Source: Clostridia bacterium (GTDB lineage Bacteria; Bacillota; Clostridia; Oscillospirales; Acutalibacteraceae). From it: 64,000 nt of DNA. Where the stretch lies: NCBI GenBank assembly GCA_017448285.1, contig JAFSLT010000070.1:3501-67500 (forward strand), read 5' to 3'. The position numbers and the translations under genes were made by a program. Below are positions 1-64,000 of this stretch, piece after piece. Each line of letters opens with the position of its first letter. Within the stretch, counting starts at the first letter, position 1. The notes beneath the pieces are model-generated. The model was not told the origin of the DNA, made no database searches, and worked only from the letters and a program-made list of their open reading frames with translations.

Positions 1-488
1 GCAAGATAAATGATTCGCAAGGCAGAAGCGTTAGTTTTGAAAATACTGTTATAGTTATGACTTCCAATGCCGGGAGCAATAAAAACATGGGACCTTTAGG
101 ATTTGGGAAAAATACATCGGATTTAACTGAAGAAAAAGCCAGAAAAGCTCTTGCCGAATTTTTACGGCCGGAATTTTTAAGTCGAATTGATGAAATAGTC
201 GTGTTCAAACAATTAAATAAAGATGTTTTAATTCAAATTGCCGAATTAAAACTTGATGAGTTTGTTTTTCATCTTAAAGAAAAAGGCATAAATTTAATTT
301 ACGAAGCCGATGTTCCAAAAGTTTTGGTCGAAAAAATTGATAATGTAAATAAAAATGGGGCGCGCGAAATTGATAATTTAATTTGTAAAAATATTATCGA
401 TAAACTGGCATCGGTTATTATATCTCGAGGCACTTTTAATTTAGGCCAAGTTTTGCTTAAAAACGATTTGAGTTTTGAAGTTTATTAG
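1..488 (+). CDS. Clp/Hsp100-family AAA+ chaperone, C-terminal fragment (5' end outside window)
   Basis: Frame open from base 3. DSQGRSVSFENTVIVMTSN...LRPEFLSRIDEIVVF matches the second AAA/D2-small region of ClpC/ClpB-type ATPases. Confidence 0.8.
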   Translation, partial: KINDSQGRSVSFENTVIVMTSNAGSNKNMGPLGFGKNTSDLTEEKARKALAEFLRPEFLSRIDEIVVFKQLNKDVLIQIAELKLDEFVFHLKEKGINLIYEADVPKVLVEKIDNVNKNGAREIDNLICKNIIDKLASVIISRGTFNLGQVLLKNDLSFEVY

Positions 489-523
489 ACTTATTTCGAA
501 ATTTGAAAATTGGAACAGAAGTG

Positions 524-548
524 TTCTCTCCGGCTTCGCCGGAGGAGA
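524..548. repeat. GC-rich palindromic element (PE) copy
   Basis: ttctctccggcttcgccggaggaga, 36 bp after the clp stop. Confidence 0.85.
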
Positions 549-638
549 TGATGCAGATCCTTTATGTTGCTACATTGTATAACTTCTATGAATCATTAAC
601 ATATATCCACTTTTAGCAATGCCTTATCCTCATTTTTG

Positions 639-667
639 TTGAATTTAACTTTTTAATATATTATAAT
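639..667 (+). promoter_or_regulatory. Sigma-A-type promoter of the toxin-like transcript (copy 1)
   Basis: TTGAAT (639..644), 17 bp spacer, TATAAT (662..667). Confidence 0.55.
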
Positions 668-740
668 AAAAAACTGTGGCTTGGAAACGCGGGTTCATCT
701 TTGGCTTCTCTCGAGTTTCGAGGAAAAGCGAGGTGATTAA

Positions 741-863
741 ATGCTCGGTTGGTTTATATTTTTCTTCAAAGTGTTTAAATTCGTTTACTTTGAATTGAAA
801 AAAAATAGAAGAAACAATCGACGCCCGCGAAAGAAGCGTGGACGTCGGAAAAACAATAGATAA
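741..863 (+). CDS. Small hydrophobic peptide with a basic tail (type I toxin candidate, 40 aa)
   Basis: RBS gaggtga precedes ATG 741. Product is MLGWFIFFFKVFKFVYFELKKNRRNNRRPRKKRGRRKNNR. It falls below the ORF-track size cutoff. Confidence 0.45.
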   Translation: MLGWFIFFFKVFKFVYFELKKNRRNNRRPRKKRGRRKNNR

Positions 864-890
864 AAACCGATGAACCCGTGACCAAGTCAC
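797..890 (-). ncRNA. Candidate antisense (antitoxin) RNA, copy 1
   Basis: Predicted start is about 7 nt downstream of the minus-strand promoter at 897..925. A hairpin at 819..847 is followed by a T-rich tract on the minus strand. It overlaps the 3' half of the small ORF. Confidence 0.35.
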
Positions 891-896
891 ATTTTT

Positions 897-925
897 ATTG
901 TATCATAAAATTTTGAAAATATCAA
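897..925 (-). promoter_or_regulatory. Convergent sigma-A-type promoter (antisense RNA, copy 1)
   Basis: On the minus strand: TTGATA (925..920), 17 bp spacer, TACAAT (902..897). Confidence 0.5.
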
Positions 926-1280
926 CCGATATTTTCGATTTTTTGTGTGAAAAAATCGTAATTCCTCCCCAGAAGCGCAGAAGAGAATCTCTCGGCTCAA
1001 TCTTTTTCAAAAAATACACTACTTCGAATATTGCAAGTATGGGTCATGCGCTAAGATAGTTTAAAAACGCAAAAACTTCAGTTTTATGGACTCAAAAAAA
1101 GAATTGACAAAAATTTTGCGCGTTTAGAAAAATTAGACATAACCACCATACCATCATATATAAAATTTTAATAAAATATAAATGCAATAAACGATGAAAA
1201 CCGCTACTACCCGTGAATTTACACTTTTTTGGTCATGTACTAACCCACTTTTTTTTACTCTTGTAAATTCACCGTACAAT

Positions 1281-1350
1281 GTACTAATGTACTAATGTAC
1301 TAATGTACTAATGTACTAATGTACTAATGTACTAAATGTACTAATGTACT
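1281..1350. repeat. 8-bp microsatellite (GTACTAAT)n, about 8.6 units
   Basis: gtactaat is repeated head to tail, with one 9-bp unit (gtactaaat) at 1329..1337. It is intergenic, about 280 bp upstream of the sipL-like gene. Confidence 0.95.
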
Positions 1351-1632
1351 CTTCAATTATGATATCATAAACAAAATAAAAAAACAAGTGCTTTTTGCCA
1401 AAAATCAAAAAAATAAATAAAAAAATATAATTAAGAAACAAAAATATAGTATTTATATCTGGAAAAGGCAGTAGACTGAGCATTCTCTTCGGCACCAGCC
1501 GAGGCATTTAGATAAAAATTCTTAACAACAATGCATAAAATGATTTTTTCAGAATATAGATTAATACCTATGTTCTGAAATTTTTTTGGTTTCAAACGAT
1601 TTTTTCATTGATTGTAAAATAGGAGATGTAAA

Positions 1633-3174
1633 ATGAATTACGATTTGAATAAATATAAATTTTCTATGCTTGATAATATTTTTCAAGGGATTCAAGAAAT
1701 CCCTGTAGATTGCGATTTGACCCTTCCTGATTATTGCCCGGATATCGGAAAAATTTTAAAATGCCAAATTTCAGCAGGAGTAAATTCACGTAATATTTCG
1801 GGCGACCAGCTAAATATCGAAGGCACTTCTGTGCTCGAACTTTTGTATTCTGATTTAGAAAAAAATACGATAAGATGCTTTAAAACCGAAATTCCATTCT
1901 CGCAAAATTTGAATATTAAAAACTCTTCGCAATTTTCGGTAGCTACTTTTGATATAAAAAGAGAATATATAAATTGCCGAGCAATTTCACCCAGGAGAAT
2001 CGATGTTCACGGCGCTTTTTCATTAAAAGTAAACGTTTTTGGTAGCAAAGAACACGAAGTTACTAACGACATTGCTTCGGATGATATAAAGCAAAAAAAG
2101 AGTGACATTTCTTTTAGTCAGTTGAATTCTTTGCTCCAGCATCAAGTTAATATCAGCGAAATTTTAGATTTGGGAACAGACAAAAATGCTCCGGAATTTA
2201 TTATAAAATCTGATTTAAGTGTTAGTGACATAAATTGCAGCGCGAGCGACGAGAGAATAAACATAAAAGGCAAAGTTAATATTAAAATTTTATATATTAG
2301 TGATATAGAAACCGGCAAAACAGATTCGGTCGAAAATGAAATACCAATAAACGAAACTATAGATGCTCCAGGCGTTATGGACGATAATATTTTTATGATT
2401 ATACCTGAAATTATTTATCACGAAGAAAAAATTTCGGCAGATTCTGAAAGTATCGGAAATTTAATAAACGAGGAGCTTAAAATTATGATGACGATTTTTG
2501 CGTTCCAGGACGATGAAACTAAAATTATTGACGACGCTTATTCAACTGATTATGAAACCGAACTTTTATGTGAAAATTTTAAGTTTAAAAAATTTTCCGG
2601 CGTTTTAAACGAGAATATAATTCACAAAGAAATAATCAAAAATTCTGATAATAAATTTTTTAAAATTTTAGATGTCTGGCCAAGTTCATATTCTGCTAAA
2701 TTTTCTAAAAAAGATGAAAATCCAGGCTTTGAAGGCAAAATAAACCTGTGCATTTTGGCGATAAATCCTGATTTTGTACCGTTTTATATCGAAAGAGAAA
2801 TAAAATTTTCAAAAGAATTATATGAAAATATAGATTCTAAAATCTCAGATTCTTATATATTTATGTCAATTCCGCAAATTGATTATAAAATTATTAATAA
2901 CGACGAAATCGAAGTTAAGTTAAATATTCAAATAACTGCAAATATTTACAATGAGTCAGAATATAATTTAGTTGAAAATATAACTTCAAACGAAGCTTCG
3001 CCAAAAATTAAAGATTTAAAAACAGCTCTTACGATATATTACGCCAACGCAGGAGAAAAAATCTGGGATATCGCCAAGCATTATGGCACTACTATGGAAA
3101 AAATTCAGGACGAAAATGATATTGATTTTGAAGTTTTGGATTCCGACCGCGCGATTTTAATACCAATTTATTAA
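1633..3174 (+). CDS. SipL/SpoVID-like spore morphogenetic protein (DUF3794-type repeats plus C-terminal LysM)
   Basis: 513 aa. The C terminus LTIYYANAGEKIWDIAKHYGTTMEKIQDENDI...ILIP is a LysM motif. RBS aggag is present. The gene lies directly upstream of spoIVA. Confidence 0.6.
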   Translation: MNYDLNKYKFSMLDNIFQGIQEIPVDCDLTLPDYCPDIGKILKCQISAGVNSRNISGDQLNIEGTSVLELLYSDLEKNTIRCFKTEIPFSQNLNIKNSSQFSVATFDIKREYINCRAISPRRIDVHGAFSLKVNVFGSKEHEVTNDIASDDIKQKKSDISFSQLNSLLQHQVNISEILDLGTDKNAPEFIIKSDLSVSDINCSASDERINIKGKVNIKILYISDIETGKTDSVENEIPINETIDAPGVMDDNIFMIIPEIIYHEEKISADSESIGNLINEELKIMMTIFAFQDDETKIIDDAYSTDYETELLCENFKFKKFSGVLNENIIHKEIIKNSDNKFFKILDVWPSSYSAKFSKKDENPGFEGKINLCILAINPDFVPFYIEREIKFSKELYENIDSKISDSYIFMSIPQIDYKIINNDEIEVKLNIQITANIYNESEYNLVENITSNEASPKIKDLKTALTIYYANAGEKIWDIAKHYGTTMEKIQDENDIDFEVLDSDRAILIPIY

Positions 3175-3208
3175 TATTTAATAATAATTAAGTAATTAGG
3201 AGAAAAAA

Positions 3209-4687
3209 ATGGAAGAGAAGAATATTTACAGCGACATTGCAAAACGAACCGGTGGAGATATATACATAGGAGTTGTAGGGCCTGTAAGAACTGGTAAATC
3301 TACTTTTATTAAAAAATTCATGGATTCTCTTGTTATTCCGAATATTTTAGATAGTCGCCAGCGCGATAGAACTATCGACGAACTCCCGCAATCTGCAGGC
3401 GGAAAAACAATAATGACAACAGAGCCCAAGTTTATTCCCGAAGATTCAGTCGAAGTCGATATCGATGGATGCGCAAAATTCAGAGCAAGAGTTATCGATT
3501 GTGTAGGCTATATCGTGCCAAGTGCAATTGGCTATATTGAAAACGAAATCCCCAGAATGGTAATGACACCATGGTTTAAAGATGAAATTCCGTTTGATAA
3601 AGCTGCCGAAATCGGCACAAAAAAAGTCATAACCGACCATTCAACGATCGGCTTGGTCATAACTACTGATGGCTCAATAAGTGATATTGAAAGAAGCGAA
3701 TACGAAGACGCCGAACAAAGAGTTATTGAAGAATTAAAAGAAATCAATAAGCCGTTTATTACGTTATTAAATAGTATCGACCCGTATTCGAGCGAAACTC
3801 TTGCGCTTTCAGAATACATGCGCAAAAAATATAATATTCCTGTAATTCCAGTCAACTGTATGGATTTAAACGAGACTCAAATAAAAGAAATTTTGGGCAA
3901 AGTTTTGTATGAGTTCCCGATAAGAGAAGTAAAAATAGACTTCCCGAGATGGCTTTTAAACCTTGAAAAAGACCACTGGCTCAAATCTGATATATTTTCA
4001 AGCATAAAAGATTCTTCTCAAAAAGCGCATAAAATAAGAGAAGCAAAAAATATCGCTCAAGAAATCTGCGTTTCGGATTTTGTGAAAAATTCAGATTTAG
4101 ATTTAGTCGATTTAGGGACCGGAACCGCAAATTTAAGAGTAAGTTTAAAAGATAATTTATTTTATAAAATTTTGGGCGAAAAAACAGGAATAGAAATAAA
4201 AAACGAATGCGAACTTATGAACCACATGATGGAGCTTTCGAGTTTAAAACAAAAATACGAGCGGATCGGCGCTGCTTACGACGACGTCAACGAATCAGGC
4301 TACGGAATTGTGATGCCCGTTCTTGATGAATTAAAACTCGATGAACCTGAAATCATAAAACAAAGCGGAAAATACGGCATAAGACTCAAAGCCTCGGCGC
4401 CGGCAGTACATCTTTTAAAAACAAATATTACCACCGAAATCACGCCGATAGTCGGCTCGGAACAGCAATCTGAAGAACTCGTAACTTATTTACTCAAAGA
4501 ATTCGAAGAAAATCCTGCAAAGATTTGGGAATCCAATATATTCGGCAAATCTCTGCATTCTCTTGTAAACGAAGGTCTGCACAATAAACTTTATCGCATG
4601 CCAAACGACGCAAGGGAAAAACTCAAGCAAACTATCGAACGCATCATAAACGAAGGCTGCAACGGACTGATTTGTATAATTTTATAA
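3209..4687 (+). CDS. spoIVA: Stage IV sporulation protein A
   Basis: 492 aa. N-terminal Walker A GVVGPVRTGKSTFIKKFM. Length and overall sequence are typical of SpoIVA. Confidence 0.9.
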   Translation: MEEKNIYSDIAKRTGGDIYIGVVGPVRTGKSTFIKKFMDSLVIPNILDSRQRDRTIDELPQSAGGKTIMTTEPKFIPEDSVEVDIDGCAKFRARVIDCVGYIVPSAIGYIENEIPRMVMTPWFKDEIPFDKAAEIGTKKVITDHSTIGLVITTDGSISDIERSEYEDAEQRVIEELKEINKPFITLLNSIDPYSSETLALSEYMRKKYNIPVIPVNCMDLNETQIKEILGKVLYEFPIREVKIDFPRWLLNLEKDHWLKSDIFSSIKDSSQKAHKIREAKNIAQEICVSDFVKNSDLDLVDLGTGTANLRVSLKDNLFYKILGEKTGIEIKNECELMNHMMELSSLKQKYERIGAAYDDVNESGYGIVMPVLDELKLDEPEIIKQSGKYGIRLKASAPAVHLLKTNITTEITPIVGSEQQSEELVTYLLKEFEENPAKIWESNIFGKSLHSLVNEGLHNKLYRMPNDAREKLKQTIERIINEGCNGLICIIL

Positions 4688-4689
4688 AA

Positions 4690-5571
4690 TTAAATTTTTA
4701 ATCCAAGTTTATACTTTTGTTTTATCTCCGAAAAAGGAATTTCGATTGACGGTGCACCGAGTACCCCAGCGCCTAATTCATATTTCGCAAAATCTACGAC
4801 AAGTAAATCTTTGGAATTTTTATTTTCTATATGAAATTTATAATCTTTTAAATTATAATCTTTAAAATAATCATCAAAATTCTCGTTTTCGCCCATAGAC
4901 TTAAAATATTCCGTAACTTTTTTACCTATCATTTTGTTTATATTTTTTTTACTGCCGTTTAAAATATCTTCAAGTGTTAGTTTTTTGTTATTTTTTAAAT
5001 CGTAATTTTTAGAATTTGCCCAAACACTGACAGTCCCATATGCATAATATGCAGAATGTATATCTATAGAAATTATATCGTCATTTTTAGTAGCTTTACA
5101 CTTTTCATAATAATATAAAACGGTATCTGGAGGATTACCAGATTCAACCACAGATTCAGCTGTTTGTTTTAAATCTAATTTGCATCTATTAAACTCTTTT
5201 TCAGCTTCCAATCTATTTTCTTTGTTAATTTTATCTATAAAATCAGAGTGATTTTCATTTGATATGACAGGATATTCAACTTCAATTTTGATTTTCAAAG
5301 GTTTTTCGTTAAATTGCTCGTAATGAGTTAACTTTTGAATTGTTATATTTCTTGTTTCCGGATTTTTATTCTCAGAATTATCAACATTTTGTTTTTCATT
5401 ATTTGGTTTATTTTCATTTTTATCAAGTGATTCATCAATATTTTGTTCCAAATTCTGATTAATTAAATCAGAATTTGTATTATTTTTATTGCGAAAATAA
5501 AAAAACAATGAAATTCCTAATGCTAAAATTGCAAAAGAAACAGATAAAATTATAATTGACAATTTTTTCAT
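4690..5571 (-). CDS. Membrane-anchored protein, DUF3298/DUF4163-like (RsiV/PdaC C-terminal type)
   Basis: N-terminal TM segment, an Asn/Glu-rich linker, and a C-terminal ...NYDLKNNKKLTLEDIL... pattern. RBS ggag is present. Confidence 0.4.
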   Translation of the reverse strand: MKKLSIIILSVSFAILALGISLFFYFRNKNNTNSDLINQNLEQNIDESLDKNENKPNNEKQNVDNSENKNPETRNITIQKLTHYEQFNEKPLKIKIEVEYPVISNENHSDFIDKINKENRLEAEKEFNRCKLDLKQTAESVVESGNPPDTVLYYYEKCKATKNDDIISIDIHSAYYAYGTVSVWANSKNYDLKNNKKLTLEDILNGSKKNINKMIGKKVTEYFKSMGENENFDDYFKDYNLKDYKFHIENKNSKDLLVVDFAKYELGAGVLGAPSIEIPFSEIKQKYKLGLKI

Positions 5572-5602
5572 TACTACTCCTATTTATTTAAATATTTTTA
5601 TT

Positions 5603-6634
5603 TTAATCGACTCTATCTATAACACCGCCAAGTGCGAGATAATCATCAAAATAGCACACAGCAAACTGACCGGGACAAACATTAAAAGTTGGGTTTTTAA
5701 AAATTATTTCAGCTTCGCTTTGATTTTTTATCTCAATTTCAGCATCTGCAGGTTTACTGTTATATCTCACACAGACTTTTATATCTTTTGGAATTTTTTT
5801 CTTTTCAAATGACACAAAATTTATATTTTTTAAAATTATTTTTTCAGCTGCAAAACGATCAGAAAGAGTAACTTCGTGAGAAATCGGATTAATTTTTTTC
5901 ACATATGTTCTGGCTCCAAGAGAAATATTCAGGCCTCTCCTTTGCCCTACCGTGTAATTAAATATTCCATTGTGCCGACCTAAAATATTGCCGTCTTCGT
6001 CAATAAAATTGCCAGGTTTGTTTTTTATACCAAATTCGTGTAAAAAATCTTTGTACGAATTTTTTATAAAACATATATCTTGACTGTCATGTTTGTCCCA
6101 AACAAAAATATTATTATCTTTGGCAATTTTTCGCACTTCATCTTTAGAAAATTTTGCAATCGGAGTAATTATTTTACTAAGCTGATCTTGACTTAACAGA
6201 CAAAAACAATAACTTTGGTCTTTAATATTTTTGTTTTTCCGAACGCCAAATCTTCCGTTTAAATTGACAATTTGCGAATAATGTCCGGTTGCAATTTTTT
6301 TAAAGCCTAAATTTAATAATTTTTCTAAAGCAATGCCAAATTTTATATTTTTATTACACATTACACATGGATTAGGAGTTTTGCCATTTGTGTATTCATT
6401 TACAAAATAATCTATAACACTTGATTTAAACTCTTGGGTCAGATCAAGAACAAAATGATGAATTCCGATAGTTTTCGCAACTTTTTCGGCATCATTTATA
6501 GCTTTTTCAGCATTTTCGGAATTAAATAAATAAAAGGTAACACCATGCACCTCATAGCCGGCTTTTTTAAGTAGAAAAACCGAAACTGAACTATCCACAC
6601 CGCCGCTCATGGCAACTGCTATTTTTTCAGGCAT
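5603..6634 (-). CDS. mnmA: tRNA-specific 2-thiouridylase
   Basis: PP-loop AVAMSGGVDSSV. Start reassigned to ATG 6634 (MPEKIAV), which follows GGAGGA. The track start at 6661 is TTG. Confidence 0.9.
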   Translation of the reverse strand: MPEKIAVAMSGGVDSSVSVFLLKKAGYEVHGVTFYLFNSENAEKAINDAEKVAKTIGIHHFVLDLTQEFKSSVIDYFVNEYTNGKTPNPCVMCNKNIKFGIALEKLLNLGFKKIATGHYSQIVNLNGRFGVRKNKNIKDQSYCFCLLSQDQLSKIITPIAKFSKDEVRKIAKDNNIFVWDKHDSQDICFIKNSYKDFLHEFGIKNKPGNFIDEDGNILGRHNGIFNYTVGQRRGLNISLGARTYVKKINPISHEVTLSDRFAAEKIILKNINFVSFEKKKIPKDIKVCVRYNSKPADAEIEIKNQSEAEIIFKNPTFNVCPGQFAVCYFDDYLALGGVIDRVD

Positions 6635-6763
6635 TAATTTTCCTCCAGGAATTTTAAACAATCAATTTAAATGGCAAATTCGATGTACTATGAGTAAAAT
6701 ATCTAATGTTATTGTATTATAAAAATTATTTTTGTCAAGTATAACACGAGATATGGCGAAGTA

Positions 6764-6783
6764 CTCTCCGGCGCGCCGGAGAG
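6764..6783. repeat. PE copy (perfect 20-bp palindrome)
   Basis: ctctccggcgcgccggagag, between divergent mnmA and lon. Confidence 0.9.
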
Positions 6784-6943
6784 ATTATTTCTCAGTCGAA
6801 AAAATTTTTAAAAATTCGGTTTATTCACAGAATATTTTGCTATTTACACTTTGTTTTCTGATATAATATAAACAGGAGTTTTGATTTGAAAAATAAGCTA
6901 AATATTCTAAGACTATGCGATTTTTTAAAAGGAGGGGATTTAT

Positions 6944-9334
6944 ATGAGCAAGCATATGGATAAAAATTTTGACGATAACCATGATTTTAATTACGATACC
7001 GATGAAAATTCTGAAAAATTGGGGCTTTTGATGCCGGTGATTGCGCTCAGAGGTATGGTGATGTTTCCGAGCATGGTGCTCCATTTTGATGTTGGGCGAA
7101 AAAGGTCTGTTTTGGCACTTGAAAATGCGCTGAAAGGTGACCAAAATATTTTTGTTGTTTCTCAAAATGATGTTAGAGTAGACGAGCCCGAATCTGACAA
7201 TATTTATAAAATCGGCGTGATATCTAAAGTTAAGCAAATTTTGCGTCAGCCGGGCGGTATTATACGTGCTTTGGTTGAGGGCAGTCAGCGCGGTGTTATA
7301 GTCAAAGTTGAAAAATCAAATCCTTTTATTAGGGCGCAAGTTAAGTATTTAAACGAATTAATTGAACCTAAAGATTTATCTTCTACGGCACTTGAAAGGA
7401 AAGCTAAAGAATTATTTATGGAGTATTTAAGCATTGCTCCAAGGGTTTCGCCGGATTTGGTAATTGCTGTGCATACTATGAAAGAACTTGGTCAAATTGC
7501 TGATTTTATAGCTTCTAATATACCACTAGATTTTGAAGATAAACAAAAAATTTTGGAAGAAATGAGCGACAGAAAGCGTTTGGACCTTGTTGTTTCACAT
7601 TTAGCAAAAGAACTTGATATATTAAAAATTGAAAATAAACTGGCAGTTCAGCTCAGGAATAGCATCGATAGGCGTCAAAAAGAATATTTTTTACGCGAGC
7701 AAATGAGAGTGATTTCAGAGGAACTCGGCGAAGAAGATGACCCCAGAGCAGATGCCAGAAAATATATGAAAAAATTAAAGGCATTAAAGCTCAGCCGGCA
7801 AAATTTTGATAAACTTTCGGAAGAAATAAATCGTTTTGCGCGCACACCGTTTGCAGCGGGGGAATCGAGCATCATCAGAAATTATATTGATTTTTGCCTG
7901 GGACTGCCGTGGAATAAAACTTCGAAAGATAATAATGATATATTAAAAGCAGAAGAAATTTTAAATAAAAGCCATTATGGTTTAGAGCTTGTAAAAGAGC
8001 GAATTATCGAATTTTTATCGGCAAGGCAGCTTTCTAAGTGTTCAAGTTCTCAAATATTATGCTTAGTAGGACCGCCGGGAGTTGGGAAAACTTCGGTTGC
8101 TAAATCTTTAGCAAAAGCCATGGGGAAAAAATTTTTAAGAATTTCTTTGGGCGGCGTTAACGATGAATCGGAAATTCGAGGGCACAGAAAAACTTATGTT
8201 GGCGCTATGCCGGGCAAAATTATGAGTTCGATTAAAAAAGTTAATGTTAAAAATCCGTTTTTTTTACTCGATGAAGTTGATAAATTATCAAAAAATTATC
8301 ACGGCGACCCTGCGGCAGCACTTTTGGAAGTTTTGGATTCTGAGCAAAATAAAGAGTTTAACGACCATTTTGTGGATTTGGATTTTGATTTGAGCGAAGT
8401 CTTTTTTGTCGCGACTGCAAACGATATTTCAAATATTCCGAGCCCGCTTTTGGATAGATTAGAAATAATAAACTTATATAGCTATACTCATGATGAAAAA
8501 TTTCATATCGCAAAAGAGCATTTAATCACGAAACAAATGAAAAAAAATGGATTGAATTCCAGAAGTTTTAAAATTGATGACGAATGTATTGATATTTTGA
8601 TTGAAAATTATACGCGCGAAGCGGGAGTAAGAGAACTTGAGCGAAAACTTGCTTCACTGATGCGAAAATCGGCAAAATTAATAGTAACCGGCGAGAAAAA
8701 AAAGGTTGTTATTAATCCTGAAAATTTAGAAGAAATGCTCGGGCCGAAAAAATACAAAAGGGAAGATATTTCTAAAGAAGGCGAGGTCGGAATCGTCAGA
8801 GGCCTTGCCTGGACGGCAGTCGGAGGCGAAACACTGCCTATCGAAGTTTCTCTCATGAAGGGCAAAGGCAAGGTTCAAATAACAGGTTCGCTCGGCAAAG
8901 TCATGCAGGAATCCGCTCAGCTTGCCGTGAGTTATATTAGGAGTAATTCGCAAAAACTCGGTATAGATAAAGACTTTTATAAAAATACTGATATTCACAT
9001 TCATGCTCCCGAGGGTGCTGTGCCCAAAGATGGACCTTCTGCAGGAGTTACCATGACAACTGCGCTTGTTTCAGCACTTAGCAATACTCCTGCGCGCCGG
9101 GACGTTGCAATGACAGGTGAGATTACTTTAAAAGGCAAAGTATTGCCGATTGGCGGTTTAAAAGAAAAAACTATGGCGGCTTACAGAGCAGGGGTTAAGA
9201 CTGTTATAATTCCTGAGGGCAATAAAAGTGATTTGAGTAAAGTTGATAAAGTTGTAAAAGAAGGCATCGATTTTATTATTGCTGATAATTTAGATACAGT
9301 TTTAGAAAATGCACTGGAGAAACATAAAACTTAA
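6944..9334 (+). CDS. lon: ATP-dependent Lon protease
   Basis: 796 aa with an N-terminal LON domain, Walker [10 protein letters not shown] and protease motif PKDGPSAG. Confidence 0.95.
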
Positions 9335-9383
9335 TATTTGATTTTAAATTTACTTTTTAGTATTGCTAAAAAAAGAAAAAGCA

Positions 9384-9404
9384 GCCTCCGGCATAGCCGG
9401 AGAG
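9384..9404. repeat. PE copy
   Basis: gcctccggcatagccggagag, 50 bp after the lon stop. Confidence 0.85.
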
Positions 9405-9432
9405 ATTTCTTGCAATGCCTCTATACATACAG

Positions 9433-9463
9433 TTGTACAAAAAAGATCCAAAAATGCTATAAT
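9433..9463 (+). promoter_or_regulatory. Candidate extended -10 promoter for the parE-like gene
   Basis: TGcTATAAT at 9455..9463, with TTGTAC at 9433..9438. Confidence 0.4.
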
Positions 9464-9540
9464 GGCATATAGTGCTACAGAATAGTAATTTACAAAAAAA
9501 ATAAAAATCAGCATCATGGCACAACTAGGGGGTGATTTTT

Positions 9541-11508
9541 ATGAATTCTTATAATAACGAAAGCATTTCGTCGTTAAAGGGCGCTGACAGAGTTCGAAAA
9601 AGACCGGCTGTTATTTTTGGTTCTGACGGAATCGAAGGCTGTATTCACTGCGTTTTCGAAATACTTTCAAATTCAATTGATGAAGCTCGCGAAGGCTTTG
9701 GTGATAAAATAGTAGTTACCAAATATCAAGACGGAACTCTTGAAGTTGAAGATTTCGGGCGCGGAATTCCTGTCGATTTTAACAATAAAGAAAATAAATT
9801 TAACTGGGAATTATTATTTACTGAGCTCTATGCCGGCGGGAAATATGAAAATAATGATAATTCTAATTATGAATATTCTTTGGGTATGAACGGTCTCGGG
9901 CTTTGCGCCACGCAATATGCCTCGGAATTTATGGAAGCCATTATTAATCGCGACGGTTTTGAATATAAACTCGAATTTTCAAAAGGCGAAAATATCGGCG
10001 GCCTCAAAAAAACTAAATCTAAAAATAATTTTACTGGGACTAAAATAAAATGGAAGCCGGACAGGGAAGTTTTTACCGAAATTAATATCGATGATGAGAT
10101 TATAAAATCTATGATTAAGCGCCAGGCGGTTATAAACAGCGGAATTACTTTTATTTTTAACTCCGAAAATTCTTCGGGATTTGAAGAAACTAAGTTTTTA
10201 TATAAAAACGGACTTTCGGATTATGTTGAAGAAATTTCTGAAAATAATATCATGGCGCCGATTCAGAATTTTAAAGAAGAAACAATGGCTCAAGACCGCG
10301 ACGATAAACCAGAATATAAATTAAAAATAAATGCTTCGATGGCATTTTCTCAATCATTAAATTTGCTCGAATATTATCATAATTCAAGTTGGCTTGAGCA
10401 CGGCGGAGCACCTGAAAAAGCAGTAAAAACGGCTTTTACTGCCCAATTTGATGCGCTTATAAAAAAACTTAATAAATATAATAAAAACGAAAGTAAAATT
10501 TCTTTTTTAGATATACAAGATTGCTTAATTTTAGTTGTTTCTTCGTTTTCGAGTGTTACTTCGTATGAAAATCAAACTAAAAAAGCTATTACAAACAAAG
10601 GTATTTATGATGCTATGACTGAGTTTTTCAAAAAAAATCTCGAAATTTATTTTATAGAAAATCCGATAGATTCTGAAAAAATAGCTTCGCAAATTTTAAT
10701 TAATAAACGCAGCCGCGAAGACGCCGAAAAGTCGCGTCTGAACCTTAAAAAAAAGCTGAGCTCCAATATGGACCTAGCTTCGCGTGTTGCAAAATTTGTA
10801 GATTGCCGTACTAAAAATATCGACGAACGTGAATTATTTATAGTCGAAGGTGATTCAGCTCTCGGAGCTTGCAAACAGGCGCGCGACCCTAATTTTCAAG
10901 CTATTATTCCCATCAGGGGCAAAATTTTAAATTGTCTAAAATCTGATATAAATAAAATTTTAAAAAGCGAAATTATTACTGATTTGATAAAAGTCCTGGG
11001 TTGCGGCGCAGTTCTTCGCGATAATAAAAAAAAATTATCGTCTTTTAATATCGAAAATTTGCGCTGGAATAAAATAATATTCTGCACTGATGCCGACGTC
11101 GATGGCTTTCAAATTCGTACTCTTTTGCTTACTATGATTTATCGTATGACCCCTGATTTAATTAAGAACGGCAAAGTTTTTATCGCCGAATCGCCACTTT
11201 ATGAAATTAATACAAAAAATAATACGTATTTTGCGTATAACGAACCCGAAAAAGAAGAATTTTTGAAAAAAATCGGCGATGAAAAATATACGATTCAGCG
11301 CTCCAAAGGCCTTGGCGAAAACGAACCTGATATGATGAATTTTACTACTATGAATCCTAAAACCAGAAGATTAATTAAAATTATGCCTGAAGAAGCCAAA
11401 AAAACTTCAAAAATGTTTGATATACTTTTGGGTGAAAATCTTGAAGGGCGAAAAAATTTTATAACCGAAAACGGTTATTTGTATGCTGAAAATCTGGATT
11501 TGAGCTAA
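9541..11508 (+). CDS. parE: Type IIA topoisomerase B subunit, second copy (ParE-like)
   Basis: GHKL motif NSIDEA, Toprim motifs EGDSALGACKQARD and DADVDGFQIRTLLLT. Start set at ATG 9541 after GGGGG. A separate gyrB is in the window. Confidence 0.75.
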   Translation: MNSYNNESISSLKGADRVRKRPAVIFGSDGIEGCIHCVFEILSNSIDEAREGFGDKIVVTKYQDGTLEVEDFGRGIPVDFNNKENKFNWELLFTELYAGGKYENNDNSNYEYSLGMNGLGLCATQYASEFMEAIINRDGFEYKLEFSKGENIGGLKKTKSKNNFTGTKIKWKPDREVFTEINIDDEIIKSMIKRQAVINSGITFIFNSENSSGFEETKFLYKNGLSDYVEEISENNIMAPIQNFKEETMAQDRDDKPEYKLKINASMAFSQSLNLLEYYHNSSWLEHGGAPEKAVKTAFTAQFDALIKKLNKYNKNESKISFLDIQDCLILVVSSFSSVTSYENQTKKAITNKGIYDAMTEFFKKNLEIYFIENPIDSEKIASQILINKRSREDAEKSRLNLKKKLSSNMDLASRVAKFVDCRTKNIDERELFIVEGDSALGACKQARDPNFQAIIPIRGKILNCLKSDINKILKSEIITDLIKVLGCGAVLRDNKKKLSSFNIENLRWNKIIFCTDADVDGFQIRTLLLTMIYRMTPDLIKNGKVFIAESPLYEINTKNNTYFAYNEPEKEEFLKKIGDEKYTIQRSKGLGENEPDMMNFTTMNPKTRRLIKIMPEEAKKTSKMFDILLGENLEGRKNFITENGYLYAENLDLS

Positions 11509-11553
11509 ATCAGGTAAATAATTTTCTTTCCAGTACCGCCGGAGAATGTACTC

Positions 11554-11672
11554 AAAGAGGTGATTTTCTTGAAAAATAAAAATCAAATTAATAATTTCCT
11601 CTCCGGCATCGCCGGAGAAGAACTCCGAGTTAGACTTAAGCTAAAGAGGTGATTTTCTTGAAAAATAAAAAT
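11554..11672 (+). repeat. 30-bp direct repeat pair duplicating the RBS and start of the parC-like gene
   Basis: aaagaggtgattttcttgaaaaataaaaat occurs at 11554..11583 and again at 11643..11672. A PE hairpin lies between the two copies. Confidence 0.9.
11598..11620. repeat. PE copy
   Basis: cctctccggcatcgccggagaag. A degenerate second copy, ttctttccagtaccgccggagaat, lies at 11524..11547. Confidence 0.85.
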
Positions 11673-13877
11673 ACAAAATCAAATATAAAAAAAATTCGCG
11701 GGGTTATTAATCATGCAGGGCAAGAAAGACGTGAAAATATAACAAAAGTTATAGAAAGCAATTATATGCCTTATGCCATGAGTGTTATTATGTCAAGAGC
11801 TATTCCCGAAATCGATGGTTTTAAGCCATCACAAAGAAAACTTTTGTATACAATGTACAAAATGGGACTTTTAGACTCTCAAAGAACAAAATCTGCAAAT
11901 ATCGTCGGTCAGACTATGAAACTTAATCCCCATGGCGATGCTGCAATATACGACACTATGGCTCGAATGAGCCGTGGCTACGGAGCTCTACCGCACCCAT
12001 ATGTTGACTCAAAAGGCAATTTCGGGAAATTTTACTCGCGCGATATGACGAAAGCAGCATCAAGATATACCGAAGCTAAACTTGAAAATATTTGCAAAGA
12101 AATTTTCAAAGATATAGATAAAAATACGGTCGAGTTTGTTTTTAATTATGATAATACGATTTTGGAGCCCAGTTTGTTGCCCACGGCTTATCCTTCGGTT
12201 TTAGTTAATTCGATTTCTGGAATAGCCGTCGGTATGGCGAGCTCGATATGCCCATTTAATTTAAAAGAACTTTGCAAAACTACTATAAAATTAATACAAA
12301 ATCAAAACCATGATATATTTTCGACTCTTATTGCGCCTGACTTTCCGGGAGGTGCCGAAATAATTTATGACAAAGAAAAAATTAAGAAAATTTACAAAAC
12401 CGGACGCGGCGGGATTACCCTCCGTGGAAGATATATTTATGATAAAAATTTAAATTGCATAGATATAACAAACATTCCGCCGACGACTACGGGCGAAATT
12501 ATAATAGAAAAAATTGCTGATTTGATTAAACAAAATAAAATTACTGAAATTTCTGATATTCGCGACGAAACCGGGCTCGACGGATTTAAAATTACGATTG
12601 ATTTAAAACGCGGCGCGAATCCTAATAAGCTTATTTCAAAACTTTTTAAGTTTACTTCGATGCAAGATAATTTTAACTGTAATTTTAATATATTAATAAA
12701 CGGCAAGCCAAAAGTAATGCCGATTAAAGAAATTTTAAACGAATGGGTGAATTTCAGAGTTTCCTGCGTCAAGCGCAGAATTCAATTCGACTTGCAAAAA
12801 AAAAGTGATAAGCTTCATCTTTTGTTAGGTCTTGAAAAAATTTTGCTGGATATCGACAAAGCAATAAAAATTATAAGAGAAACCAAAGAGGAATCTTTAG
12901 TAATTCCAAATTTAATACAGGGATTTAATATAGATAAAATTCAAGCCGAATTTATCGCTGAAATTAAACTCCGAAATTTAAATAAAGAATATATTATCAA
13001 AAAAATTAATGAAATAAAAAATTTAAAATCAGAAATTGAAAATTTAAAATTTATTTTCGAAAACGAAATTGAAATTAAAAAAATAATATGTTCGGAACTT
13101 GAAGAAATTGCTAAAAAATACGGTAAAAAACGTATTTGCCCAATAATTGACAAAAAAGATATAAAAGACGAAAAAATTGAAGAAGAAATTCCGGATTACC
13201 CTGTTACGATTTTTTTCACAAAAGAAGGGTACTTAAAAAAAATAACGCCGCAATCGCTCAGGATGAGCAGCGAGCATAAATTAAAAAACGGCGATGAAAT
13301 CGCGCAGCAAATAGAAACGACAAATAATTGTGATTTATTATTTTTTACTGATTTATTTAATGTTTACAAAGCAAAAGCAAGTGTATTTAAAGACACAAAA
13401 GCAAGTGTTATGGGCGATTTTGTCTGTGCAACTCTGGGCGGCGAAGAGAACGAAAAATTTTTGTTTATGCTCGCCACAAAAAATTATACGGGATTTTTAC
13501 TTTTCTTTTTTGAAAATGGTAAAGTCGCAAAAATAAATTTAAAATCTTATTATACTAAATTAAACAGACGCAAGTTAATTAATGCATACTCGAGCGAATC
13601 TAAATTAATTAAAATTTTTTATATAAAAAAAGAACAAAATTTTGTAATTTATTCGACTTCCGGTAAAATTTTAGCGTTTAATTCTTCAGTTTTAAGTGCA
13701 AAAAGTAGAAAAAATACTCCGGGCATAACTGTTATGAAACAAAATAAATATAAAGTTTCAAGCGTAGAAATTTGTGACGAAATTAAATTTAAAAAATATT
13801 TTTCTGAAAAAATTCCATCTTCTGGGCAAAAAAATTTAAAACTAATAACAGGAAAGCAATTAAAATTTGATGCTTAA
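11658..13877 (+). CDS. parC: Type IIA topoisomerase A subunit, second copy (ParC-like)
   Basis: PEIDGFKPSQRKLLY and active-site AASRYTEAKL. Start is probably TTG 11658, 8 nt after AAGAGG. The track start GTG 11649 overlaps the RBS. Confidence 0.75.
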   Translation: MKNKNTKSNIKKIRGVINHAGQERRENITKVIESNYMPYAMSVIMSRAIPEIDGFKPSQRKLLYTMYKMGLLDSQRTKSANIVGQTMKLNPHGDAAIYDTMARMSRGYGALPHPYVDSKGNFGKFYSRDMTKAASRYTEAKLENICKEIFKDIDKNTVEFVFNYDNTILEPSLLPTAYPSVLVNSISGIAVGMASSICPFNLKELCKTTIKLIQNQNHDIFSTLIAPDFPGGAEIIYDKEKIKKIYKTGRGGITLRGRYIYDKNLNCIDITNIPPTTTGEIIIEKIADLIKQNKITEISDIRDETGLDGFKITIDLKRGANPNKLISKLFKFTSMQDNFNCNFNILINGKPKVMPIKEILNEWVNFRVSCVKRRIQFDLQKKSDKLHLLLGLEKILLDIDKAIKIIRETKEESLVIPNLIQGFNIDKIQAEFIAEIKLRNLNKEYIIKKINEIKNLKSEIENLKFIFENEIEIKKIICSELEEIAKKYGKKRICPIIDKKDIKDEKIEEEIPDYPVTIFFTKEGYLKKITPQSLRMSSEHKLKNGDEIAQQIETTNNCDLLFFTDLFNVYKAKASVFKDTKASVMGDFVCATLGGEENEKFLFMLATKNYTGFLLFFFENGKVAKINLKSYYTKLNRRKLINAYSSESKLIKIFYIKKEQNFVIYSTSGKILAFNSSVLSAKSRKNTPGITVMKQNKYKVSSVEICDEIKFKKYFSEKIPSSGQKNLKLITGKQLKFDA

Positions 13878-13884
13878 ATGAGCA

Positions 13885-13909
13885 TTCTTTCCGGCAATGC
13901 CGGAGAAAG
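13885..13909. repeat. PE copy
   Basis: ttctttccggcaatgccggagaaag, between convergent parC-like and yigZ genes. Confidence 0.85.
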
Positions 13910-13921
13910 TTAACCATTATT

Positions 13922-14494
13922 TTAGTTGATAATATTTTTAAGTTTTGAATTAAATTCTTCGATTTCGTTTTTTTTAACTTTAAATTCTACTCTTACTTTT
14001 TCAAAAAATTTAACGCTTGATATATTAACATCAAATAATCTGGAATTCAAAATTTTATTATAATCTTTATAATCAAACTCCATATTTATAACTTCCGAGA
14101 TAAATTTTTCAATAATTTCGCTGTTTTTTATCAGTAAATCCGCCGAAGAATAATATGCTCGCGAAAGCCCGCCGGTGCCCAAAAGAATTCCGCCAAAATA
14201 TCTGGTAACAATTATCATGGTGTTTTTTAGATTATTATTATTTATCGCGTTTAAAACCTGAATTCCTGCAGTACCGGAAGGCTCTTTATCATCTGAACTG
14301 CGCACTGTACCATCCAAAAGCACGAAGGCATAAACATTATGCTTGGCATCATGATATTTTTTCTTTATTTTGCTTATTATTCGTTTACAATCTAAAGCCT
14401 CATTCACACAAAAGCCATGAGCAATAAACTTGGATTTTTTTACTTCCAAAATATGAGAATTTTCTTTTATAGTTTTGTATTCATACTTAGTCAT
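13922..14494 (-). CDS. yigZ: IMPACT/YigZ family protein (UPF0029)
   Basis: KSKFIAHGF...DDKEPSGTAG motif. Start set at ATG 14494 (MTKYEY). The track's N-terminal extension runs through a PE arm remnant at 14551..14569. Confidence 0.75.
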   Translation of the reverse strand: MTKYEYKTIKENSHILEVKKSKFIAHGFCVNEALDCKRIISKIKKKYHDAKHNVYAFVLLDGTVRSSDDKEPSGTAGIQVLNAINNNNLKNTMIIVTRYFGGILLGTGGLSRAYYSSADLLIKNSEIIEKFISEVINMEFDYKDYNKILNSRLFDVNISSVKFFEKVRVEFKVKKNEIEEFNSKLKNIIN

Positions 14495-14764
14495 AAGTTT
14501 AATTGTACGAATTTTATAGTAATGGGTCAAATAATAAATATGAATATACGTTAGATTTCTTTCGAAACTAAAACATAAGATCAAAATTACAAATGGAGGA
14601 AATAAAATTAAATCCAAACAAAAAATGTTTCTACAATTTCGATATTTCTCAGAAATAATTTTAAAACATTTAATAAAACCTATGATATTTTCGATTTTAA
14701 CTCTTTGACTGGAAATACGACGGTTTTCTAGTTTATCCGAAGGAGTTAATTTTTGATTTTTAAA

Positions 14765-14819
14765 TAGACTCCTTTCGAAACTGGTAGCAGATATTCTCTC
14801 CGGTGGTCGCTGGAGAGAA
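14765..14819. repeat. PE copy with one TTTCGAAAC arm
   Basis: tagactcctttcgaaactggtagcagatattctctccggtggtcgctggagagaa. Confidence 0.85.
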
Positions 14820-14874
14820 CTATAGATATATAATTTATAATATTATTTTAATTGATTATAGTGTTTTTATAACA

Positions 14875-15378
14875 TTAAACTAAAATAAACCTCCAAAGTT
14901 TATTTTTATATTCTTCAGTTGCATAATTTATACCTATTCTGGGGGCAGATTTAAATTTACAGACAAAATTATCATCTTCTAGCCAAATTTTATTCGAATT
15001 TATTAAATTTTCACCATTTAATTTACCGGTAATATTTAAAATTTTAGTAAGTTTGCCCGGACCGTTATATCCTTCAACACCTCTTATCAAAACGGCTTGA
15101 GGAATATCTTTACCTCCCGAAACAATATTTAACATCCAATGCATTCCATAACACAAATAAATGTAAGCAACTCCCCCTTCTTCATACATTATTTTTGTGC
15201 GATTTGTCTTACCTTTATGCGCATGGCACGCTGTATCTTGCTCGCTATAATAAGTTTCAGTTTCGGTTATTCTATATTTTAAAACTTTGCCATTTATACT
15301 TCTGCATAAAATTTTACCCAGTAATTTCGGTGCCAGTTCAATTGAACTTAATTTATATATATTTTTATCGATTTTCAT
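14875..15378 (-). CDS. mpg: DNA-3-methyladenine glycosylase (Mpg/AAG family)
   Basis: ITETETYYSEQDTACHAHKGKTNRTKIMYEEGGVAYIYLCYGMHWMLNIV matches the family core. Confidence 0.85.
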   Translation of the reverse strand: MKIDKNIYKLSSIELAPKLLGKILCRSINGKVLKYRITETETYYSEQDTACHAHKGKTNRTKIMYEEGGVAYIYLCYGMHWMLNIVSGGKDIPQAVLIRGVEGYNGPGKLTKILNITGKLNGENLINSNKIWLEDDNFVCKFKSAPRIGINYATEEYKNKLWRFILV

Positions 15379-15410
15379 AAAATTTCATTTATTTATTAAA
15401 AATTATACAT

Positions 15411-15464
15411 TAGACTTCTTTCGAAACCAACGATTATATTCTCTCCGGCGATACCGAAGAGAAT
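15411..15464. repeat. PE copy with one TTTCGAAAC arm
   Basis: tagacttctttcgaaaccaacgattatattctctccggcgataccgaagagaat. Confidence 0.85.
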
Positions 15465-15471
15465 TTTAAAC

Positions 15472-17220
15472 CTAATTTTCTAAATTATCAGTTAATTCTT
15501 CCGGTAATTTTTTATCAAATTTTGAATAAAATTCTTTTATGTTTTTAGTTTCATTTCCCCAAAGTTCAGGGTCAACTTCGAGTATTTTTTTCAAATCATC
15601 GCTCGATATGTCAAGGCCGCTAATGTCTATATCTTCAATCTTTGGAACTAATCCTATCGGCGAATCAACAGCACCTATTTTATTATCTAGTCGCTTAACA
15701 ATCCAATCAAGAACCCGAATATTTTCTTCGAATCCCGGCCAAATAAATTTGCCATCATCATCAGTCCTAAACCAGTTAACGCCAAAAATTTTTGGTGCAT
15801 TTTCGCCGAGTTTTTCTCCAATATCTAGCCAGTGCTCGAAATAATCCGCCATATTATAACCGCAAAATGGTAGCATTCCAAACGGGTCATGCCTTAAAAC
15901 TCCGATTTTTCCGTCGGCTGCGACCGTAGTTTCAGAAGACATTATCGAACCTACAAAAACTCCGTGATTCCAATCTCGAGATTCAAAAACCAGTGGCGTT
16001 AATTTTGCTCTTTTTACGCCTAAAATTATCGCCGAAATCGGAACGCCTTTGGGGTTATCAGCTTCTTTACTCAGGCACGGGCAGTTTGCCAAAGGAGCCG
16101 CAAACCTGCTGTTCGGATGCGCACCTTTTGTACCCATATCAGCATTCCAAGCGTTTCCAAGCCAATCAGTGGCATTTTCAGGAGGATCATCGTCCATACC
16201 CTCCCACCAAACCGTTTTGTTATCTTCGTTTAAAACAACGTTTGTAAAAATAGTATTTTTCATTCCTGTTTGTAAGGCATTCGGATTAGTTTTTTTACTT
16301 ATTCCGGAACATGCTCCAAAAACGCCGTTTTCGGGATTAATCGCCCAAAGTCTGCCATCTTCGCGGACTTTTAGCCATGCAATATCATCGCCTACGCAGT
16401 AAATTTCGTAACCCTCTTTGATAAATTTTTCGCCAGGTTTTAGCATCGCCAAATCTGTTTTTCCGCAACCCGAAGGTAGCGCCGCACAAATATATTTTAT
16501 TTCATCATTATAAGGTGTTTTTATACCAAAAATTGCCATATGTTCCGCAAGCCAGCCTTCATTTTTGCCCATGCAGGAGCCGAGCCTTAAAGCCAAACAT
16601 TTTTTGCCCAAAAGAGCATTCCCACCATATACCGAATTGACTGAAATTATGGTATTTGATTCCGGAAAATGGCATATATAGCGCTCCTCAGGATCGCATG
16701 AACATGAGCAGTGAATACATCTCGTCCAGTTATCTCCCGCTTTGTTAAAGGCAATCGAAATTTTTTTGCCAACACGCGTCATAGTCATCATGCTAAGTGC
16801 TACATATACCGAATCTGTAATTTCAACTCCCAGTTTGTGAAAATCAGAGTCGACATTCCCCATTGAAAAAGGAACAACATACATAACCCTGCCTTTGTAG
16901 CTCCCGGCAGCTATACTTTTAAGCTTTTCCATTGCTTCACTAGGTTCCCACCAGTTATTCGTAACCCCTGCATTAATTTTTTCCTTGCAGCATATAAAAG
17001 TCCTGTTTTCAACCCTTGCAACGTCGCTTTTATCAGACCTTCTCAAATAACATCCCGGCAGGAGTTCCTGATTTAATTTAATTAACTCGCCAATTCCGCA
17101 AGCAACGTTATGCAAAAGCTCAATTTGTGCCTTTGAACCATCAATCCAAACAACGTCTTCGGGTGTTAGCCATTCACTCATTTCTTTTACCCAAGCTCTA
17201 ACATGTTCATTTCTTAACAT
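15472..17220 (-). CDS. pck: Phosphoenolpyruvate carboxykinase (GTP)
   Basis: Kinase-1a loop PSGCGKTDLAML and GTP-PEPCK-type length. Start set at ATG 17220 (MLRNEH) after AGGAG. Confidence 0.85.
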   Translation of the reverse strand: MLRNEHVRAWVKEMSEWLTPEDVVWIDGSKAQIELLHNVACGIGELIKLNQELLPGCYLRRSDKSDVARVENRTFICCKEKINAGVTNNWWEPSEAMEKLKSIAAGSYKGRVMYVVPFSMGNVDSDFHKLGVEITDSVYVALSMMTMTRVGKKISIAFNKAGDNWTRCIHCSCSCDPEERYICHFPESNTIISVNSVYGGNALLGKKCLALRLGSCMGKNEGWLAEHMAIFGIKTPYNDEIKYICAALPSGCGKTDLAMLKPGEKFIKEGYEIYCVGDDIAWLKVREDGRLWAINPENGVFGACSGISKKTNPNALQTGMKNTIFTNVVLNEDNKTVWWEGMDDDPPENATDWLGNAWNADMGTKGAHPNSRFAAPLANCPCLSKEADNPKGVPISAIILGVKRAKLTPLVFESRDWNHGVFVGSIMSSETTVAADGKIGVLRHDPFGMLPFCGYNMADYFEHWLDIGEKLGENAPKIFGVNWFRTDDDGKFIWPGFEENIRVLDWIVKRLDNKIGAVDSPIGLVPKIEDIDISGLDISSDDLKKILEVDPELWGNETKNIKEFYSKFDKKLPEELTDNLEN

Positions 17221-17234
17221 AAAAAATACTCCTA

Positions 17235-18698
17235 TTATTTTTTTAAATTTAAAACGCAATTTTTAAAATCTGTGCCGCGCTCTTCAAAATTGCTGTACAT
17301 ACCAAAACTGGCGCAAGCCGGTGAAAGCAAAATTACGTCGTTGTTAAAAGCATTATGATACGCAAAATTTACGGCATTTTTCATCGAATCAGCTTTAAAA
17401 ATTTTCGGCTTTTTAAAATTTTTGCAATTTTTAACGCAATTTTCAATTTTTTCAGCTGTCTGCCCGATAAGAATTAAAATTTTTACTTTATCACAAATTT
17501 TTTCGCCAAGCTCTTTAAAATCCAAATTTTTGTCATAACCGCCTGCAATTAATATAATACTATTTTCAAAAATAGAAAATGCACCTTTTAAAACGCGATT
17601 TGGTGTTGATGCTATTGAATCATCATAATAACGAGCGCCACCAATTTCGGCCACAAATTCAATCCTGTGCGGTAGTCCCTTAAAATTATTTGCAACAAAT
17701 TTTATGTTTTCTAAACTTACAAAATTATAGCAAGCCGAAATTGCAGCCATAAAATTTTCTATGTTATGGATGCCGGGAATTTTTATTTCATTTTTATGAA
17801 TAATTTTAAAAACTTTGCCATTTTCACAAAAATTTATGTATCCGTCTTCATCAAGGTAGCACCCATCACTAATTTTAGATTTTACGCTAAAAAATCTTTT
17901 TTTTCTAGTAGCTTTTTCAGAAATTTCATTCAAAATTTTGCAATCAAAATTGGAAACGAGCAAATTATCATAGCTGCTTTTGAAATAATTCATTCTCTCC
18001 GGCCGATGACCGGAGGAAAGCGTGGTTTTCAAAGGTAAAACGTTTTCATTTTGTGAAAGTGCTGGATTTTTTCCCTGGTCTTTAAAAATATTAATTTTCG
18101 AATCCACATACTCATCAAAATTTTTGTGCCAATCCAAGTGATTTTCCGAAATATTTGTAATAACTGCAACTTTTGGGTTTATCTTGCAAGTCATCAGCTG
18201 AAAGCTCGAAAGCTCCAAAACCACAAAATCTTTATCAGAAATTTTGCATATCTGCGGCAAAATAGGCGTGCCGATATTTCCGCCCAAAAAAACTTTTTTG
18301 CCTGAACTTTTTAATAGTTCGTAAATTATCGAAGTCGTAGTAGATTTTCCATCGCTGCCAGTGATTGCAAATACATTTTCGGTAGGGCAAAATTTTAAAA
18401 AAAATTCAATTTCGGAAGATAAAATACAACTTTTATCTTCGATTAAATCCGGTCGAATTCCCGGAGATCTGAAAATTAAATCGCAATTTAAATTTTTTAG
18501 GTAATTTTCGCCAAAAATAAATTCTGGTTTTGAATTTTTAAATTTTATATTTAAATCACAATTTTTTTGGTCTCGAACCTGAAAATTTATCGCGAGTTCA
18601 TCCAAAAATTTGGCAACTGCTTGGTTGCTTATCCCAAAACCCAAAAGCACGATTTTTTTGTCTTTTAAATATTCAAAAATTTTTTCTTTTAAAATCAA
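17235..18698 (-). CDS. murD: UDP-N-acetylmuramoylalanine--D-glutamate ligase carrying an in-frame PE-derived insertion
   Basis: GFGISN...ITGSDGKSTT...NHLDWH motifs. TTG start lies 6 nt after AGAGG. The segment ...LPLKTTLSSGHRPERMNYFKS... is encoded by a PE hairpin. Confidence 0.85.
   Translation of the reverse strand: MILKEKIFEYLKDKKIVLLGFGISNQAVAKFLDELAINFQVRDQKNCDLNIKFKNSKPEFIFGENYLKNLNCDLIFRSPGIRPDLIEDKSCILSSEIEFFLKFCPTENVFAITGSDGKSTTTSIIYELLKSSGKKVFLGGNIGTPILPQICKISDKDFVVLELSSFQLMTCKINPKVAVITNISENHLDWHKNFDEYVDSKINIFKDQGKNPALSQNENVLPLKTTLSSGHRPERMNYFKSSYDNLLVSNFDCKILNEISEKATRKKRFFSVKSKISDGCYLDEDGYINFCENGKVFKIIHKNEIKIPGIHNIENFMAAISACYNFVSLENIKFVANNFKGLPHRIEFVAEIGGARYYDDSIASTPNRVLKGAFSIFENSIILIAGGYDKNLDFKELGEKICDKVKILILIGQTAEKIENCVKNCKNFKKPKIFKADSMKNAVNFAYHNAFNNDVILLSPACASFGMYSNFEERGTDFKNCVLNLKK
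17977..18034. repeat. PE copy located inside the murD reading frame
   Basis: cttttgaaat...ttctctccggccgatgaccggaggaaag...gttttcaaag. The hairpin has inverted arm-like flanks. Confidence 0.75.
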
Positions 18699-18708
18699 AT
18701 TAAAACCT

Positions 18709-19491
18709 CTAACTAAAAATAAATCTAAGTCTTTTAACGCCCAAAGCTTTGCCGGTCACTTCATCTATATCAAAATACGCACATTCTATTTTGCTCGGGC
18801 CACAACTATCATGTTCAAACTTGATGGGAATTTTATTTTTCATGCGCCTTATCGAAATTTCGGGTTTTACACCCAAAACAGAATAAACCGCTCCACACAT
18901 GCCGATATCGGTTATGTAAGCAGTACCTTTTGGCAAAATTTCTTCATCAGAAGTCTGAACATGAGTATGCGTCCCGAACATTGCCGAAATCCTGCCGTCG
19001 GCATAAAAACCCATAGCTCTTTTTTCGGCGGTAGCTTCGGCATGAAAATCAAGAATTTTTACTTTAATATTTTTAGTTTTCTCTAAAATTTTATCTAAAC
19101 AAACAAGTGGGCACGAAAGAGCTTCTAAATACACCAAGCCTGATATATTTATTATACAAATTTTAGAATTTTTTACATTAAATTCTAAAAATCCTCTGCC
19201 GGGCGTACCTTCCGGATAATTTGCCGGTCGGATAATTTTTTGAGATTTATCAATGTAATCTATGAATTGATGCCACTTGAACGAATGATTACCGCCGGTC
19301 AGAACATCTACCCCTGCGCTAAATAAATATTCCGCCGATTTTTTCGTTATTCCGTTCCCAACTGCCGAGTTCTCTCCGTTTGCAATTACAAAATCAATCT
19401 TATATTTTTTTTTTATATCTTCAAGATTTTCGTAAACTGTTTTGCAGCCAAGCAGCCCCACAACATCACCAATTGCCAAAATTCTTATCAA
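18709..19491 (-). CDS. ymdB: YmdB-family metallophosphoesterase (2',3'-cyclic-nucleotide phosphodiesterase)
   Basis: ILAIGDVVG...ANGENSAVGNGIT...GNH motifs. It lies downstream of rny, as is common in Firmicutes. TTG start. Confidence 0.85.
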   Translation of the reverse strand: MIRILAIGDVVGLLGCKTVYENLEDIKKKYKIDFVIANGENSAVGNGITKKSAEYLFSAGVDVLTGGNHSFKWHQFIDYIDKSQKIIRPANYPEGTPGRGFLEFNVKNSKICIINISGLVYLEALSCPLVCLDKILEKTKNIKVKILDFHAEATAEKRAMGFYADGRISAMFGTHTHVQTSDEEILPKGTAYITDIGMCGAVYSVLGVKPEISIRRMKNKIPIKFEHDSCGPSKIECAYFDIDEVTGKALGVKRLRFIFS

Positions 19492-19501
19492 AAAAACCGC
19501 C

Positions 19502-20974
19502 TCACTTTGCGTATTCTATAATTCTGTTTTCCCTCAACATGCTTACTCTTATTTGACCGGGATAATTTAAATTTTCTTCTATTTTTTTGCAAATATCTCT
19601 GGCAAGCACAATCATACCGTCATCCGTAACTTTATCGGGCGAAACCACCACCCTGACTTCACGCCCTGCCTGAATAACATAGCAGCGCTCGACCTCTTCA
19701 AAATTATTTACTATATTTTCAAGTTTTTCTATTCTTTTTGTGTAACTTTCCAGGTTTTCTCTTCTGGCACCCGGCCTGGAAGCCGAAATTGTATCGGCAG
19801 CTTTAACAATAATAGCCATTATGGACTCGGGTTTGCAGTCACCATGGTGCGATGCAACTGTATTTAGTACTTCTTTGGGTTCTGAATATTTACTCAAAAA
19901 TTTTGTGCCAAGCTCAACATGAGAGCCTTCCATGGTATAAGTCAGGGCTTTTCCGATATCATGAAAAAGCCCACATCTTTTGGCAAGTTTGGCATCAACA
20001 CCCATCTCAGAAGCCAAAAGTCCGGAAATATATGCAACTTCGACGGAATGCTGAAGAGCGTTTTGACCGTAACTTGTTCGATATTTCAGTCTGCCCAGTG
20101 TTTCCATAATTTCGTCATTTACCTCGCCGATTTGTAAATCAAAAATTATTTTTTGTGCCTCGTTTTTCATATCTTTTTCCATTTGCTTTTTTGCTTTTTC
20201 AACCATTTCTTCAATTTTAGTCGGCTGAATCCTGCCGTCAGATATTAATAGGGCGATTGCGGTTTTTGCAATTTCGCGCTTATATGGGTCAAATGACGAA
20301 AGCGTTATCGTTTCGGGAGTATCATCAATTATGAAATCTACACCGGTTAAAAGTTCCAAAGCCCTGATATTTCTGCCTTCCCGACCTATAATGCACCCTT
20401 TTATCTCGTCGCTCGGTAGCCTCACAACGCTCACAGAAGTTTCGTAAACATAATCGCTTGAGTACCTCAAAACAGCGTCCGCAAGAATCTCTCGGGCTAG
20501 TTTTTCTTTTTCCGATTTCAATTTTTCCTGAAAATTAATTATCGAAGTAGCTTTTTCGCGCGTTAAGTCGTTTTCCAACAATTCTATCATTTTTTTCTCA
20601 GCTTCTTTCGAAGTCATACGAGAAACCTTTTCAAGTTCTTTAAGTTCTTGATTTTTTATACTCTTTATTTTTAATAATTTAGTATCATATTCTTGAATTT
20701 TATTTTTTACTGTTTGTTCTAATTTTTCCGTAGATTTTATTTTTTCATCCAAAATATTTTTTTCGCTTTTAAGTTTCTCTTCCAAAAACTGAATATCTTT
20801 ATAGCGTTTATAATAATCTTGCATATATTCAGCTTCTTTTTTTGTATCATTCAATATTTTTTCAAAACTTATTTGTTCGTTTCGTATTTTATGTTTTATA
20901 TAATAAATTACAGCAAAAAATAATAAAATAAACAGCAAAATAAAAATTAACATTTCTGATAGTAACATAAACAT
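19502..20974 (-). CDS. rny: Ribonuclease Y
   Basis: N-terminal TM segment, coiled coil, KH domain (GREGRNIRALE) and HD domain (LFHDIGK). Start is uncertain: ATG at 20974, 20968 or 20953. The track TTG at 21028 is unlikely. Confidence 0.85.
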   Translation of the reverse strand: MFMLLSEMLIFILLFILLFFAVIYYIKHKIRNEQISFEKILNDTKKEAEYMQDYYKRYKDIQFLEEKLKSEKNILDEKIKSTEKLEQTVKNKIQEYDTKLLKIKSIKNQELKELEKVSRMTSKEAEKKMIELLENDLTREKATSIINFQEKLKSEKEKLAREILADAVLRYSSDYVYETSVSVVRLPSDEIKGCIIGREGRNIRALELLTGVDFIIDDTPETITLSSFDPYKREIAKTAIALLISDGRIQPTKIEEMVEKAKKQMEKDMKNEAQKIIFDLQIGEVNDEIMETLGRLKYRTSYGQNALQHSVEVAYISGLLASEMGVDAKLAKRCGLFHDIGKALTYTMEGSHVELGTKFLSKYSEPKEVLNTVASHHGDCKPESIMAIIVKAADTISASRPGARRENLESYTKRIEKLENIVNNFEEVERCYVIQAGREVRVVVSPDKVTDDGMIVLARDICKKIEENLNYPGQIRVSMLRENRIIEYAK

Positions 20975-21409
20975 CACACTATACACCCAATAAAATAAAA
21001 ATATTTTTTTAACAGATAAATTTTTCAAAAATTTCAGTAAAACCGGCTCAAATAAATTGTTTTAAATTGCTCTCTATTGAGGTTCCTGAACTATTATACA
21101 GATATACTTGATTTACGTCAATGCTCTTACTGAAATAAAAATCCCTGAAAACACACTATGGCTAAAATCGTAAATCTAAACGTTTTTCTAAATCTCTCTC
21201 CTTCCTTGATTTTACTTTGCAATTACTCTTTTACAGGCATTTTTTATTTACAATAAATTTGGTACTTCCTTAATTTTGGCAATACTGCCGGAAAGATTAA
21301 TAAGATAACATTATATCGAAGAAAATATTTCAATTTACTCAGAGTTGTGGCATTATTTTTAAATTTGTATATTATAAGAGAGCATAACTTTTGTTTTGGC
21401 GGTAAAATT

Positions 21410-22318
21410 TTGAAAAAATCTTTTTTTGAAAAACTTTTTTTTAAAAATCATGATTTAAAAAACCCTAAAATAAGAACAAAATTTGGTATTATCAGCGGTA
21501 TCGTCGGAATAATACTTAATTTATTGCTCTTTTTAGGGAAATTAATTGTAGGAATTTTATCTTCGTCGGTTGCGGCTACTGCCGATGCTTTTAACAATCT
21601 TTCCGATGCTGGATCGTCGATAATCACTCTTTTGAGTTTTAAAATTGCTTCAAACCCTGCGGATAAAGAACATCCGTTTGGGCACGGCAGGATTGAATAT
21701 GTTTCGAGCTTAGTTGTATCTATCGCAATAATAATAACAGGGCTCGGGTTTATTAAATCTTCGGTTGAAAAAATTTTTAATCCGGAAAATTTGGGCTTTG
21801 ATTTAATTTCGATGATAATTTTAATTTCTTCAGTTGTTTTAAAGCTTGTTATGTGGTGGTTTAATTCGTTAATTGGTAAAAAAATAAATTCTTTAACTGT
21901 TATTGCAACTGCTAACGATAGTTTATCCGATGCAATTGCAACCTTAACGGTTGTTGCCGGATTTTTTGTGTCACATTTTACAAGTTTTTACGTTGACCCT
22001 TACGCAGGTCTTGTTGTTTCGGCATTTATAATTTTTACTGGCAGCAGAACTCTTAAAGAATCTATAGGACCGCTTATGGGCAAAGCTCCGGACCAAAAAT
22101 TTATCGATAAGATAACAAAAATTGTGCTTTCGAACCCGGAAATTGAAAAAATCGAAGAAATTTCGGTTCATAATTACGGTCCGCACAAAAGCGCTGTTTC
22201 ACTCAGAGTTTGCTTGTCATCCAAGTTTGAACCTGGTAAAATAAATGAAATAATAGATAAGGTAGAAATCCAATTGGAAACTAAACTCGGCTGCAATGCG
22301 ATAATTCGCGCAAAATAA
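21410..22318 (+). CDS. Cation diffusion facilitator (CDF) family transporter
   Basis: ADAFNNLSDAGSS...HPFGHGRIEY motifs. There is no in-frame ATG, so the start is probably TTG 21410 (the track gives GTG 21347). Confidence 0.75.
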   Translation: MKKSFFEKLFFKNHDLKNPKIRTKFGIISGIVGIILNLLLFLGKLIVGILSSSVAATADAFNNLSDAGSSIITLLSFKIASNPADKEHPFGHGRIEYVSSLVVSIAIIITGLGFIKSSVEKIFNPENLGFDLISMIILISSVVLKLVMWWFNSLIGKKINSLTVIATANDSLSDAIATLTVVAGFFVSHFTSFYVDPYAGLVVSAFIIFTGSRTLKESIGPLMGKAPDQKFIDKITKIVLSNPEIEKIEEISVHNYGPHKSAVSLRVCLSSKFEPGKINEIIDKVEIQLETKLGCNAIIRAK

Positions 22319-22344
22319 ATTAAAATATTTAAAGCAGGAAATTT

Positions 22345-23541
22345 ATGAGACTTATTGATAATTATGTGAAAAATTTTGTTCAAAAATATTATGAAATTTT
22401 CGAACCTAAAGTTTTAAAAGCAGATGAATTATTAAAGAGTAAATCTTGCGTTGGGAGCGAAATGCTCGGTTGGCAGGATTTAAATTCAGATTTAGAGTAC
22501 ATAAAAAATATTGCTGAAGATATAAATTCAAAATCAGATTGTGTTTTAATTATCGGCATCGGCGGCTCTTACTTGGGCGCCAAGGTGGCAATTGATTTTT
22601 TAAGTCCTGTTTATAAAAATAAAATTTATTTTATTGGTTTTAATTTAGATTCTGAATATTTAAATAATATTTTAAAAAAAATAAAAGATAAAAAAATTCA
22701 TGTTGTGGTAATTTCCAAATCAGGTAATACTATCGAAATTAAAACTACTTTAGATATAATTATTAATTTTATCAAAAAAAAATATAATCAAGATTTACAT
22801 AAATATTTTACAGCTATAACAGGTAAAAAAGGATTTTTAAGAAATTTTGCAGAAACTAATAATTGGCAAATTTTAGATATTCCTGAAAATGTTGGCGGCA
22901 GATTTTCTGTTTTAACTAATGTAGGGCTTTTGCCGATTGCGCTTGCAGGTGCTGATATTAAAAAAATTGTTTTGGGCGCTAAAGAAATGCAAAAAAATTT
23001 GGAAAATTTAGACAGTGATTGCCATAAATATGCTATTATCAGGAACGTTTTGTATAAAAATGGTCTAAAAATTGAACTTTTTGCATCATTTAATACACGT
23101 ATGCTTTCTTTTATGGAATGGCTCAAGCAATTATTTGGTGAAAGCGAGGGCAAAGAAGGAAAAGGACTTTTTCCTGCATCGGTGCTTTTTTCCACTGATT
23201 TACATTCTTTAGGACAATTTATACAGGAAGGCTCAAAAATATTGTTTGAAACTATATTTTTTGTTAAAAATTTGAAATATAATTTAAAATTATCAGAAGA
23301 TTTTAAAAATTATAAAAGTATCAACGAGATAAACGAAAAAATTTTTAAGAGCACTGTGCTTGCGCATTATAAAGGTAAAGTACCTTGCAATATCATTGAA
23401 ATTGAGGAATTTTCCGAATTTGAACTTGGCAGATTAATTTATTTTTTTGAATTTTCCTGTGCACTTTCATCATTAATGCTTGGAGTTAATCCGTTTAATC
23501 AGCCCGGTGTTGAAGTTTATAAAAAAATAATGGTTAATTAA
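22345..23541 (+). CDS. pgi: Glucose-6-phosphate isomerase (short form)
   Basis: GIGGSYLGAKV, GGRFSVLTNVGLLP and ESEGKEGKG motifs. Confidence 0.8.
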   Translation: MRLIDNYVKNFVQKYYEIFEPKVLKADELLKSKSCVGSEMLGWQDLNSDLEYIKNIAEDINSKSDCVLIIGIGGSYLGAKVAIDFLSPVYKNKIYFIGFNLDSEYLNNILKKIKDKKIHVVVISKSGNTIEIKTTLDIIINFIKKKYNQDLHKYFTAITGKKGFLRNFAETNNWQILDIPENVGGRFSVLTNVGLLPIALAGADIKKIVLGAKEMQKNLENLDSDCHKYAIIRNVLYKNGLKIELFASFNTRMLSFMEWLKQLFGESEGKEGKGLFPASVLFSTDLHSLGQFIQEGSKILFETIFFVKNLKYNLKLSEDFKNYKSINEINEKIFKSTVLAHYKGKVPCNIIEIEEFSEFELGRLIYFFEFSCALSSLMLGVNPFNQPGVEVYKKIMVN

Positions 23542-23617
23542 ATTTTATTTAATTAATTATTCTCTCAGGGACGCCAGAAAAAAATTTTAAAATTTTTTAT
23601 TTTTTTGCAAATTTTGC

Positions 23618-23646
23618 TTGACAAATTTTTTCCATTGTTATATAAT
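23618..23646 (+). promoter_or_regulatory. Leader-family promoter block
   Basis: cTTGACAaatttt, 17 bp spacer, TATAAT (23641..23646). Confidence 0.6.
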
Positions 23647-23711
23647 CGAGATATCTGAAGCATTGCTTTTCTCAAAATATTATTCAAAATCTTAATTAAG
23701 GTGGTTCCTGT

Positions 23712-24395
23712 ATGAAGAAATTTGGTAGAGATAAAGTCGCGTTATTTCTTGCGTGTGCGTCAGTTTTAGGTAGTAAAACCCATGCTATGGATAAAAACAA
23801 AGCTCAAAACCCGCAAATCGCTGTGGAAGTAAGGAAGAAGGCAAGTTCTTGTTCTAAAGAAATACCTAATTGGTTAAAGATTTTAACGGATATTATGGAT
23901 ATTTTAGGAGTTGCTTCGGCAGTTGAGCTTTACAACGAAATTATGGGCGGAATTTATGGTACAAATTGGTATTTGGGCAAATATTCTATTGTGAATTATC
24001 TTAGACAGCAAAGTGAACATTTAGATGCTTTATTGAAAAAATTTAAAGATGCATCTAAAGAATCCACAAAATCCAATGAATATTTTTTGAAACGCAGGCA
24101 ATTTTTAATTGATATTTATACAAGTGTTTTTAAAGGACAATATAATTTTATTACTAAAGATAAAGGGCAAATTGAAAAACTAAAGTCAATTATAAGTTTT
24201 ATTCTTGAACCAAATATTGCAAAAAATATAAAAGTTCGACTTCATGAATACGGTAAAAACAATCTAGCATACAGATTCTGTATTGATGAGAAAGAAGAGT
24301 TTGAATTGTTAAAGAGAAAAAATAGTGCTTTTTTATTTTTTAATAATGAAGGAGTTCTTAAAATCGATTTGCAAGAAGTCAAACACAAAAATTAA
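23712..24395 (+). CDS. Leader-family protein (function unknown)
   Basis: Leader MKKFGRDKVALFLACASVLGSKTHA. The NEIMGG...GKYSIVNYL block is paralogous to the gene at 34924. Confidence 0.7.
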   Translation: MKKFGRDKVALFLACASVLGSKTHAMDKNKAQNPQIAVEVRKKASSCSKEIPNWLKILTDIMDILGVASAVELYNEIMGGIYGTNWYLGKYSIVNYLRQQSEHLDALLKKFKDASKESTKSNEYFLKRRQFLIDIYTSVFKGQYNFITKDKGQIEKLKSIISFILEPNIAKNIKVRLHEYGKNNLAYRFCIDEKEEFELLKRKNSAFLFFNNEGVLKIDLQEVKHKN

Positions 24396-24458
24396 AATAA
24401 CTTGTAAAGCCATGATATGAATTAAATTCTTTTTAAAACTGAAAAATTGAATTAAAAA

Positions 24459-24487
24459 ATTTCTCTCTGGCTATGCCGGAAAGAAAT
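24459..24487. repeat. PE copy (slightly degenerate)
   Basis: atttctctctggctatgccggaaagaaat. Confidence 0.75.
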
Positions 24488-24562
24488 TTTTAACATTAAT
24501 TTACGAAATCATTAATTAATTTTTCCGTACTAATTTTTATTATTTAAAAATCGAACAAGTCA

Positions 24563-24586
24563 TTTCTCCGGCGACGCCGGAGAGAA
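24563..24586. repeat. PE copy
   Basis: tttctccggcgacgccggagagaa. Confidence 0.85.
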
Positions 24587-24689
24587 CAATTAAGTATTGA
24601 GTTTTGATGCAATTTTGTTAATTATTTTCATACTTATTTTATCAACTCTATCTTCATCGCTTAAAATAAAGTTTGAAGCGAACATTAAT

Positions 24690-24980
24690 TTAAATTTTAA
24701 CACTTTCAAACGTAATATTAAATTCACGAACAACCTCAGAAGTAGGTTTAGCAACCCCATCCTCAATATCACTTTCTTTTGTGTCCCTTGCATAATTTTC
24801 CACTCTCATTTTTAATGTTTTAAAATCATCAGACAATTCTAATATTCTCTTAGTTGGCGATTCAGATGTACAATCAATAGCATAATTACGTTCGAACTGC
24901 AACGTATTAATAGCACCTACTTTTCCGCATATCGATGCCAACAAACATGCAACCGCTAAACCTTTTCTGTTCTTTGACAT
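24690..24980 (-). CDS. Small leader-family protein, possibly truncated by a frame break
   Basis: Leader MSKNRKGLAVACLLASICGKVGA after RBS GGGGGTG. A protein-like reading continues in another frame down to 24590. Confidence 0.55.
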   Translation of the reverse strand: MSKNRKGLAVACLLASICGKVGAINTLQFERNYAIDCTSESPTKRILELSDDFKTLKMRVENYARDTKESDIEDGVAKPTSEVVREFNITFESVKI

Positions 24981-25038
24981 AAACGCTTCACCCCCAAAAA
25001 TTTTTATTTATTTGTCCACCGTAAAACAGACTACATTT

Positions 25039-25067
25039 ATTCTATCAAAACAAGATAAGTTTGTCAA
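25039..25067 (-). promoter_or_regulatory. Leader-family promoter block
   Basis: On the minus strand: aTTGACAaact, 17 bp spacer, TAGAAT. Confidence 0.55.
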
Positions 25068-25134
25068 TCATATTTTTGAGGTATTGTAAAAAAAACAGAT
25101 ATTCTCCCCGGCAACGCCGAATAAGATGGCGTTA

Positions 25135-26535
25135 TTAAAAAATATCAACTGGTAAAAATTGTTTATTTTTTATAATAAAAATCCTATTTGCAATTAATTT
25201 TATTTCATTATGTGAATGCGAAATAATTATTATTGTTTTATCTTTATTTAGTTTTGAAATTAAATTCATAAATCTCTTAATAGCAAATAAATCAAGTCCC
25301 GCTGTAGGTTCATCGAAAACTAAAATTTCAGGTTCCATAACTAAAATTCCGGCGATGGCCACCAATCTTTTTTCTCCTCCAGAAAGTTCAAACGGAGAAT
25401 TATTTATTTTTTCTTTATTAAATCCTAAAAAATTCAAAATCTCAATTGACTTTTCCTCAGCTTCACTTTTAGAAATTCCAAAATTTTGCGGTCCAAAACT
25501 TACATCTTTTAAAACGGTTTCAGCAAACAACTGATTTTCTGGTGATTGAAAAACAATTCCAATTTTTTTTCTTAAATCTAAATTATTATATAATTTATTA
25601 TTAATTAAAATTTGCCCACTTGTAGGTTTAATTAAGCCTTTAATAATTTTAGCAAAAGTAGATTTTCCACTACCTGTATTTCCAATAATACCAACAATTT
25701 CATTTTTAAAAATTTTTAAATTAACATTTTCAAGTATAAAATCATTTTTTTTATCATATTTATAACTAATATTTAAAAATTCTAGGCAAACTTCTTTTTT
25801 TTTATCAATTCTATCAATATTATTAATAATTTTTAAATCGTTTTTTTGTATAAAATATCCATCGATAATTTTTGGCTCGCCTTGCAAAATAATTTTTCCA
25901 GAATCTAATATGAAAACTTTATTAGCTTTTTTAGCTTCGTCCATATGATGAGTTAATAAAATTATAGTCATATTTTTTTCTTTATTTAACTTTATAAGCT
26001 CATCCATAATCATATCACAACTTTCAGGGTCCATCATCGAAGTTGGCTCATCTAAAACTAAGCATTCCGAACCCATTGCCAAAACTCCGGCAAGAATAAG
26101 TTTTTGTTTAGTTCCACCCGAAAGTTCATTAACATCATAAGATTTATATTCAAAAATGCCTAATTTTTTAAGCACACAATCAATTTTTTCGCGCATTATT
26201 TCACGTTTGATACCTAAATTGGAAAGCCCGAAAGCAATATCTTCTTCAGCAGTGCTGGCAACAATTTGCTCATCTGGATCTTGAAACATAAATCCCACTT
26301 TTTGGCGTATATTATATAAATTTCTGCTATCTTTGGTATTCATTCCATCAAACCAAACATCGCCAAAATCCGGCAGCAGCAAACCGTTTATATGCCTTGT
26401 TAAAACAGATTTGCCACTACCATTTTTGCCAACAATAGATATAAAATCACCAGGATTTACAACAAACGAAACATCATCAAGAATTTTTTTGTTATTATAA
26501 AAAGAACTGACGTTTTTAAATTCTATTTTACACAT
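25135..26535 (-). CDS. ABC transporter ATPase with two fused ATP-binding cassettes (ECF/cobalt type)
   Basis: Two Walker A motifs (GKNGSGKS, GNTGSGKS) and two signature motifs (LSGGTKQK, LSGGEKRL). Confidence 0.8.
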   Translation of the reverse strand: MCKIEFKNVSSFYNNKKILDDVSFVVNPGDFISIVGKNGSGKSVLTRHINGLLLPDFGDVWFDGMNTKDSRNLYNIRQKVGFMFQDPDEQIVASTAEEDIAFGLSNLGIKREIMREKIDCVLKKLGIFEYKSYDVNELSGGTKQKLILAGVLAMGSECLVLDEPTSMMDPESCDMIMDELIKLNKEKNMTIILLTHHMDEAKKANKVFILDSGKIILQGEPKIIDGYFIQKNDLKIINNIDRIDKKKEVCLEFLNISYKYDKKNDFILENVNLKIFKNEIVGIIGNTGSGKSTFAKIIKGLIKPTSGQILINNKLYNNLDLRKKIGIVFQSPENQLFAETVLKDVSFGPQNFGISKSEAEEKSIEILNFLGFNKEKINNSPFELSGGEKRLVAIAGILVMEPEILVFDEPTAGLDLFAIKRFMNLISKLNKDKTIIIISHSHNEIKLIANRIFIIKNKQFLPVDIF

Positions 26536-26547
26536 TTTTAATAATTG

Positions 26548-28140
26548 TTAATTTTGATTACCAGCTTTTAATGAATCAACATATTCTTCAAGTTCACTTT
26601 TTATAACCGTAACTTTCGGCCCATAAATTATCTGAACGCCCTGCCCGCTGACCAAAACTCCAGCAGCATTTGCACTTTTTAAAATTTTTTGGTCAATTTT
26701 GCTGGCATCTTTAACAGTTAATCTCAGTCTTGTTGCACAGCAACCAATATCTGCAATATTGTCAGCTCCGCCAAGGCCCTCGACCAAAACTGCCGATAAA
26801 TTTGAACTTTTAGCAGCGTCATAATCTTTTCTGGTAAACAATTTCGATTCAACTTCGTCCTCTTCACGCCCCGGCGTCATTAAATTCATTTTTTTAATCA
26901 AAAATTTAAATAATAAATAATAAACAACAAAATAACACAATCCCACCGGCAAAATCATAAGCCAATTTGTCTTGTTGTTGCCTTGAATTACGCCGAACAG
27001 GACTAAATCTATTATTCCGCCTGAAAAAGTCATCCCGACGGCGACGTTTAAAAGGTGCATAAGCATGAACGAAAGCCCTGCAAAAACGCAGTGAATTGCA
27101 TACAAAACGGGCGCGACAAACAAAAAAGTAAATTCAATCGGCTCAGTTATTCCTGTAAGCATTGCAGTCAAAGCGGCTGAAAGCAATAATCCTCCAACTG
27201 CTTTTTTCTTGTTCGATTTTGCAGTCTGATACATTGCAAGCGCAGCGCCAGGTAGCCCGAAAATCATGAACGGGAACTTTCCGGTAAAAAATCTTGCCGC
27301 ATCAACGCTGAATTTTGTAGTATTTGGCGAAGCAAGCTGAGCAAAAAAGATATTCTGAGCACCCGAAACAGTTGTACCGTCAATTTGCATAGTTCCGCCC
27401 ATCGCAGTCTGCCAAAACGGCATATAGAAAACGTGATGAAGCCCAAACGGAATCAATGATCGCTCGATAACGCCGTAAATAAAAGTGCCTATATATTGCG
27501 ATTTTACAACAAGTGAGCTAAACCAAAGCATCATATTTTGAACAGACGGCCATATAAAATACATTAAAATTCCGACAAACATGTAAACAACCGATGAAAT
27601 TATCGGAACAAACCTTACTCCGCCAAAGAATGAAATAACATCAGGCAGCTTTATTTTATAAAATTTATTATGCAAATACGCAACACCTAAACCGACGATG
27701 ATTCCGCCAAAAACCCCCATATTAAGCGATTTGATTCCGCAGACTTCCGAGACTGTGCCCAAAGGCAAACTGTCAATTATTCCATTTAAACCAAGTAAAA
27801 CCGAAACAGTTTGATGCATGACAAAAAATGCAATAAGAGCCGAAAGCGCTGCAACTGCATGCTCATTAACAGCCATACCGATTGCAACCCCTAAGGCAAA
27901 AATTATCGGGAGATTTGCAAAAACAATATTACCAACCTGACTCATAAGAGTGAAAATCGAATACCAAATCGTGCCTTCGCCCATAGTATTTAAAAGTCCC
28001 ATAGAACTTAGCATTTGTGGATTCGTAAACGAAGCGCCTATCCCTAATAAAAGTCCTGCAATCGGCAGCAAAGCTATCGGCAGCATAAAAGACCTGCCAA
28101 CATTTTGAAGAACACTAAAAAATTTATTGTTACTTGTCAT
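26548..28140 (-). CDS. PTS glucose/N-acetylglucosamine-family EIICB component
   Basis: 530 aa polytopic EIIC plus a C-terminal EIIB with CATRLRLTV. Confidence 0.85.
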   Translation of the reverse strand: MTSNNKFFSVLQNVGRSFMLPIALLPIAGLLLGIGASFTNPQMLSSMGLLNTMGEGTIWYSIFTLMSQVGNIVFANLPIIFALGVAIGMAVNEHAVAALSALIAFFVMHQTVSVLLGLNGIIDSLPLGTVSEVCGIKSLNMGVFGGIIVGLGVAYLHNKFYKIKLPDVISFFGGVRFVPIISSVVYMFVGILMYFIWPSVQNMMLWFSSLVVKSQYIGTFIYGVIERSLIPFGLHHVFYMPFWQTAMGGTMQIDGTTVSGAQNIFFAQLASPNTTKFSVDAARFFTGKFPFMIFGLPGAALAMYQTAKSNKKKAVGGLLLSAALTAMLTGITEPIEFTFLFVAPVLYAIHCVFAGLSFMLMHLLNVAVGMTFSGGIIDLVLFGVIQGNNKTNWLMILPVGLCYFVVYYLLFKFLIKKMNLMTPGREEDEVESKLFTRKDYDAAKSSNLSAVLVEGLGGADNIADIGCCATRLRLTVKDASKIDQKILKSANAAGVLVSGQGVQIIYGPKVTVIKSELEEYVDSLKAGNQN

Positions 28141-28173
28141 GTAATCGCTCCTAAGTTATAATTATAATAAAAA

Positions 28174-28647
28174 TTAATTATTTTTATAAGTTGCTATTGT
28201 GTCACTTCCAGCCTGAACACGACCAAATTTAAAATCAACTTTAAATTCATCTAAGTTCATAAAAATTATCGGCGTGCAAGTTGAATAGCCTTTTTTAGAT
28301 ATAAAATCGAAATCTATCTCCGCAATGACATCACCTTGTTTTAATTCTTGTTTCTCTAAAATTTTAACGTCAAAGCCTTCACCGTTTAATTTTACTGTGT
28401 TAATCCCAACATGAACAAGAATTTGCAAATTATCTGTACTTTTCAGAACAAAAGCATGCTTTGTATCAAAAATTTGTTCAATTTGACCATCAAAAGGGGC
28501 AATTAATTTATTGCTTTCCGGCATAATTGCTAAGCCTTCGCCGACAATTTTTTTTGCAAAAGCTTCGTCGGGAACTTCTTCAATTGGAATAACTTGACCA
28601 TCAAAAGGGGCAAAAACGCTTCTTTTTTTGTTAAAAAAACCAAACAT
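28174..28647 (-). CDS. crr: PTS glucose-family EIIA
   Basis: HVGINTVKLNGEGF active-site region. Confidence 0.85.
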   Translation of the reverse strand: MFGFFNKKRSVFAPFDGQVIPIEEVPDEAFAKKIVGEGLAIMPESNKLIAPFDGQIEQIFDTKHAFVLKSTDNLQILVHVGINTVKLNGEGFDVKILEKQELKQGDVIAEIDFDFISKKGYSTCTPIIFMNLDEFKVDFKFGRVQAGSDTIATYKNN

Positions 28648-28655
28648 ATAAACTC

Positions 28656-30326
28656 CTAAAGTTTTGAAATAATTTGTTCTTTTATTAATTTTACATTGGT
28701 TTCCCTCACTTTCCGGCGTATTCCCAAAATAAACGGCGCCGACATTGAAAGTTCATCAATGCCAAGCGCCAAAAAAACTTCGGTCATACGCTCATCAGCG
28801 GCAATTTCGCCGCAAATTCCAACTCTGATTCCTGCCGATTTTGCATTTTCGCAGACCATTTTAATCATTCTGAGAATTGCTCTGTGCTGAGGATTAAACA
28901 TAAAATTAACTTTATCGTTTTGTCTATCGACTGCCAAAGAATACTGAACCAAATCGTTTGTGCCGATGCTAAAGAAATCAACTTCTTTGGCCAAAATATC
29001 GCTTATAAAAACCGCTGCCGGAGTTTCAATCATAATTCCAATTTTTATATCTTTTTTGTAATCTAAATTTTGCTTATCAAGCTCGAGTTTGCATTCTTTG
29101 ATAATTTCTTTTGTTCTTAAAATTTCATCGAGAGAAGAAATCATCGGGAACATTATTTCAATGTTGCCAAACGCCGAGGCGCGCAAAATAGCTTTAATAT
29201 GAGTTTTAAACATTTCAGGCCGATCAAGACAAATTCGAATGCCTCGATAACCCATGGCAGGGTTAACTTCTTTTGGCATATCAAAGTAATCTATTCTTTT
29301 ATCGGCACCGACGTCTAAAGTTCTGATAACTACATGCTTATCGCCCATTTTTTTTGCAATACTTTTATAAATTTTAAACTGCTCTTCTTCGGTCGGATAA
29401 TTACGGCGATTCATAAAAATAAATTCGCTCCTGAAAAGACCGATTCCACTGGCGTCAACTTCTTTTAAAATTTTTATGTCGCAAATATGACTCACATTTG
29501 CAGAAAGCCTGATTTTTTGCCCGTCGATTGAAACATCCTCTTTGCCCTTAAAACTTGATAAAAGCTCTTCCTGCTTATCGCAAAGCTCTTTTTTCTTTTT
29601 TAAGCGCCTAACCGTCGTGCTATCCGGCGACACATAAACAACACCCGCAAAACCGTCGATAATAACATCGCAATCTTCAAATTCAGGTTTCAACTGGCTT
29701 CCGAGCGAAACTACAGACGGAATTTTCATCGACCTTGCCAGAATAGAAGTATGCGAGTTTTTAGAGCCAAGCATAGTAATAAAACCCTTTATGTACTTGC
29801 CATTAAGTTCCAAAAGCTCGCTCGGAGAAATATCATCACAGCCGATAATTAAAGATTTTTTATCATTTGATGATTTATTGTTAACACTATTATTGCCCAT
29901 GCAATTTATTATTCTGCGCGAAATATCCCTGATATCTCCTGCTCGCTGCTGCATGTATTCGTTATCCATGCTTTCAAACTTTTTTTCAAATTCGCGCGAC
30001 GTAAACCATACGGCATATTCAGCGTTTGCTTTTTCATCATTTATTATATTTATAACCGAATTTGAATAATCTATATCTTCAATCATCATTTTATGAACAT
30101 TAAATATCATGGCATGCTCTTCGCCAACATCGTCGAGCGCATTATTATAGAGCTCATCAAGCTGTTCTAATGCAAGTTTTTTGGAATTTTTAAATTTTAA
30201 AATTTCGGCCTCAAGATCTTCCGTAAAGCGCTTTACCGAATACGCATCAAAAAAAACTTTTTTATAAGCTTTAAGTTTGCCAAAAACAATACCTTCGGAA
30301 ACTGCGATACCCTTTAAAATGTTCAT
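28656..30326 (-). CDS. ptsI: PTS enzyme I
   Basis: 556 aa with GSKNSHTSILARS and GTNDLVQY motifs. Confidence 0.95.
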   Translation of the reverse strand: MNILKGIAVSEGIVFGKLKAYKKVFFDAYSVKRFTEDLEAEILKFKNSKKLALEQLDELYNNALDDVGEEHAMIFNVHKMMIEDIDYSNSVINIINDEKANAEYAVWFTSREFEKKFESMDNEYMQQRAGDIRDISRRIINCMGNNSVNNKSSNDKKSLIIGCDDISPSELLELNGKYIKGFITMLGSKNSHTSILARSMKIPSVVSLGSQLKPEFEDCDVIIDGFAGVVYVSPDSTTVRRLKKKKELCDKQEELLSSFKGKEDVSIDGQKIRLSANVSHICDIKILKEVDASGIGLFRSEFIFMNRRNYPTEEEQFKIYKSIAKKMGDKHVVIRTLDVGADKRIDYFDMPKEVNPAMGYRGIRICLDRPEMFKTHIKAILRASAFGNIEIMFPMISSLDEILRTKEIIKECKLELDKQNLDYKKDIKIGIMIETPAAVFISDILAKEVDFFSIGTNDLVQYSLAVDRQNDKVNFMFNPQHRAILRMIKMVCENAKSAGIRVGICGEIAADERMTEVFLALGIDELSMSAPFILGIRRKVRETNVKLIKEQIISKL

Positions 30327-30364
30327 TTATTCCTCTAAAAAATTAAAATCGGTGTTTTGTAATT

Positions 30365-30754
30365 TTAAAAATGCTGTAGCAATAATTCATAAAGCGCATC
30401 CCTGACTTCGTTTTCGGTTTGCTCATCGGGTCCGGTAATAGAAAAAAACACTTCATCTCCTTTTTTCAACCCCAAACCGGTAATTGACAAAATTTGAGAA
30501 GCATCTAAACAATTTCCATTAACTTTTTCTGACCCGGAAGTTTTATCACTTAAAGATGAAGACGACAATTGTTCCGAAACATTTATTTTAGGCGAATTAC
30601 TCGAACATTCTAAGCTTTCAGTTCTTAAACTATTTTCAAAAACTTTCCCAACTTTAATCTTACATTTATTGTATTTATTGGCAAAAGACGCCAAATACCC
30701 CGCCGGCCTAAAATGAACTCCATTTGGATTTTTTATAGTATACTTAAAATTCAT
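30365..30754 (-). CDS. ptsH: HPr-like phosphocarrier protein with a Ser-rich insertion of about 38 aa
   Basis: NGVHFRPAG (His15 motif) and DASQILSITGLGLKKGDEV (Ser46 region) are separated by FENSLRTESLECSSNSPKINVSEQLSSSSLSDKTSGSE. ATG 30754 follows GAGGTG. Confidence 0.75.
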   Translation of the reverse strand: MNFKYTIKNPNGVHFRPAGYLASFANKYNKCKIKVGKVFENSLRTESLECSSNSPKINVSEQLSSSSLSDKTSGSEKVNGNCLDASQILSITGLGLKKGDEVFFSITGPDEQTENEVRDALYELLLQHF

Positions 30755-31009
30755 CAAAGTTATGCACCTCTAAACTTATTAAAGTACAACAAACAACCGA
30801 CCTTTGAATAAAAAACAAAATAACTGAATACAATTATCAAACAAAAACACTGAAAAGTCAAGTATCAAATTCTGTTTTCGAGCTTTATTTTCAAAAAAAT
30901 CAATTTTCTAAAATTATTATCGCCAAAAATTATTGCACAATGAACAAAATATTTAATTCTTAGCGCAAATAAATTTACAATTCATATAAAATTATAATTA
31001 TATTTTCTC

Positions 31010-31699
31010 CTAAAATATATAAGTTCCGATTTGATTTTCCGAAGTAATTTTACTTATTTCTTCAAATTTAAACACTAAAATTGGGATTTTAGCTTCTTTG
31101 CAAAGCGAAATCGCAGTCATATCCATAACATTTAAATTTTTATTTAAAACTTCATCAAAAGCGATTTTATCATACTTAACAGCGTTTTTATCTGTTTTAG
31201 GGTCAGAGGAATAAACGCCATCAACGGTTGTAGCCTTTAAAATAACTTCTGCGTTTATTTCTGCGGCTCTGAGCGCTGCAATAGTATCGGTTGAAAAAAA
31301 CGGCGAGCCTATACCGCAGGAAAAAATCACTATTTTTTCGTCCTCAAGAGCATTTATAGTATCATCTGCCGAAAATGCCGGAACTATTCCCTGAATTTCA
31401 ACCGAAGACTGAATAAGTGTTTTAATACCAATATTATTCAAAATATCCGAAAATGCCAAAGCGTTCATGGCAGTTGCCAAAATGCCCATCTTGTCGGATT
31501 TAACTCGCGAAATTTGTGTGCCGGTTCTGCCTCGCCAAAAATTGCCGGCGCCAATTACTAAACCAATTTGTATTTTAGCATCAAAAAGACTTTTTATCAT
31601 ATTGGCAACTTTATGGCAATTTTCAGAATTAATTCCAAAACCGTTTGAATTTGCCAAAGATTCGCCGCTGAGCTTTAAAATTATGCGTTTAAAATTCAT
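31010..31699 (-). CDS. pyrH: UMP kinase
   Basis: ILKLSGESL...GAGNFWRG motifs. Confidence 0.9.
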   Translation of the reverse strand: MNFKRIILKLSGESLANSNGFGINSENCHKVANMIKSLFDAKIQIGLVIGAGNFWRGRTGTQISRVKSDKMGILATAMNALAFSDILNNIGIKTLIQSSVEIQGIVPAFSADDTINALEDEKIVIFSCGIGSPFFSTDTIAALRAAEINAEVILKATTVDGVYSSDPKTDKNAVKYDKIAFDEVLNKNLNVMDMTAISLCKEAKIPILVFKFEEISKITSENQIGTYIF

Positions 31700-31744
31700 A
31701 AATTCTCCTTAAAATCTTCTCCAGCAATGCCGGATAGAATATTT

Positions 31745-34258
31745 CTATTCAGTACTAAAATCAGACACAGACTGATTTTCTAAAATTTCTTGCCTTTCCG
31801 AATTATTATCTTCAATCGCACCTGTCTGCTCGTCTTGTTCGCCAATATTTTCCTGTTTTTCTATCTCAGTTGCTGCAACCACGATAGAATCACCGGATAA
31901 CCTCATGATTTTAACGCCTTTTGACGACCTCGAGCACTGCCTGACAGAATCCGCTGAAAATCTTATTATAGTGCCGTCAGAAGAAATCGCTATAACATCT
32001 TTATTTAAATCTATATTTAAAATTGCCGCAACTTTGCCGTGCTCCTTAACATGATAATTTATAACTCCAAGCCCGCCGCGACTTTGTAATCTATAATCTG
32101 AAACAGGCGAAATACGCGCATTGCCAGTTTCGGAAACAGTCAATATATTATCATTTTCTTGTGTCGTAATAAAGCCAACAACTTCGTCATTATCTTGTAA
32201 TTTTATAGATCTTACGCCTCTAGAATTCCGACCCAAAACTCTTAACTCATCTTCTTTAAATCTAATCGCCTTGCCGTTCTTCGTAGCAATTAAAAGATAT
32301 TGATTGCCATCTGTAATTTTAACCCATCTTAATTCATCGCCACTATCTAAATTTAAAGCAATCAAGCCGCTTTTTCGTACAGAATTAAAATCAGAAAGTT
32401 TGCAGCGCTTAATAACTCCAAGTTTTGTGTTCATAACTATAAAATTCGAATCTTCAAAATTACTAGTTTTTAAAAGCGAAGTGACTTTTTCGCCCTCAGA
32501 AATCGGCAATAAATTTACGATATTTAAGCCTTTCGAAGTTCTTGAAGATTCAGGAATCTCAAAACATTTAATTTTATAAACTTTTCCTAAATTCGTAAAA
32601 AACATAAGAAAATCATGAGTATTTGCAATTAAAATCTGGTCAGCTGAGTCATGTTCGCGCCTGGACATCCCCGAAATTCCCTTGCCGCCGCGATTTTGCG
32701 TTTTATAAGTACTAATATCTTGAGTTTTAATATAACCAAGTTTTGTAAAAGTAATAATTCTTTGTTCGTTTGGAATTAAATCTTCGACATTGACTTCGCC
32801 GCCGACGCTTAAAATTTCGGTGCGACGCTTATCTGAATATTTTTCTTTTATTTTAGTTATTTCTTCTTTTAAAACTGCCAAAAGTTTTTGCGGATTCGCA
32901 AGAAGTTCGTTAAAATATGCTATTTTTTCCATTAGCGCTTTTATTTCGTTTTCGATTTTTTCTCTTTCGAGCCCAGTTAATTTTCCTAAAGGCATTTGAA
33001 CTATCGCTTGGGTTTGAATATCGTCTAGATTAAATCTTTCAGAAAGCTTTAATTTTGCGTCGCTTACAGATTTAGAGCTTCTGATTATCGAAATTACTTC
33101 GTCGATGTTATCAATTGCCGTTTTTAAGCCTTCGAGTATATGGCATCTGTCTTGTGCTTTTTTTAAATCAAATTTTGTACGCCTTGTTATTATTTCGACT
33201 TGAAAATCTATATAAATTTTTAAAGCTGATTTTAAATTTAAAATTTTAGGCTCACCATTTACGATTGCAAGCATTATAACGCTAAAATTAGTTTGAAGTT
33301 GCGAAAAATTATAAACTTGATTCAGTGCAACTTCAGGGGAAAATCCTGATTTTACGCTGATTTCAATTCTCAAGCCATCTCTATCGGAATGGTCTTCAAT
33401 TTTAGAAATTCCATTTATTTTTTTTTCTTTTATTAAATTTGCAATATGTTCTATCGTAGCGGCTTTATTTACTTGATACGGGATTTCAGTAATTATAATT
33501 TTAAATTTATTGCCGTCTTCGATAATTTCGCTCTTGGCTCTGACTGTAATTCTGCCGCGCCCGGTTGCATATGCATTTTTTATGCCTGATAGACCCATAA
33601 TTTGAGCACCGGTCGGAAAATCCGGGCCTTTTATAAATTTCATGAGTTCTGTAACTTCTGCATCAGGATTATCGATTAAATAACAAATAGCGTCTATGAC
33701 TTCGCCTAAATTGTGCGGCGGAATATTAGTTGCCATACCGACGGCAATTCCTGTAGAACCGTTTACAAGCAAATTTGGGAATCTTGCAGGCAAAACTACA
33801 GGCTCTTTTAATCTATCGTCATAATTTGGCCTAAAATCAACAGTTTCTTTATCGATATCTGTTAAAATTTCGGCAGCGATTTTACTCATACGGGCTTCGG
33901 TATAACGATAAGCTGCCGGAGGGTCGCCATCAATAGAACCAAAATTTCCGTGACCGTCAACCAGCATATAACGCGTCGAAAAATCCTGAGCAAGTCTCAC
34001 GAGTGCATCATAAACCGAAGAATCTCCATGCGGGTGGTATCTACCAAGCACTGAACCGACTGTGTCAGCGCATTTTCTGTAGGGCTTTTCGGCAGTTAAA
34101 TTATTTTCAAATAAAGTATATAAAATCCTTCGATGGACCGGCTTTAAACCATCGCGCGCGTCGGGCAGAGCCCTCGAAACAATGACCGACATCGAATAAT
34201 CCAAAAAAGATTTCCGCATTTCGTCATTGATATCGACGAGTATTATCTTATTATCCAT
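31745..34258 (-). CDS. gyrA: DNA gyrase subunit A
   Basis: [16 protein letters not shown] and [10 protein letters not shown], with a long C-terminal beta-pinwheel region. ATG 34258 follows GAGGAAGG. Confidence 0.95.
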
Positions 34259-34357
34259 AACCTTCCTCAAAATTTAGACTATATACTCTATTATATAGTT
34301 TTTAATAACATTTACAAGTCAAAAATCAAATTGGTATTAAAAAATGCATAAACAATA

Positions 34358-34422
34358 TATTTCTCCGGCGTCGCCGGAAGGAGCATTTCCTATTTTAATT
34401 TTTAAGTTTCGAAAGAATTCTA
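34358..34422. repeat. PE copy with one long arm
   Basis: ttctccggcgtcgccggaaggagcatttcctattttaatttttaagtttcgaaagaattcta. It is a direct repeat of 34735..34790. Confidence 0.9.
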
Positions 34423-34440
34423 TTTTTTTAATGTTTTTTG

Positions 34441-34469
34441 TTGAGTTTAACTTTTTAATATATTAAAAT
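34441..34469 (+). promoter_or_regulatory. Sigma-A-type promoter of the toxin-like transcript (copy 2)
   Basis: TTGAGT, 17 bp spacer, TAAAAT. Confidence 0.5.
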
Positions 34470-34543
34470 AAGCATTGTGGCTTGGAAACGCGGGTTCATC
34501 TTGAATTTATCTCGAATTTCGAGGAAAAGCGAGGTGATGAAAT

Positions 34544-34660
34544 ATGTTATTTACTATTCTTAATTTATTGTTTAATATAATTAAATTTATTATACAAGTA
34601 AAAAAACAGAAAAATAACAACCGCGATCGCAACGTGGTTGTTATTATAGTTAAACTTTAA
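34544..34660 (+). CDS. Small hydrophobic peptide (type I toxin candidate, 38 aa)
   Basis: RBS gaggtga. Product is MLFTILNLLFNIIKFIIQVKKQKNNNRDRNVVVIIVKL. Confidence 0.4.
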   Translation: MLFTILNLLFNIIKFIIQVKKQKNNNRDRNVVVIIVKL

Positions 34661-34689
34661 ACTTAATAATCGGCCCGCGACCAAGCCAC
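34598..34689 (-). ncRNA. Candidate antisense (antitoxin) RNA, copy 2
   Basis: Lies downstream of the minus-strand promoter at 34696..34724. A 10-bp stem (34613..34622 with 34636..34645) is followed by tttctgttttttt on the minus strand. Confidence 0.4.
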
Positions 34690-34695
34690 ACTTTT

Positions 34696-34724
34696 ATTAT
34701 ATCATAAAATTTTGAAAATATCAA
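34696..34724 (-). promoter_or_regulatory. Convergent sigma-A-type promoter (antisense RNA, copy 2)
   Basis: On the minus strand: TTGATA, 17 bp spacer, TATAAT. Confidence 0.55.
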
Positions 34725-34734
34725 CTCAAGTTTT

Positions 34735-34790
34735 TTCTCCGGCGTCACCGGAGGAAGCATTTCCGATTTTAATTTTTAAGTTTCGAAAAA
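34735..34790. repeat. PE copy with one long arm
   Basis: ttctccggcgtcaccggaggaagcatttccgattttaatttttaagtttcgaaaaa. Confidence 0.9.
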
Positions 34791-34825
34791 AAATAAAAAT
34801 TTTCATGAAAAATATCAATTCATGC

Positions 34826-34853
34826 TTGACAAATTTTTTTTTGTGTATATAAT
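34826..34853 (+). promoter_or_regulatory. Leader-family promoter block
   Basis: cTTGACAaatttt, 16 bp spacer, TATAAT. Confidence 0.6.
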
Positions 34854-34923
34854 TAAAAATAATGCAGCATTTTGCCTGCATTGAACATTTAAACTTTAAT
34901 CATATATTTAGGAGGTAGTTTTT

Positions 34924-35796
34924 ATGTCGAAATTCGATAAGAAGACAATCGCAACAGTTTTGGCGTTTGCGGCACTTTTTGGTAATAAAACTTCGGCAAC
35001 AACAGTAAATCCCCAAACCGTTGGGGCAGTAGGGGGAGCGGCTTCAAGTCATTCTGAAAAGCTCAAGAAAACTCAAGGTATGGGCATCGGTGCAAAAGTT
35101 GCAATTGGAGCAGCGGCACTGGTTGGCGCATATGCTACTGCAAATGAGGTTTTGGGCGATACCGGTCTTGTCAATCACCCTGCAATGGGAAGGTACACCA
35201 TCAAAAAAACAATTGGGTATTTGATGAGAGATTTTAAAAAAGAAGAGGCATTGATCGATAATATTGTTGAGTTTATTGATAATTCCGGTGCAAATGAGGT
35301 TTTTGAATTATTCTCAAAGAAATTGAAAAATTTGGGAATAGATTTGAAATCTTTACTGAGTGGGAACTTTCTGCCAAATGTAACACAAACACAAAAACAA
35401 GAAATTCTGAAGGCAAAAAATGAAATTTTAGCAGAAAATAAAAATTTAGTATCTAATATTAAAATCGACAAATATTCATTGGGCTTTAATACCGAAGAAG
35501 ATAAAAATGTAACTAAGTTAGAACTATTAAATTTATTACCAATAATTAGTATTTCATTAAAAAGTATTAGTGAAAATTTAAAAGATTTTAGTTATCATTC
35601 TACTGGAGTATTTAAATCTGATTTATCTAAAAACAGTGTTTTTTTGGGTAATGAAGATATTAATTTTATTTTAACTTTAAATAACGATGGCAGTTTAACA
35701 ATAAAAGGTTGTGCCAAAAAGTATACTGACCCACTTAGTGGCAAAATTATAGATAATTTTAATTATCAGTTTACAATTTCTGCCCCTAAAAAATAA
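34924..35796 (+). CDS. Leader-family protein (function unknown)
   Basis: Leader MSKFDKKTIATVLAFAALFGNKTSA, then a Gly/Ala-rich helix GMGIGAKVAIGAAALVGAYATA. RBS aggagg. Confidence 0.75.
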   Translation: MSKFDKKTIATVLAFAALFGNKTSATTVNPQTVGAVGGAASSHSEKLKKTQGMGIGAKVAIGAAALVGAYATANEVLGDTGLVNHPAMGRYTIKKTIGYLMRDFKKEEALIDNIVEFIDNSGANEVFELFSKKLKNLGIDLKSLLSGNFLPNVTQTQKQEILKAKNEILAENKNLVSNIKIDKYSLGFNTEEDKNVTKLELLNLLPIISISLKSISENLKDFSYHSTGVFKSDLSKNSVFLGNEDINFILTLNNDGSLTIKGCAKKYTDPLSGKIIDNFNYQFTISAPKK

Positions 35797-35813
35797 TTTT
35801 GGTTTTTTAAATA

Positions 35814-35878
35814 TTCTCTCCGGCAGCGCCAGAGGGAGTATTTCTTATTTTAATTTTTAAGTTTCGAAAGAAATCTAA
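35814..35878. repeat. PE copy with one long arm
   Basis: ttctctccggcagcgccagagggagtatttcttattttaatttttaagtttcgaaagaaatcta. Confidence 0.9.
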
Positions 35879-35897
35879 TGACTTTTGCAATATTTAT

Positions 35898-35926
35898 TTG
35901 ATTTTTTTGTTTTTAATTGATATAAT
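35898..35926 (+). promoter_or_regulatory. Promoter of the candidate antitoxin sRNA
   Basis: TTGATT, 17 bp spacer, TATAAT. Confidence 0.55.
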
Positions 35927-35932
35927 AACAGC

Positions 35933-36018
35933 AAGAATCCCGCTTTGAGCGGTTGGTCCTTATATTTCAACCGTGGATTTAATAACCGCAGTCTTTAACA
36001 CAGGTGCGGTTATTTTTT
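35933..36018 (+). ncRNA. Candidate antitoxin sRNA (about 86 nt)
   Basis: Runs from the predicted TSS to the hairpin aaccgca...tgcggtt plus T6. It is fully complementary to the 3' part of the minus-strand toxin transcript. Confidence 0.45.
35984..36018. terminator. Bidirectional stem-loop shared by convergent transcripts
   Basis: aaccgcagtctttaacacaggtgcggtt, followed by tttttt on the plus strand. Confidence 0.5.
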
Positions 36019-36090
36019 AATGTATATAATAATAATTAACATTAAAAATAATATGAGGAAAATTAATGCTAATGATTCCTTCATAGCCAT
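36010..36090 (-). CDS. Small hydrophobic peptide (Fst-like type I toxin candidate)
   Basis: RBS gaggtg. Product is MAMKESLALIFLILFLMLIIIIYIKK (a second ATG at 36084 is also possible). The stop codon lies inside the terminator stem. Confidence 0.5.
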   Translation of the reverse strand: MAMKESLALIFLILFLMLIIIIYIKK

Positions 36091-36148
36091 CACCTCACTT
36101 TATTGAGGAGTGACCAACCGCCCTTTTCGGACAATTCTTGCTGAGAGT

Positions 36149-36177
36149 ATTCTATCAAACAAAATTTATTTTTTCAA
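36149..36177 (-). promoter_or_regulatory. Promoter of the toxin-like transcript (copy 3)
   Basis: On the minus strand: TTGAAA, 17 bp spacer, TAGAAT. Confidence 0.55.
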
Positions 36178-36250
36178 TGTAAAAAGAGATGTTAAATTGA
36201 AAAAAATTTAAATATTCTTCGGATTTTTCGAGAAAAATTTTTTTAAATAT

Positions 36251-36277
36251 ATTCCCTCCGGCATTGCCGGAGAGAAT
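36251..36277. repeat. PE copy
   Basis: attccctccggcattgccggagagaat, followed by ttttt. It lies 24 bp beyond the folE stop. Confidence 0.85.
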
Positions 36278-36300
36278 TTTTATATTTGAAATAAGCCCAG

Positions 36301-36876
36301 TTAACTTTTTAAATTTTCCAAAAACGATAACTTCAAAGTTTCACTTTTTAAAAATTCTCCGCCCATATTTGTTGTTACTGTCTTTGACGATACATTATGT
36401 ATCCCTCTTGCGGTCACGCAACTGTGTTTGGCTTCGATGTGAACTGCTATGCTATCGCTTTTAGTCAAAATTCGCATGATATCAATTATGTCTTCGGCGA
36501 TTTTTTCCTGCAATTGTAATCTTTTACAGACCATATCAACTAATCTTACAATTTTTGAAAGACCTAAAACAAAATTTTGTGGTATATAACCGACTGAAAC
36601 TTTCATATCATACATAAGTGCAATATGATGCTCGCATAAACTAAAAACTTCAATATCCTTAACAACGACCATATTTTTAGAATCAGTTCTAACATCTACT
36701 TCGAAAGTCTTATTGACTTCATTCGCAATTTCTTCATTCGAAATATTTTCATACGAAGTAAGATACCGCATCATACCTACGAAACGTTTAGGCGTTTCAT
36801 CCATAAGTTTGATCCCTAAACACTCAAAAAGCTCTCTCGTTAATTCTTGAGCTTTGTCAACATCACTACTTCTCAT
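36301..36876 (-). CDS. folE: GTP cyclohydrolase I
   Basis: FSLCEHHIALMYDMKVSVGYIP core. Confidence 0.9.
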   Translation of the reverse strand: MRSSDVDKAQELTRELFECLGIKLMDETPKRFVGMMRYLTSYENISNEEIANEVNKTFEVDVRTDSKNMVVVKDIEVFSLCEHHIALMYDMKVSVGYIPQNFVLGLSKIVRLVDMVCKRLQLQEKIAEDIIDIMRILTKSDSIAVHIEAKHSCVTARGIHNVSSKTVTTNMGGEFLKSETLKLSFLENLKS

Positions 36877-37210
36877 AAACAGCCTTATTATTCTCAGTTT
36901 CCATAACTTCTACCTTAAAACATTTGTCGCCCGACAAATCAAAAACGTACTTAGCAATGTTTTCCATAGTAGGTTGAGGAATTAACTTATTTAACTCTTT
37001 ATGGTCAAAAGCTTCAACTACAGCATTTTTTATTTTACTACAATCACAGACCACTCCATCTTCATTGAGTGACTCCGACCTACAAAAAACTTTTATTATG
37101 TAATTGTGACCGTGTAAATTACAGTCTTTAGAATTATGGTTCAAATTTAAATAATGTGATGATGAAATTTTTATTGTCTTTATAAGTGTATACACAAACT
37201 TATTCACCAC
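36866..37210 (-). CDS. queD: 6-carboxy-5,6,7,8-tetrahydropterin synthase
   Basis: SSSHYLN...CNLHGHNY motifs. GTG start. It overlaps folE by 11 nt. Confidence 0.8.
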   Translation of the reverse strand: MVNKFVYTLIKTIKISSSHYLNLNHNSKDCNLHGHNYIIKVFCRSESLNEDGVVCDCSKIKNAVVEAFDHKELNKLIPQPTMENIAKYVFDLSGDKCFKVEVMETENNKAVYEK

Positions 37211-37850
37211 TTCCTAATATTTCTAAACTAAGTTTTCGTTCAAGACAACCAAAACATTTACCACATGGCTTTTTATAGCTTACAAAACAGCTCCATGTTA
37301 ATTCTACTGGTATATGCATATTTGATTCTTTTGCCATACGCATAATTTCTAATTTTGACGAATTCAAAAATGGCGTTAATAGCTTTAAATTACTAACAGA
37401 ACCATAAAATATAGCCTTTGATTGGGCTTTTAAAAACTCTAAAGAACAATCAGGATAATGAAAAGACGCACTCGATGTCGTACCAAATATAATATTCTTA
37501 TAGCCTATATAATAAACATGAGCAGCAACAACAGAAATCATAACACTATTTAAAAAAGGCATGTAATAATCATTAAATTTTTGAAAATCTAAAGAGGATG
37601 GTACAGTCATACCATCATACAAACTACTTACATCCAAAATTTTTAAATGAACATTGTAATATTTTGCTAATTGCTCTACACACTTTTGTTCTTTTAAAAC
37701 TTGTTTTGGATTAAAAATAACAAAGAAAGCCTTTAAAGATGACTTCAACTCTTTTTCCCTTAAAAAAGACAACAAAACCGCACTTGTTAAGCCACCGCTC
37801 AACATCACTGCGCTCGGTACATCTTCAAATTCAAAATTATTCATATTCAT
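37200..37850 (-). CDS. queC: 7-cyano-7-deazaguanine synthase
   Basis: PP-loop-like MLSGGLTSAV and a C-terminal Cys cluster CGKCFGCLERK. Confidence 0.7.
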   Translation of the reverse strand: MNMNNFEFEDVPSAVMLSGGLTSAVLLSFLREKELKSSLKAFFVIFNPKQVLKEQKCVEQLAKYYNVHLKILDVSSLYDGMTVPSSLDFQKFNDYYMPFLNSVMISVVAAHVYYIGYKNIIFGTTSSASFHYPDCSLEFLKAQSKAIFYGSVSNLKLLTPFLNSSKLEIMRMAKESNMHIPVELTWSCFVSYKKPCGKCFGCLERKLSLEILGSGE

Positions 37851-37937
37851 GATTTATGTAAACCATTTCTAAGAATCTATGGCCATTATTTCTCACTTAC
37901 ATACTTTGTTAAAACGTTTGTAAATACAAGTTCTAAC

Positions 37938-38279
37938 ATACAAGCAAACCTATAAGCCGAGTTCTGTCTATGTGATCATCTATCTTGGCCTGAAATTACT
38001 CTCAAGCTCACTGCCACCTCTGAAAACAGCCGAGCAAGCTTTTTTCGTTTTCCTCGCGGTGTTGCTCCGGGTAGGGTTTACGTAGCAAGCCAGTTGCCTG
38101 ACCTCCTGGTGAGCTCTTACCTCGCCTTTCCACCCTTGCCTTTCGGCGGTTACTTTCTGTCGCACTATCCCTAAGGTTTCCCTCGGCGGCGGTTAACCGT
38201 TACCCTGCTCTTTGGAGCTCGGACTTTCCTCACTTTTATACTTTCGTAATCAAAAGCGCGATCACCCGGTCTGCTCAAA
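37938..38279 (-). ncRNA. rnpB: RNase P RNA (bacterial type B-like)
   Basis: The minus strand contains GAGGAAAGTCCGAGCTC and ACAGAACTCGGCTTATAG, the universal conserved regions. It is a GC-rich island. P1 pairs gagcagacc with ggtttgctt. Ends are approximate to about 10 nt. Confidence 0.85.
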
Positions 38280-38283
38280 TTCT

Positions 38284-38311
38284 ATTGTAAATAATGAGTT
38301 ATTTTTTGCAA
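38284..38311 (-). promoter_or_regulatory. Candidate rnpB promoter
   Basis: On the minus strand: TTGCAA, 16 bp spacer, TACAAT, ending about 6 nt before the predicted P1 5' end. Confidence 0.5.
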
Positions 38312-38514
38312 GTCGTCGAAGCAGAATTTTCATCATAAATGGATTTTTTTCGATATAATAATACATCAAACGCGCTTGAAAAAGTCAATATACTCTTTCA
38401 AAAAATTTAAGTTATCCCCGGGAATACTGGAGGGGACGCCTTTTTCAAACATAATTTTTCAATGCCTTGAGAAAAATTAATTTATTGATTTTTTTCTGAC
38501 CTATAAAATATAGT

Positions 38515-38535
38515 TTTTCCGGCGTCGCCGGAAAG
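38515..38535. repeat. PE copy
   Basis: ttttccggcgtcgccggaaag. Confidence 0.85.
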
Positions 38536-38564
38536 AATACATATTAATTTTATCTATTTTTCCC

Positions 38565-38593
38565 TTGACAAATTGATTTTTATGTTTTATACT
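38565..38593 (+). promoter_or_regulatory. Leader-family promoter block
   Basis: cTTGACAaattga, 17 bp spacer, TATACT. Confidence 0.6.
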
Positions 38594-38653
38594 GTAGGAT
38601 GGTCGTGCGAAAATTGCTTTTTAAATTTTTAAATCAATTGGAGGTAGTTTCAT

Positions 38654-39426
38654 ATGCCAAAATTCAATAGAAAGAAAATAGCATTAACACTTGTATGTGC
38701 ATCAATTTTGGGCGGTAAAACTCAAGCAGCTCAAAATATTAAAACCGAGCAAACCCTTGCGGCAGTAGGGGGGGTTCTTCTAAGTTTAATAAACTCACTA
38801 AAAAACAAAAAATTGCCATTGGGTTGGGAGTAGGATTAGGAGTCGTTTCAATTGGGGTTATCAGTACTATAATTGCACTTGCAATTAAAGGTAAAAATAG
38901 TAATACCAATAATGGTAATCCTACAAAAGTTAAGAATGCAATGAACGAATTAGAAAATAAAGGTGAGATTCAACAGAAAGACAAAAAAGGTGAGTTCTAT
39001 GAAAAAAATCAAAAAATGATCAAAGATGGTACTGCGAAATTAGGTGATGAGCCACAAAAAAGATATGATGCTATAAGAAAACTTATATTAAATTATAAAG
39101 ATAATGACCTTTCAAGTCATATTAGCAATATTTATGATACAATTGATGATTGTATTATACAAAATTCAGATAATATAAAAAACGAACACCGAGAAAAGTA
39201 TATTAAAATGTTGGATGAATTTATTAATATTTATTCCGGGGAAAAAGAGCTCACAAAATTTTCTGCTGAAGACAATGATAATTTTGGTTTAATTGTAGAA
39301 GTTCAATCCAAAGATATTCATTACACTATATATTCAAACGAGATAAAAGTAGAAAAGGTTAACAATAATGATGAAGTTATACTTAATATGAATATTAATG
39401 TTGAAGATTTTTTAGATTTAGATTGA
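38654..39426 (+). pseudogene. Leader-family gene interrupted by a frameshift in a G7 tract (phase-variable, pseudogene or sequencing error)
   Basis: ATG 38654 gives MPKFNRKKIALTLVCASILGGKTQA...AAVGG, then the G7 run (38768..38774). The paralog-like sequence GSSKFNKLTKKQKIAIGLGVGLGVV continues in the +1 frame through 39426. Confidence 0.8.
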
Positions 39427-39514
39427 TATTAATTATTTTGGAATGCTGTTGCAAAGATAAAAAATAATTTTTAACTTTTAAATATGCTTACTATACTTGA
39501 GGGAAATTATTATT

Positions 39515-48483: not shown

Positions 48484-50406
48484 TTAAATATCTAAATTTG
48501 CAACATATTTTGCGTTTTTTTCGATAAATTCGCGTCTTGGTTCAACTTTTTCGCCCATAAGAGTGCTGAAAACCTCATCAGCTTGCGCTGCATCTTCGAC
48601 CGACACCCTAAGCATAGTCCGGGTTTCGGGGTTCATAGTAGTCTCCCAGAGCTGTTCGGAGTCCATCTCGCCCAAGCCTTTATAGCGCTGAACTTCGGAA
48701 GAACCGCCGATTTCTAAAAGAATTCTATCACGTTCTTCATCCGAAAAAGCGTAAAAATGCTGTTTGAGTTTAGTAATTCTATAAAGTGGCGGCCTTGCAA
48801 TATACACATAGCCATTTTCAACTATTTTCTTCGCAAATCTAAAAAAGAAAGTTAACAATAAAGTTCTAATATGCGAGCCGTCCACATCAGCATCGGCCAT
48901 AATTATAATTTTATGGTATCTTAATTTGTCAATATCCAAATCACTACCAATTCCGCAACCCAAAGCAGTTATAATCGGCATTAATTTTTCGTTAACATAA
49001 ACCTTAGCAAGTTGCGCTTTTTCAACATTCAGCATCTTGCCCCAAAGCGGGAGTATTGCTTGAAATTTGCGATTCCTGCCGCCTTTGGCCGAACCTCCTG
49101 CCGAATCTCCCTCAACTATATAAATCTCAGTTTCTTCAGGATTTTTCGACTGACAATCGGCTAATTTTCCTGGTAAAGAAGCGGATTCCATTGCGTTTTT
49201 TTTTCTAACAAGTTCACGCGCTTTATGAGCTGCCTCGCGCGCCTTGGCAGATGCCAGAATTTTTTCCATTATCGCTCTTGCAGAATTCGGATTTTCTTCG
49301 AAATACAATTTTAATTTTTCATAAACAACTTTATCGACAAAGCCCTTAACTTCAGTATTGCCAAGCTTTGATTTAGTCTGCCCTTCAAATTGCGCTTCTT
49401 TCATTCTGATATTTATAACAGCACATAGGCCCTCGCGAACATCATCGCCGATAAAATTTTTATCATCATCTTTTAAAATTTTAAATTCTCTTGCATAGTT
49501 ATTCACAACTCGAGTTAAAGCCGATTTAAACCCATCTTCGTGTGTTCCACCATCATTTGTATGAATATTATTAACAAAAGATAAAATAAGCTCATTATAA
49601 CTCGAATTAAACTGCAGCGCGGCCTCAAAATAAGTTGCTATTTCGTTATTCTCGGCGCTAAAAGTTATAACATCATCGTGGATGGCATCGAGAGCCCGGC
49701 GATTTCGCAAAAATTCGACAAAACTGACCACTCCGCCATCATATTTAAAAATTTCGATTTTAGATTCTTCCTGCCTTTTATCAATCAAATCAATTTCAAG
49801 CCCAGCATTTAAAAAGGCCTGCTCACGAAGCCGTGTTGCGAGAATCTGAAAATCGTAATCTTTAACATCTTTAAAAATATCCTCATCAAATTTAAATGAG
49901 ATTTCAGTTCCACGGGCATCAGAACAATCCGAAGAGGTTAAATCAGAAACTATATTTCCCCTTTCAAATTTTTGCTCATAAACTTTTTCGCCATCAAAAA
50001 CACGAACTTTAAGCCAATTTGAAAGCGCATTAACAACCGAAGCACCAACTCCATGTAGTCCTCCCGAAACTTTATATCCACTCCCGCCAAATTTTCCTCC
50101 GGCATGTAAAACGGTAAAAACAACGGTCACCGCAGGAATTCCAAGCTTTGGATGAATCCCGACCGGAATTCCTCTGCCGTTATCACGCACCCTTATTATA
50201 TTTTCGGGCAGAATTTCGACAATTATTTTAGTGCAAAACCCCGCCAGAGCTTCGTCAATCGAGTTATCAACAATTTCATAAACTAAATGATGCAGTCCCC
50301 TGGAGCCCGTTGAACCAATATACATCCCCGGCCGCTTTCTAACAGCTTCCAGGCCCTCCAAAACCTGAATTTGATTGGCACCATATTCTAAATCAATATC
50401 ACTCAC
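48484..50406 (-). CDS. gyrB: DNA gyrase subunit B
   Basis: 640 aa with DNSIDEA, GGLHGVGASVVNALS, EGDSAGGSAKGGR and DADVDGSHIRTLLLTFF motifs. GTG start. Confidence 0.95.
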   Translation of the reverse strand: MSDIDLEYGANQIQVLEGLEAVRKRPGMYIGSTGSRGLHHLVYEIVDNSIDEALAGFCTKIIVEILPENIIRVRDNGRGIPVGIHPKLGIPAVTVVFTVLHAGGKFGGSGYKVSGGLHGVGASVVNALSNWLKVRVFDGEKVYEQKFERGNIVSDLTSSDCSDARGTEISFKFDEDIFKDVKDYDFQILATRLREQAFLNAGLEIDLIDKRQEESKIEIFKYDGGVVSFVEFLRNRRALDAIHDDVITFSAENNEIATYFEAALQFNSSYNELILSFVNNIHTNDGGTHEDGFKSALTRVVNNYAREFKILKDDDKNFIGDDVREGLCAVINIRMKEAQFEGQTKSKLGNTEVKGFVDKVVYEKLKLYFEENPNSARAIMEKILASAKAREAAHKARELVRKKNAMESASLPGKLADCQSKNPEETEIYIVEGDSAGGSAKGGRNRKFQAILPLWGKMLNVEKAQLAKVYVNEKLMPIITALGCGIGSDLDIDKLRYHKIIIMADADVDGSHIRTLLLTFFFRFAKKIVENGYVYIARPPLYRITKLKQHFYAFSDEERDRILLEIGGSSEVQRYKGLGEMDSEQLWETTMNPETRTMLRVSVEDAAQADEVFSTLMGEKVEPRREFIEKNAKYVANLDI

Positions 50407-50427
50407 AAGTACTCCAAAAATTAAAAT

Positions 50428-50691
50428 TTATAAACCAAACCAATGCAAATACTCTGCAACGTTCAGCAAAATAACCAAAGCAAACATCATAATTGCAATA
50501 AATCTTGTCCATCTTGCCAAAAACGCATCTATAACCCTACTTTTATTTTTGTTAAGATACGAATCCGCACCGCCACCGGTGATAATCCCACCCATACTTT
50601 GTTCCTTACCTTCTTGAAAAAGCACAATCGCAACTATTACAATACTAAAAACTATAATAAGAATTCCCATAGTAATTTCAAAAACAGTCAT
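50428..50691 (-). CDS. secG: Preprotein translocase subunit SecG
   Basis: Two TM segments flank GGIITGGGADSYL. Start is probably ATG 50691. Confidence 0.75.
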   Translation of the reverse strand: MTVFEITMGILIIVFSIVIVAIVLFQEGKEQSMGGIITGGGADSYLNKNKSRVIDAFLARWTRFIAIMMFALVILLNVAEYLHWFGL

Positions 50692-50706
50692 TAAAATCAC
50701 ATCCAA

Positions 50707-51003
50707 TCATTTTTTTAAATTTGAAACAGATTGCCGTTCAAGCCAAGCAGCCGCTAAATCTAAAGCTTTGAAAAAGCTATCTTTAACGCTGAATTTAAAA
50801 GGTTTAAAAATACTCCCATGCGAAGCCGCCAAAGTATCAACCAAACCAACCGACACTTTATTTGGCATTTTAAAATTATCTTCACTTCTCGAATCTATAT
50901 GCAAAAAAGCTATTTTAGGTTCCAAAACATTACCGTAAAAAAAATCGTCTTTGCACCTGACCAAACGCCTACCTTTATAACTCAAAATCGCTTCAGTTTC
51001 CAT
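50707..51003 (-). CDS. Hypothetical protein (98 aa)
   Basis: ATG 51003 (METEAILSYKG) follows AGGAGGGG. The track's N-terminal extension runs into a PE flank. Confidence 0.55.
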   Translation of the reverse strand: METEAILSYKGRRLVRCKDDFFYGNVLEPKIAFLHIDSRSEDNFKMPNKVSVGLVDTLAASHGSIFKPFKFSVKDSFFKALDLAAAWLERQSVSNLKK

Positions 51004-51077
51004 AACAGCCCCTCCTCTTGAAAGTATTATACTAAAAAATAAATTCAAAATCAAATAGAATTTCAAAACCTAGATAG

Positions 51078-51105
51078 ATTTCTCTCCGGCAATGCCGGAG
51101 AGAAT
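51078..51105. repeat. PE copy
   Basis: atttctctccggcaatgccggagagaat. Confidence 0.9.
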
Positions 51106-51141
51106 TGCCAACTAGTCACTAACTAAAAAAATTTAAAAAGA

Positions 51142-51969
51142 TTACTCCTCCAATTGTTCTTCTAAAGGCACCTCTAAAGATTTTTCTAAAATCACAACAG
51201 ACTGCTTGCCAAGTTCTAAAAACCTTTGATTTACTAGCTTTTTTTCGTAGGGTATTACACCATGATTTTTGTAAGGATCATTAAAATAATAATTATTATC
51301 ATCATATCCTACTAAAACCAAGCAGTGCTCGCCTTTCATCCACGTGAATATGTCACCAATTTTGTATGGCGAATTTTCATCAACATAATTTATAATCCAA
51401 CTACGTCCAGGGCTGGTTTCTTTCATGTCCATTGTTGCCCAAATTAATACTGGAATATCTTTGTCAATATAATTTTTGATTAGATCAATTAAATTCATTC
51501 CTGTTGTAATTTTAGTTTTATGTTTTTTAGTATCTACCACCTTATCGATAGATTTTGCAGTTCCCGGCGCAAAAATACCAAAACCAAAATTTTTACCACT
51601 GGATTCGTAAGGATTTCCTGCATAAGTAGCATGTGGATCAGGCCCATGCATATGTCCGCTCTTTACAAACCAATCTTTTTTAATTAAATATTTATCTGTA
51701 AAATCTTTTTCTGAAATTTCATATCCATAATACTGCAGAAGCATAGTAGAACTTACAGCCTCACAGCCGTAAACTATATCATTTTGATTTATGTACGGTA
51801 CATTAATTAGTTTAGTTGGTTTGCAAGAATTTTTAATTTCTTCAGGTACATTATTTATTTCCGCAGCAACTGTTTTCCCATTCATAGCCTTAGCAGTTGG
51901 ATCCCAACTTGTTTTTGTAAACAACATTTGTAACGATAGTAACCCTGTCATCATAAGTTTATAATTCAC
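51142..51969 (-). CDS. Secreted C39-like (papain-fold) peptidase domain protein
   Basis: Signal-like N terminus, INVPYINQNDIVYGCEAVSSTMLLQYYG (Cys nucleophile context) and HCLVLVGYDDNNYYFNDP (His context). Confidence 0.6.
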   Translation of the reverse strand: MNYKLMMTGLLSLQMLFTKTSWDPTAKAMNGKTVAAEINNVPEEIKNSCKPTKLINVPYINQNDIVYGCEAVSSTMLLQYYGYEISEKDFTDKYLIKKDWFVKSGHMHGPDPHATYAGNPYESSGKNFGFGIFAPGTAKSIDKVVDTKKHKTKITTGMNLIDLIKNYIDKDIPVLIWATMDMKETSPGRSWIINYVDENSPYKIGDIFTWMKGEHCLVLVGYDDNNYYFNDPYKNHGVIPYEKKLVNQRFLELGKQSVVILEKSLEVPLEEQLEE

Positions 51970-52136
51970 ATTTTTCTCCCACTATAATAATTATATAATT
52001 TATTTGGACTATATCAAGAATATACTTTACAATCTAGAATAGCTTTGCATATCCCCCTCTTCTTTTTGGAAATGTGTGGATTTTACCAAAAAGTAAATTC
52101 AAAATCAAACGGGGTATTACAAACTTAAATAAGTTT

Positions 52137-52159
52137 TTCTCCGGCAACGCCGGAGAGAA
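52137..52159. repeat. PE copy
   Basis: ttctccggcaacgccggagagaa. It shares the upstream flank aaattcaaaatcaaa with the copy at 51078. Confidence 0.9.
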
Positions 52160-52198
52160 CAGTTTTTACAATACCATAAAAACTATTTTTTACTTATT

Positions 52199-53236
52199 TT
52201 ATATTTTCTTGGAATTAATTCTTAGTTCGTTTAAACGATTATTATTATATTCAGATATATTGGTTAGCATTTTTAATAATTTACTGTCAAGAATGGATAG
52301 AAGATGTTCTGAATATTTTTTCTTTTTTTTATCTTCTAAACTATTTATTCTATAATAAGTTATATCTAAACAATGTGTTAAAATCCATTCGTCTGTATAA
52401 TTTTTATTTATATAATAATTTATCAAATGATCACATCGATTTATTGCCGATATTAATTTTTTTTCAATAGAATAAGTATTTTCAGCAGAAGTTTCTCTAT
52501 AAGTATTGTAATGATAATATGCATCAGCGCATCCAAAAATTTTTTTGGCATTTGGGGTTACCATTTTTAAAAATAAGTCATCTTCCCCGTATGCAACGTC
52601 TTCTGCGAATCGTATATTTTCGTCAAACAATATGGAACGTTTAAATATTTTATTCCACACCGTGCAATTTTTTGTAAATTCATTTTTCAAACAGTCAAAA
52701 GCATTATAAAACTTGTTTTTGTATGGATTTATAATTTTGTGCTCCGGCTCCTGTATATATCCAAAAGCTAAGATATCTGCATTTTTCTCAATTATAGTGT
52801 CAATACAATTTTTATAAGTGTTAATATCTACATAATCATCTGCGTCTACAAAAGTGATAAAGTCGCCGTTTGAAGCATTAATTCCGGCATTTCTGGCCGA
52901 AGAAACTCCTCCATTTTTCTTATCTATCAAAATAATACGGCTATCTTTATCCTTATATTGATTTAGAATATTTAGCGAATTATCTTTTGACCCATCATTA
53001 ACACAAACTATTTCAATATTTTTATAAGTCTGATTAATTAAGGAATCCAAACAAATAGAAATATAATTTTCAACATTATAAACTGGAACTATTATTGATA
53101 ACAATATATTTTTATTTTTAATACTTGAATTTTTATTGTAATTTATATAATGATAGACAAAAACTCCAATAATTGACATTACTATTGCCATAGTAATAAA
53201 AAATATTTTTTTTCTTAAATGCTTGTTAATATTCAT
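52199..53236 (-). CDS. Family 2 glycosyltransferase
   Basis: N-terminal TM segment followed by SIIVPVYNVENYISICLDSLINQTYKNIEIVCVNDGSKDNS. Confidence 0.85.
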   Translation of the reverse strand: MNINKHLRKKIFFITMAIVMSIIGVFVYHYINYNKNSSIKNKNILLSIIVPVYNVENYISICLDSLINQTYKNIEIVCVNDGSKDNSLNILNQYKDKDSRIILIDKKNGGVSSARNAGINASNGDFITFVDADDYVDINTYKNCIDTIIEKNADILAFGYIQEPEHKIINPYKNKFYNAFDCLKNEFTKNCTVWNKIFKRSILFDENIRFAEDVAYGEDDLFLKMVTPNAKKIFGCADAYYHYNTYRETSAENTYSIEKKLISAINRCDHLINYYINKNYTDEWILTHCLDITYYRINSLEDKKKKKYSEHLLSILDSKLLKMLTNISEYNNNRLNELRINSKKI

Positions 53237-53311
53237 AAACTCCTATCATCTTTCATTTAAGTTTTATCATAAATATTAGCATTTTACAAAATAAATTAAA
53301 GCAAAAGAATC

Positions 53312-53332
53312 TTCTCCGGCAGCGCTGGAGGA
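53312..53332. repeat. PE copy
   Basis: ttctccggcagcgctggagga. Confidence 0.8.
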
Positions 53333-53476
53333 AATAACTATTTTTTGAGTATTTAAAGGATCAATTTTTTAGGAATCATTTTCTTCAAATAACTTAGACA
53401 TAGTATAAACATAAATACTAATAGCCGTTAACACGAATGTGGAAATTATAGAATAACAAGAAAAAAAATAATATAA

Positions 53477-53656
53477 TCAGGGAATAGAAATAACAAGAGA
53501 TGTACGAAAAAATAGTACATCTTTTTCCCAAACAAATTGGACTGCCCCGCGACTATTAACCTTATCACCAATGTCCATTGCCAAAGACTGACTGCCCAAA
53601 ACAGATAAATCGCTCAAAACTGCGAGTGTAAATTTGTGATTATTCTTTCTTGCCAT
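53477..53656 (-). CDS. Leader-only remnant of the leader family (59 aa)
   Basis: RBS ggag plus ATG 53656. Product is MARKNNHKFTLAVLSDLSVLGSQSLA followed by only 33 more residues. A family promoter lies upstream. Confidence 0.45.
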   Translation of the reverse strand: MARKNNHKFTLAVLSDLSVLGSQSLAMDIGDKVNSRGAVQFVWEKDVLFFRTSLVISIP

Positions 53657-53740
53657 AAAAATCTCCAATAAAATTTCAAAAACTCCCAAAACTTGCAACT
53701 CGTGCGTACGCGAGTACAAACGAGTACAAAACTTAATGAT

Positions 53741-53769
53741 ATTATAAATTATAAATTCTATTTTGTCAA
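53741..53769 (-). promoter_or_regulatory. Leader-family promoter block
   Basis: On the minus strand: cTTGACAaaata, 17 bp spacer, TATAAT. Confidence 0.6.
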
Positions 53770-53814
53770 GTAAAAATTGATATTTTTTATAAAAATTTTT
53801 GTTACTTTTAAAAA

Positions 53815-53840
53815 TTTCTCTCCGGCATCACCGAAGAAAA
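53815..53840. repeat. PE copy (right arm degenerate)
   Basis: tttctctccggcatcaccgaagaaaa. Confidence 0.8.
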
Positions 53841-53944
53841 GGATATATCTACATAACATAATTTGCTTATTTTTTCATATATATTTTTAAGCGAATTTTT
53901 GTTGTTTAAAAATTAAAGAGCTTTAACACAGCGGAGGAATAATA

Positions 53945-56602
53945 ATGAACTGGCAAAATTTATCGGCAGAAGAAACTTTGAAAAAACTCAGTGTAGATAT
54001 AAATCACGGCTTAAATAATATTCAAGTCGGCAAACGCCGTGAAAAATTTGGTAAAAATATAATACAAGACGGCATAAAATTCAATTTTTTGCAAAAATTT
54101 GTCGCTCAGTTTTCTGATTTTATGGTAATAACGCTTTTAATTGCTTCAATTGTATCGTTTATTACTTCTGTTATCAATAAAAATAATGATTATATAGATT
54201 CTATAATAATTTTATTTATAGTTATATGCAACGCAATCATCGGAGTAGCGCAAGAAAGCAAGGCACATAAAGCAATAGATTCACTCAAAAAACTTTCGGC
54301 TTCTAAAATAAAAGTGCGAAGAAATTCGCGAGACATAAAAATTTTATCAGATGAAATTGTCCCCGGCGATATTCTGCTCTTGGAATCCGGCGATAAAATT
54401 TGTGCTGATGCTCGAGTTTTGACTTCGAGAAACTTAAAAGTCGAAGAATCGATTCTTACGGGCGAATCTGATTCTGTTTCTAAAAAAGAAGCCAAAATAG
54501 ACGAAAAAACGCCTGTTTTAGAAGCCTCAAATATGATTTTTTCCGGCAGTTTCGTAACTTCCGGGCGAAGCATTTCGGTAGCGGTCGAAACCGGCATGAA
54601 TACGCAAATCGGCAAAATCGCCGGACTTATAAATAATTCAAAAACCCCTCAAACTCCACTGCAAGAGAAATTAACTGAAACCGGTAAAATTTTAAGCATC
54701 GGCACGATAATAATATCTGCTGCGGTATTTATTTTGGGAATTATAGGTAAAGCTTCGATTTTAGAAATGTTTATGCTTGCAATCAGCCTTGCAGTTGCAG
54801 CGATTCCCGAAGGCTTGCCTGCAATAATTACGATAGCTCTTGCAAACGGCGTTAAAAAAATGGCAAAACACAACGTAATTATACGAAAGCTTCCGGCAGT
54901 AGAAACCTTAGGCAGTGCAACGGTTATATGCACTGACAAAACTGGGACTTTAACACAAAACAAAATGACTGTTACCGAAATATATAATTTTAAAAATAAA
55001 TTAAATTTAGAATCAATTGAAGCTTTTAAAATAATAAACCTAGCAAACTTATGCAGTAATGCAAAAAACTTAGGAGGAAAATTTTCGGGTGACCCTACTG
55101 AATGCGCAATGCTTCTTTTTGAAAATAAAAATTTTAAAAGCTCGGAAAATTTAAAAAATAGATTTTCACGAATAAAAGAAATTCCATTTAATTCCGAGAA
55201 AAAAATGATGACCACGATTAATCAGGCTCAAAACGAATATCTTGTAGTTTGCAAAGGCGCACCCGAAGTAATACTTAATCTTTGCGATAATTATTTTTAT
55301 AGTAATACTCAAAAATTAGACGAAAAATTAAAACAAGAAATAATTAAAAATTATGAATTCATGGCATCAAGAGCTTTAAGAGTTTTGGCAGTTGCGTATA
55401 AAAAACAAGAAGATTATCCTCAAAACAATAAAAATTTAACTTTTGCAGGTTTGATTGGAATAATCGACCCGCCACGAAAAGAAGCCAAATTATCAGTTAA
55501 AAACTGCATAAAAGCCGGAATAAAACCTGTTATGATAACAGGCGACCATCTTTTAACCGCAAAAGCAATAGGAAAAGAATTGGGAATTTTTACAAATAAT
55601 TCACGAGAAATTACCGGAAAGGAACTTGATAAGTTAAACCAAGCAGAACTTGAAAAAAATATATATTTATATTCTATTTTTGCGCGCGTGTCGCCGGAAC
55701 ATAAAGTAAGAATTATTCGGGCATTTCAGGCCCGAGGCGAAATAGTTGCTATGACCGGCGACGGAGTCAACGATGCTCCTGCGTTAAAAGCTGCAAATAT
55801 CGGCTGCGCGATGGGAAAATCTGGCACGGACGTTGCAAAATCAGCTTCCGATATGATTTTAACCGACGATAATTTTTCAAGTATAGTCGAAGCCGCCAAA
55901 CAGGGGAGAGGCATATACAAAAACATACAAAAAACTATTCATTTTTTAATTTCTACAAATATTGGTGAAATAATCGCAGTATTGTTGGCGTTCTTGATGA
56001 ATTTGCCAACTCCTTTGCTTGCTATACAGCTTTTGTGGATAAATTTGGTAACCGATTCTTTCCCGGCACTCGCGCTGGTTATCGACCCGTTTGATTCTGA
56101 AATCATAAAAAATAAACCTGAAGATTTAAAAAAAGGTTTTATGCATGGCAAACGAGGCTATAACATGCTCATCGAGGGCACTTTTATAGGCATAATTTGT
56201 ATTATTGCGTTTTTATTAGGTAGAAATTTATTTGATTTAGATTATAATGACCCGATAATTGGTAGGACTATGGCTTTTATGACAATTGGCATTTCGCAGC
56301 TAGCGCATGCATTTAATGTTCGGAGCGAAGAATCGATATTCAAGTCAGGAATTTTAGGCAATGCAAAATTAATTTTGGCAACTCTTATGTGCACATTTTT
56401 GCAAGTAATTGTAGTCTTTGTTGAAAAATTAAACACTCTTTTCAGAACAGATCAGCTAAACTTTACTCAATGGCTAATCGTTTTAAGCTTATCGATTTTG
56501 CCGACTGTAGTTTCAGAAATCGAGAAAAAGATATCAAAAGATAAAAATCAAGTTTTAAAAGCTAAAAATTTAAATAAAATTTTTTTGAAATCAAAAAATT
56601 AA
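53945..56602 (+). CDS. P-type Ca2+-transporting ATPase (P2A/P2B-like)
   Basis: 885 aa with ICTDKTGTLTQNKM, MITGDH and TGDGVNDAPALK motifs and 10 predicted TM segments. Confidence 0.9.
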   Translation: MNWQNLSAEETLKKLSVDINHGLNNIQVGKRREKFGKNIIQDGIKFNFLQKFVAQFSDFMVITLLIASIVSFITSVINKNNDYIDSIIILFIVICNAIIGVAQESKAHKAIDSLKKLSASKIKVRRNSRDIKILSDEIVPGDILLLESGDKICADARVLTSRNLKVEESILTGESDSVSKKEAKIDEKTPVLEASNMIFSGSFVTSGRSISVAVETGMNTQIGKIAGLINNSKTPQTPLQEKLTETGKILSIGTIIISAAVFILGIIGKASILEMFMLAISLAVAAIPEGLPAIITIALANGVKKMAKHNVIIRKLPAVETLGSATVICTDKTGTLTQNKMTVTEIYNFKNKLNLESIEAFKIINLANLCSNAKNLGGKFSGDPTECAMLLFENKNFKSSENLKNRFSRIKEIPFNSEKKMMTTINQAQNEYLVVCKGAPEVILNLCDNYFYSNTQKLDEKLKQEIIKNYEFMASRALRVLAVAYKKQEDYPQNNKNLTFAGLIGIIDPPRKEAKLSVKNCIKAGIKPVMITGDHLLTAKAIGKELGIFTNNSREITGKELDKLNQAELEKNIYLYSIFARVSPEHKVRIIRAFQARGEIVAMTGDGVNDAPALKAANIGCAMGKSGTDVAKSASDMILTDDNFSSIVEAAKQGRGIYKNIQKTIHFLISTNIGEIIAVLLAFLMNLPTPLLAIQLLWINLVTDSFPALALVIDPFDSEIIKNKPEDLKKGFMHGKRGYNMLIEGTFIGIICIIAFLLGRNLFDLDYNDPIIGRTMAFMTIGISQLAHAFNVRSEESIFKSGILGNAKLILATLMCTFLQVIVVFVEKLNTLFRTDQLNFTQWLIVLSLSILPTVVSEIEKKISKDKNQVLKAKNLNKIFLKSKN

Positions 56603-56614
56603 GTTAAAAGAGTT

Positions 56615-56640
56615 CTCTCCGGCATAAACGGAGAGTTTTT
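56615..56640 (+). terminator. PE-type hairpin followed by a T-run (likely functions as a terminator here)
   Basis: ctctccggcataaacggagag plus ttttt, 13 bp after the ATPase stop. Confidence 0.6.
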
Positions 56641-56683
56641 ATATCATAAAAACAAAATTTTTCCCAAAGTCCACAAAAAAGTG

Positions 56684-56712
56684 TTGATTTTTTGTATTTA
56701 ATATTGTATAAT
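56684..56712 (+). promoter_or_regulatory. Consensus promoter
   Basis: TTGATT, 17 bp spacer, TATAAT. Confidence 0.5.
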
Positions 56713-56744
56713 ATACATATAAATTATAAAAGGTGGTGATGTTT

Positions 56745-57858
56745 ATGTCATTTTTTGGCAATTTAAAAGATCTTTTCGGATTAAACAAATCAAAAAAAGA
56801 TGAGCGTACCAAATTAAACACGTTAGCTAATCAAATTCAAGATTTTATTAAAAAACAATCAAACTATTTAAGTGATTCAAACGCAGAAGAAAGCTATGGT
56901 AATTGGTGTATATTTTACATTTCGATTGCCGATAGTTTATACACTATAGCTAATGAAATATGTAAAACTAGAGAGCACGAACATTCAGATTTGGCTAATA
57001 AATTAAAATCTAATCAGATACTTAATGATAATGAAATCAATAAAATTATTAAAGTTATTGCTCCCCAACAAATTGCTAAACAAGATTCTATATTAAATTT
57101 ATTGAAAGGCAAAAATGCTGATGAAAAGAAAAAACTTATAGAAAATATATCCAAATGGTTTAAAAAATTCCAAAATGTAAAAGGAGGCCATTTTACAGTT
57201 TGGACGAGCAAAATTAAAAAGGCTATCGATGATTTAACTAAAATTGATGCCAGCAAAACTGCAAATGTTTTTATTGAAAAAATAAATGTAAAACAAAAAG
57301 AAAATGAAGCGAAAGAAAAAAATAAAGTTGAAAAACATAATGAAATGTACGACAAAGAACATTTTGAAAAAATGAATAAAGAAATGAAAGATATTGAAAA
57401 AATAAAAGACGAAGAGAAAAAGAATAAAAAGCAAATTACTCTTAATAACTGCAATTGAAAATTACAAAAGCAAAACATTAAATAAATATATTAATTTTTT
57501 AACGCAGCAAGATATTAATAAAATAAAAGAAAGCTTTTTATGGTATTTAAAACCAAGTAGGGTAGATTCTAAAAACGGCCAAATGAATTTAAATGAAGAC
57601 TGTATTAAAAATTCTCTTACTGAATTAAGAACAATATATTCAAACAATAAGGAATTTGAAAAAATAGATATTGTTGCTCATAATCAAGGTGATAATTATA
57701 AAGGATTTAAAATTACTATTCAAAACCCTAAATATGAATTTAGCATTTTAGAATCTAATTCAAAAATTGCCTTACAAGATATTCAAGGAAATGGTGCAAA
57801 TTTTGACACTACTCAAAATAAAAAATGGATAAAAATAAGAAACGAAAAAAAAGAATAA
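56745..57858 (+). pseudogene. Hypothetical gene split by a frameshift in an A-rich run
   Basis: Frame 0 (MSFFGNLKDLFG...) stops at 57458. An open, protein-like frame +1 runs 57406..57858. The two overlap at A5 runs (57417..57421 and 57426..57430). Confidence 0.6.
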
Positions 57859-57931
57859 CAAATAAAAGAAAGAATTAAATTATTGATAAATAAAAAATAT
57901 TATAATTTTATCAAATTTAGCCAAAAAACTG

Positions 57932-57960
57932 TTGACATCTATATTTTATTATGATATTAT
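57932..57960 (+). promoter_or_regulatory. Extended -10 promoter upstream of the vWA gene
   Basis: TTGACA, 17 bp spacer, TGaTATTAT. Confidence 0.5.
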
Positions 57961-58101
57961 TGGTATACACTATGATAAATAATAATTTTTTGGGATGTTT
58001 GTGAGTAAATTTTAAAGAGCTGTTTGTATTATATTAAAAATTATTTTTAACAAAATATTATTATTTTAAAATATAGTGAATAATAAATTTGGAGGATATT
58101 T

Positions 58102-64000: not shown

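Follow-up and report, generated by a model that had tools for sequence, protein, structure and literature searches.

The murD gene of an uncultured rumen Clostridia species probably received an in-frame insertion that comes, at least in part, from an abundant palindromic element, and which the protein would tolerate as a translated loop. We studied this gene in a 64-kb stretch of DNA (the window) and searched 267 kb of DNA from the same lineage for the element. The genome carries many nested palindromic elements (PEs) of a dense, MITE-like family. One of them, or else a sequence that includes the core, the short spacer and one arm or more, would have entered murD on the branch leading to the species, presumably by a transposition-like mobility of the element. 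The insertion would have persisted as a stop-free multiple of three, read as a 33-residue and probably disordered surface loop; we infer that the 99-nt segment is translated and that MurD tolerates the loop at its surface as a neutral addition. A frame filter would limit the surviving copies to the two open frames of the element. The features are collected in Table 1.

Table 1. Coordinates in the window of the murD gene, its insertion and selected copies of the element.
Feature	Position	Strand	Description
murD ORF (UDP-N-acetylmuramoyl-L-alanine:D-glutamate ligase)	17235..18698	minus	487 aa; hosts the insertion
In-frame lineage-specific insertion	17970..18068	minus	99 nt = 33 codons, residues 211-243, NPALSQNENVLPLKTTLSSGHRPERMNYFKSSY
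Terminal arm of the element	17971..17986	+	TAGCTGCTTTTGAAAT vs canonical TAGACTTCTTTCGAAAC; begins 1 nt within the insertion boundary; nhmmer
Core hairpin	17993..18020	.	TTCTCTCCGG-CCGATGA-CCGGAGGAAAG; 28-mer ttctctccggccgatgaccggaggaaag
Proximal inverted arm-like segment	18025..18034	+	GTTTTCAAAG; gttttcaaag; 8 nt from the core
Rest of the insertion	18035..18068	.	diverged long-spacer half plus outer arm, or unrelated filler
Reference full-length intergenic copy	61353..61451	+	arm, 13-nt spacer, core hairpin, 22-nt spacer, arm; nhmmer E=1.9e-28
Nearest intergenic copy to murD	15406..15480	+	just downstream of PEPCK; arm, spacer, core; nhmmer E=2.4e-11
Another nearest intergenic copy	14761-14836		arm, spacer, core; nhmmer E=1.1e-13

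The murD gene and its insertion

The ORF hosting the insertion is a MurD by its matches to the Pfam domains Mur_ligase_M, Mur_ligase_C and MurD_N and to MurD chains in the PDB (E=4e-58), and the gene order YmdB-MurD-PEPCK around it is kept in its orthologues. Its translation contains ...NENVLPLKTTLSSGHRPERMNYFKSSYDNLL..., and the peptide predicted from the inserted region includes ...LPLKTTLSSGHRPER.... The host lineage has a low G+C content (32%); its closest genomes are Clostridia MAGs from rumen-type samples, and the nearest named relatives of the MurD are in Oscillospiraceae and Ruminococcus. The inserted MurD keeps all 82 invariant alignment columns, and it has every invariant Mur ligase residue. 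The gene is under purifying selection, with a dN/dS of 0.10-0.23 outside the insertion.

The insertion is real, specific to this lineage and in frame. In a protein alignment (A1) of the window MurD with 29 homologues, the 33-aa segment occurs only in the window MurD and in P0001-3, which are 96-97% identical to it, and the other 26 homologues, spanning 46-78% identity, do not have it. The clade carrying the insertion is of species level, its MurD proteins sharing 96% identity or more. The segment is also missing from MurD structures solved for five other bacteria. Two syntenic orthologues at ~70% identity, L001 and L003, represent empty sites. Blastn alignments to them stop exactly at 17969/17970 on one side and at 18075-18082 on the other. 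Filled sites were found in five independent assemblies (the window, L004, L005/L010, L006 and L007), which come from different samples and different assemblers and share the insertion, with 1-4 private substitutions. There is no stop codon in the insertion, and its length is a multiple of three. The homologue search returned no murD with an empty site in the range from 70% to 96% identity, so the insertion event is not finely datable.

These data bear on several claims of a first-pass annotation made from the letters of the window alone. It had placed a palindromic hairpin with inverted flanks at 17977-18034 within a 487-aa murD ORF, and the sequence, the flanks and the ORF were all confirmed. 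Its prediction of a lineage-specific insertion of about 20-30 aa came true in the restriction to one clade, but the size is 33 aa (99 nt), larger than the 58 nt that it had delimited. It had also reasoned that orthologues free of the element should be free of the peptide, and both empty sites indeed have neither the element DNA nor the peptide segment.

The MurD fold is normal despite the insertion, as judged from the AF2 model. This model has a pLDDT of 85.6, and Foldseek gave TM scores of 0.85-0.88 to MurD structures (0.88 to 4uag). The insertion site in the model lies in the loop that joins a helix of the central domain to the strand after it, 10 codons past the invariant Lys201, and residues 213-242 form the only segment with pLDDT below 50. 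The low pLDDT of these residues is ambiguous, as it partly comes from a shallow alignment over the insertion.

The loop could now be functional, e.g. as an interaction surface or in regulation, and be held by selection. It is kept in all the sampled clade members without any indel, at dS values of up to 0.13 between members, and 28 of its 33 codons show no nucleotide variation, both of which would fit such an exaptation. The five variable sites tell otherwise, three of them being non-synonymous (T/M, S/F and S/Y) against the dN/dS of the gene given above, in small numbers. The AF2 model shows no ordered structure in the loop, and the sampled members have diverged too little for constraint to be seen. 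We consider exaptation unlikely, and prefer the reading of a tolerated loop.

The palindromic element family

The core of the family, TTCTCTCCGGC-N3-4-GCCGGAGAGAA, has 17-29 copies in the window depending on the stringency, and the count of ~29 in 64 kb corresponds to ~0.45 cores per kb. We mapped these cores on a rough gene map, by which ~83% of the window is coding. The murD copy is the sole genic core and the other 28 of the 29 are intergenic, as the first-pass annotation had stated. About 20 of these 28 lie within ~70 nt of the 3' end of a gene.

The canonical element is ~92-99 nt long (~95). Its G+C-rich core hairpin, TCTCTCCGGC-N3-4-GCCGGAGAGA, is enclosed by terminal inverted arms of 17 nt, TAGACTTCTTTCGAAAC ... 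GTTTCGAAAGAAGTCTA, from which it is separated by a short spacer (~13 nt) at one end and by a long spacer (~22 nt, ...TTTAATTTTTAA) at the other. Of the ten full-length copies, nine measure 89-99 nt and the tenth 116 nt. The reference full-length intergenic copy of Table 1 folds at -31 to -34 kcal/mol, with z about -6. We built an nhmmer profile from the 10 full-length intergenic elements, leaving out the murD copy, and the profile search of the 267 kb gave 68 significant matches. Genomes whose murD is empty hold the element too, at L001 7285-7388 (E=1e-27) and at locus L012 of RGIG9287 (98 bits). The consensus element is open in two of the six frames, one per orientation.

The family is of small size, has many copies and bears terminal inverted repeats, as MITEs do. 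No consistent target-site duplication was found in the flanks of the 10 full-length copies and the murD site, which are AT-rich. Among the syntenic loci at 94-98% identity to the window we found no clean filled/empty pair. These loci show only complex differences, with rearrangement breakpoints adjoining elements, and L005 has an ECF-transporter gene where the window has an element.

Several other identities for the element were considered and rejected. One was a DNA-uptake sequence, in which single arms would be over-represented and pair as terminators; 24 of the 29 TCTCCGGC 8-mers lie in hairpin cores, and the hairpin, not the single arm, is the unit. Another was an intrinsic terminator. We counted 11 terminator-like sites in 9000-27000 against a shuffle expectation of 11.6, four of the 11 being on two elements, so that for most copies the scan gives no support to a terminator; the murD copy has no T-run directly after its stem. 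Exact matches to the pattern in high-G+C genomes (Streptomyces, Nocardioides) do not have the arms and were taken as chance hairpins. Neither the element nor the murD region has a match in Rfam, be it with the gathering threshold or with a cut-off of E<=0.05. Four stop-free frames over elements were not counted as intragenic: the element lies upstream of the start in window 14549-14836 and in L028 1469-1509, and in L044 3-37 and in L023 it is 5'-terminal in the open frame.

Which parts of the insertion derive from the element

Part of the insertion is homologous to the element. Nhmmer aligns positions 17-65 of the profile to the murD insertion, where arm, spacer and core follow each other as in the canonical element. 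The score is 15.1 bits for the orthologous copy in L004 (E=1.8e-3 over the 267 kb, and E=4e-6 in a restricted search) and 10.6 bits for the window copy (E=1e-4 in a restricted search), the latter just above the noise floor of ~8.5 bits for intragenic matches. Deep within long ORFs only the murD and dnaX copies exceed this floor. For the putative proximal inverted arm there is a second nhmmer alignment, of 13.4 bits, to L004 on its gene-sense strand. The left flank alone compares to random window segments with p=0.002-0.004 by alignment score.

The core itself contains the perfect sub-palindrome CTCCGG-N7-CCGGAG at 17997-18015, the sole match in the window to a pattern expected 0.01 times per 64 kb. 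The left arm of the murD core agrees with the family consensus TTCTCTCCGGC at 11 of 11 positions, and its right arm is CCGGAGGAA. Around this hairpin stand cttttgaaat at 17977-17986 and gttttcaaag at 18025-18034, and the latter is predicted to pair with 17978-17986 as an outer 7-bp stem. The predicted free energy of the nested fold is -21.6 kcal/mol (z=-2.3) for the copy in the window; for that in L004 it is -26.3 kcal/mol (z=-4.0). In L004 the hairpin has a perfect 12-bp stem and a 3-nt loop, nearer to the consensus than in the window. The L004 copy thus appears ancestral-like.

The murD copy differs from the canonical element in a spacer shorter by 6-7 nt and a longer loop. Its far half could not be assigned: aligned to the right half of the canonical element, 18017-18068 gives no significant score (p=0.45; p=0.35 for the terminal 25 nt), and blastn-short of the same segment in the 267 kb found its own orthologues only. 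At the far end of the insertion a weak ungapped likeness, at 12 of 18 positions, was noted by eye. By these comparisons ~47-58 nt, comprising the left arm, the spacer, the core and perhaps the proximal inverted arm, are demonstrably element-derived and the remaining ~40-50 nt are not, and hence the insertion of a full-length element is not proven, while the length of 99 nt is close to that of a full-length element (92-99 nt).

Could the likeness of the hairpin be coincidental or secondary? The loop would then come from slippage, duplication or DNA captured in repair, with a short piece of it similar to the element or converted by recombination. We find this decidedly unlikely. Arm, spacer and core have both the canonical order and the canonical orientation, the arm lies 1 nt from a boundary that was set independently, the total length is that of a full-length element, and the family is found nearly intact in dnaX; the rarity of the hairpin pattern alone points the same way. 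What speaks for coincidence is the half of the insertion without detectable homology to the element, along with the low profile score of the window copy.

In-frame copies in dnaX and the open frames of the element

The insertion in frame recurs in dnaX, as sequence matches to the element demonstrate. The dnaX of L064 carries a nearly intact in-frame copy (69.8 bits, E=5e-22, 85 element positions), and this shows that the family does insert into genes. The copy in the dnaX of L028 scores 47.5 bits, the dnaX of L062 has 3-4 tandem segments derived from the core, and the orthologue in L063 (74% identity) is empty. The dnaX copies are free of stops and use one of the open frames of the element; the reading of the murD copy runs in the other from ...PER... 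on. The first-pass annotation had called for a scan for other in-frame copies, and dnaX is what came of it. The peptide signature, for which it offered SGxxPE, varies with the orientation and the frame (LSG.AGE in dnaX vs LS..PER in murD). We also compared the two element-encoded consensus peptides, concatenated, with a collection of 5.8 billion proteins and obtained a single 53-aa ORF; as the search missed even the dnaX cases already known, its negative outcome carries no information.

The open frames are also relevant to the possibility that the segment is never translated, being removed like an intron or bypassed by the ribosome as in T4 gene 60, so that MurD has its normal length. Programmed bypass in T4 gene 60 involves a hairpin, hairpins are known in bypass events, and the nested hairpin of the murD copies is predicted to be stable (-21.6 to -26.3 kcal/mol). 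But exactly 33 codons without a stop in AT-rich DNA would be needless if the segment were removed; on base composition the chance is ~0.07 for 33 open codons and 1/3 for a multiple of three. The dnaX copies are open as well, in the only open frame of the element for their orientation, and Rfam gave no intron or ribozyme match at either threshold. We therefore regard an untranslated segment as very unlikely. An intein would be ruled out, as 33 aa is far below intein size.

The two remaining explanations have next to no probability. An assembly artefact, i.e. a chimera induced by the repeat, might be suspected for an element repeated this often, as metagenome assemblers can mis-join at repeats, but the same insertion with private substitutions is present in five independent assemblies (the first-pass annotation had named misassembly as something that would refute its claim), murD sequence continues in frame on both sides, and the copy has diverged from every other copy, so it was not recruited from another locus. 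That the segment is ancestral in the MurD of the clade and was deleted in the relatives has nothing specific for it beyond the single level of close outgroups (~70% identity), and it is contradicted by the absence of the segment from the 26 aligned homologues and the five bacterial structures and by the recognisable core of a mobile repeat within it.

Comparison with known systems

The closest parallel is with the Rickettsia palindromic elements, RPE-1 to RPE-10 (Ogata et al. 2000 Science 290:347; Ogata et al. 2002 Genome Res 12:808; both as summarised in PMC10969869). Ogata et al. (2002) called the in-frame palindromes in Rickettsia genes 'a unique but recurrent feature'. The RPEs and our element are both short (~100-150 nt) multi-copy palindromic repeats, with some copies lying in frame in unrelated housekeeping genes and read as an extra peptide (a predicted one here), at positions compatible with the fold, and with several genes of one lineage affected (here murD and dnaX). 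The genic share in our lineage, ~2 genes among ~68 significant copies in 267 kb, is far lower than that described for the RPEs. The hosts belong to different phyla, Clostridia here and Alphaproteobacteria for the RPEs, and our host is not obligate intracellular as far as known. The architecture is also unlike that of the RPEs, with a G+C-rich core hairpin nested in AT-rich inverted arms. Homology between the two is unlikely in view of the host phylum and the base composition. The resemblance to Rickettsia elements noted in the first-pass annotation thus stands for the in-frame behaviour, as an analogy and not as shown homology.

Bacterial MITEs with occasional in-frame intragenic copies include ERIC, the pneumococcal BOX, QMITE1/2 of Coxiella and the MITEs of Anabaena (PMC10969869, PMC5896051). 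Like our element they are small, non-coding, multi-copy and mostly intergenic, with terminal inverted repeats, and rare copies give in-frame fusions or internal insertions. Unlike most of the Coxiella cases, which concern hypothetical genes or 3' ends, the Clostridia element hits essential core genes internally. In the comparisons of flanks and syntenic loci it showed no target-site duplication, and no parent insertion sequence came to light.

REP elements are mobilised by RAYT transposases (Di Nocera et al. 2013, PMC3733652). They share with our core a G+C-rich imperfect palindrome of 20-30 nt that is very abundant and extragenic, often near the 3' ends of genes. However, the Clostridia core does not have the GTAG or CGTC head that defines both REP superfamilies; its flanks are TATTC...GAGAA, and CGTC appears in the variable loop of some copies only. 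Unlike a REP, it also forms part of a larger element, ~95 nt long and bounded by inverted arms of 17 nt. The literature that we searched has no description of this Clostridia element or of in-frame palindromes in Clostridia.

Implications

The in-frame colonisation of housekeeping genes by palindromes is held to be a hallmark of Rickettsia, with only sporadic MITE cases elsewhere. The same behaviour now appears in a different phylum and lifestyle and in two essential genes, with both filled and empty orthologous sites. We judge it an evenly balanced proposition that protein-coding palindromes are not unique to Rickettsia, and that an unrelated family in free-living rumen Clostridia repeatedly colonises essential genes (murD once, and dnaX with a later tandem expansion in one lineage), with the survivors in two open frames. 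The system offers a natural experiment on which protein positions tolerate ~30 extra residues and on how insertions are filtered by frame, and also on the later evolution of such segments, e.g. the decay of the hairpin in murD and the tandem expansion in dnaX. The repeat-derived segments may confuse annotation and the alignment of orthologues; in rumen metagenomes they are of use as markers of the lineage. If the proposal is true, the element family would keep supplying core proteins with new loop and linker peptides, and it would provide a second independent system for the study of the mutual accommodation of selfish palindromes and protein folds.

An in-frame insertion in murD

Judged by its sequence, the 487-aa ORF that hosts the palindrome is a MurD. 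It matches the Pfam families Mur_ligase_M, Mur_ligase_C and MurD_N and the solved MurD structures (E=4e-58 in a PDB search), and HMMER splits each PDB alignment into two pieces that leave query residues ~207-241 unaligned. The hairpin and its inverted flanks at 17977-18034 read as the first-pass annotation had described them, and the hairpin indeed keeps the reading frame, the conceptual minus-strand translation including ...NENVLPLKTTLSSGHRPERMNYFKSSYDNLL.... Its perfect sub-palindrome matches once in the window against 0.01 expected by chance.

We aligned the protein with 29 homologues, whose aligned identity ranges from 97% down to 46%. Only the query and relatives 96-97% identical to it have a 33-residue block, residues 211-243 (NPALSQNENVLPLKTTLSSGHRPERMNYFKSSY), and the remaining homologues are continuous at this site (...IFKNQxx|DNLLV...). 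The closest block-free relatives, the MurD proteins P0004 and P0005 (69-70% identity by BLASTP, 77-78% in the alignment), come from contigs sharing the YmdB-MurD-PEPCK gene order and are hence orthologues; their genes lack the palindrome and the proteins lack the peptide, as an insertion predicts. The filled site reads ...CAGGGAAAA|AATCCAGCAC...GCAGCTAT|GATAATTTG... and the empty sites ...CAGACGCGA|GATAATTTG.... When the empty-site loci are aligned to the window by blastn, the matches end at 18075-18082 and restart exactly at 17969, and hence define an insertion of 99 nt, which by parsimony would have occurred on the branch to this species-level clade. The earlier expectation of a lineage-specific insertion of about 20-30 aa bounded by the palindrome thus stands in its clade restriction, while the segment is 33 aa long and extends beyond 17977-18034. 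The insertion is real and not a misassembly, since four further assemblies carry it (three ENA metagenome and one Logan, the GTDB representative MAG among them), each with 1-4 private substitutions.

P0004 and P0005 have their own unrelated Asn/Lys-rich low-complexity run (SCENNNKNKNNKN), also a lineage-specific insertion, at columns 153-163 of the MurD alignment A1, a position other than that of the 33-residue block. With this second, separate site, loops are tolerated at more than one MurD site in the clade.

Coordinates of the features discussed (window positions unless a contig is named)
Feature	Position	Strand	Detail
murD ORF	17235-18698	minus	487 aa
murD insertion	17970-18068		99 nt
Outer 7-bp stem around murD hairpin (predicted fold)	17977-17986; 18025-18034		cttttgaaat; gttttcaaag
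28-mer within murD	17993-18020		ttctctccggccgatgaccggaggaaag
Perfect sub-palindrome	17997-18015		CTCCGG-N7-CCGGAG
P0004 gene	L001, 10001-11431
P0005 gene	L003, 4056-5510
DnaX ORF	L028, 1889-3457	minus	522 aa; element at 2286-2356
Tandem duplication	61079-61424		173 nt x2, 90% identity
Tandem duplication	41332-41601		135 nt x2, 87% identity
Synteny breaks with L004	14865; 24375		both adjoining elements
Further position listed with the synteny breaks near elements	21122-21286
Region differing in L005	15380-15480		element at 15406-15480
RNase P RNA, bacterial class A	37937-38277	minus	254.9 bits; element core ~240 nt away (38516)
tRNA gene	44285-44373	minus	element core nearby at 44188
tRNA gene	59153-59225	minus	element core nearby at 58982
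Dispersed repeat, two copies	675-935; 34476-34734		33.8 kb apart; second copy abuts element core at 34736
Microsatellite	1278-1360		8-nt unit AATGTACT, ~7 repeats
Short periodic A- and G-rich repeats	57272-57428; 59910-59973		Lys/Glu-type coding
30-nt period repeat	60288-60384

The palindromic element family

The hairpin family, with consensus TTCTCTCCGGC-N3-4-GCCGGAGAGAA, is dense in the window, where we counted 17 copies (family D1), or 22-33 depending on the regular expression. On a rough gene map (48 ORFs covering 83% of the window) 28 of the 29 cores are intergenic and ~20 lie within ~70 nt of the 3' end of a gene; the sole core inside a gene is the murD copy, as had been claimed. In some copies the sequence is also conserved outside the core. 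Ten full-length copies of ~92-99 nt were recovered by iterative nhmmer from the window and related loci, and they consist of an arm (TAGACTTCTTTCGAAAC), a spacer of ~13 nt, the core hairpin, a spacer of ~22 nt (...ATTTAATTTTTAA) and a second arm (GTTTCGAAAGAAGTCTA). The two arms are mutual inverted repeats, and the predicted fold of a complete element is a nested palindrome with an energy of -31 to -34 kcal/mol (z about -6). Partial copies, with the core alone or with one arm, are numerous.

No Rfam family matches the element. Classical terminators were rejected because most cores miss the T-run, and a DNA-uptake-type motif because single arms are not dispersed in the genome. When 185,579 species genomes were scanned for the exact pattern, the element with arms was found in three uncultured Clostridia MAGs only, i.e. 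SRR1222429_bin.86, SRR11784281_bin.58 and RGIG9287 (water-deer rumen); the matches in high-G+C genomes have no arms and were taken as chance hairpins.

Each unit of the two tandem duplications holds an element core, and hence local duplication also multiplies the element. Synteny with L004, a 96-97% identical contig, breaks beside elements, and in L005 (94% identical) an ECF-transporter gene takes the place of one window element; these repeats may mark points of rearrangement or replacement. The dispersed repeat, two patches of 61-68 nt in a ~260-nt span at 87-90% identity, has no Rfam match for either copy and ends in an apparent ribosome-binding site (GAGGTGAT). The A- and G-rich and 30-nt period repeats are probably repetitive protein-coding sequence.

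Origin of the murD insertion

A profile HMM built from the ten full-length intergenic copies, with murD left out, aligns with the insertion, where arm, short spacer and core follow one another as in the canonical element: CTGCTTTTGAAA----TAAT--TCATTCTCTCCGGC..GCCGGAGA. The L004 orthologue scores 15.1 bits (E=1.8e-3 in a 267-kb database, 4e-6 with the insertion region alone searched) and the window copy 10.6 bits (E=1e-4, restricted search). Among the profile matches deep in long ORFs of the 267 kb, dnaX (47.5 bits) ranks above the murD copies (10.5-15.1), and these above noise (at most 8.5). Taken by itself, the left flank (17970-17995) is more similar to the canonical arm than random window segments are (p=0.002-0.004), and the terminal TAG of the arm begins 1 nt from the independently defined insertion boundary. 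The L004 copy keeps the perfect 12-bp stem and 3-nt loop of the consensus, and a C-to-T change opens the stem top in the window copy.

The other side, 18017-18068 (52 nt), shows no significant resemblance to the canonical long-spacer half (p=0.45; p=0.35 for its terminal 25 nt) and has no relatives in the sampled DNA besides its own orthologues. The palindrome as source of the insertion therefore holds in part: by sequence comparison ~47-58 nt are demonstrably element-derived, and the other ~40-50 nt are either a strongly diverged element half or unrelated DNA. The total of 99 nt agrees with the length of a full element.

Whatever process spreads the family would also have carried the element, or a variant of it, into murD. 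Such an insertion would have been viable with a length and frame that left the ORF open and a site that tolerates a loop, and the inserted segment would be translated. Alternatively, the segment may have been captured by recombination or repair. No target-site duplication was found at the element copies or murD site examined, and no clean filled/empty pair of element sites among the loci compared.

In-frame copies in dnaX

The consensus element is open in two of the six frames only, i.e. forward frame 1 (peptide RLLSKPVIYILSGAAGESISDLIFKFRKKS) and reverse frame 2 (DFFRNLKIKSEMLSPAAPERIYITGFERSL). By scanning all profile matches for spanning ORFs, we found a strong copy (E=1.7e-13) in the DnaX ORF of L028, which belongs to the MAG representing this species in GTDB, where it is located in the linker of the protein. 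The L064 DnaX (79% identical by BLASTP, 84% in the DnaX alignment A3) carries a nearly intact copy at gene positions 1106-1190 (85 element positions, 69.8 bits, E=5e-22), reading ...VIDISSGGAGESTSDLIFKSQKNS... in forward frame 1. The L062 DnaX (586 aa) has 3-4 tandem core-derived segments at gene positions 1110-1387, and the L063 orthologue (74% identity) has no element segment. In murD the copy is oriented the other way round, its ...PERMNYFKSSY corresponding to PERIYITGFERSL of reverse frame 2, with a different frame 5' of the enlarged loop. The dnaX copies beside the murD copy indicate that in-frame residence in essential genes is recurrent in this lineage, yet rare, with ~2 genes for ~68 significant copies.

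Selection and protein model

The insertion-bearing murD is functional and under purifying selection, since outside the insertion dN/dS is 0.10-0.23 (dS up to 0.13) among four distinct filled alleles and all 82 invariant alignment columns are kept. All five variable sites of the insertion fall in one 17-nt stretch (gene-sense nt 47-63 of the insertion) covering one hairpin arm and the loop, and three of them are non-synonymous in these alleles; the numbers are small, but the pattern would fit a hairpin in decay under weak constraint.

AlphaFold2 on the MurD alignment gave a mean pLDDT of 85.6 and pTM of 0.81, and superposition of the model on MurD crystal structures reached a TM of 0.88 at best, at an rmsd of 2.8 Å. 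The sole segment with pLDDT below 50 is residues 213-242, between helix 194-202 and strand 246-250. The insertion site lies 10 residues past the invariant Lys201, which we take to be the counterpart of the carbamylated active-site lysine in E. coli MurD, and occupies a turn of the central domain just ahead of the next strand. We infer a disordered surface loop from a low pLDDT that partly reflects the shallow alignment there.

Relation to known systems

Among known systems the Rickettsia palindromic elements (RPEs) come closest. As summarised in PMC10969869 (citing Ogata 2000, 2002), they are palindromic repeats that reside in frame within numerous housekeeping genes, where their positions fit the protein fold. 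The suggested likeness holds for behaviour, the element here being likewise in frame in genes; the host is other than Rickettsia, and we consider sequence homology to RPEs unlikely. Sporadic in-frame MITE copies are described in PMC10969869 and PMC5896051 for ERIC, BOX, Coxiella QMITEs and Anabaena MITEs. Our element resembles MITEs in size, copy number and inverted repeats; neither duplicated target sites at the copies examined nor a parent element turned up. It differs from REPs in missing the GTAG or CGTC head. We found no published description of the element, or of in-frame palindromes in Clostridia, in the literature searched. With murD and dnaX, both essential genes, a behaviour regarded as a peculiarity of Rickettsia now extends beyond its phylum.

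Follow-up and report, generated by a model that had tools for sequence, protein, structure and literature searches.

The locus and its G7 tract

The stretch of DNA analyzed here (64,000 nucleotides with 32% GC, hereafter the window) belongs to an uncultured ruminant-gut Clostridia bacterium, a spore former, as the window encodes a homologue of SipL; another ORF of the window has an N-terminus that we take to be SpoIVA-like. Downstream of the gene for RNase P RNA there is a small gene with its own expression signals, a conserved leader, a run of seven G and a body in another reading frame. Its features, on the forward strand unless stated otherwise, are as follows.

37937-38277, minus strand: bacterial class A RNase P RNA (255 bits), directly 5' of the gene
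38516-38534, no strand: GC-rich palindrome TTCCGGCGTCGCCGGAAA, a copy of the hairpin element described below, terminator-like for the minus strand, just 5' of the promoter
38565-38593, plus strand: predicted sigma-70-type promoter, TTGACA-17-TATACT (match to 11 of 12 consensus positions)
38640-38645, plus strand: RBS GGAGGT, 8 nt 5' of the ATG (read from the sequence)
38654-38728, plus strand: Sec-type signal-peptide-like leader MPKFNRKKIALTLVCASILGGKTQA, conserved family-wide in the alignment
38729-38767, plus strand: end of the conserved leader module, AQNIKTEQTLAAV, with near-identical DNA in several paralogs per metagenome
38768-38774, plus strand: G7 homopolymer, coding for Gly-Gly plus one base; G8 and G5 are in frame, G7 and G6 out of frame
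38775-38833, plus strand: out-of-frame tail LLSLINSLKNKKLPLGWE and stop (from translation)
38812-38889, plus strand: predicted single transmembrane (TM) segment IAIGLGVGLGVVSIGVISTIIALAIK in the body frame (from hydropathy, with coordinates computed from the body frame)
38890-39426, plus strand: orphan C-terminal domain of about 177 aa and stop, intact in all alleles seen

The ORF with its start at ATG 38654 contains the seven G in its codons 39-41; it reads MPKFNRKKIALTLVCASILGGKTQAAQNIKTEQTLAAVGG into the run and stops at 38831-38833. Its 59-aa product, MPKFNRKK...TLAAVGG followed by VLLSLINSLKNKKLPLGWE, ends 19 codons after AVGG and not 17, the figure given in a preliminary description of this DNA that had otherwise placed the break in the frame correctly. 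From the tract onward, the +1 frame meets no stop before 39424-39426, and gene callers report it as a separate ORF of 200 aa starting at TTG 38824, ahead of which no recognizable RBS could be read in the sequence. As had been proposed, one more G (G8) or two fewer (G5) restore a single protein, of 257 and 256 aa, respectively, and the junction in the G8 frame reads AVGGGSSK; a G6 tract gives a product of 42 aa ending in ...AVGGFF*. The same 59-aa product of the G7 form (P0028) is on record from 12 contigs.

The tract was also rightly described as very unusual for this DNA, as no second run of G or C longer than five is found in the 64 kb of the window and the base counts predict about 0.1 G7 runs on the forward strand. 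Nor can the tract be put down to codon usage: in the 30 longest ORFs of the window, GGG is the rarest glycine codon (13% of Gly codons), and not one of the 49 Gly-Gly pairs in them is written GGGGGG.

The leader is made of a basic n-region, a 13-residue hydrophobic core and TQA|A, the putative cleavage site. As a leader of the double-glycine (C39) type it would presumably be a poor candidate, the AVGG context matching the bacteriocin leader consensus badly, and as a lipobox the window gene has L-V-C in place of the L-A-C that we assume for this motif. In the restored protein, the TM segment corresponds approximately to residues 54-79 and is preceded by a short linker. The C-domain is acidic and rich in Asn and Lys, and its center (about 39020-39280) is mosaic between alleles. 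The restored protein had no match above threshold in Pfam, and a HMMER search with the C-domain against 1.84 billion representatives retrieved only four clusters, all of them alleles. An AlphaFold model of the C-domain, with a pLDDT of about 90 over residues 55-200, contains helices and an antiparallel sheet, and its best fold match in the PDB was not significant (E = 0.16, TM 0.25). We infer that the signal peptide is cleaved and that the product is exposed at the surface; a simple topology prediction with a cleaved leader and one TM segment would leave the C-domain in the cytoplasm, which is unexpected for the variable domain of a phase-variable surface family.

Several other elements of the window deserve mention. 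The GC-rich spurious ORFs at 37972-38360 belong to the RNase P RNA. The palindrome CTCCGGCGTCGCCGGAG and its close variants, with 18-nt sites at 11601, 13888, 24565, 34362, 38517, 44188 and 52138, give 11 matches at seven intergenic sites against 0.02 expected by chance, and the element looks like a REP-like sequence or a shared terminator hairpin. It is also contained in a 65-nt direct repeat (34353-34417 and 34727-34791, 88% identity). At 61079-61424, between an ORF at 60759-61031 (minus strand) and a GTPase-like gene, a 173-nt unit is repeated twice in tandem with 90% identity, and the two copies generate look-alike spurious ORFs. The window also codes for a set of proteins with N-terminal hydrophobic or signal-like segments, several of them eukaryote-like, a cluster that hints at an interaction with the eukaryotic host or with rumen protists:

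40551-41306, minus strand: OGFr_N-like region (E = 5e-5)
44413-47205, minus strand: 930-aa AAA ATPase
51142-51969, minus strand: C39_2 peptidase
58102-58935, plus strand: VWA protein
61459-62400, minus strand: Ras/Roc-type small GTPase (Roc, E = 2e-13)

Tract length and gene integrity in other samples

The preliminary description had suggested comparing the tract in related strains, and public assemblies allowed us to do so. We found the same locus in 19 public ruminant-gut metagenome runs, each represented by assembled contigs with one consensus per sample, and the tract came in three lengths, out of frame in 15 of the 19:

G7, out of frame, 12 of 19 runs: X1, X4, X5, X6, X7, X10, X12, X15, X16, X17, X18, X20
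G8, in frame, 4 of 19 runs: X2, X3, X11, X19 (three studies, three SNP backgrounds)
G6, out of frame, 3 of 19 runs: X8, X13, X34 (two studies, two SNP backgrounds)

Leaving aside a recombinant block in the body, the flanks of the locus differ by only 0-4 SNPs in every 400-500 bp, and no other site of the locus changes as much as the tract. Its length is independent of the SNP background. In X19, the G8 tract lies on the window's own haplotype, with no other difference over 38600-39018, and it is found together with 39052T in X2 and X3 and with 38730T in X11; studies P2 and P7 each contain both G7 and G8. The in-frame form therefore exists, observed only in Logan contigs and in one instance at a depth of 2.7. 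Three ENA assemblies that come from other assemblers (L002-L004) contain the G7 form as well, and the G6 product is on record as a JGI protein (P0027, ...AVGGFF). The contigs of run X14 (45x, study P7) end at 38774 and restart at 38768, that is, at the edges of the tract. Such breaks are expected in a k=31 graph from a mixture of G7 and a longer tract, which gives only a hint, and a search for the bubble arms of a within-sample mixture in X14 found none. Variation is also present around the start codon, where some alleles (X8, X10, X13) have a C inserted behind 38637 and X34 has a 15-nt duplication (38645) that leads to a 5-aa N-terminal extension, as in P0027.

The body of the gene contains no additional stops or indels in the window, in L002-L004 or in P0001, P0002, P0004, P0005, P0009 and P0010. 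Two of the out-of-frame alleles, P0004 and P0010, have accumulated 18 and 51 body substitutions with respect to the window, and their 200-codon body is still open. These differences cluster at body positions 197-453 and match blocks of intact alleles, a structure that points to recombination. The dN/dS ratio among out-of-frame alleles is about 1.0-1.4, which fits neutral drift as well as diversifying selection; since the differences sit in the recombinant block and look imported by recombination, the ratio cannot separate the two. Neither of the alternatives raised in the preliminary description, a sequencing error or a gene with a uniform G7 and further decay, agrees with these data, as the length varies, no allele has extra stops or indels, and G7 and G6 are on record from independent sources.

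More distant orthologs (L005-L009) are intact, with 254-258 aa, and have interrupted tracts: GGGGAGG in L005, with the junction GTAGGGGAGGCGACTTCTTCTAAG (AVGEATSSK), and AGCGGGG in L006-L009, with the junction GTAAGCGGGGTAACTCCTTCTAAG. The junction of the window is 4 nt shorter than that of L005, so the G8 form amounts to a net in-frame deletion of 3 nt (AVGGGSSK). Upstream of the gene, synteny breaks: L005 (758-2826) and L006 (692-2844) carry genes for a Rce1-like (CPBP) protease and GCS2, and the window (36301-38277) and L002-L003 have instead folE/queD/queC-like genes and the RNase P RNA, with the same genes downstream. A scan of genome contigs gave a single, partial relative, L001 ("uncultured Clostridia bacterium"), which lies at the end of a contig and is uninformative for the tract. 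In RNA runs, this gene is represented only by short contigs over 38827-39020, none of which crosses the tract.

A leader shared by many genes

The restored N-terminus aligns, as stated earlier from the sequence alone, with the paralog at 34924 (E = 2.6e-8 in a comparison with the ORFs of the window, 39% identity over 74 aa), and also with the ORFs at 23712 and 60247 (minus strand). Predicted promoters of a similar type, TTGACA...TATAAT, precede the paralogs at 34924 and 23712. The consensus of the leader, M-KF-R-KIAL-LACASILGGKTQA...QTLAAVGG, is common to genes with two linker/TM modules and many unrelated C-domains. P0011, for instance, combines the window's leader with the other TM module and the window's C-domain, and its G7 is in frame (GGG GGG GCG). 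Each metagenome examined contains at least three other contigs that match 38739-38774 almost exactly, G7 included, before diverging with C... A tract at the same junction, from G5 to G11, was found in the following sister genes, at least three of which have both in-frame and out-of-frame alleles:

34924-35796, plus strand, paralog in the window: G5 at 35032-35036, at the homologous AVGG junction, in frame; G6 out-of-frame allele in L022
L012 gene: G7, in frame, in two DNA and two metatranscriptome runs; G8, out of frame, in a JGI contig
L024:19324: G7, in frame; P0089 matches its G8 product, out of frame
L024:10001: G6, out of frame; in-frame form not seen
L023: G11, out of frame; in-frame form not seen

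The L012 gene is transcribed, as the metatranscriptome runs contain full-length contigs of 1.2-1.6 kb. In P0046, a further allele of this gene, the frame is lost at the tract, and the tail that follows agrees with G6. In RNA run X35, the L012 contig starts at L012 position 5, right after the adaptor and about 32 nt 5' of the ATG, which may be the 5' end of the transcript.

With a profile built on the 40-aa leader, we recovered 83 clusters of leader-only ORFs of 29-76 aa, most of which exit the frame at the Gly run, with a median tail of five residues after it; 17 of them read "GGR...", 13 "GGGD/N..." and 15 have four or five Gly, and a few pass the tract in frame and are truncated further on. 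Since the search returned short proteins only and missed known long members such as P0011, these counts yield no ratio of in-frame to out-of-frame forms. When metagenomes were scanned for the pattern of the leader end followed by G5, 11 of the 12 matches were chance hits or unrelated DNA, mostly from GC-rich contigs, and L012 was the only family member.

Some members of the family appear to have exchanged parts around the tract, a region that seems to serve as a junction for recombination. A contig from run X9 contains the window's leader (38646-38774, 100% identity over 129 nt) joined at the G7 to the alternative TM module (ATAKNSSKGF...), and in P0021 the window's out-of-frame tail stands behind a different leader with a duplicated EQTLAAV. 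Directly 3' of an out-of-frame family member in a related MAG, L024 (11270-12707) and L025 (11331-12878) carry an IS-type transposase (HTH_Tnp_2, rve), and in L025 the body of that member is also broken into pieces of 63 and 140 aa.

Probable phase variation and related systems

An intragenic homopolymer, a one-unit change in length that toggles an intact gene, and a length polymorphism independent of haplotype are what simple-sequence-repeat contingency loci present, and the three are found here. We consider it likely, with a probability of roughly 0.78, that the family undergoes slipped-strand phase variation at a poly-G embedded in the leader and that the copy in the window is OFF, the reading that had been put forward in the preliminary description and that gains support from the occurrence of G6, G7 and G8 among near-identical alleles and from the same polymorphism in sister genes. 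Replication slippage would add or remove a G at the point where leader and body meet in the gene, whose product is predicted to be a small membrane protein with a single pass. With G8 the gene would be ON, leader and body being fused into the 257-aa protein, and with G7 (the window) or G6 it would be OFF, with translation ending after 59 or 42 codons. Since the body has no RBS of its own and the G7 is out of frame, the window strain would be in the OFF state of a translational switch, a state that would be heritable and also reversible within a lineage. If the leaders of the sister genes switch in the same way, a cell would express different subsets of leader-sharing proteins with diverse C-domains, which presumably has a selective value.

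The gene could instead be a plain pseudogene with a mutational hot spot, inactivated, for example, by the loss of 4 nt at the junction, in which the length of the run drifts without selection and G8 arises by accident. The family's usual junction is G7 followed by CGAC, and compared with it the G8 frame reflects a 4-nt loss, so the locus could have been damaged first. The predominance of OFF lengths (15 of the 19 runs and the three ENA assemblies), the dN/dS close to 1 among OFF alleles, the junction 4 nt shorter than in L005, and RNA contigs that leave the tract uncovered would all be compatible with such a history. However, a decaying gene would show further stops, indels or lost expression signals, and none of these was found among alleles with up to 51 substitutions: there is no second lesion in the 600 nt of body, and the promoter, the RBS and the leader are conserved. 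Moreover, the in-frame G8 recurs in three SNP backgrounds from three studies, and the same on/off polymorphism is found in intact paralogs, one of them transcribed; the tract behaves, hence, like a shared feature of a living family rather than the scar of one dead gene. Taken together, we regard a pseudogene as unlikely.

Recoding is a less probable alternative still, one to which we give little credence. The G7 form would be expressed through a -1 slippage of the ribosome on tRNA-Gly (G GGG GGG), or through slippage of the RNA polymerase adding a G, and would represent a state of low expression rather than OFF. The P-site tRNA-Gly can indeed re-pair perfectly one base back, with GGT-TCT-TCT as the next codons, which is the body frame, and a weak stem (CCCTTGC/GTAGGGG) overlaps the tract. 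Yet at programmed frameshift sites both the slippery sequence and the out-of-frame arrangement are conserved in orthologs, and here L005-L009 are in frame and the length itself is variable (G6, G7, G8 and interrupted in-frame junctions). The same shift would not rescue G6, the RNA and DNA contigs of the L012 sister gene both have G7, and we saw no canonical X XXY YYZ heptamer followed by a structured region. Hardly credible at all is an error of sequencing or assembly that hides a G8 tract and an intact gene, as G7 came up again in 12 runs that had been sequenced independently in about 10 studies, and also in the three ENA assemblies from other assemblers, G6 and G8 each recur in several runs tied to particular SNPs, and a run of 7-8 nt is well within the accuracy of an Illumina consensus at depths of 5-47x. 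What speaks for an error is that the sequencing of homopolymers is prone to mistakes, that Illumina chemistry has difficulties with G-tracts (PMC9187656), and that the window comes from a metagenome assembly.

Beyond slipped-strand phase variation of the leader genes, one can envisage, with slightly less than even confidence, a device that works across the whole family, in which a conserved leader cassette ending in poly-G (G5-G11) would act both as an independent on/off switch for each of a large set of genes whose orphan C-domains are unrelated, and as a junction for shuffling leader, TM module and C-domain. This commensal, a spore-forming Firmicute, would then have a combinatorial "phasome" of membrane or secreted proteins, possibly with a connection to the eukaryote-like secreted proteins that neighboring genes encode.

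For mucosal pathogens, phase variation by homopolymers is textbook knowledge, but it is poorly documented in strictly anaerobic commensal Clostridia and hardly explored in uncultured rumen bacteria; here, public metagenomes alone reveal a tract and its copies in sister genes toggling between strains. Dozens of the short "hypothetical proteins" and split genes annotated in rumen MAGs are probably OFF states of real genes, and a consensus assembly cannot give the strain-level expression of this leader family. The G7 form should be annotated as a phase-variable frameshift rather than as two genes or a pseudogene. Considering that the lineage has no cultured member, the family provides candidate factors for the interaction with the host, phages or protists.

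The mechanism is known in kind, and what is new is the family, an orphan from an uncultured lineage. Our literature search retrieved no earlier account of the family, nor of a comparable switch in rumen Clostridia. Conserved leaders followed by variable bodies are present in the Vlp/Vsa lipoproteins of Mycoplasma and in the sequence-variable mosaic proteins of phytoplasmas, which resemble the window family in their conserved N-terminal export signal, their diverse mosaic mature parts and their many copies per genome. However, those systems vary through promoter poly-A tracts, invertases or gene conversion and not through an intragenic poly-G at the end of the leader, and we found no sequence similarity between the window protein and any of them. 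Tracts as short as the one described here do switch, as that of glpK in Mycobacterium tuberculosis has 7 nt. Homopolymer phase variation of glpK (10.1101/717272, PMC10334774) and the poly-G/C contingency genes of Campylobacter and Helicobacter (PMC3068675, PMC2823697) share with the window gene an intragenic G/C homopolymer in an AT-rich or tract-poor genome and a reversible frameshift. They differ in that most of them are individual genes with an established function (glycan modification, restriction-modification, metabolism) rather than a family united by one leader, and in that they come from cultured organisms, with measured switching rates.

In Bifidobacterium breve, bbr_0113 and bbr_1889, of a sortase-dependent pilus, are switched by replication slippage at an intragenic G-tract, and the switching was measured (PMC9187656). 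This is also a Gram-positive gut commensal, and the resemblance extends to the position of the G-tract between an ORF with a Sec signal and a body ORF without its own translation start, to the fusion being decided by tract length, and to the database entries being OFF (PMC9187656). In contrast, their tracts are G11-G12 in a high-GC genome and their products are LPXTG pilins encoded in sortase operons, whereas the window family has G5-G11 at 32% GC and a leader shared by a multigene family, with switching inferred rather than measured. The 257-aa product lacks an LPXTG motif and gave no match to pilins or sortases in Pfam, and the neighbors of the gene (RNase P RNA, queC/D/folE-like genes and a methyltransferase) do not form a sortase context; hence, we rejected its membership in the B. 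breve type of pilins. In the opa genes of Neisseria, CTCTT repeats lie in the region coding for the signal peptide, and each copy has its own promoter, switches independently at the level of translation and forms mosaics by recombination; the products are outer membrane beta-barrel adhesins of a Gram-negative pathogen, with homologous bodies and hypervariable loops. Both are multigene families with a slippage repeat in the leader-coding region of every copy, the differences being a pentamer versus a homopolymer and homologous bodies in opa versus unrelated C-domains in the window family. The closest analogue is, by arrangement, the G-tract of the B. breve pilins and, by logic, the opa family of Neisseria.
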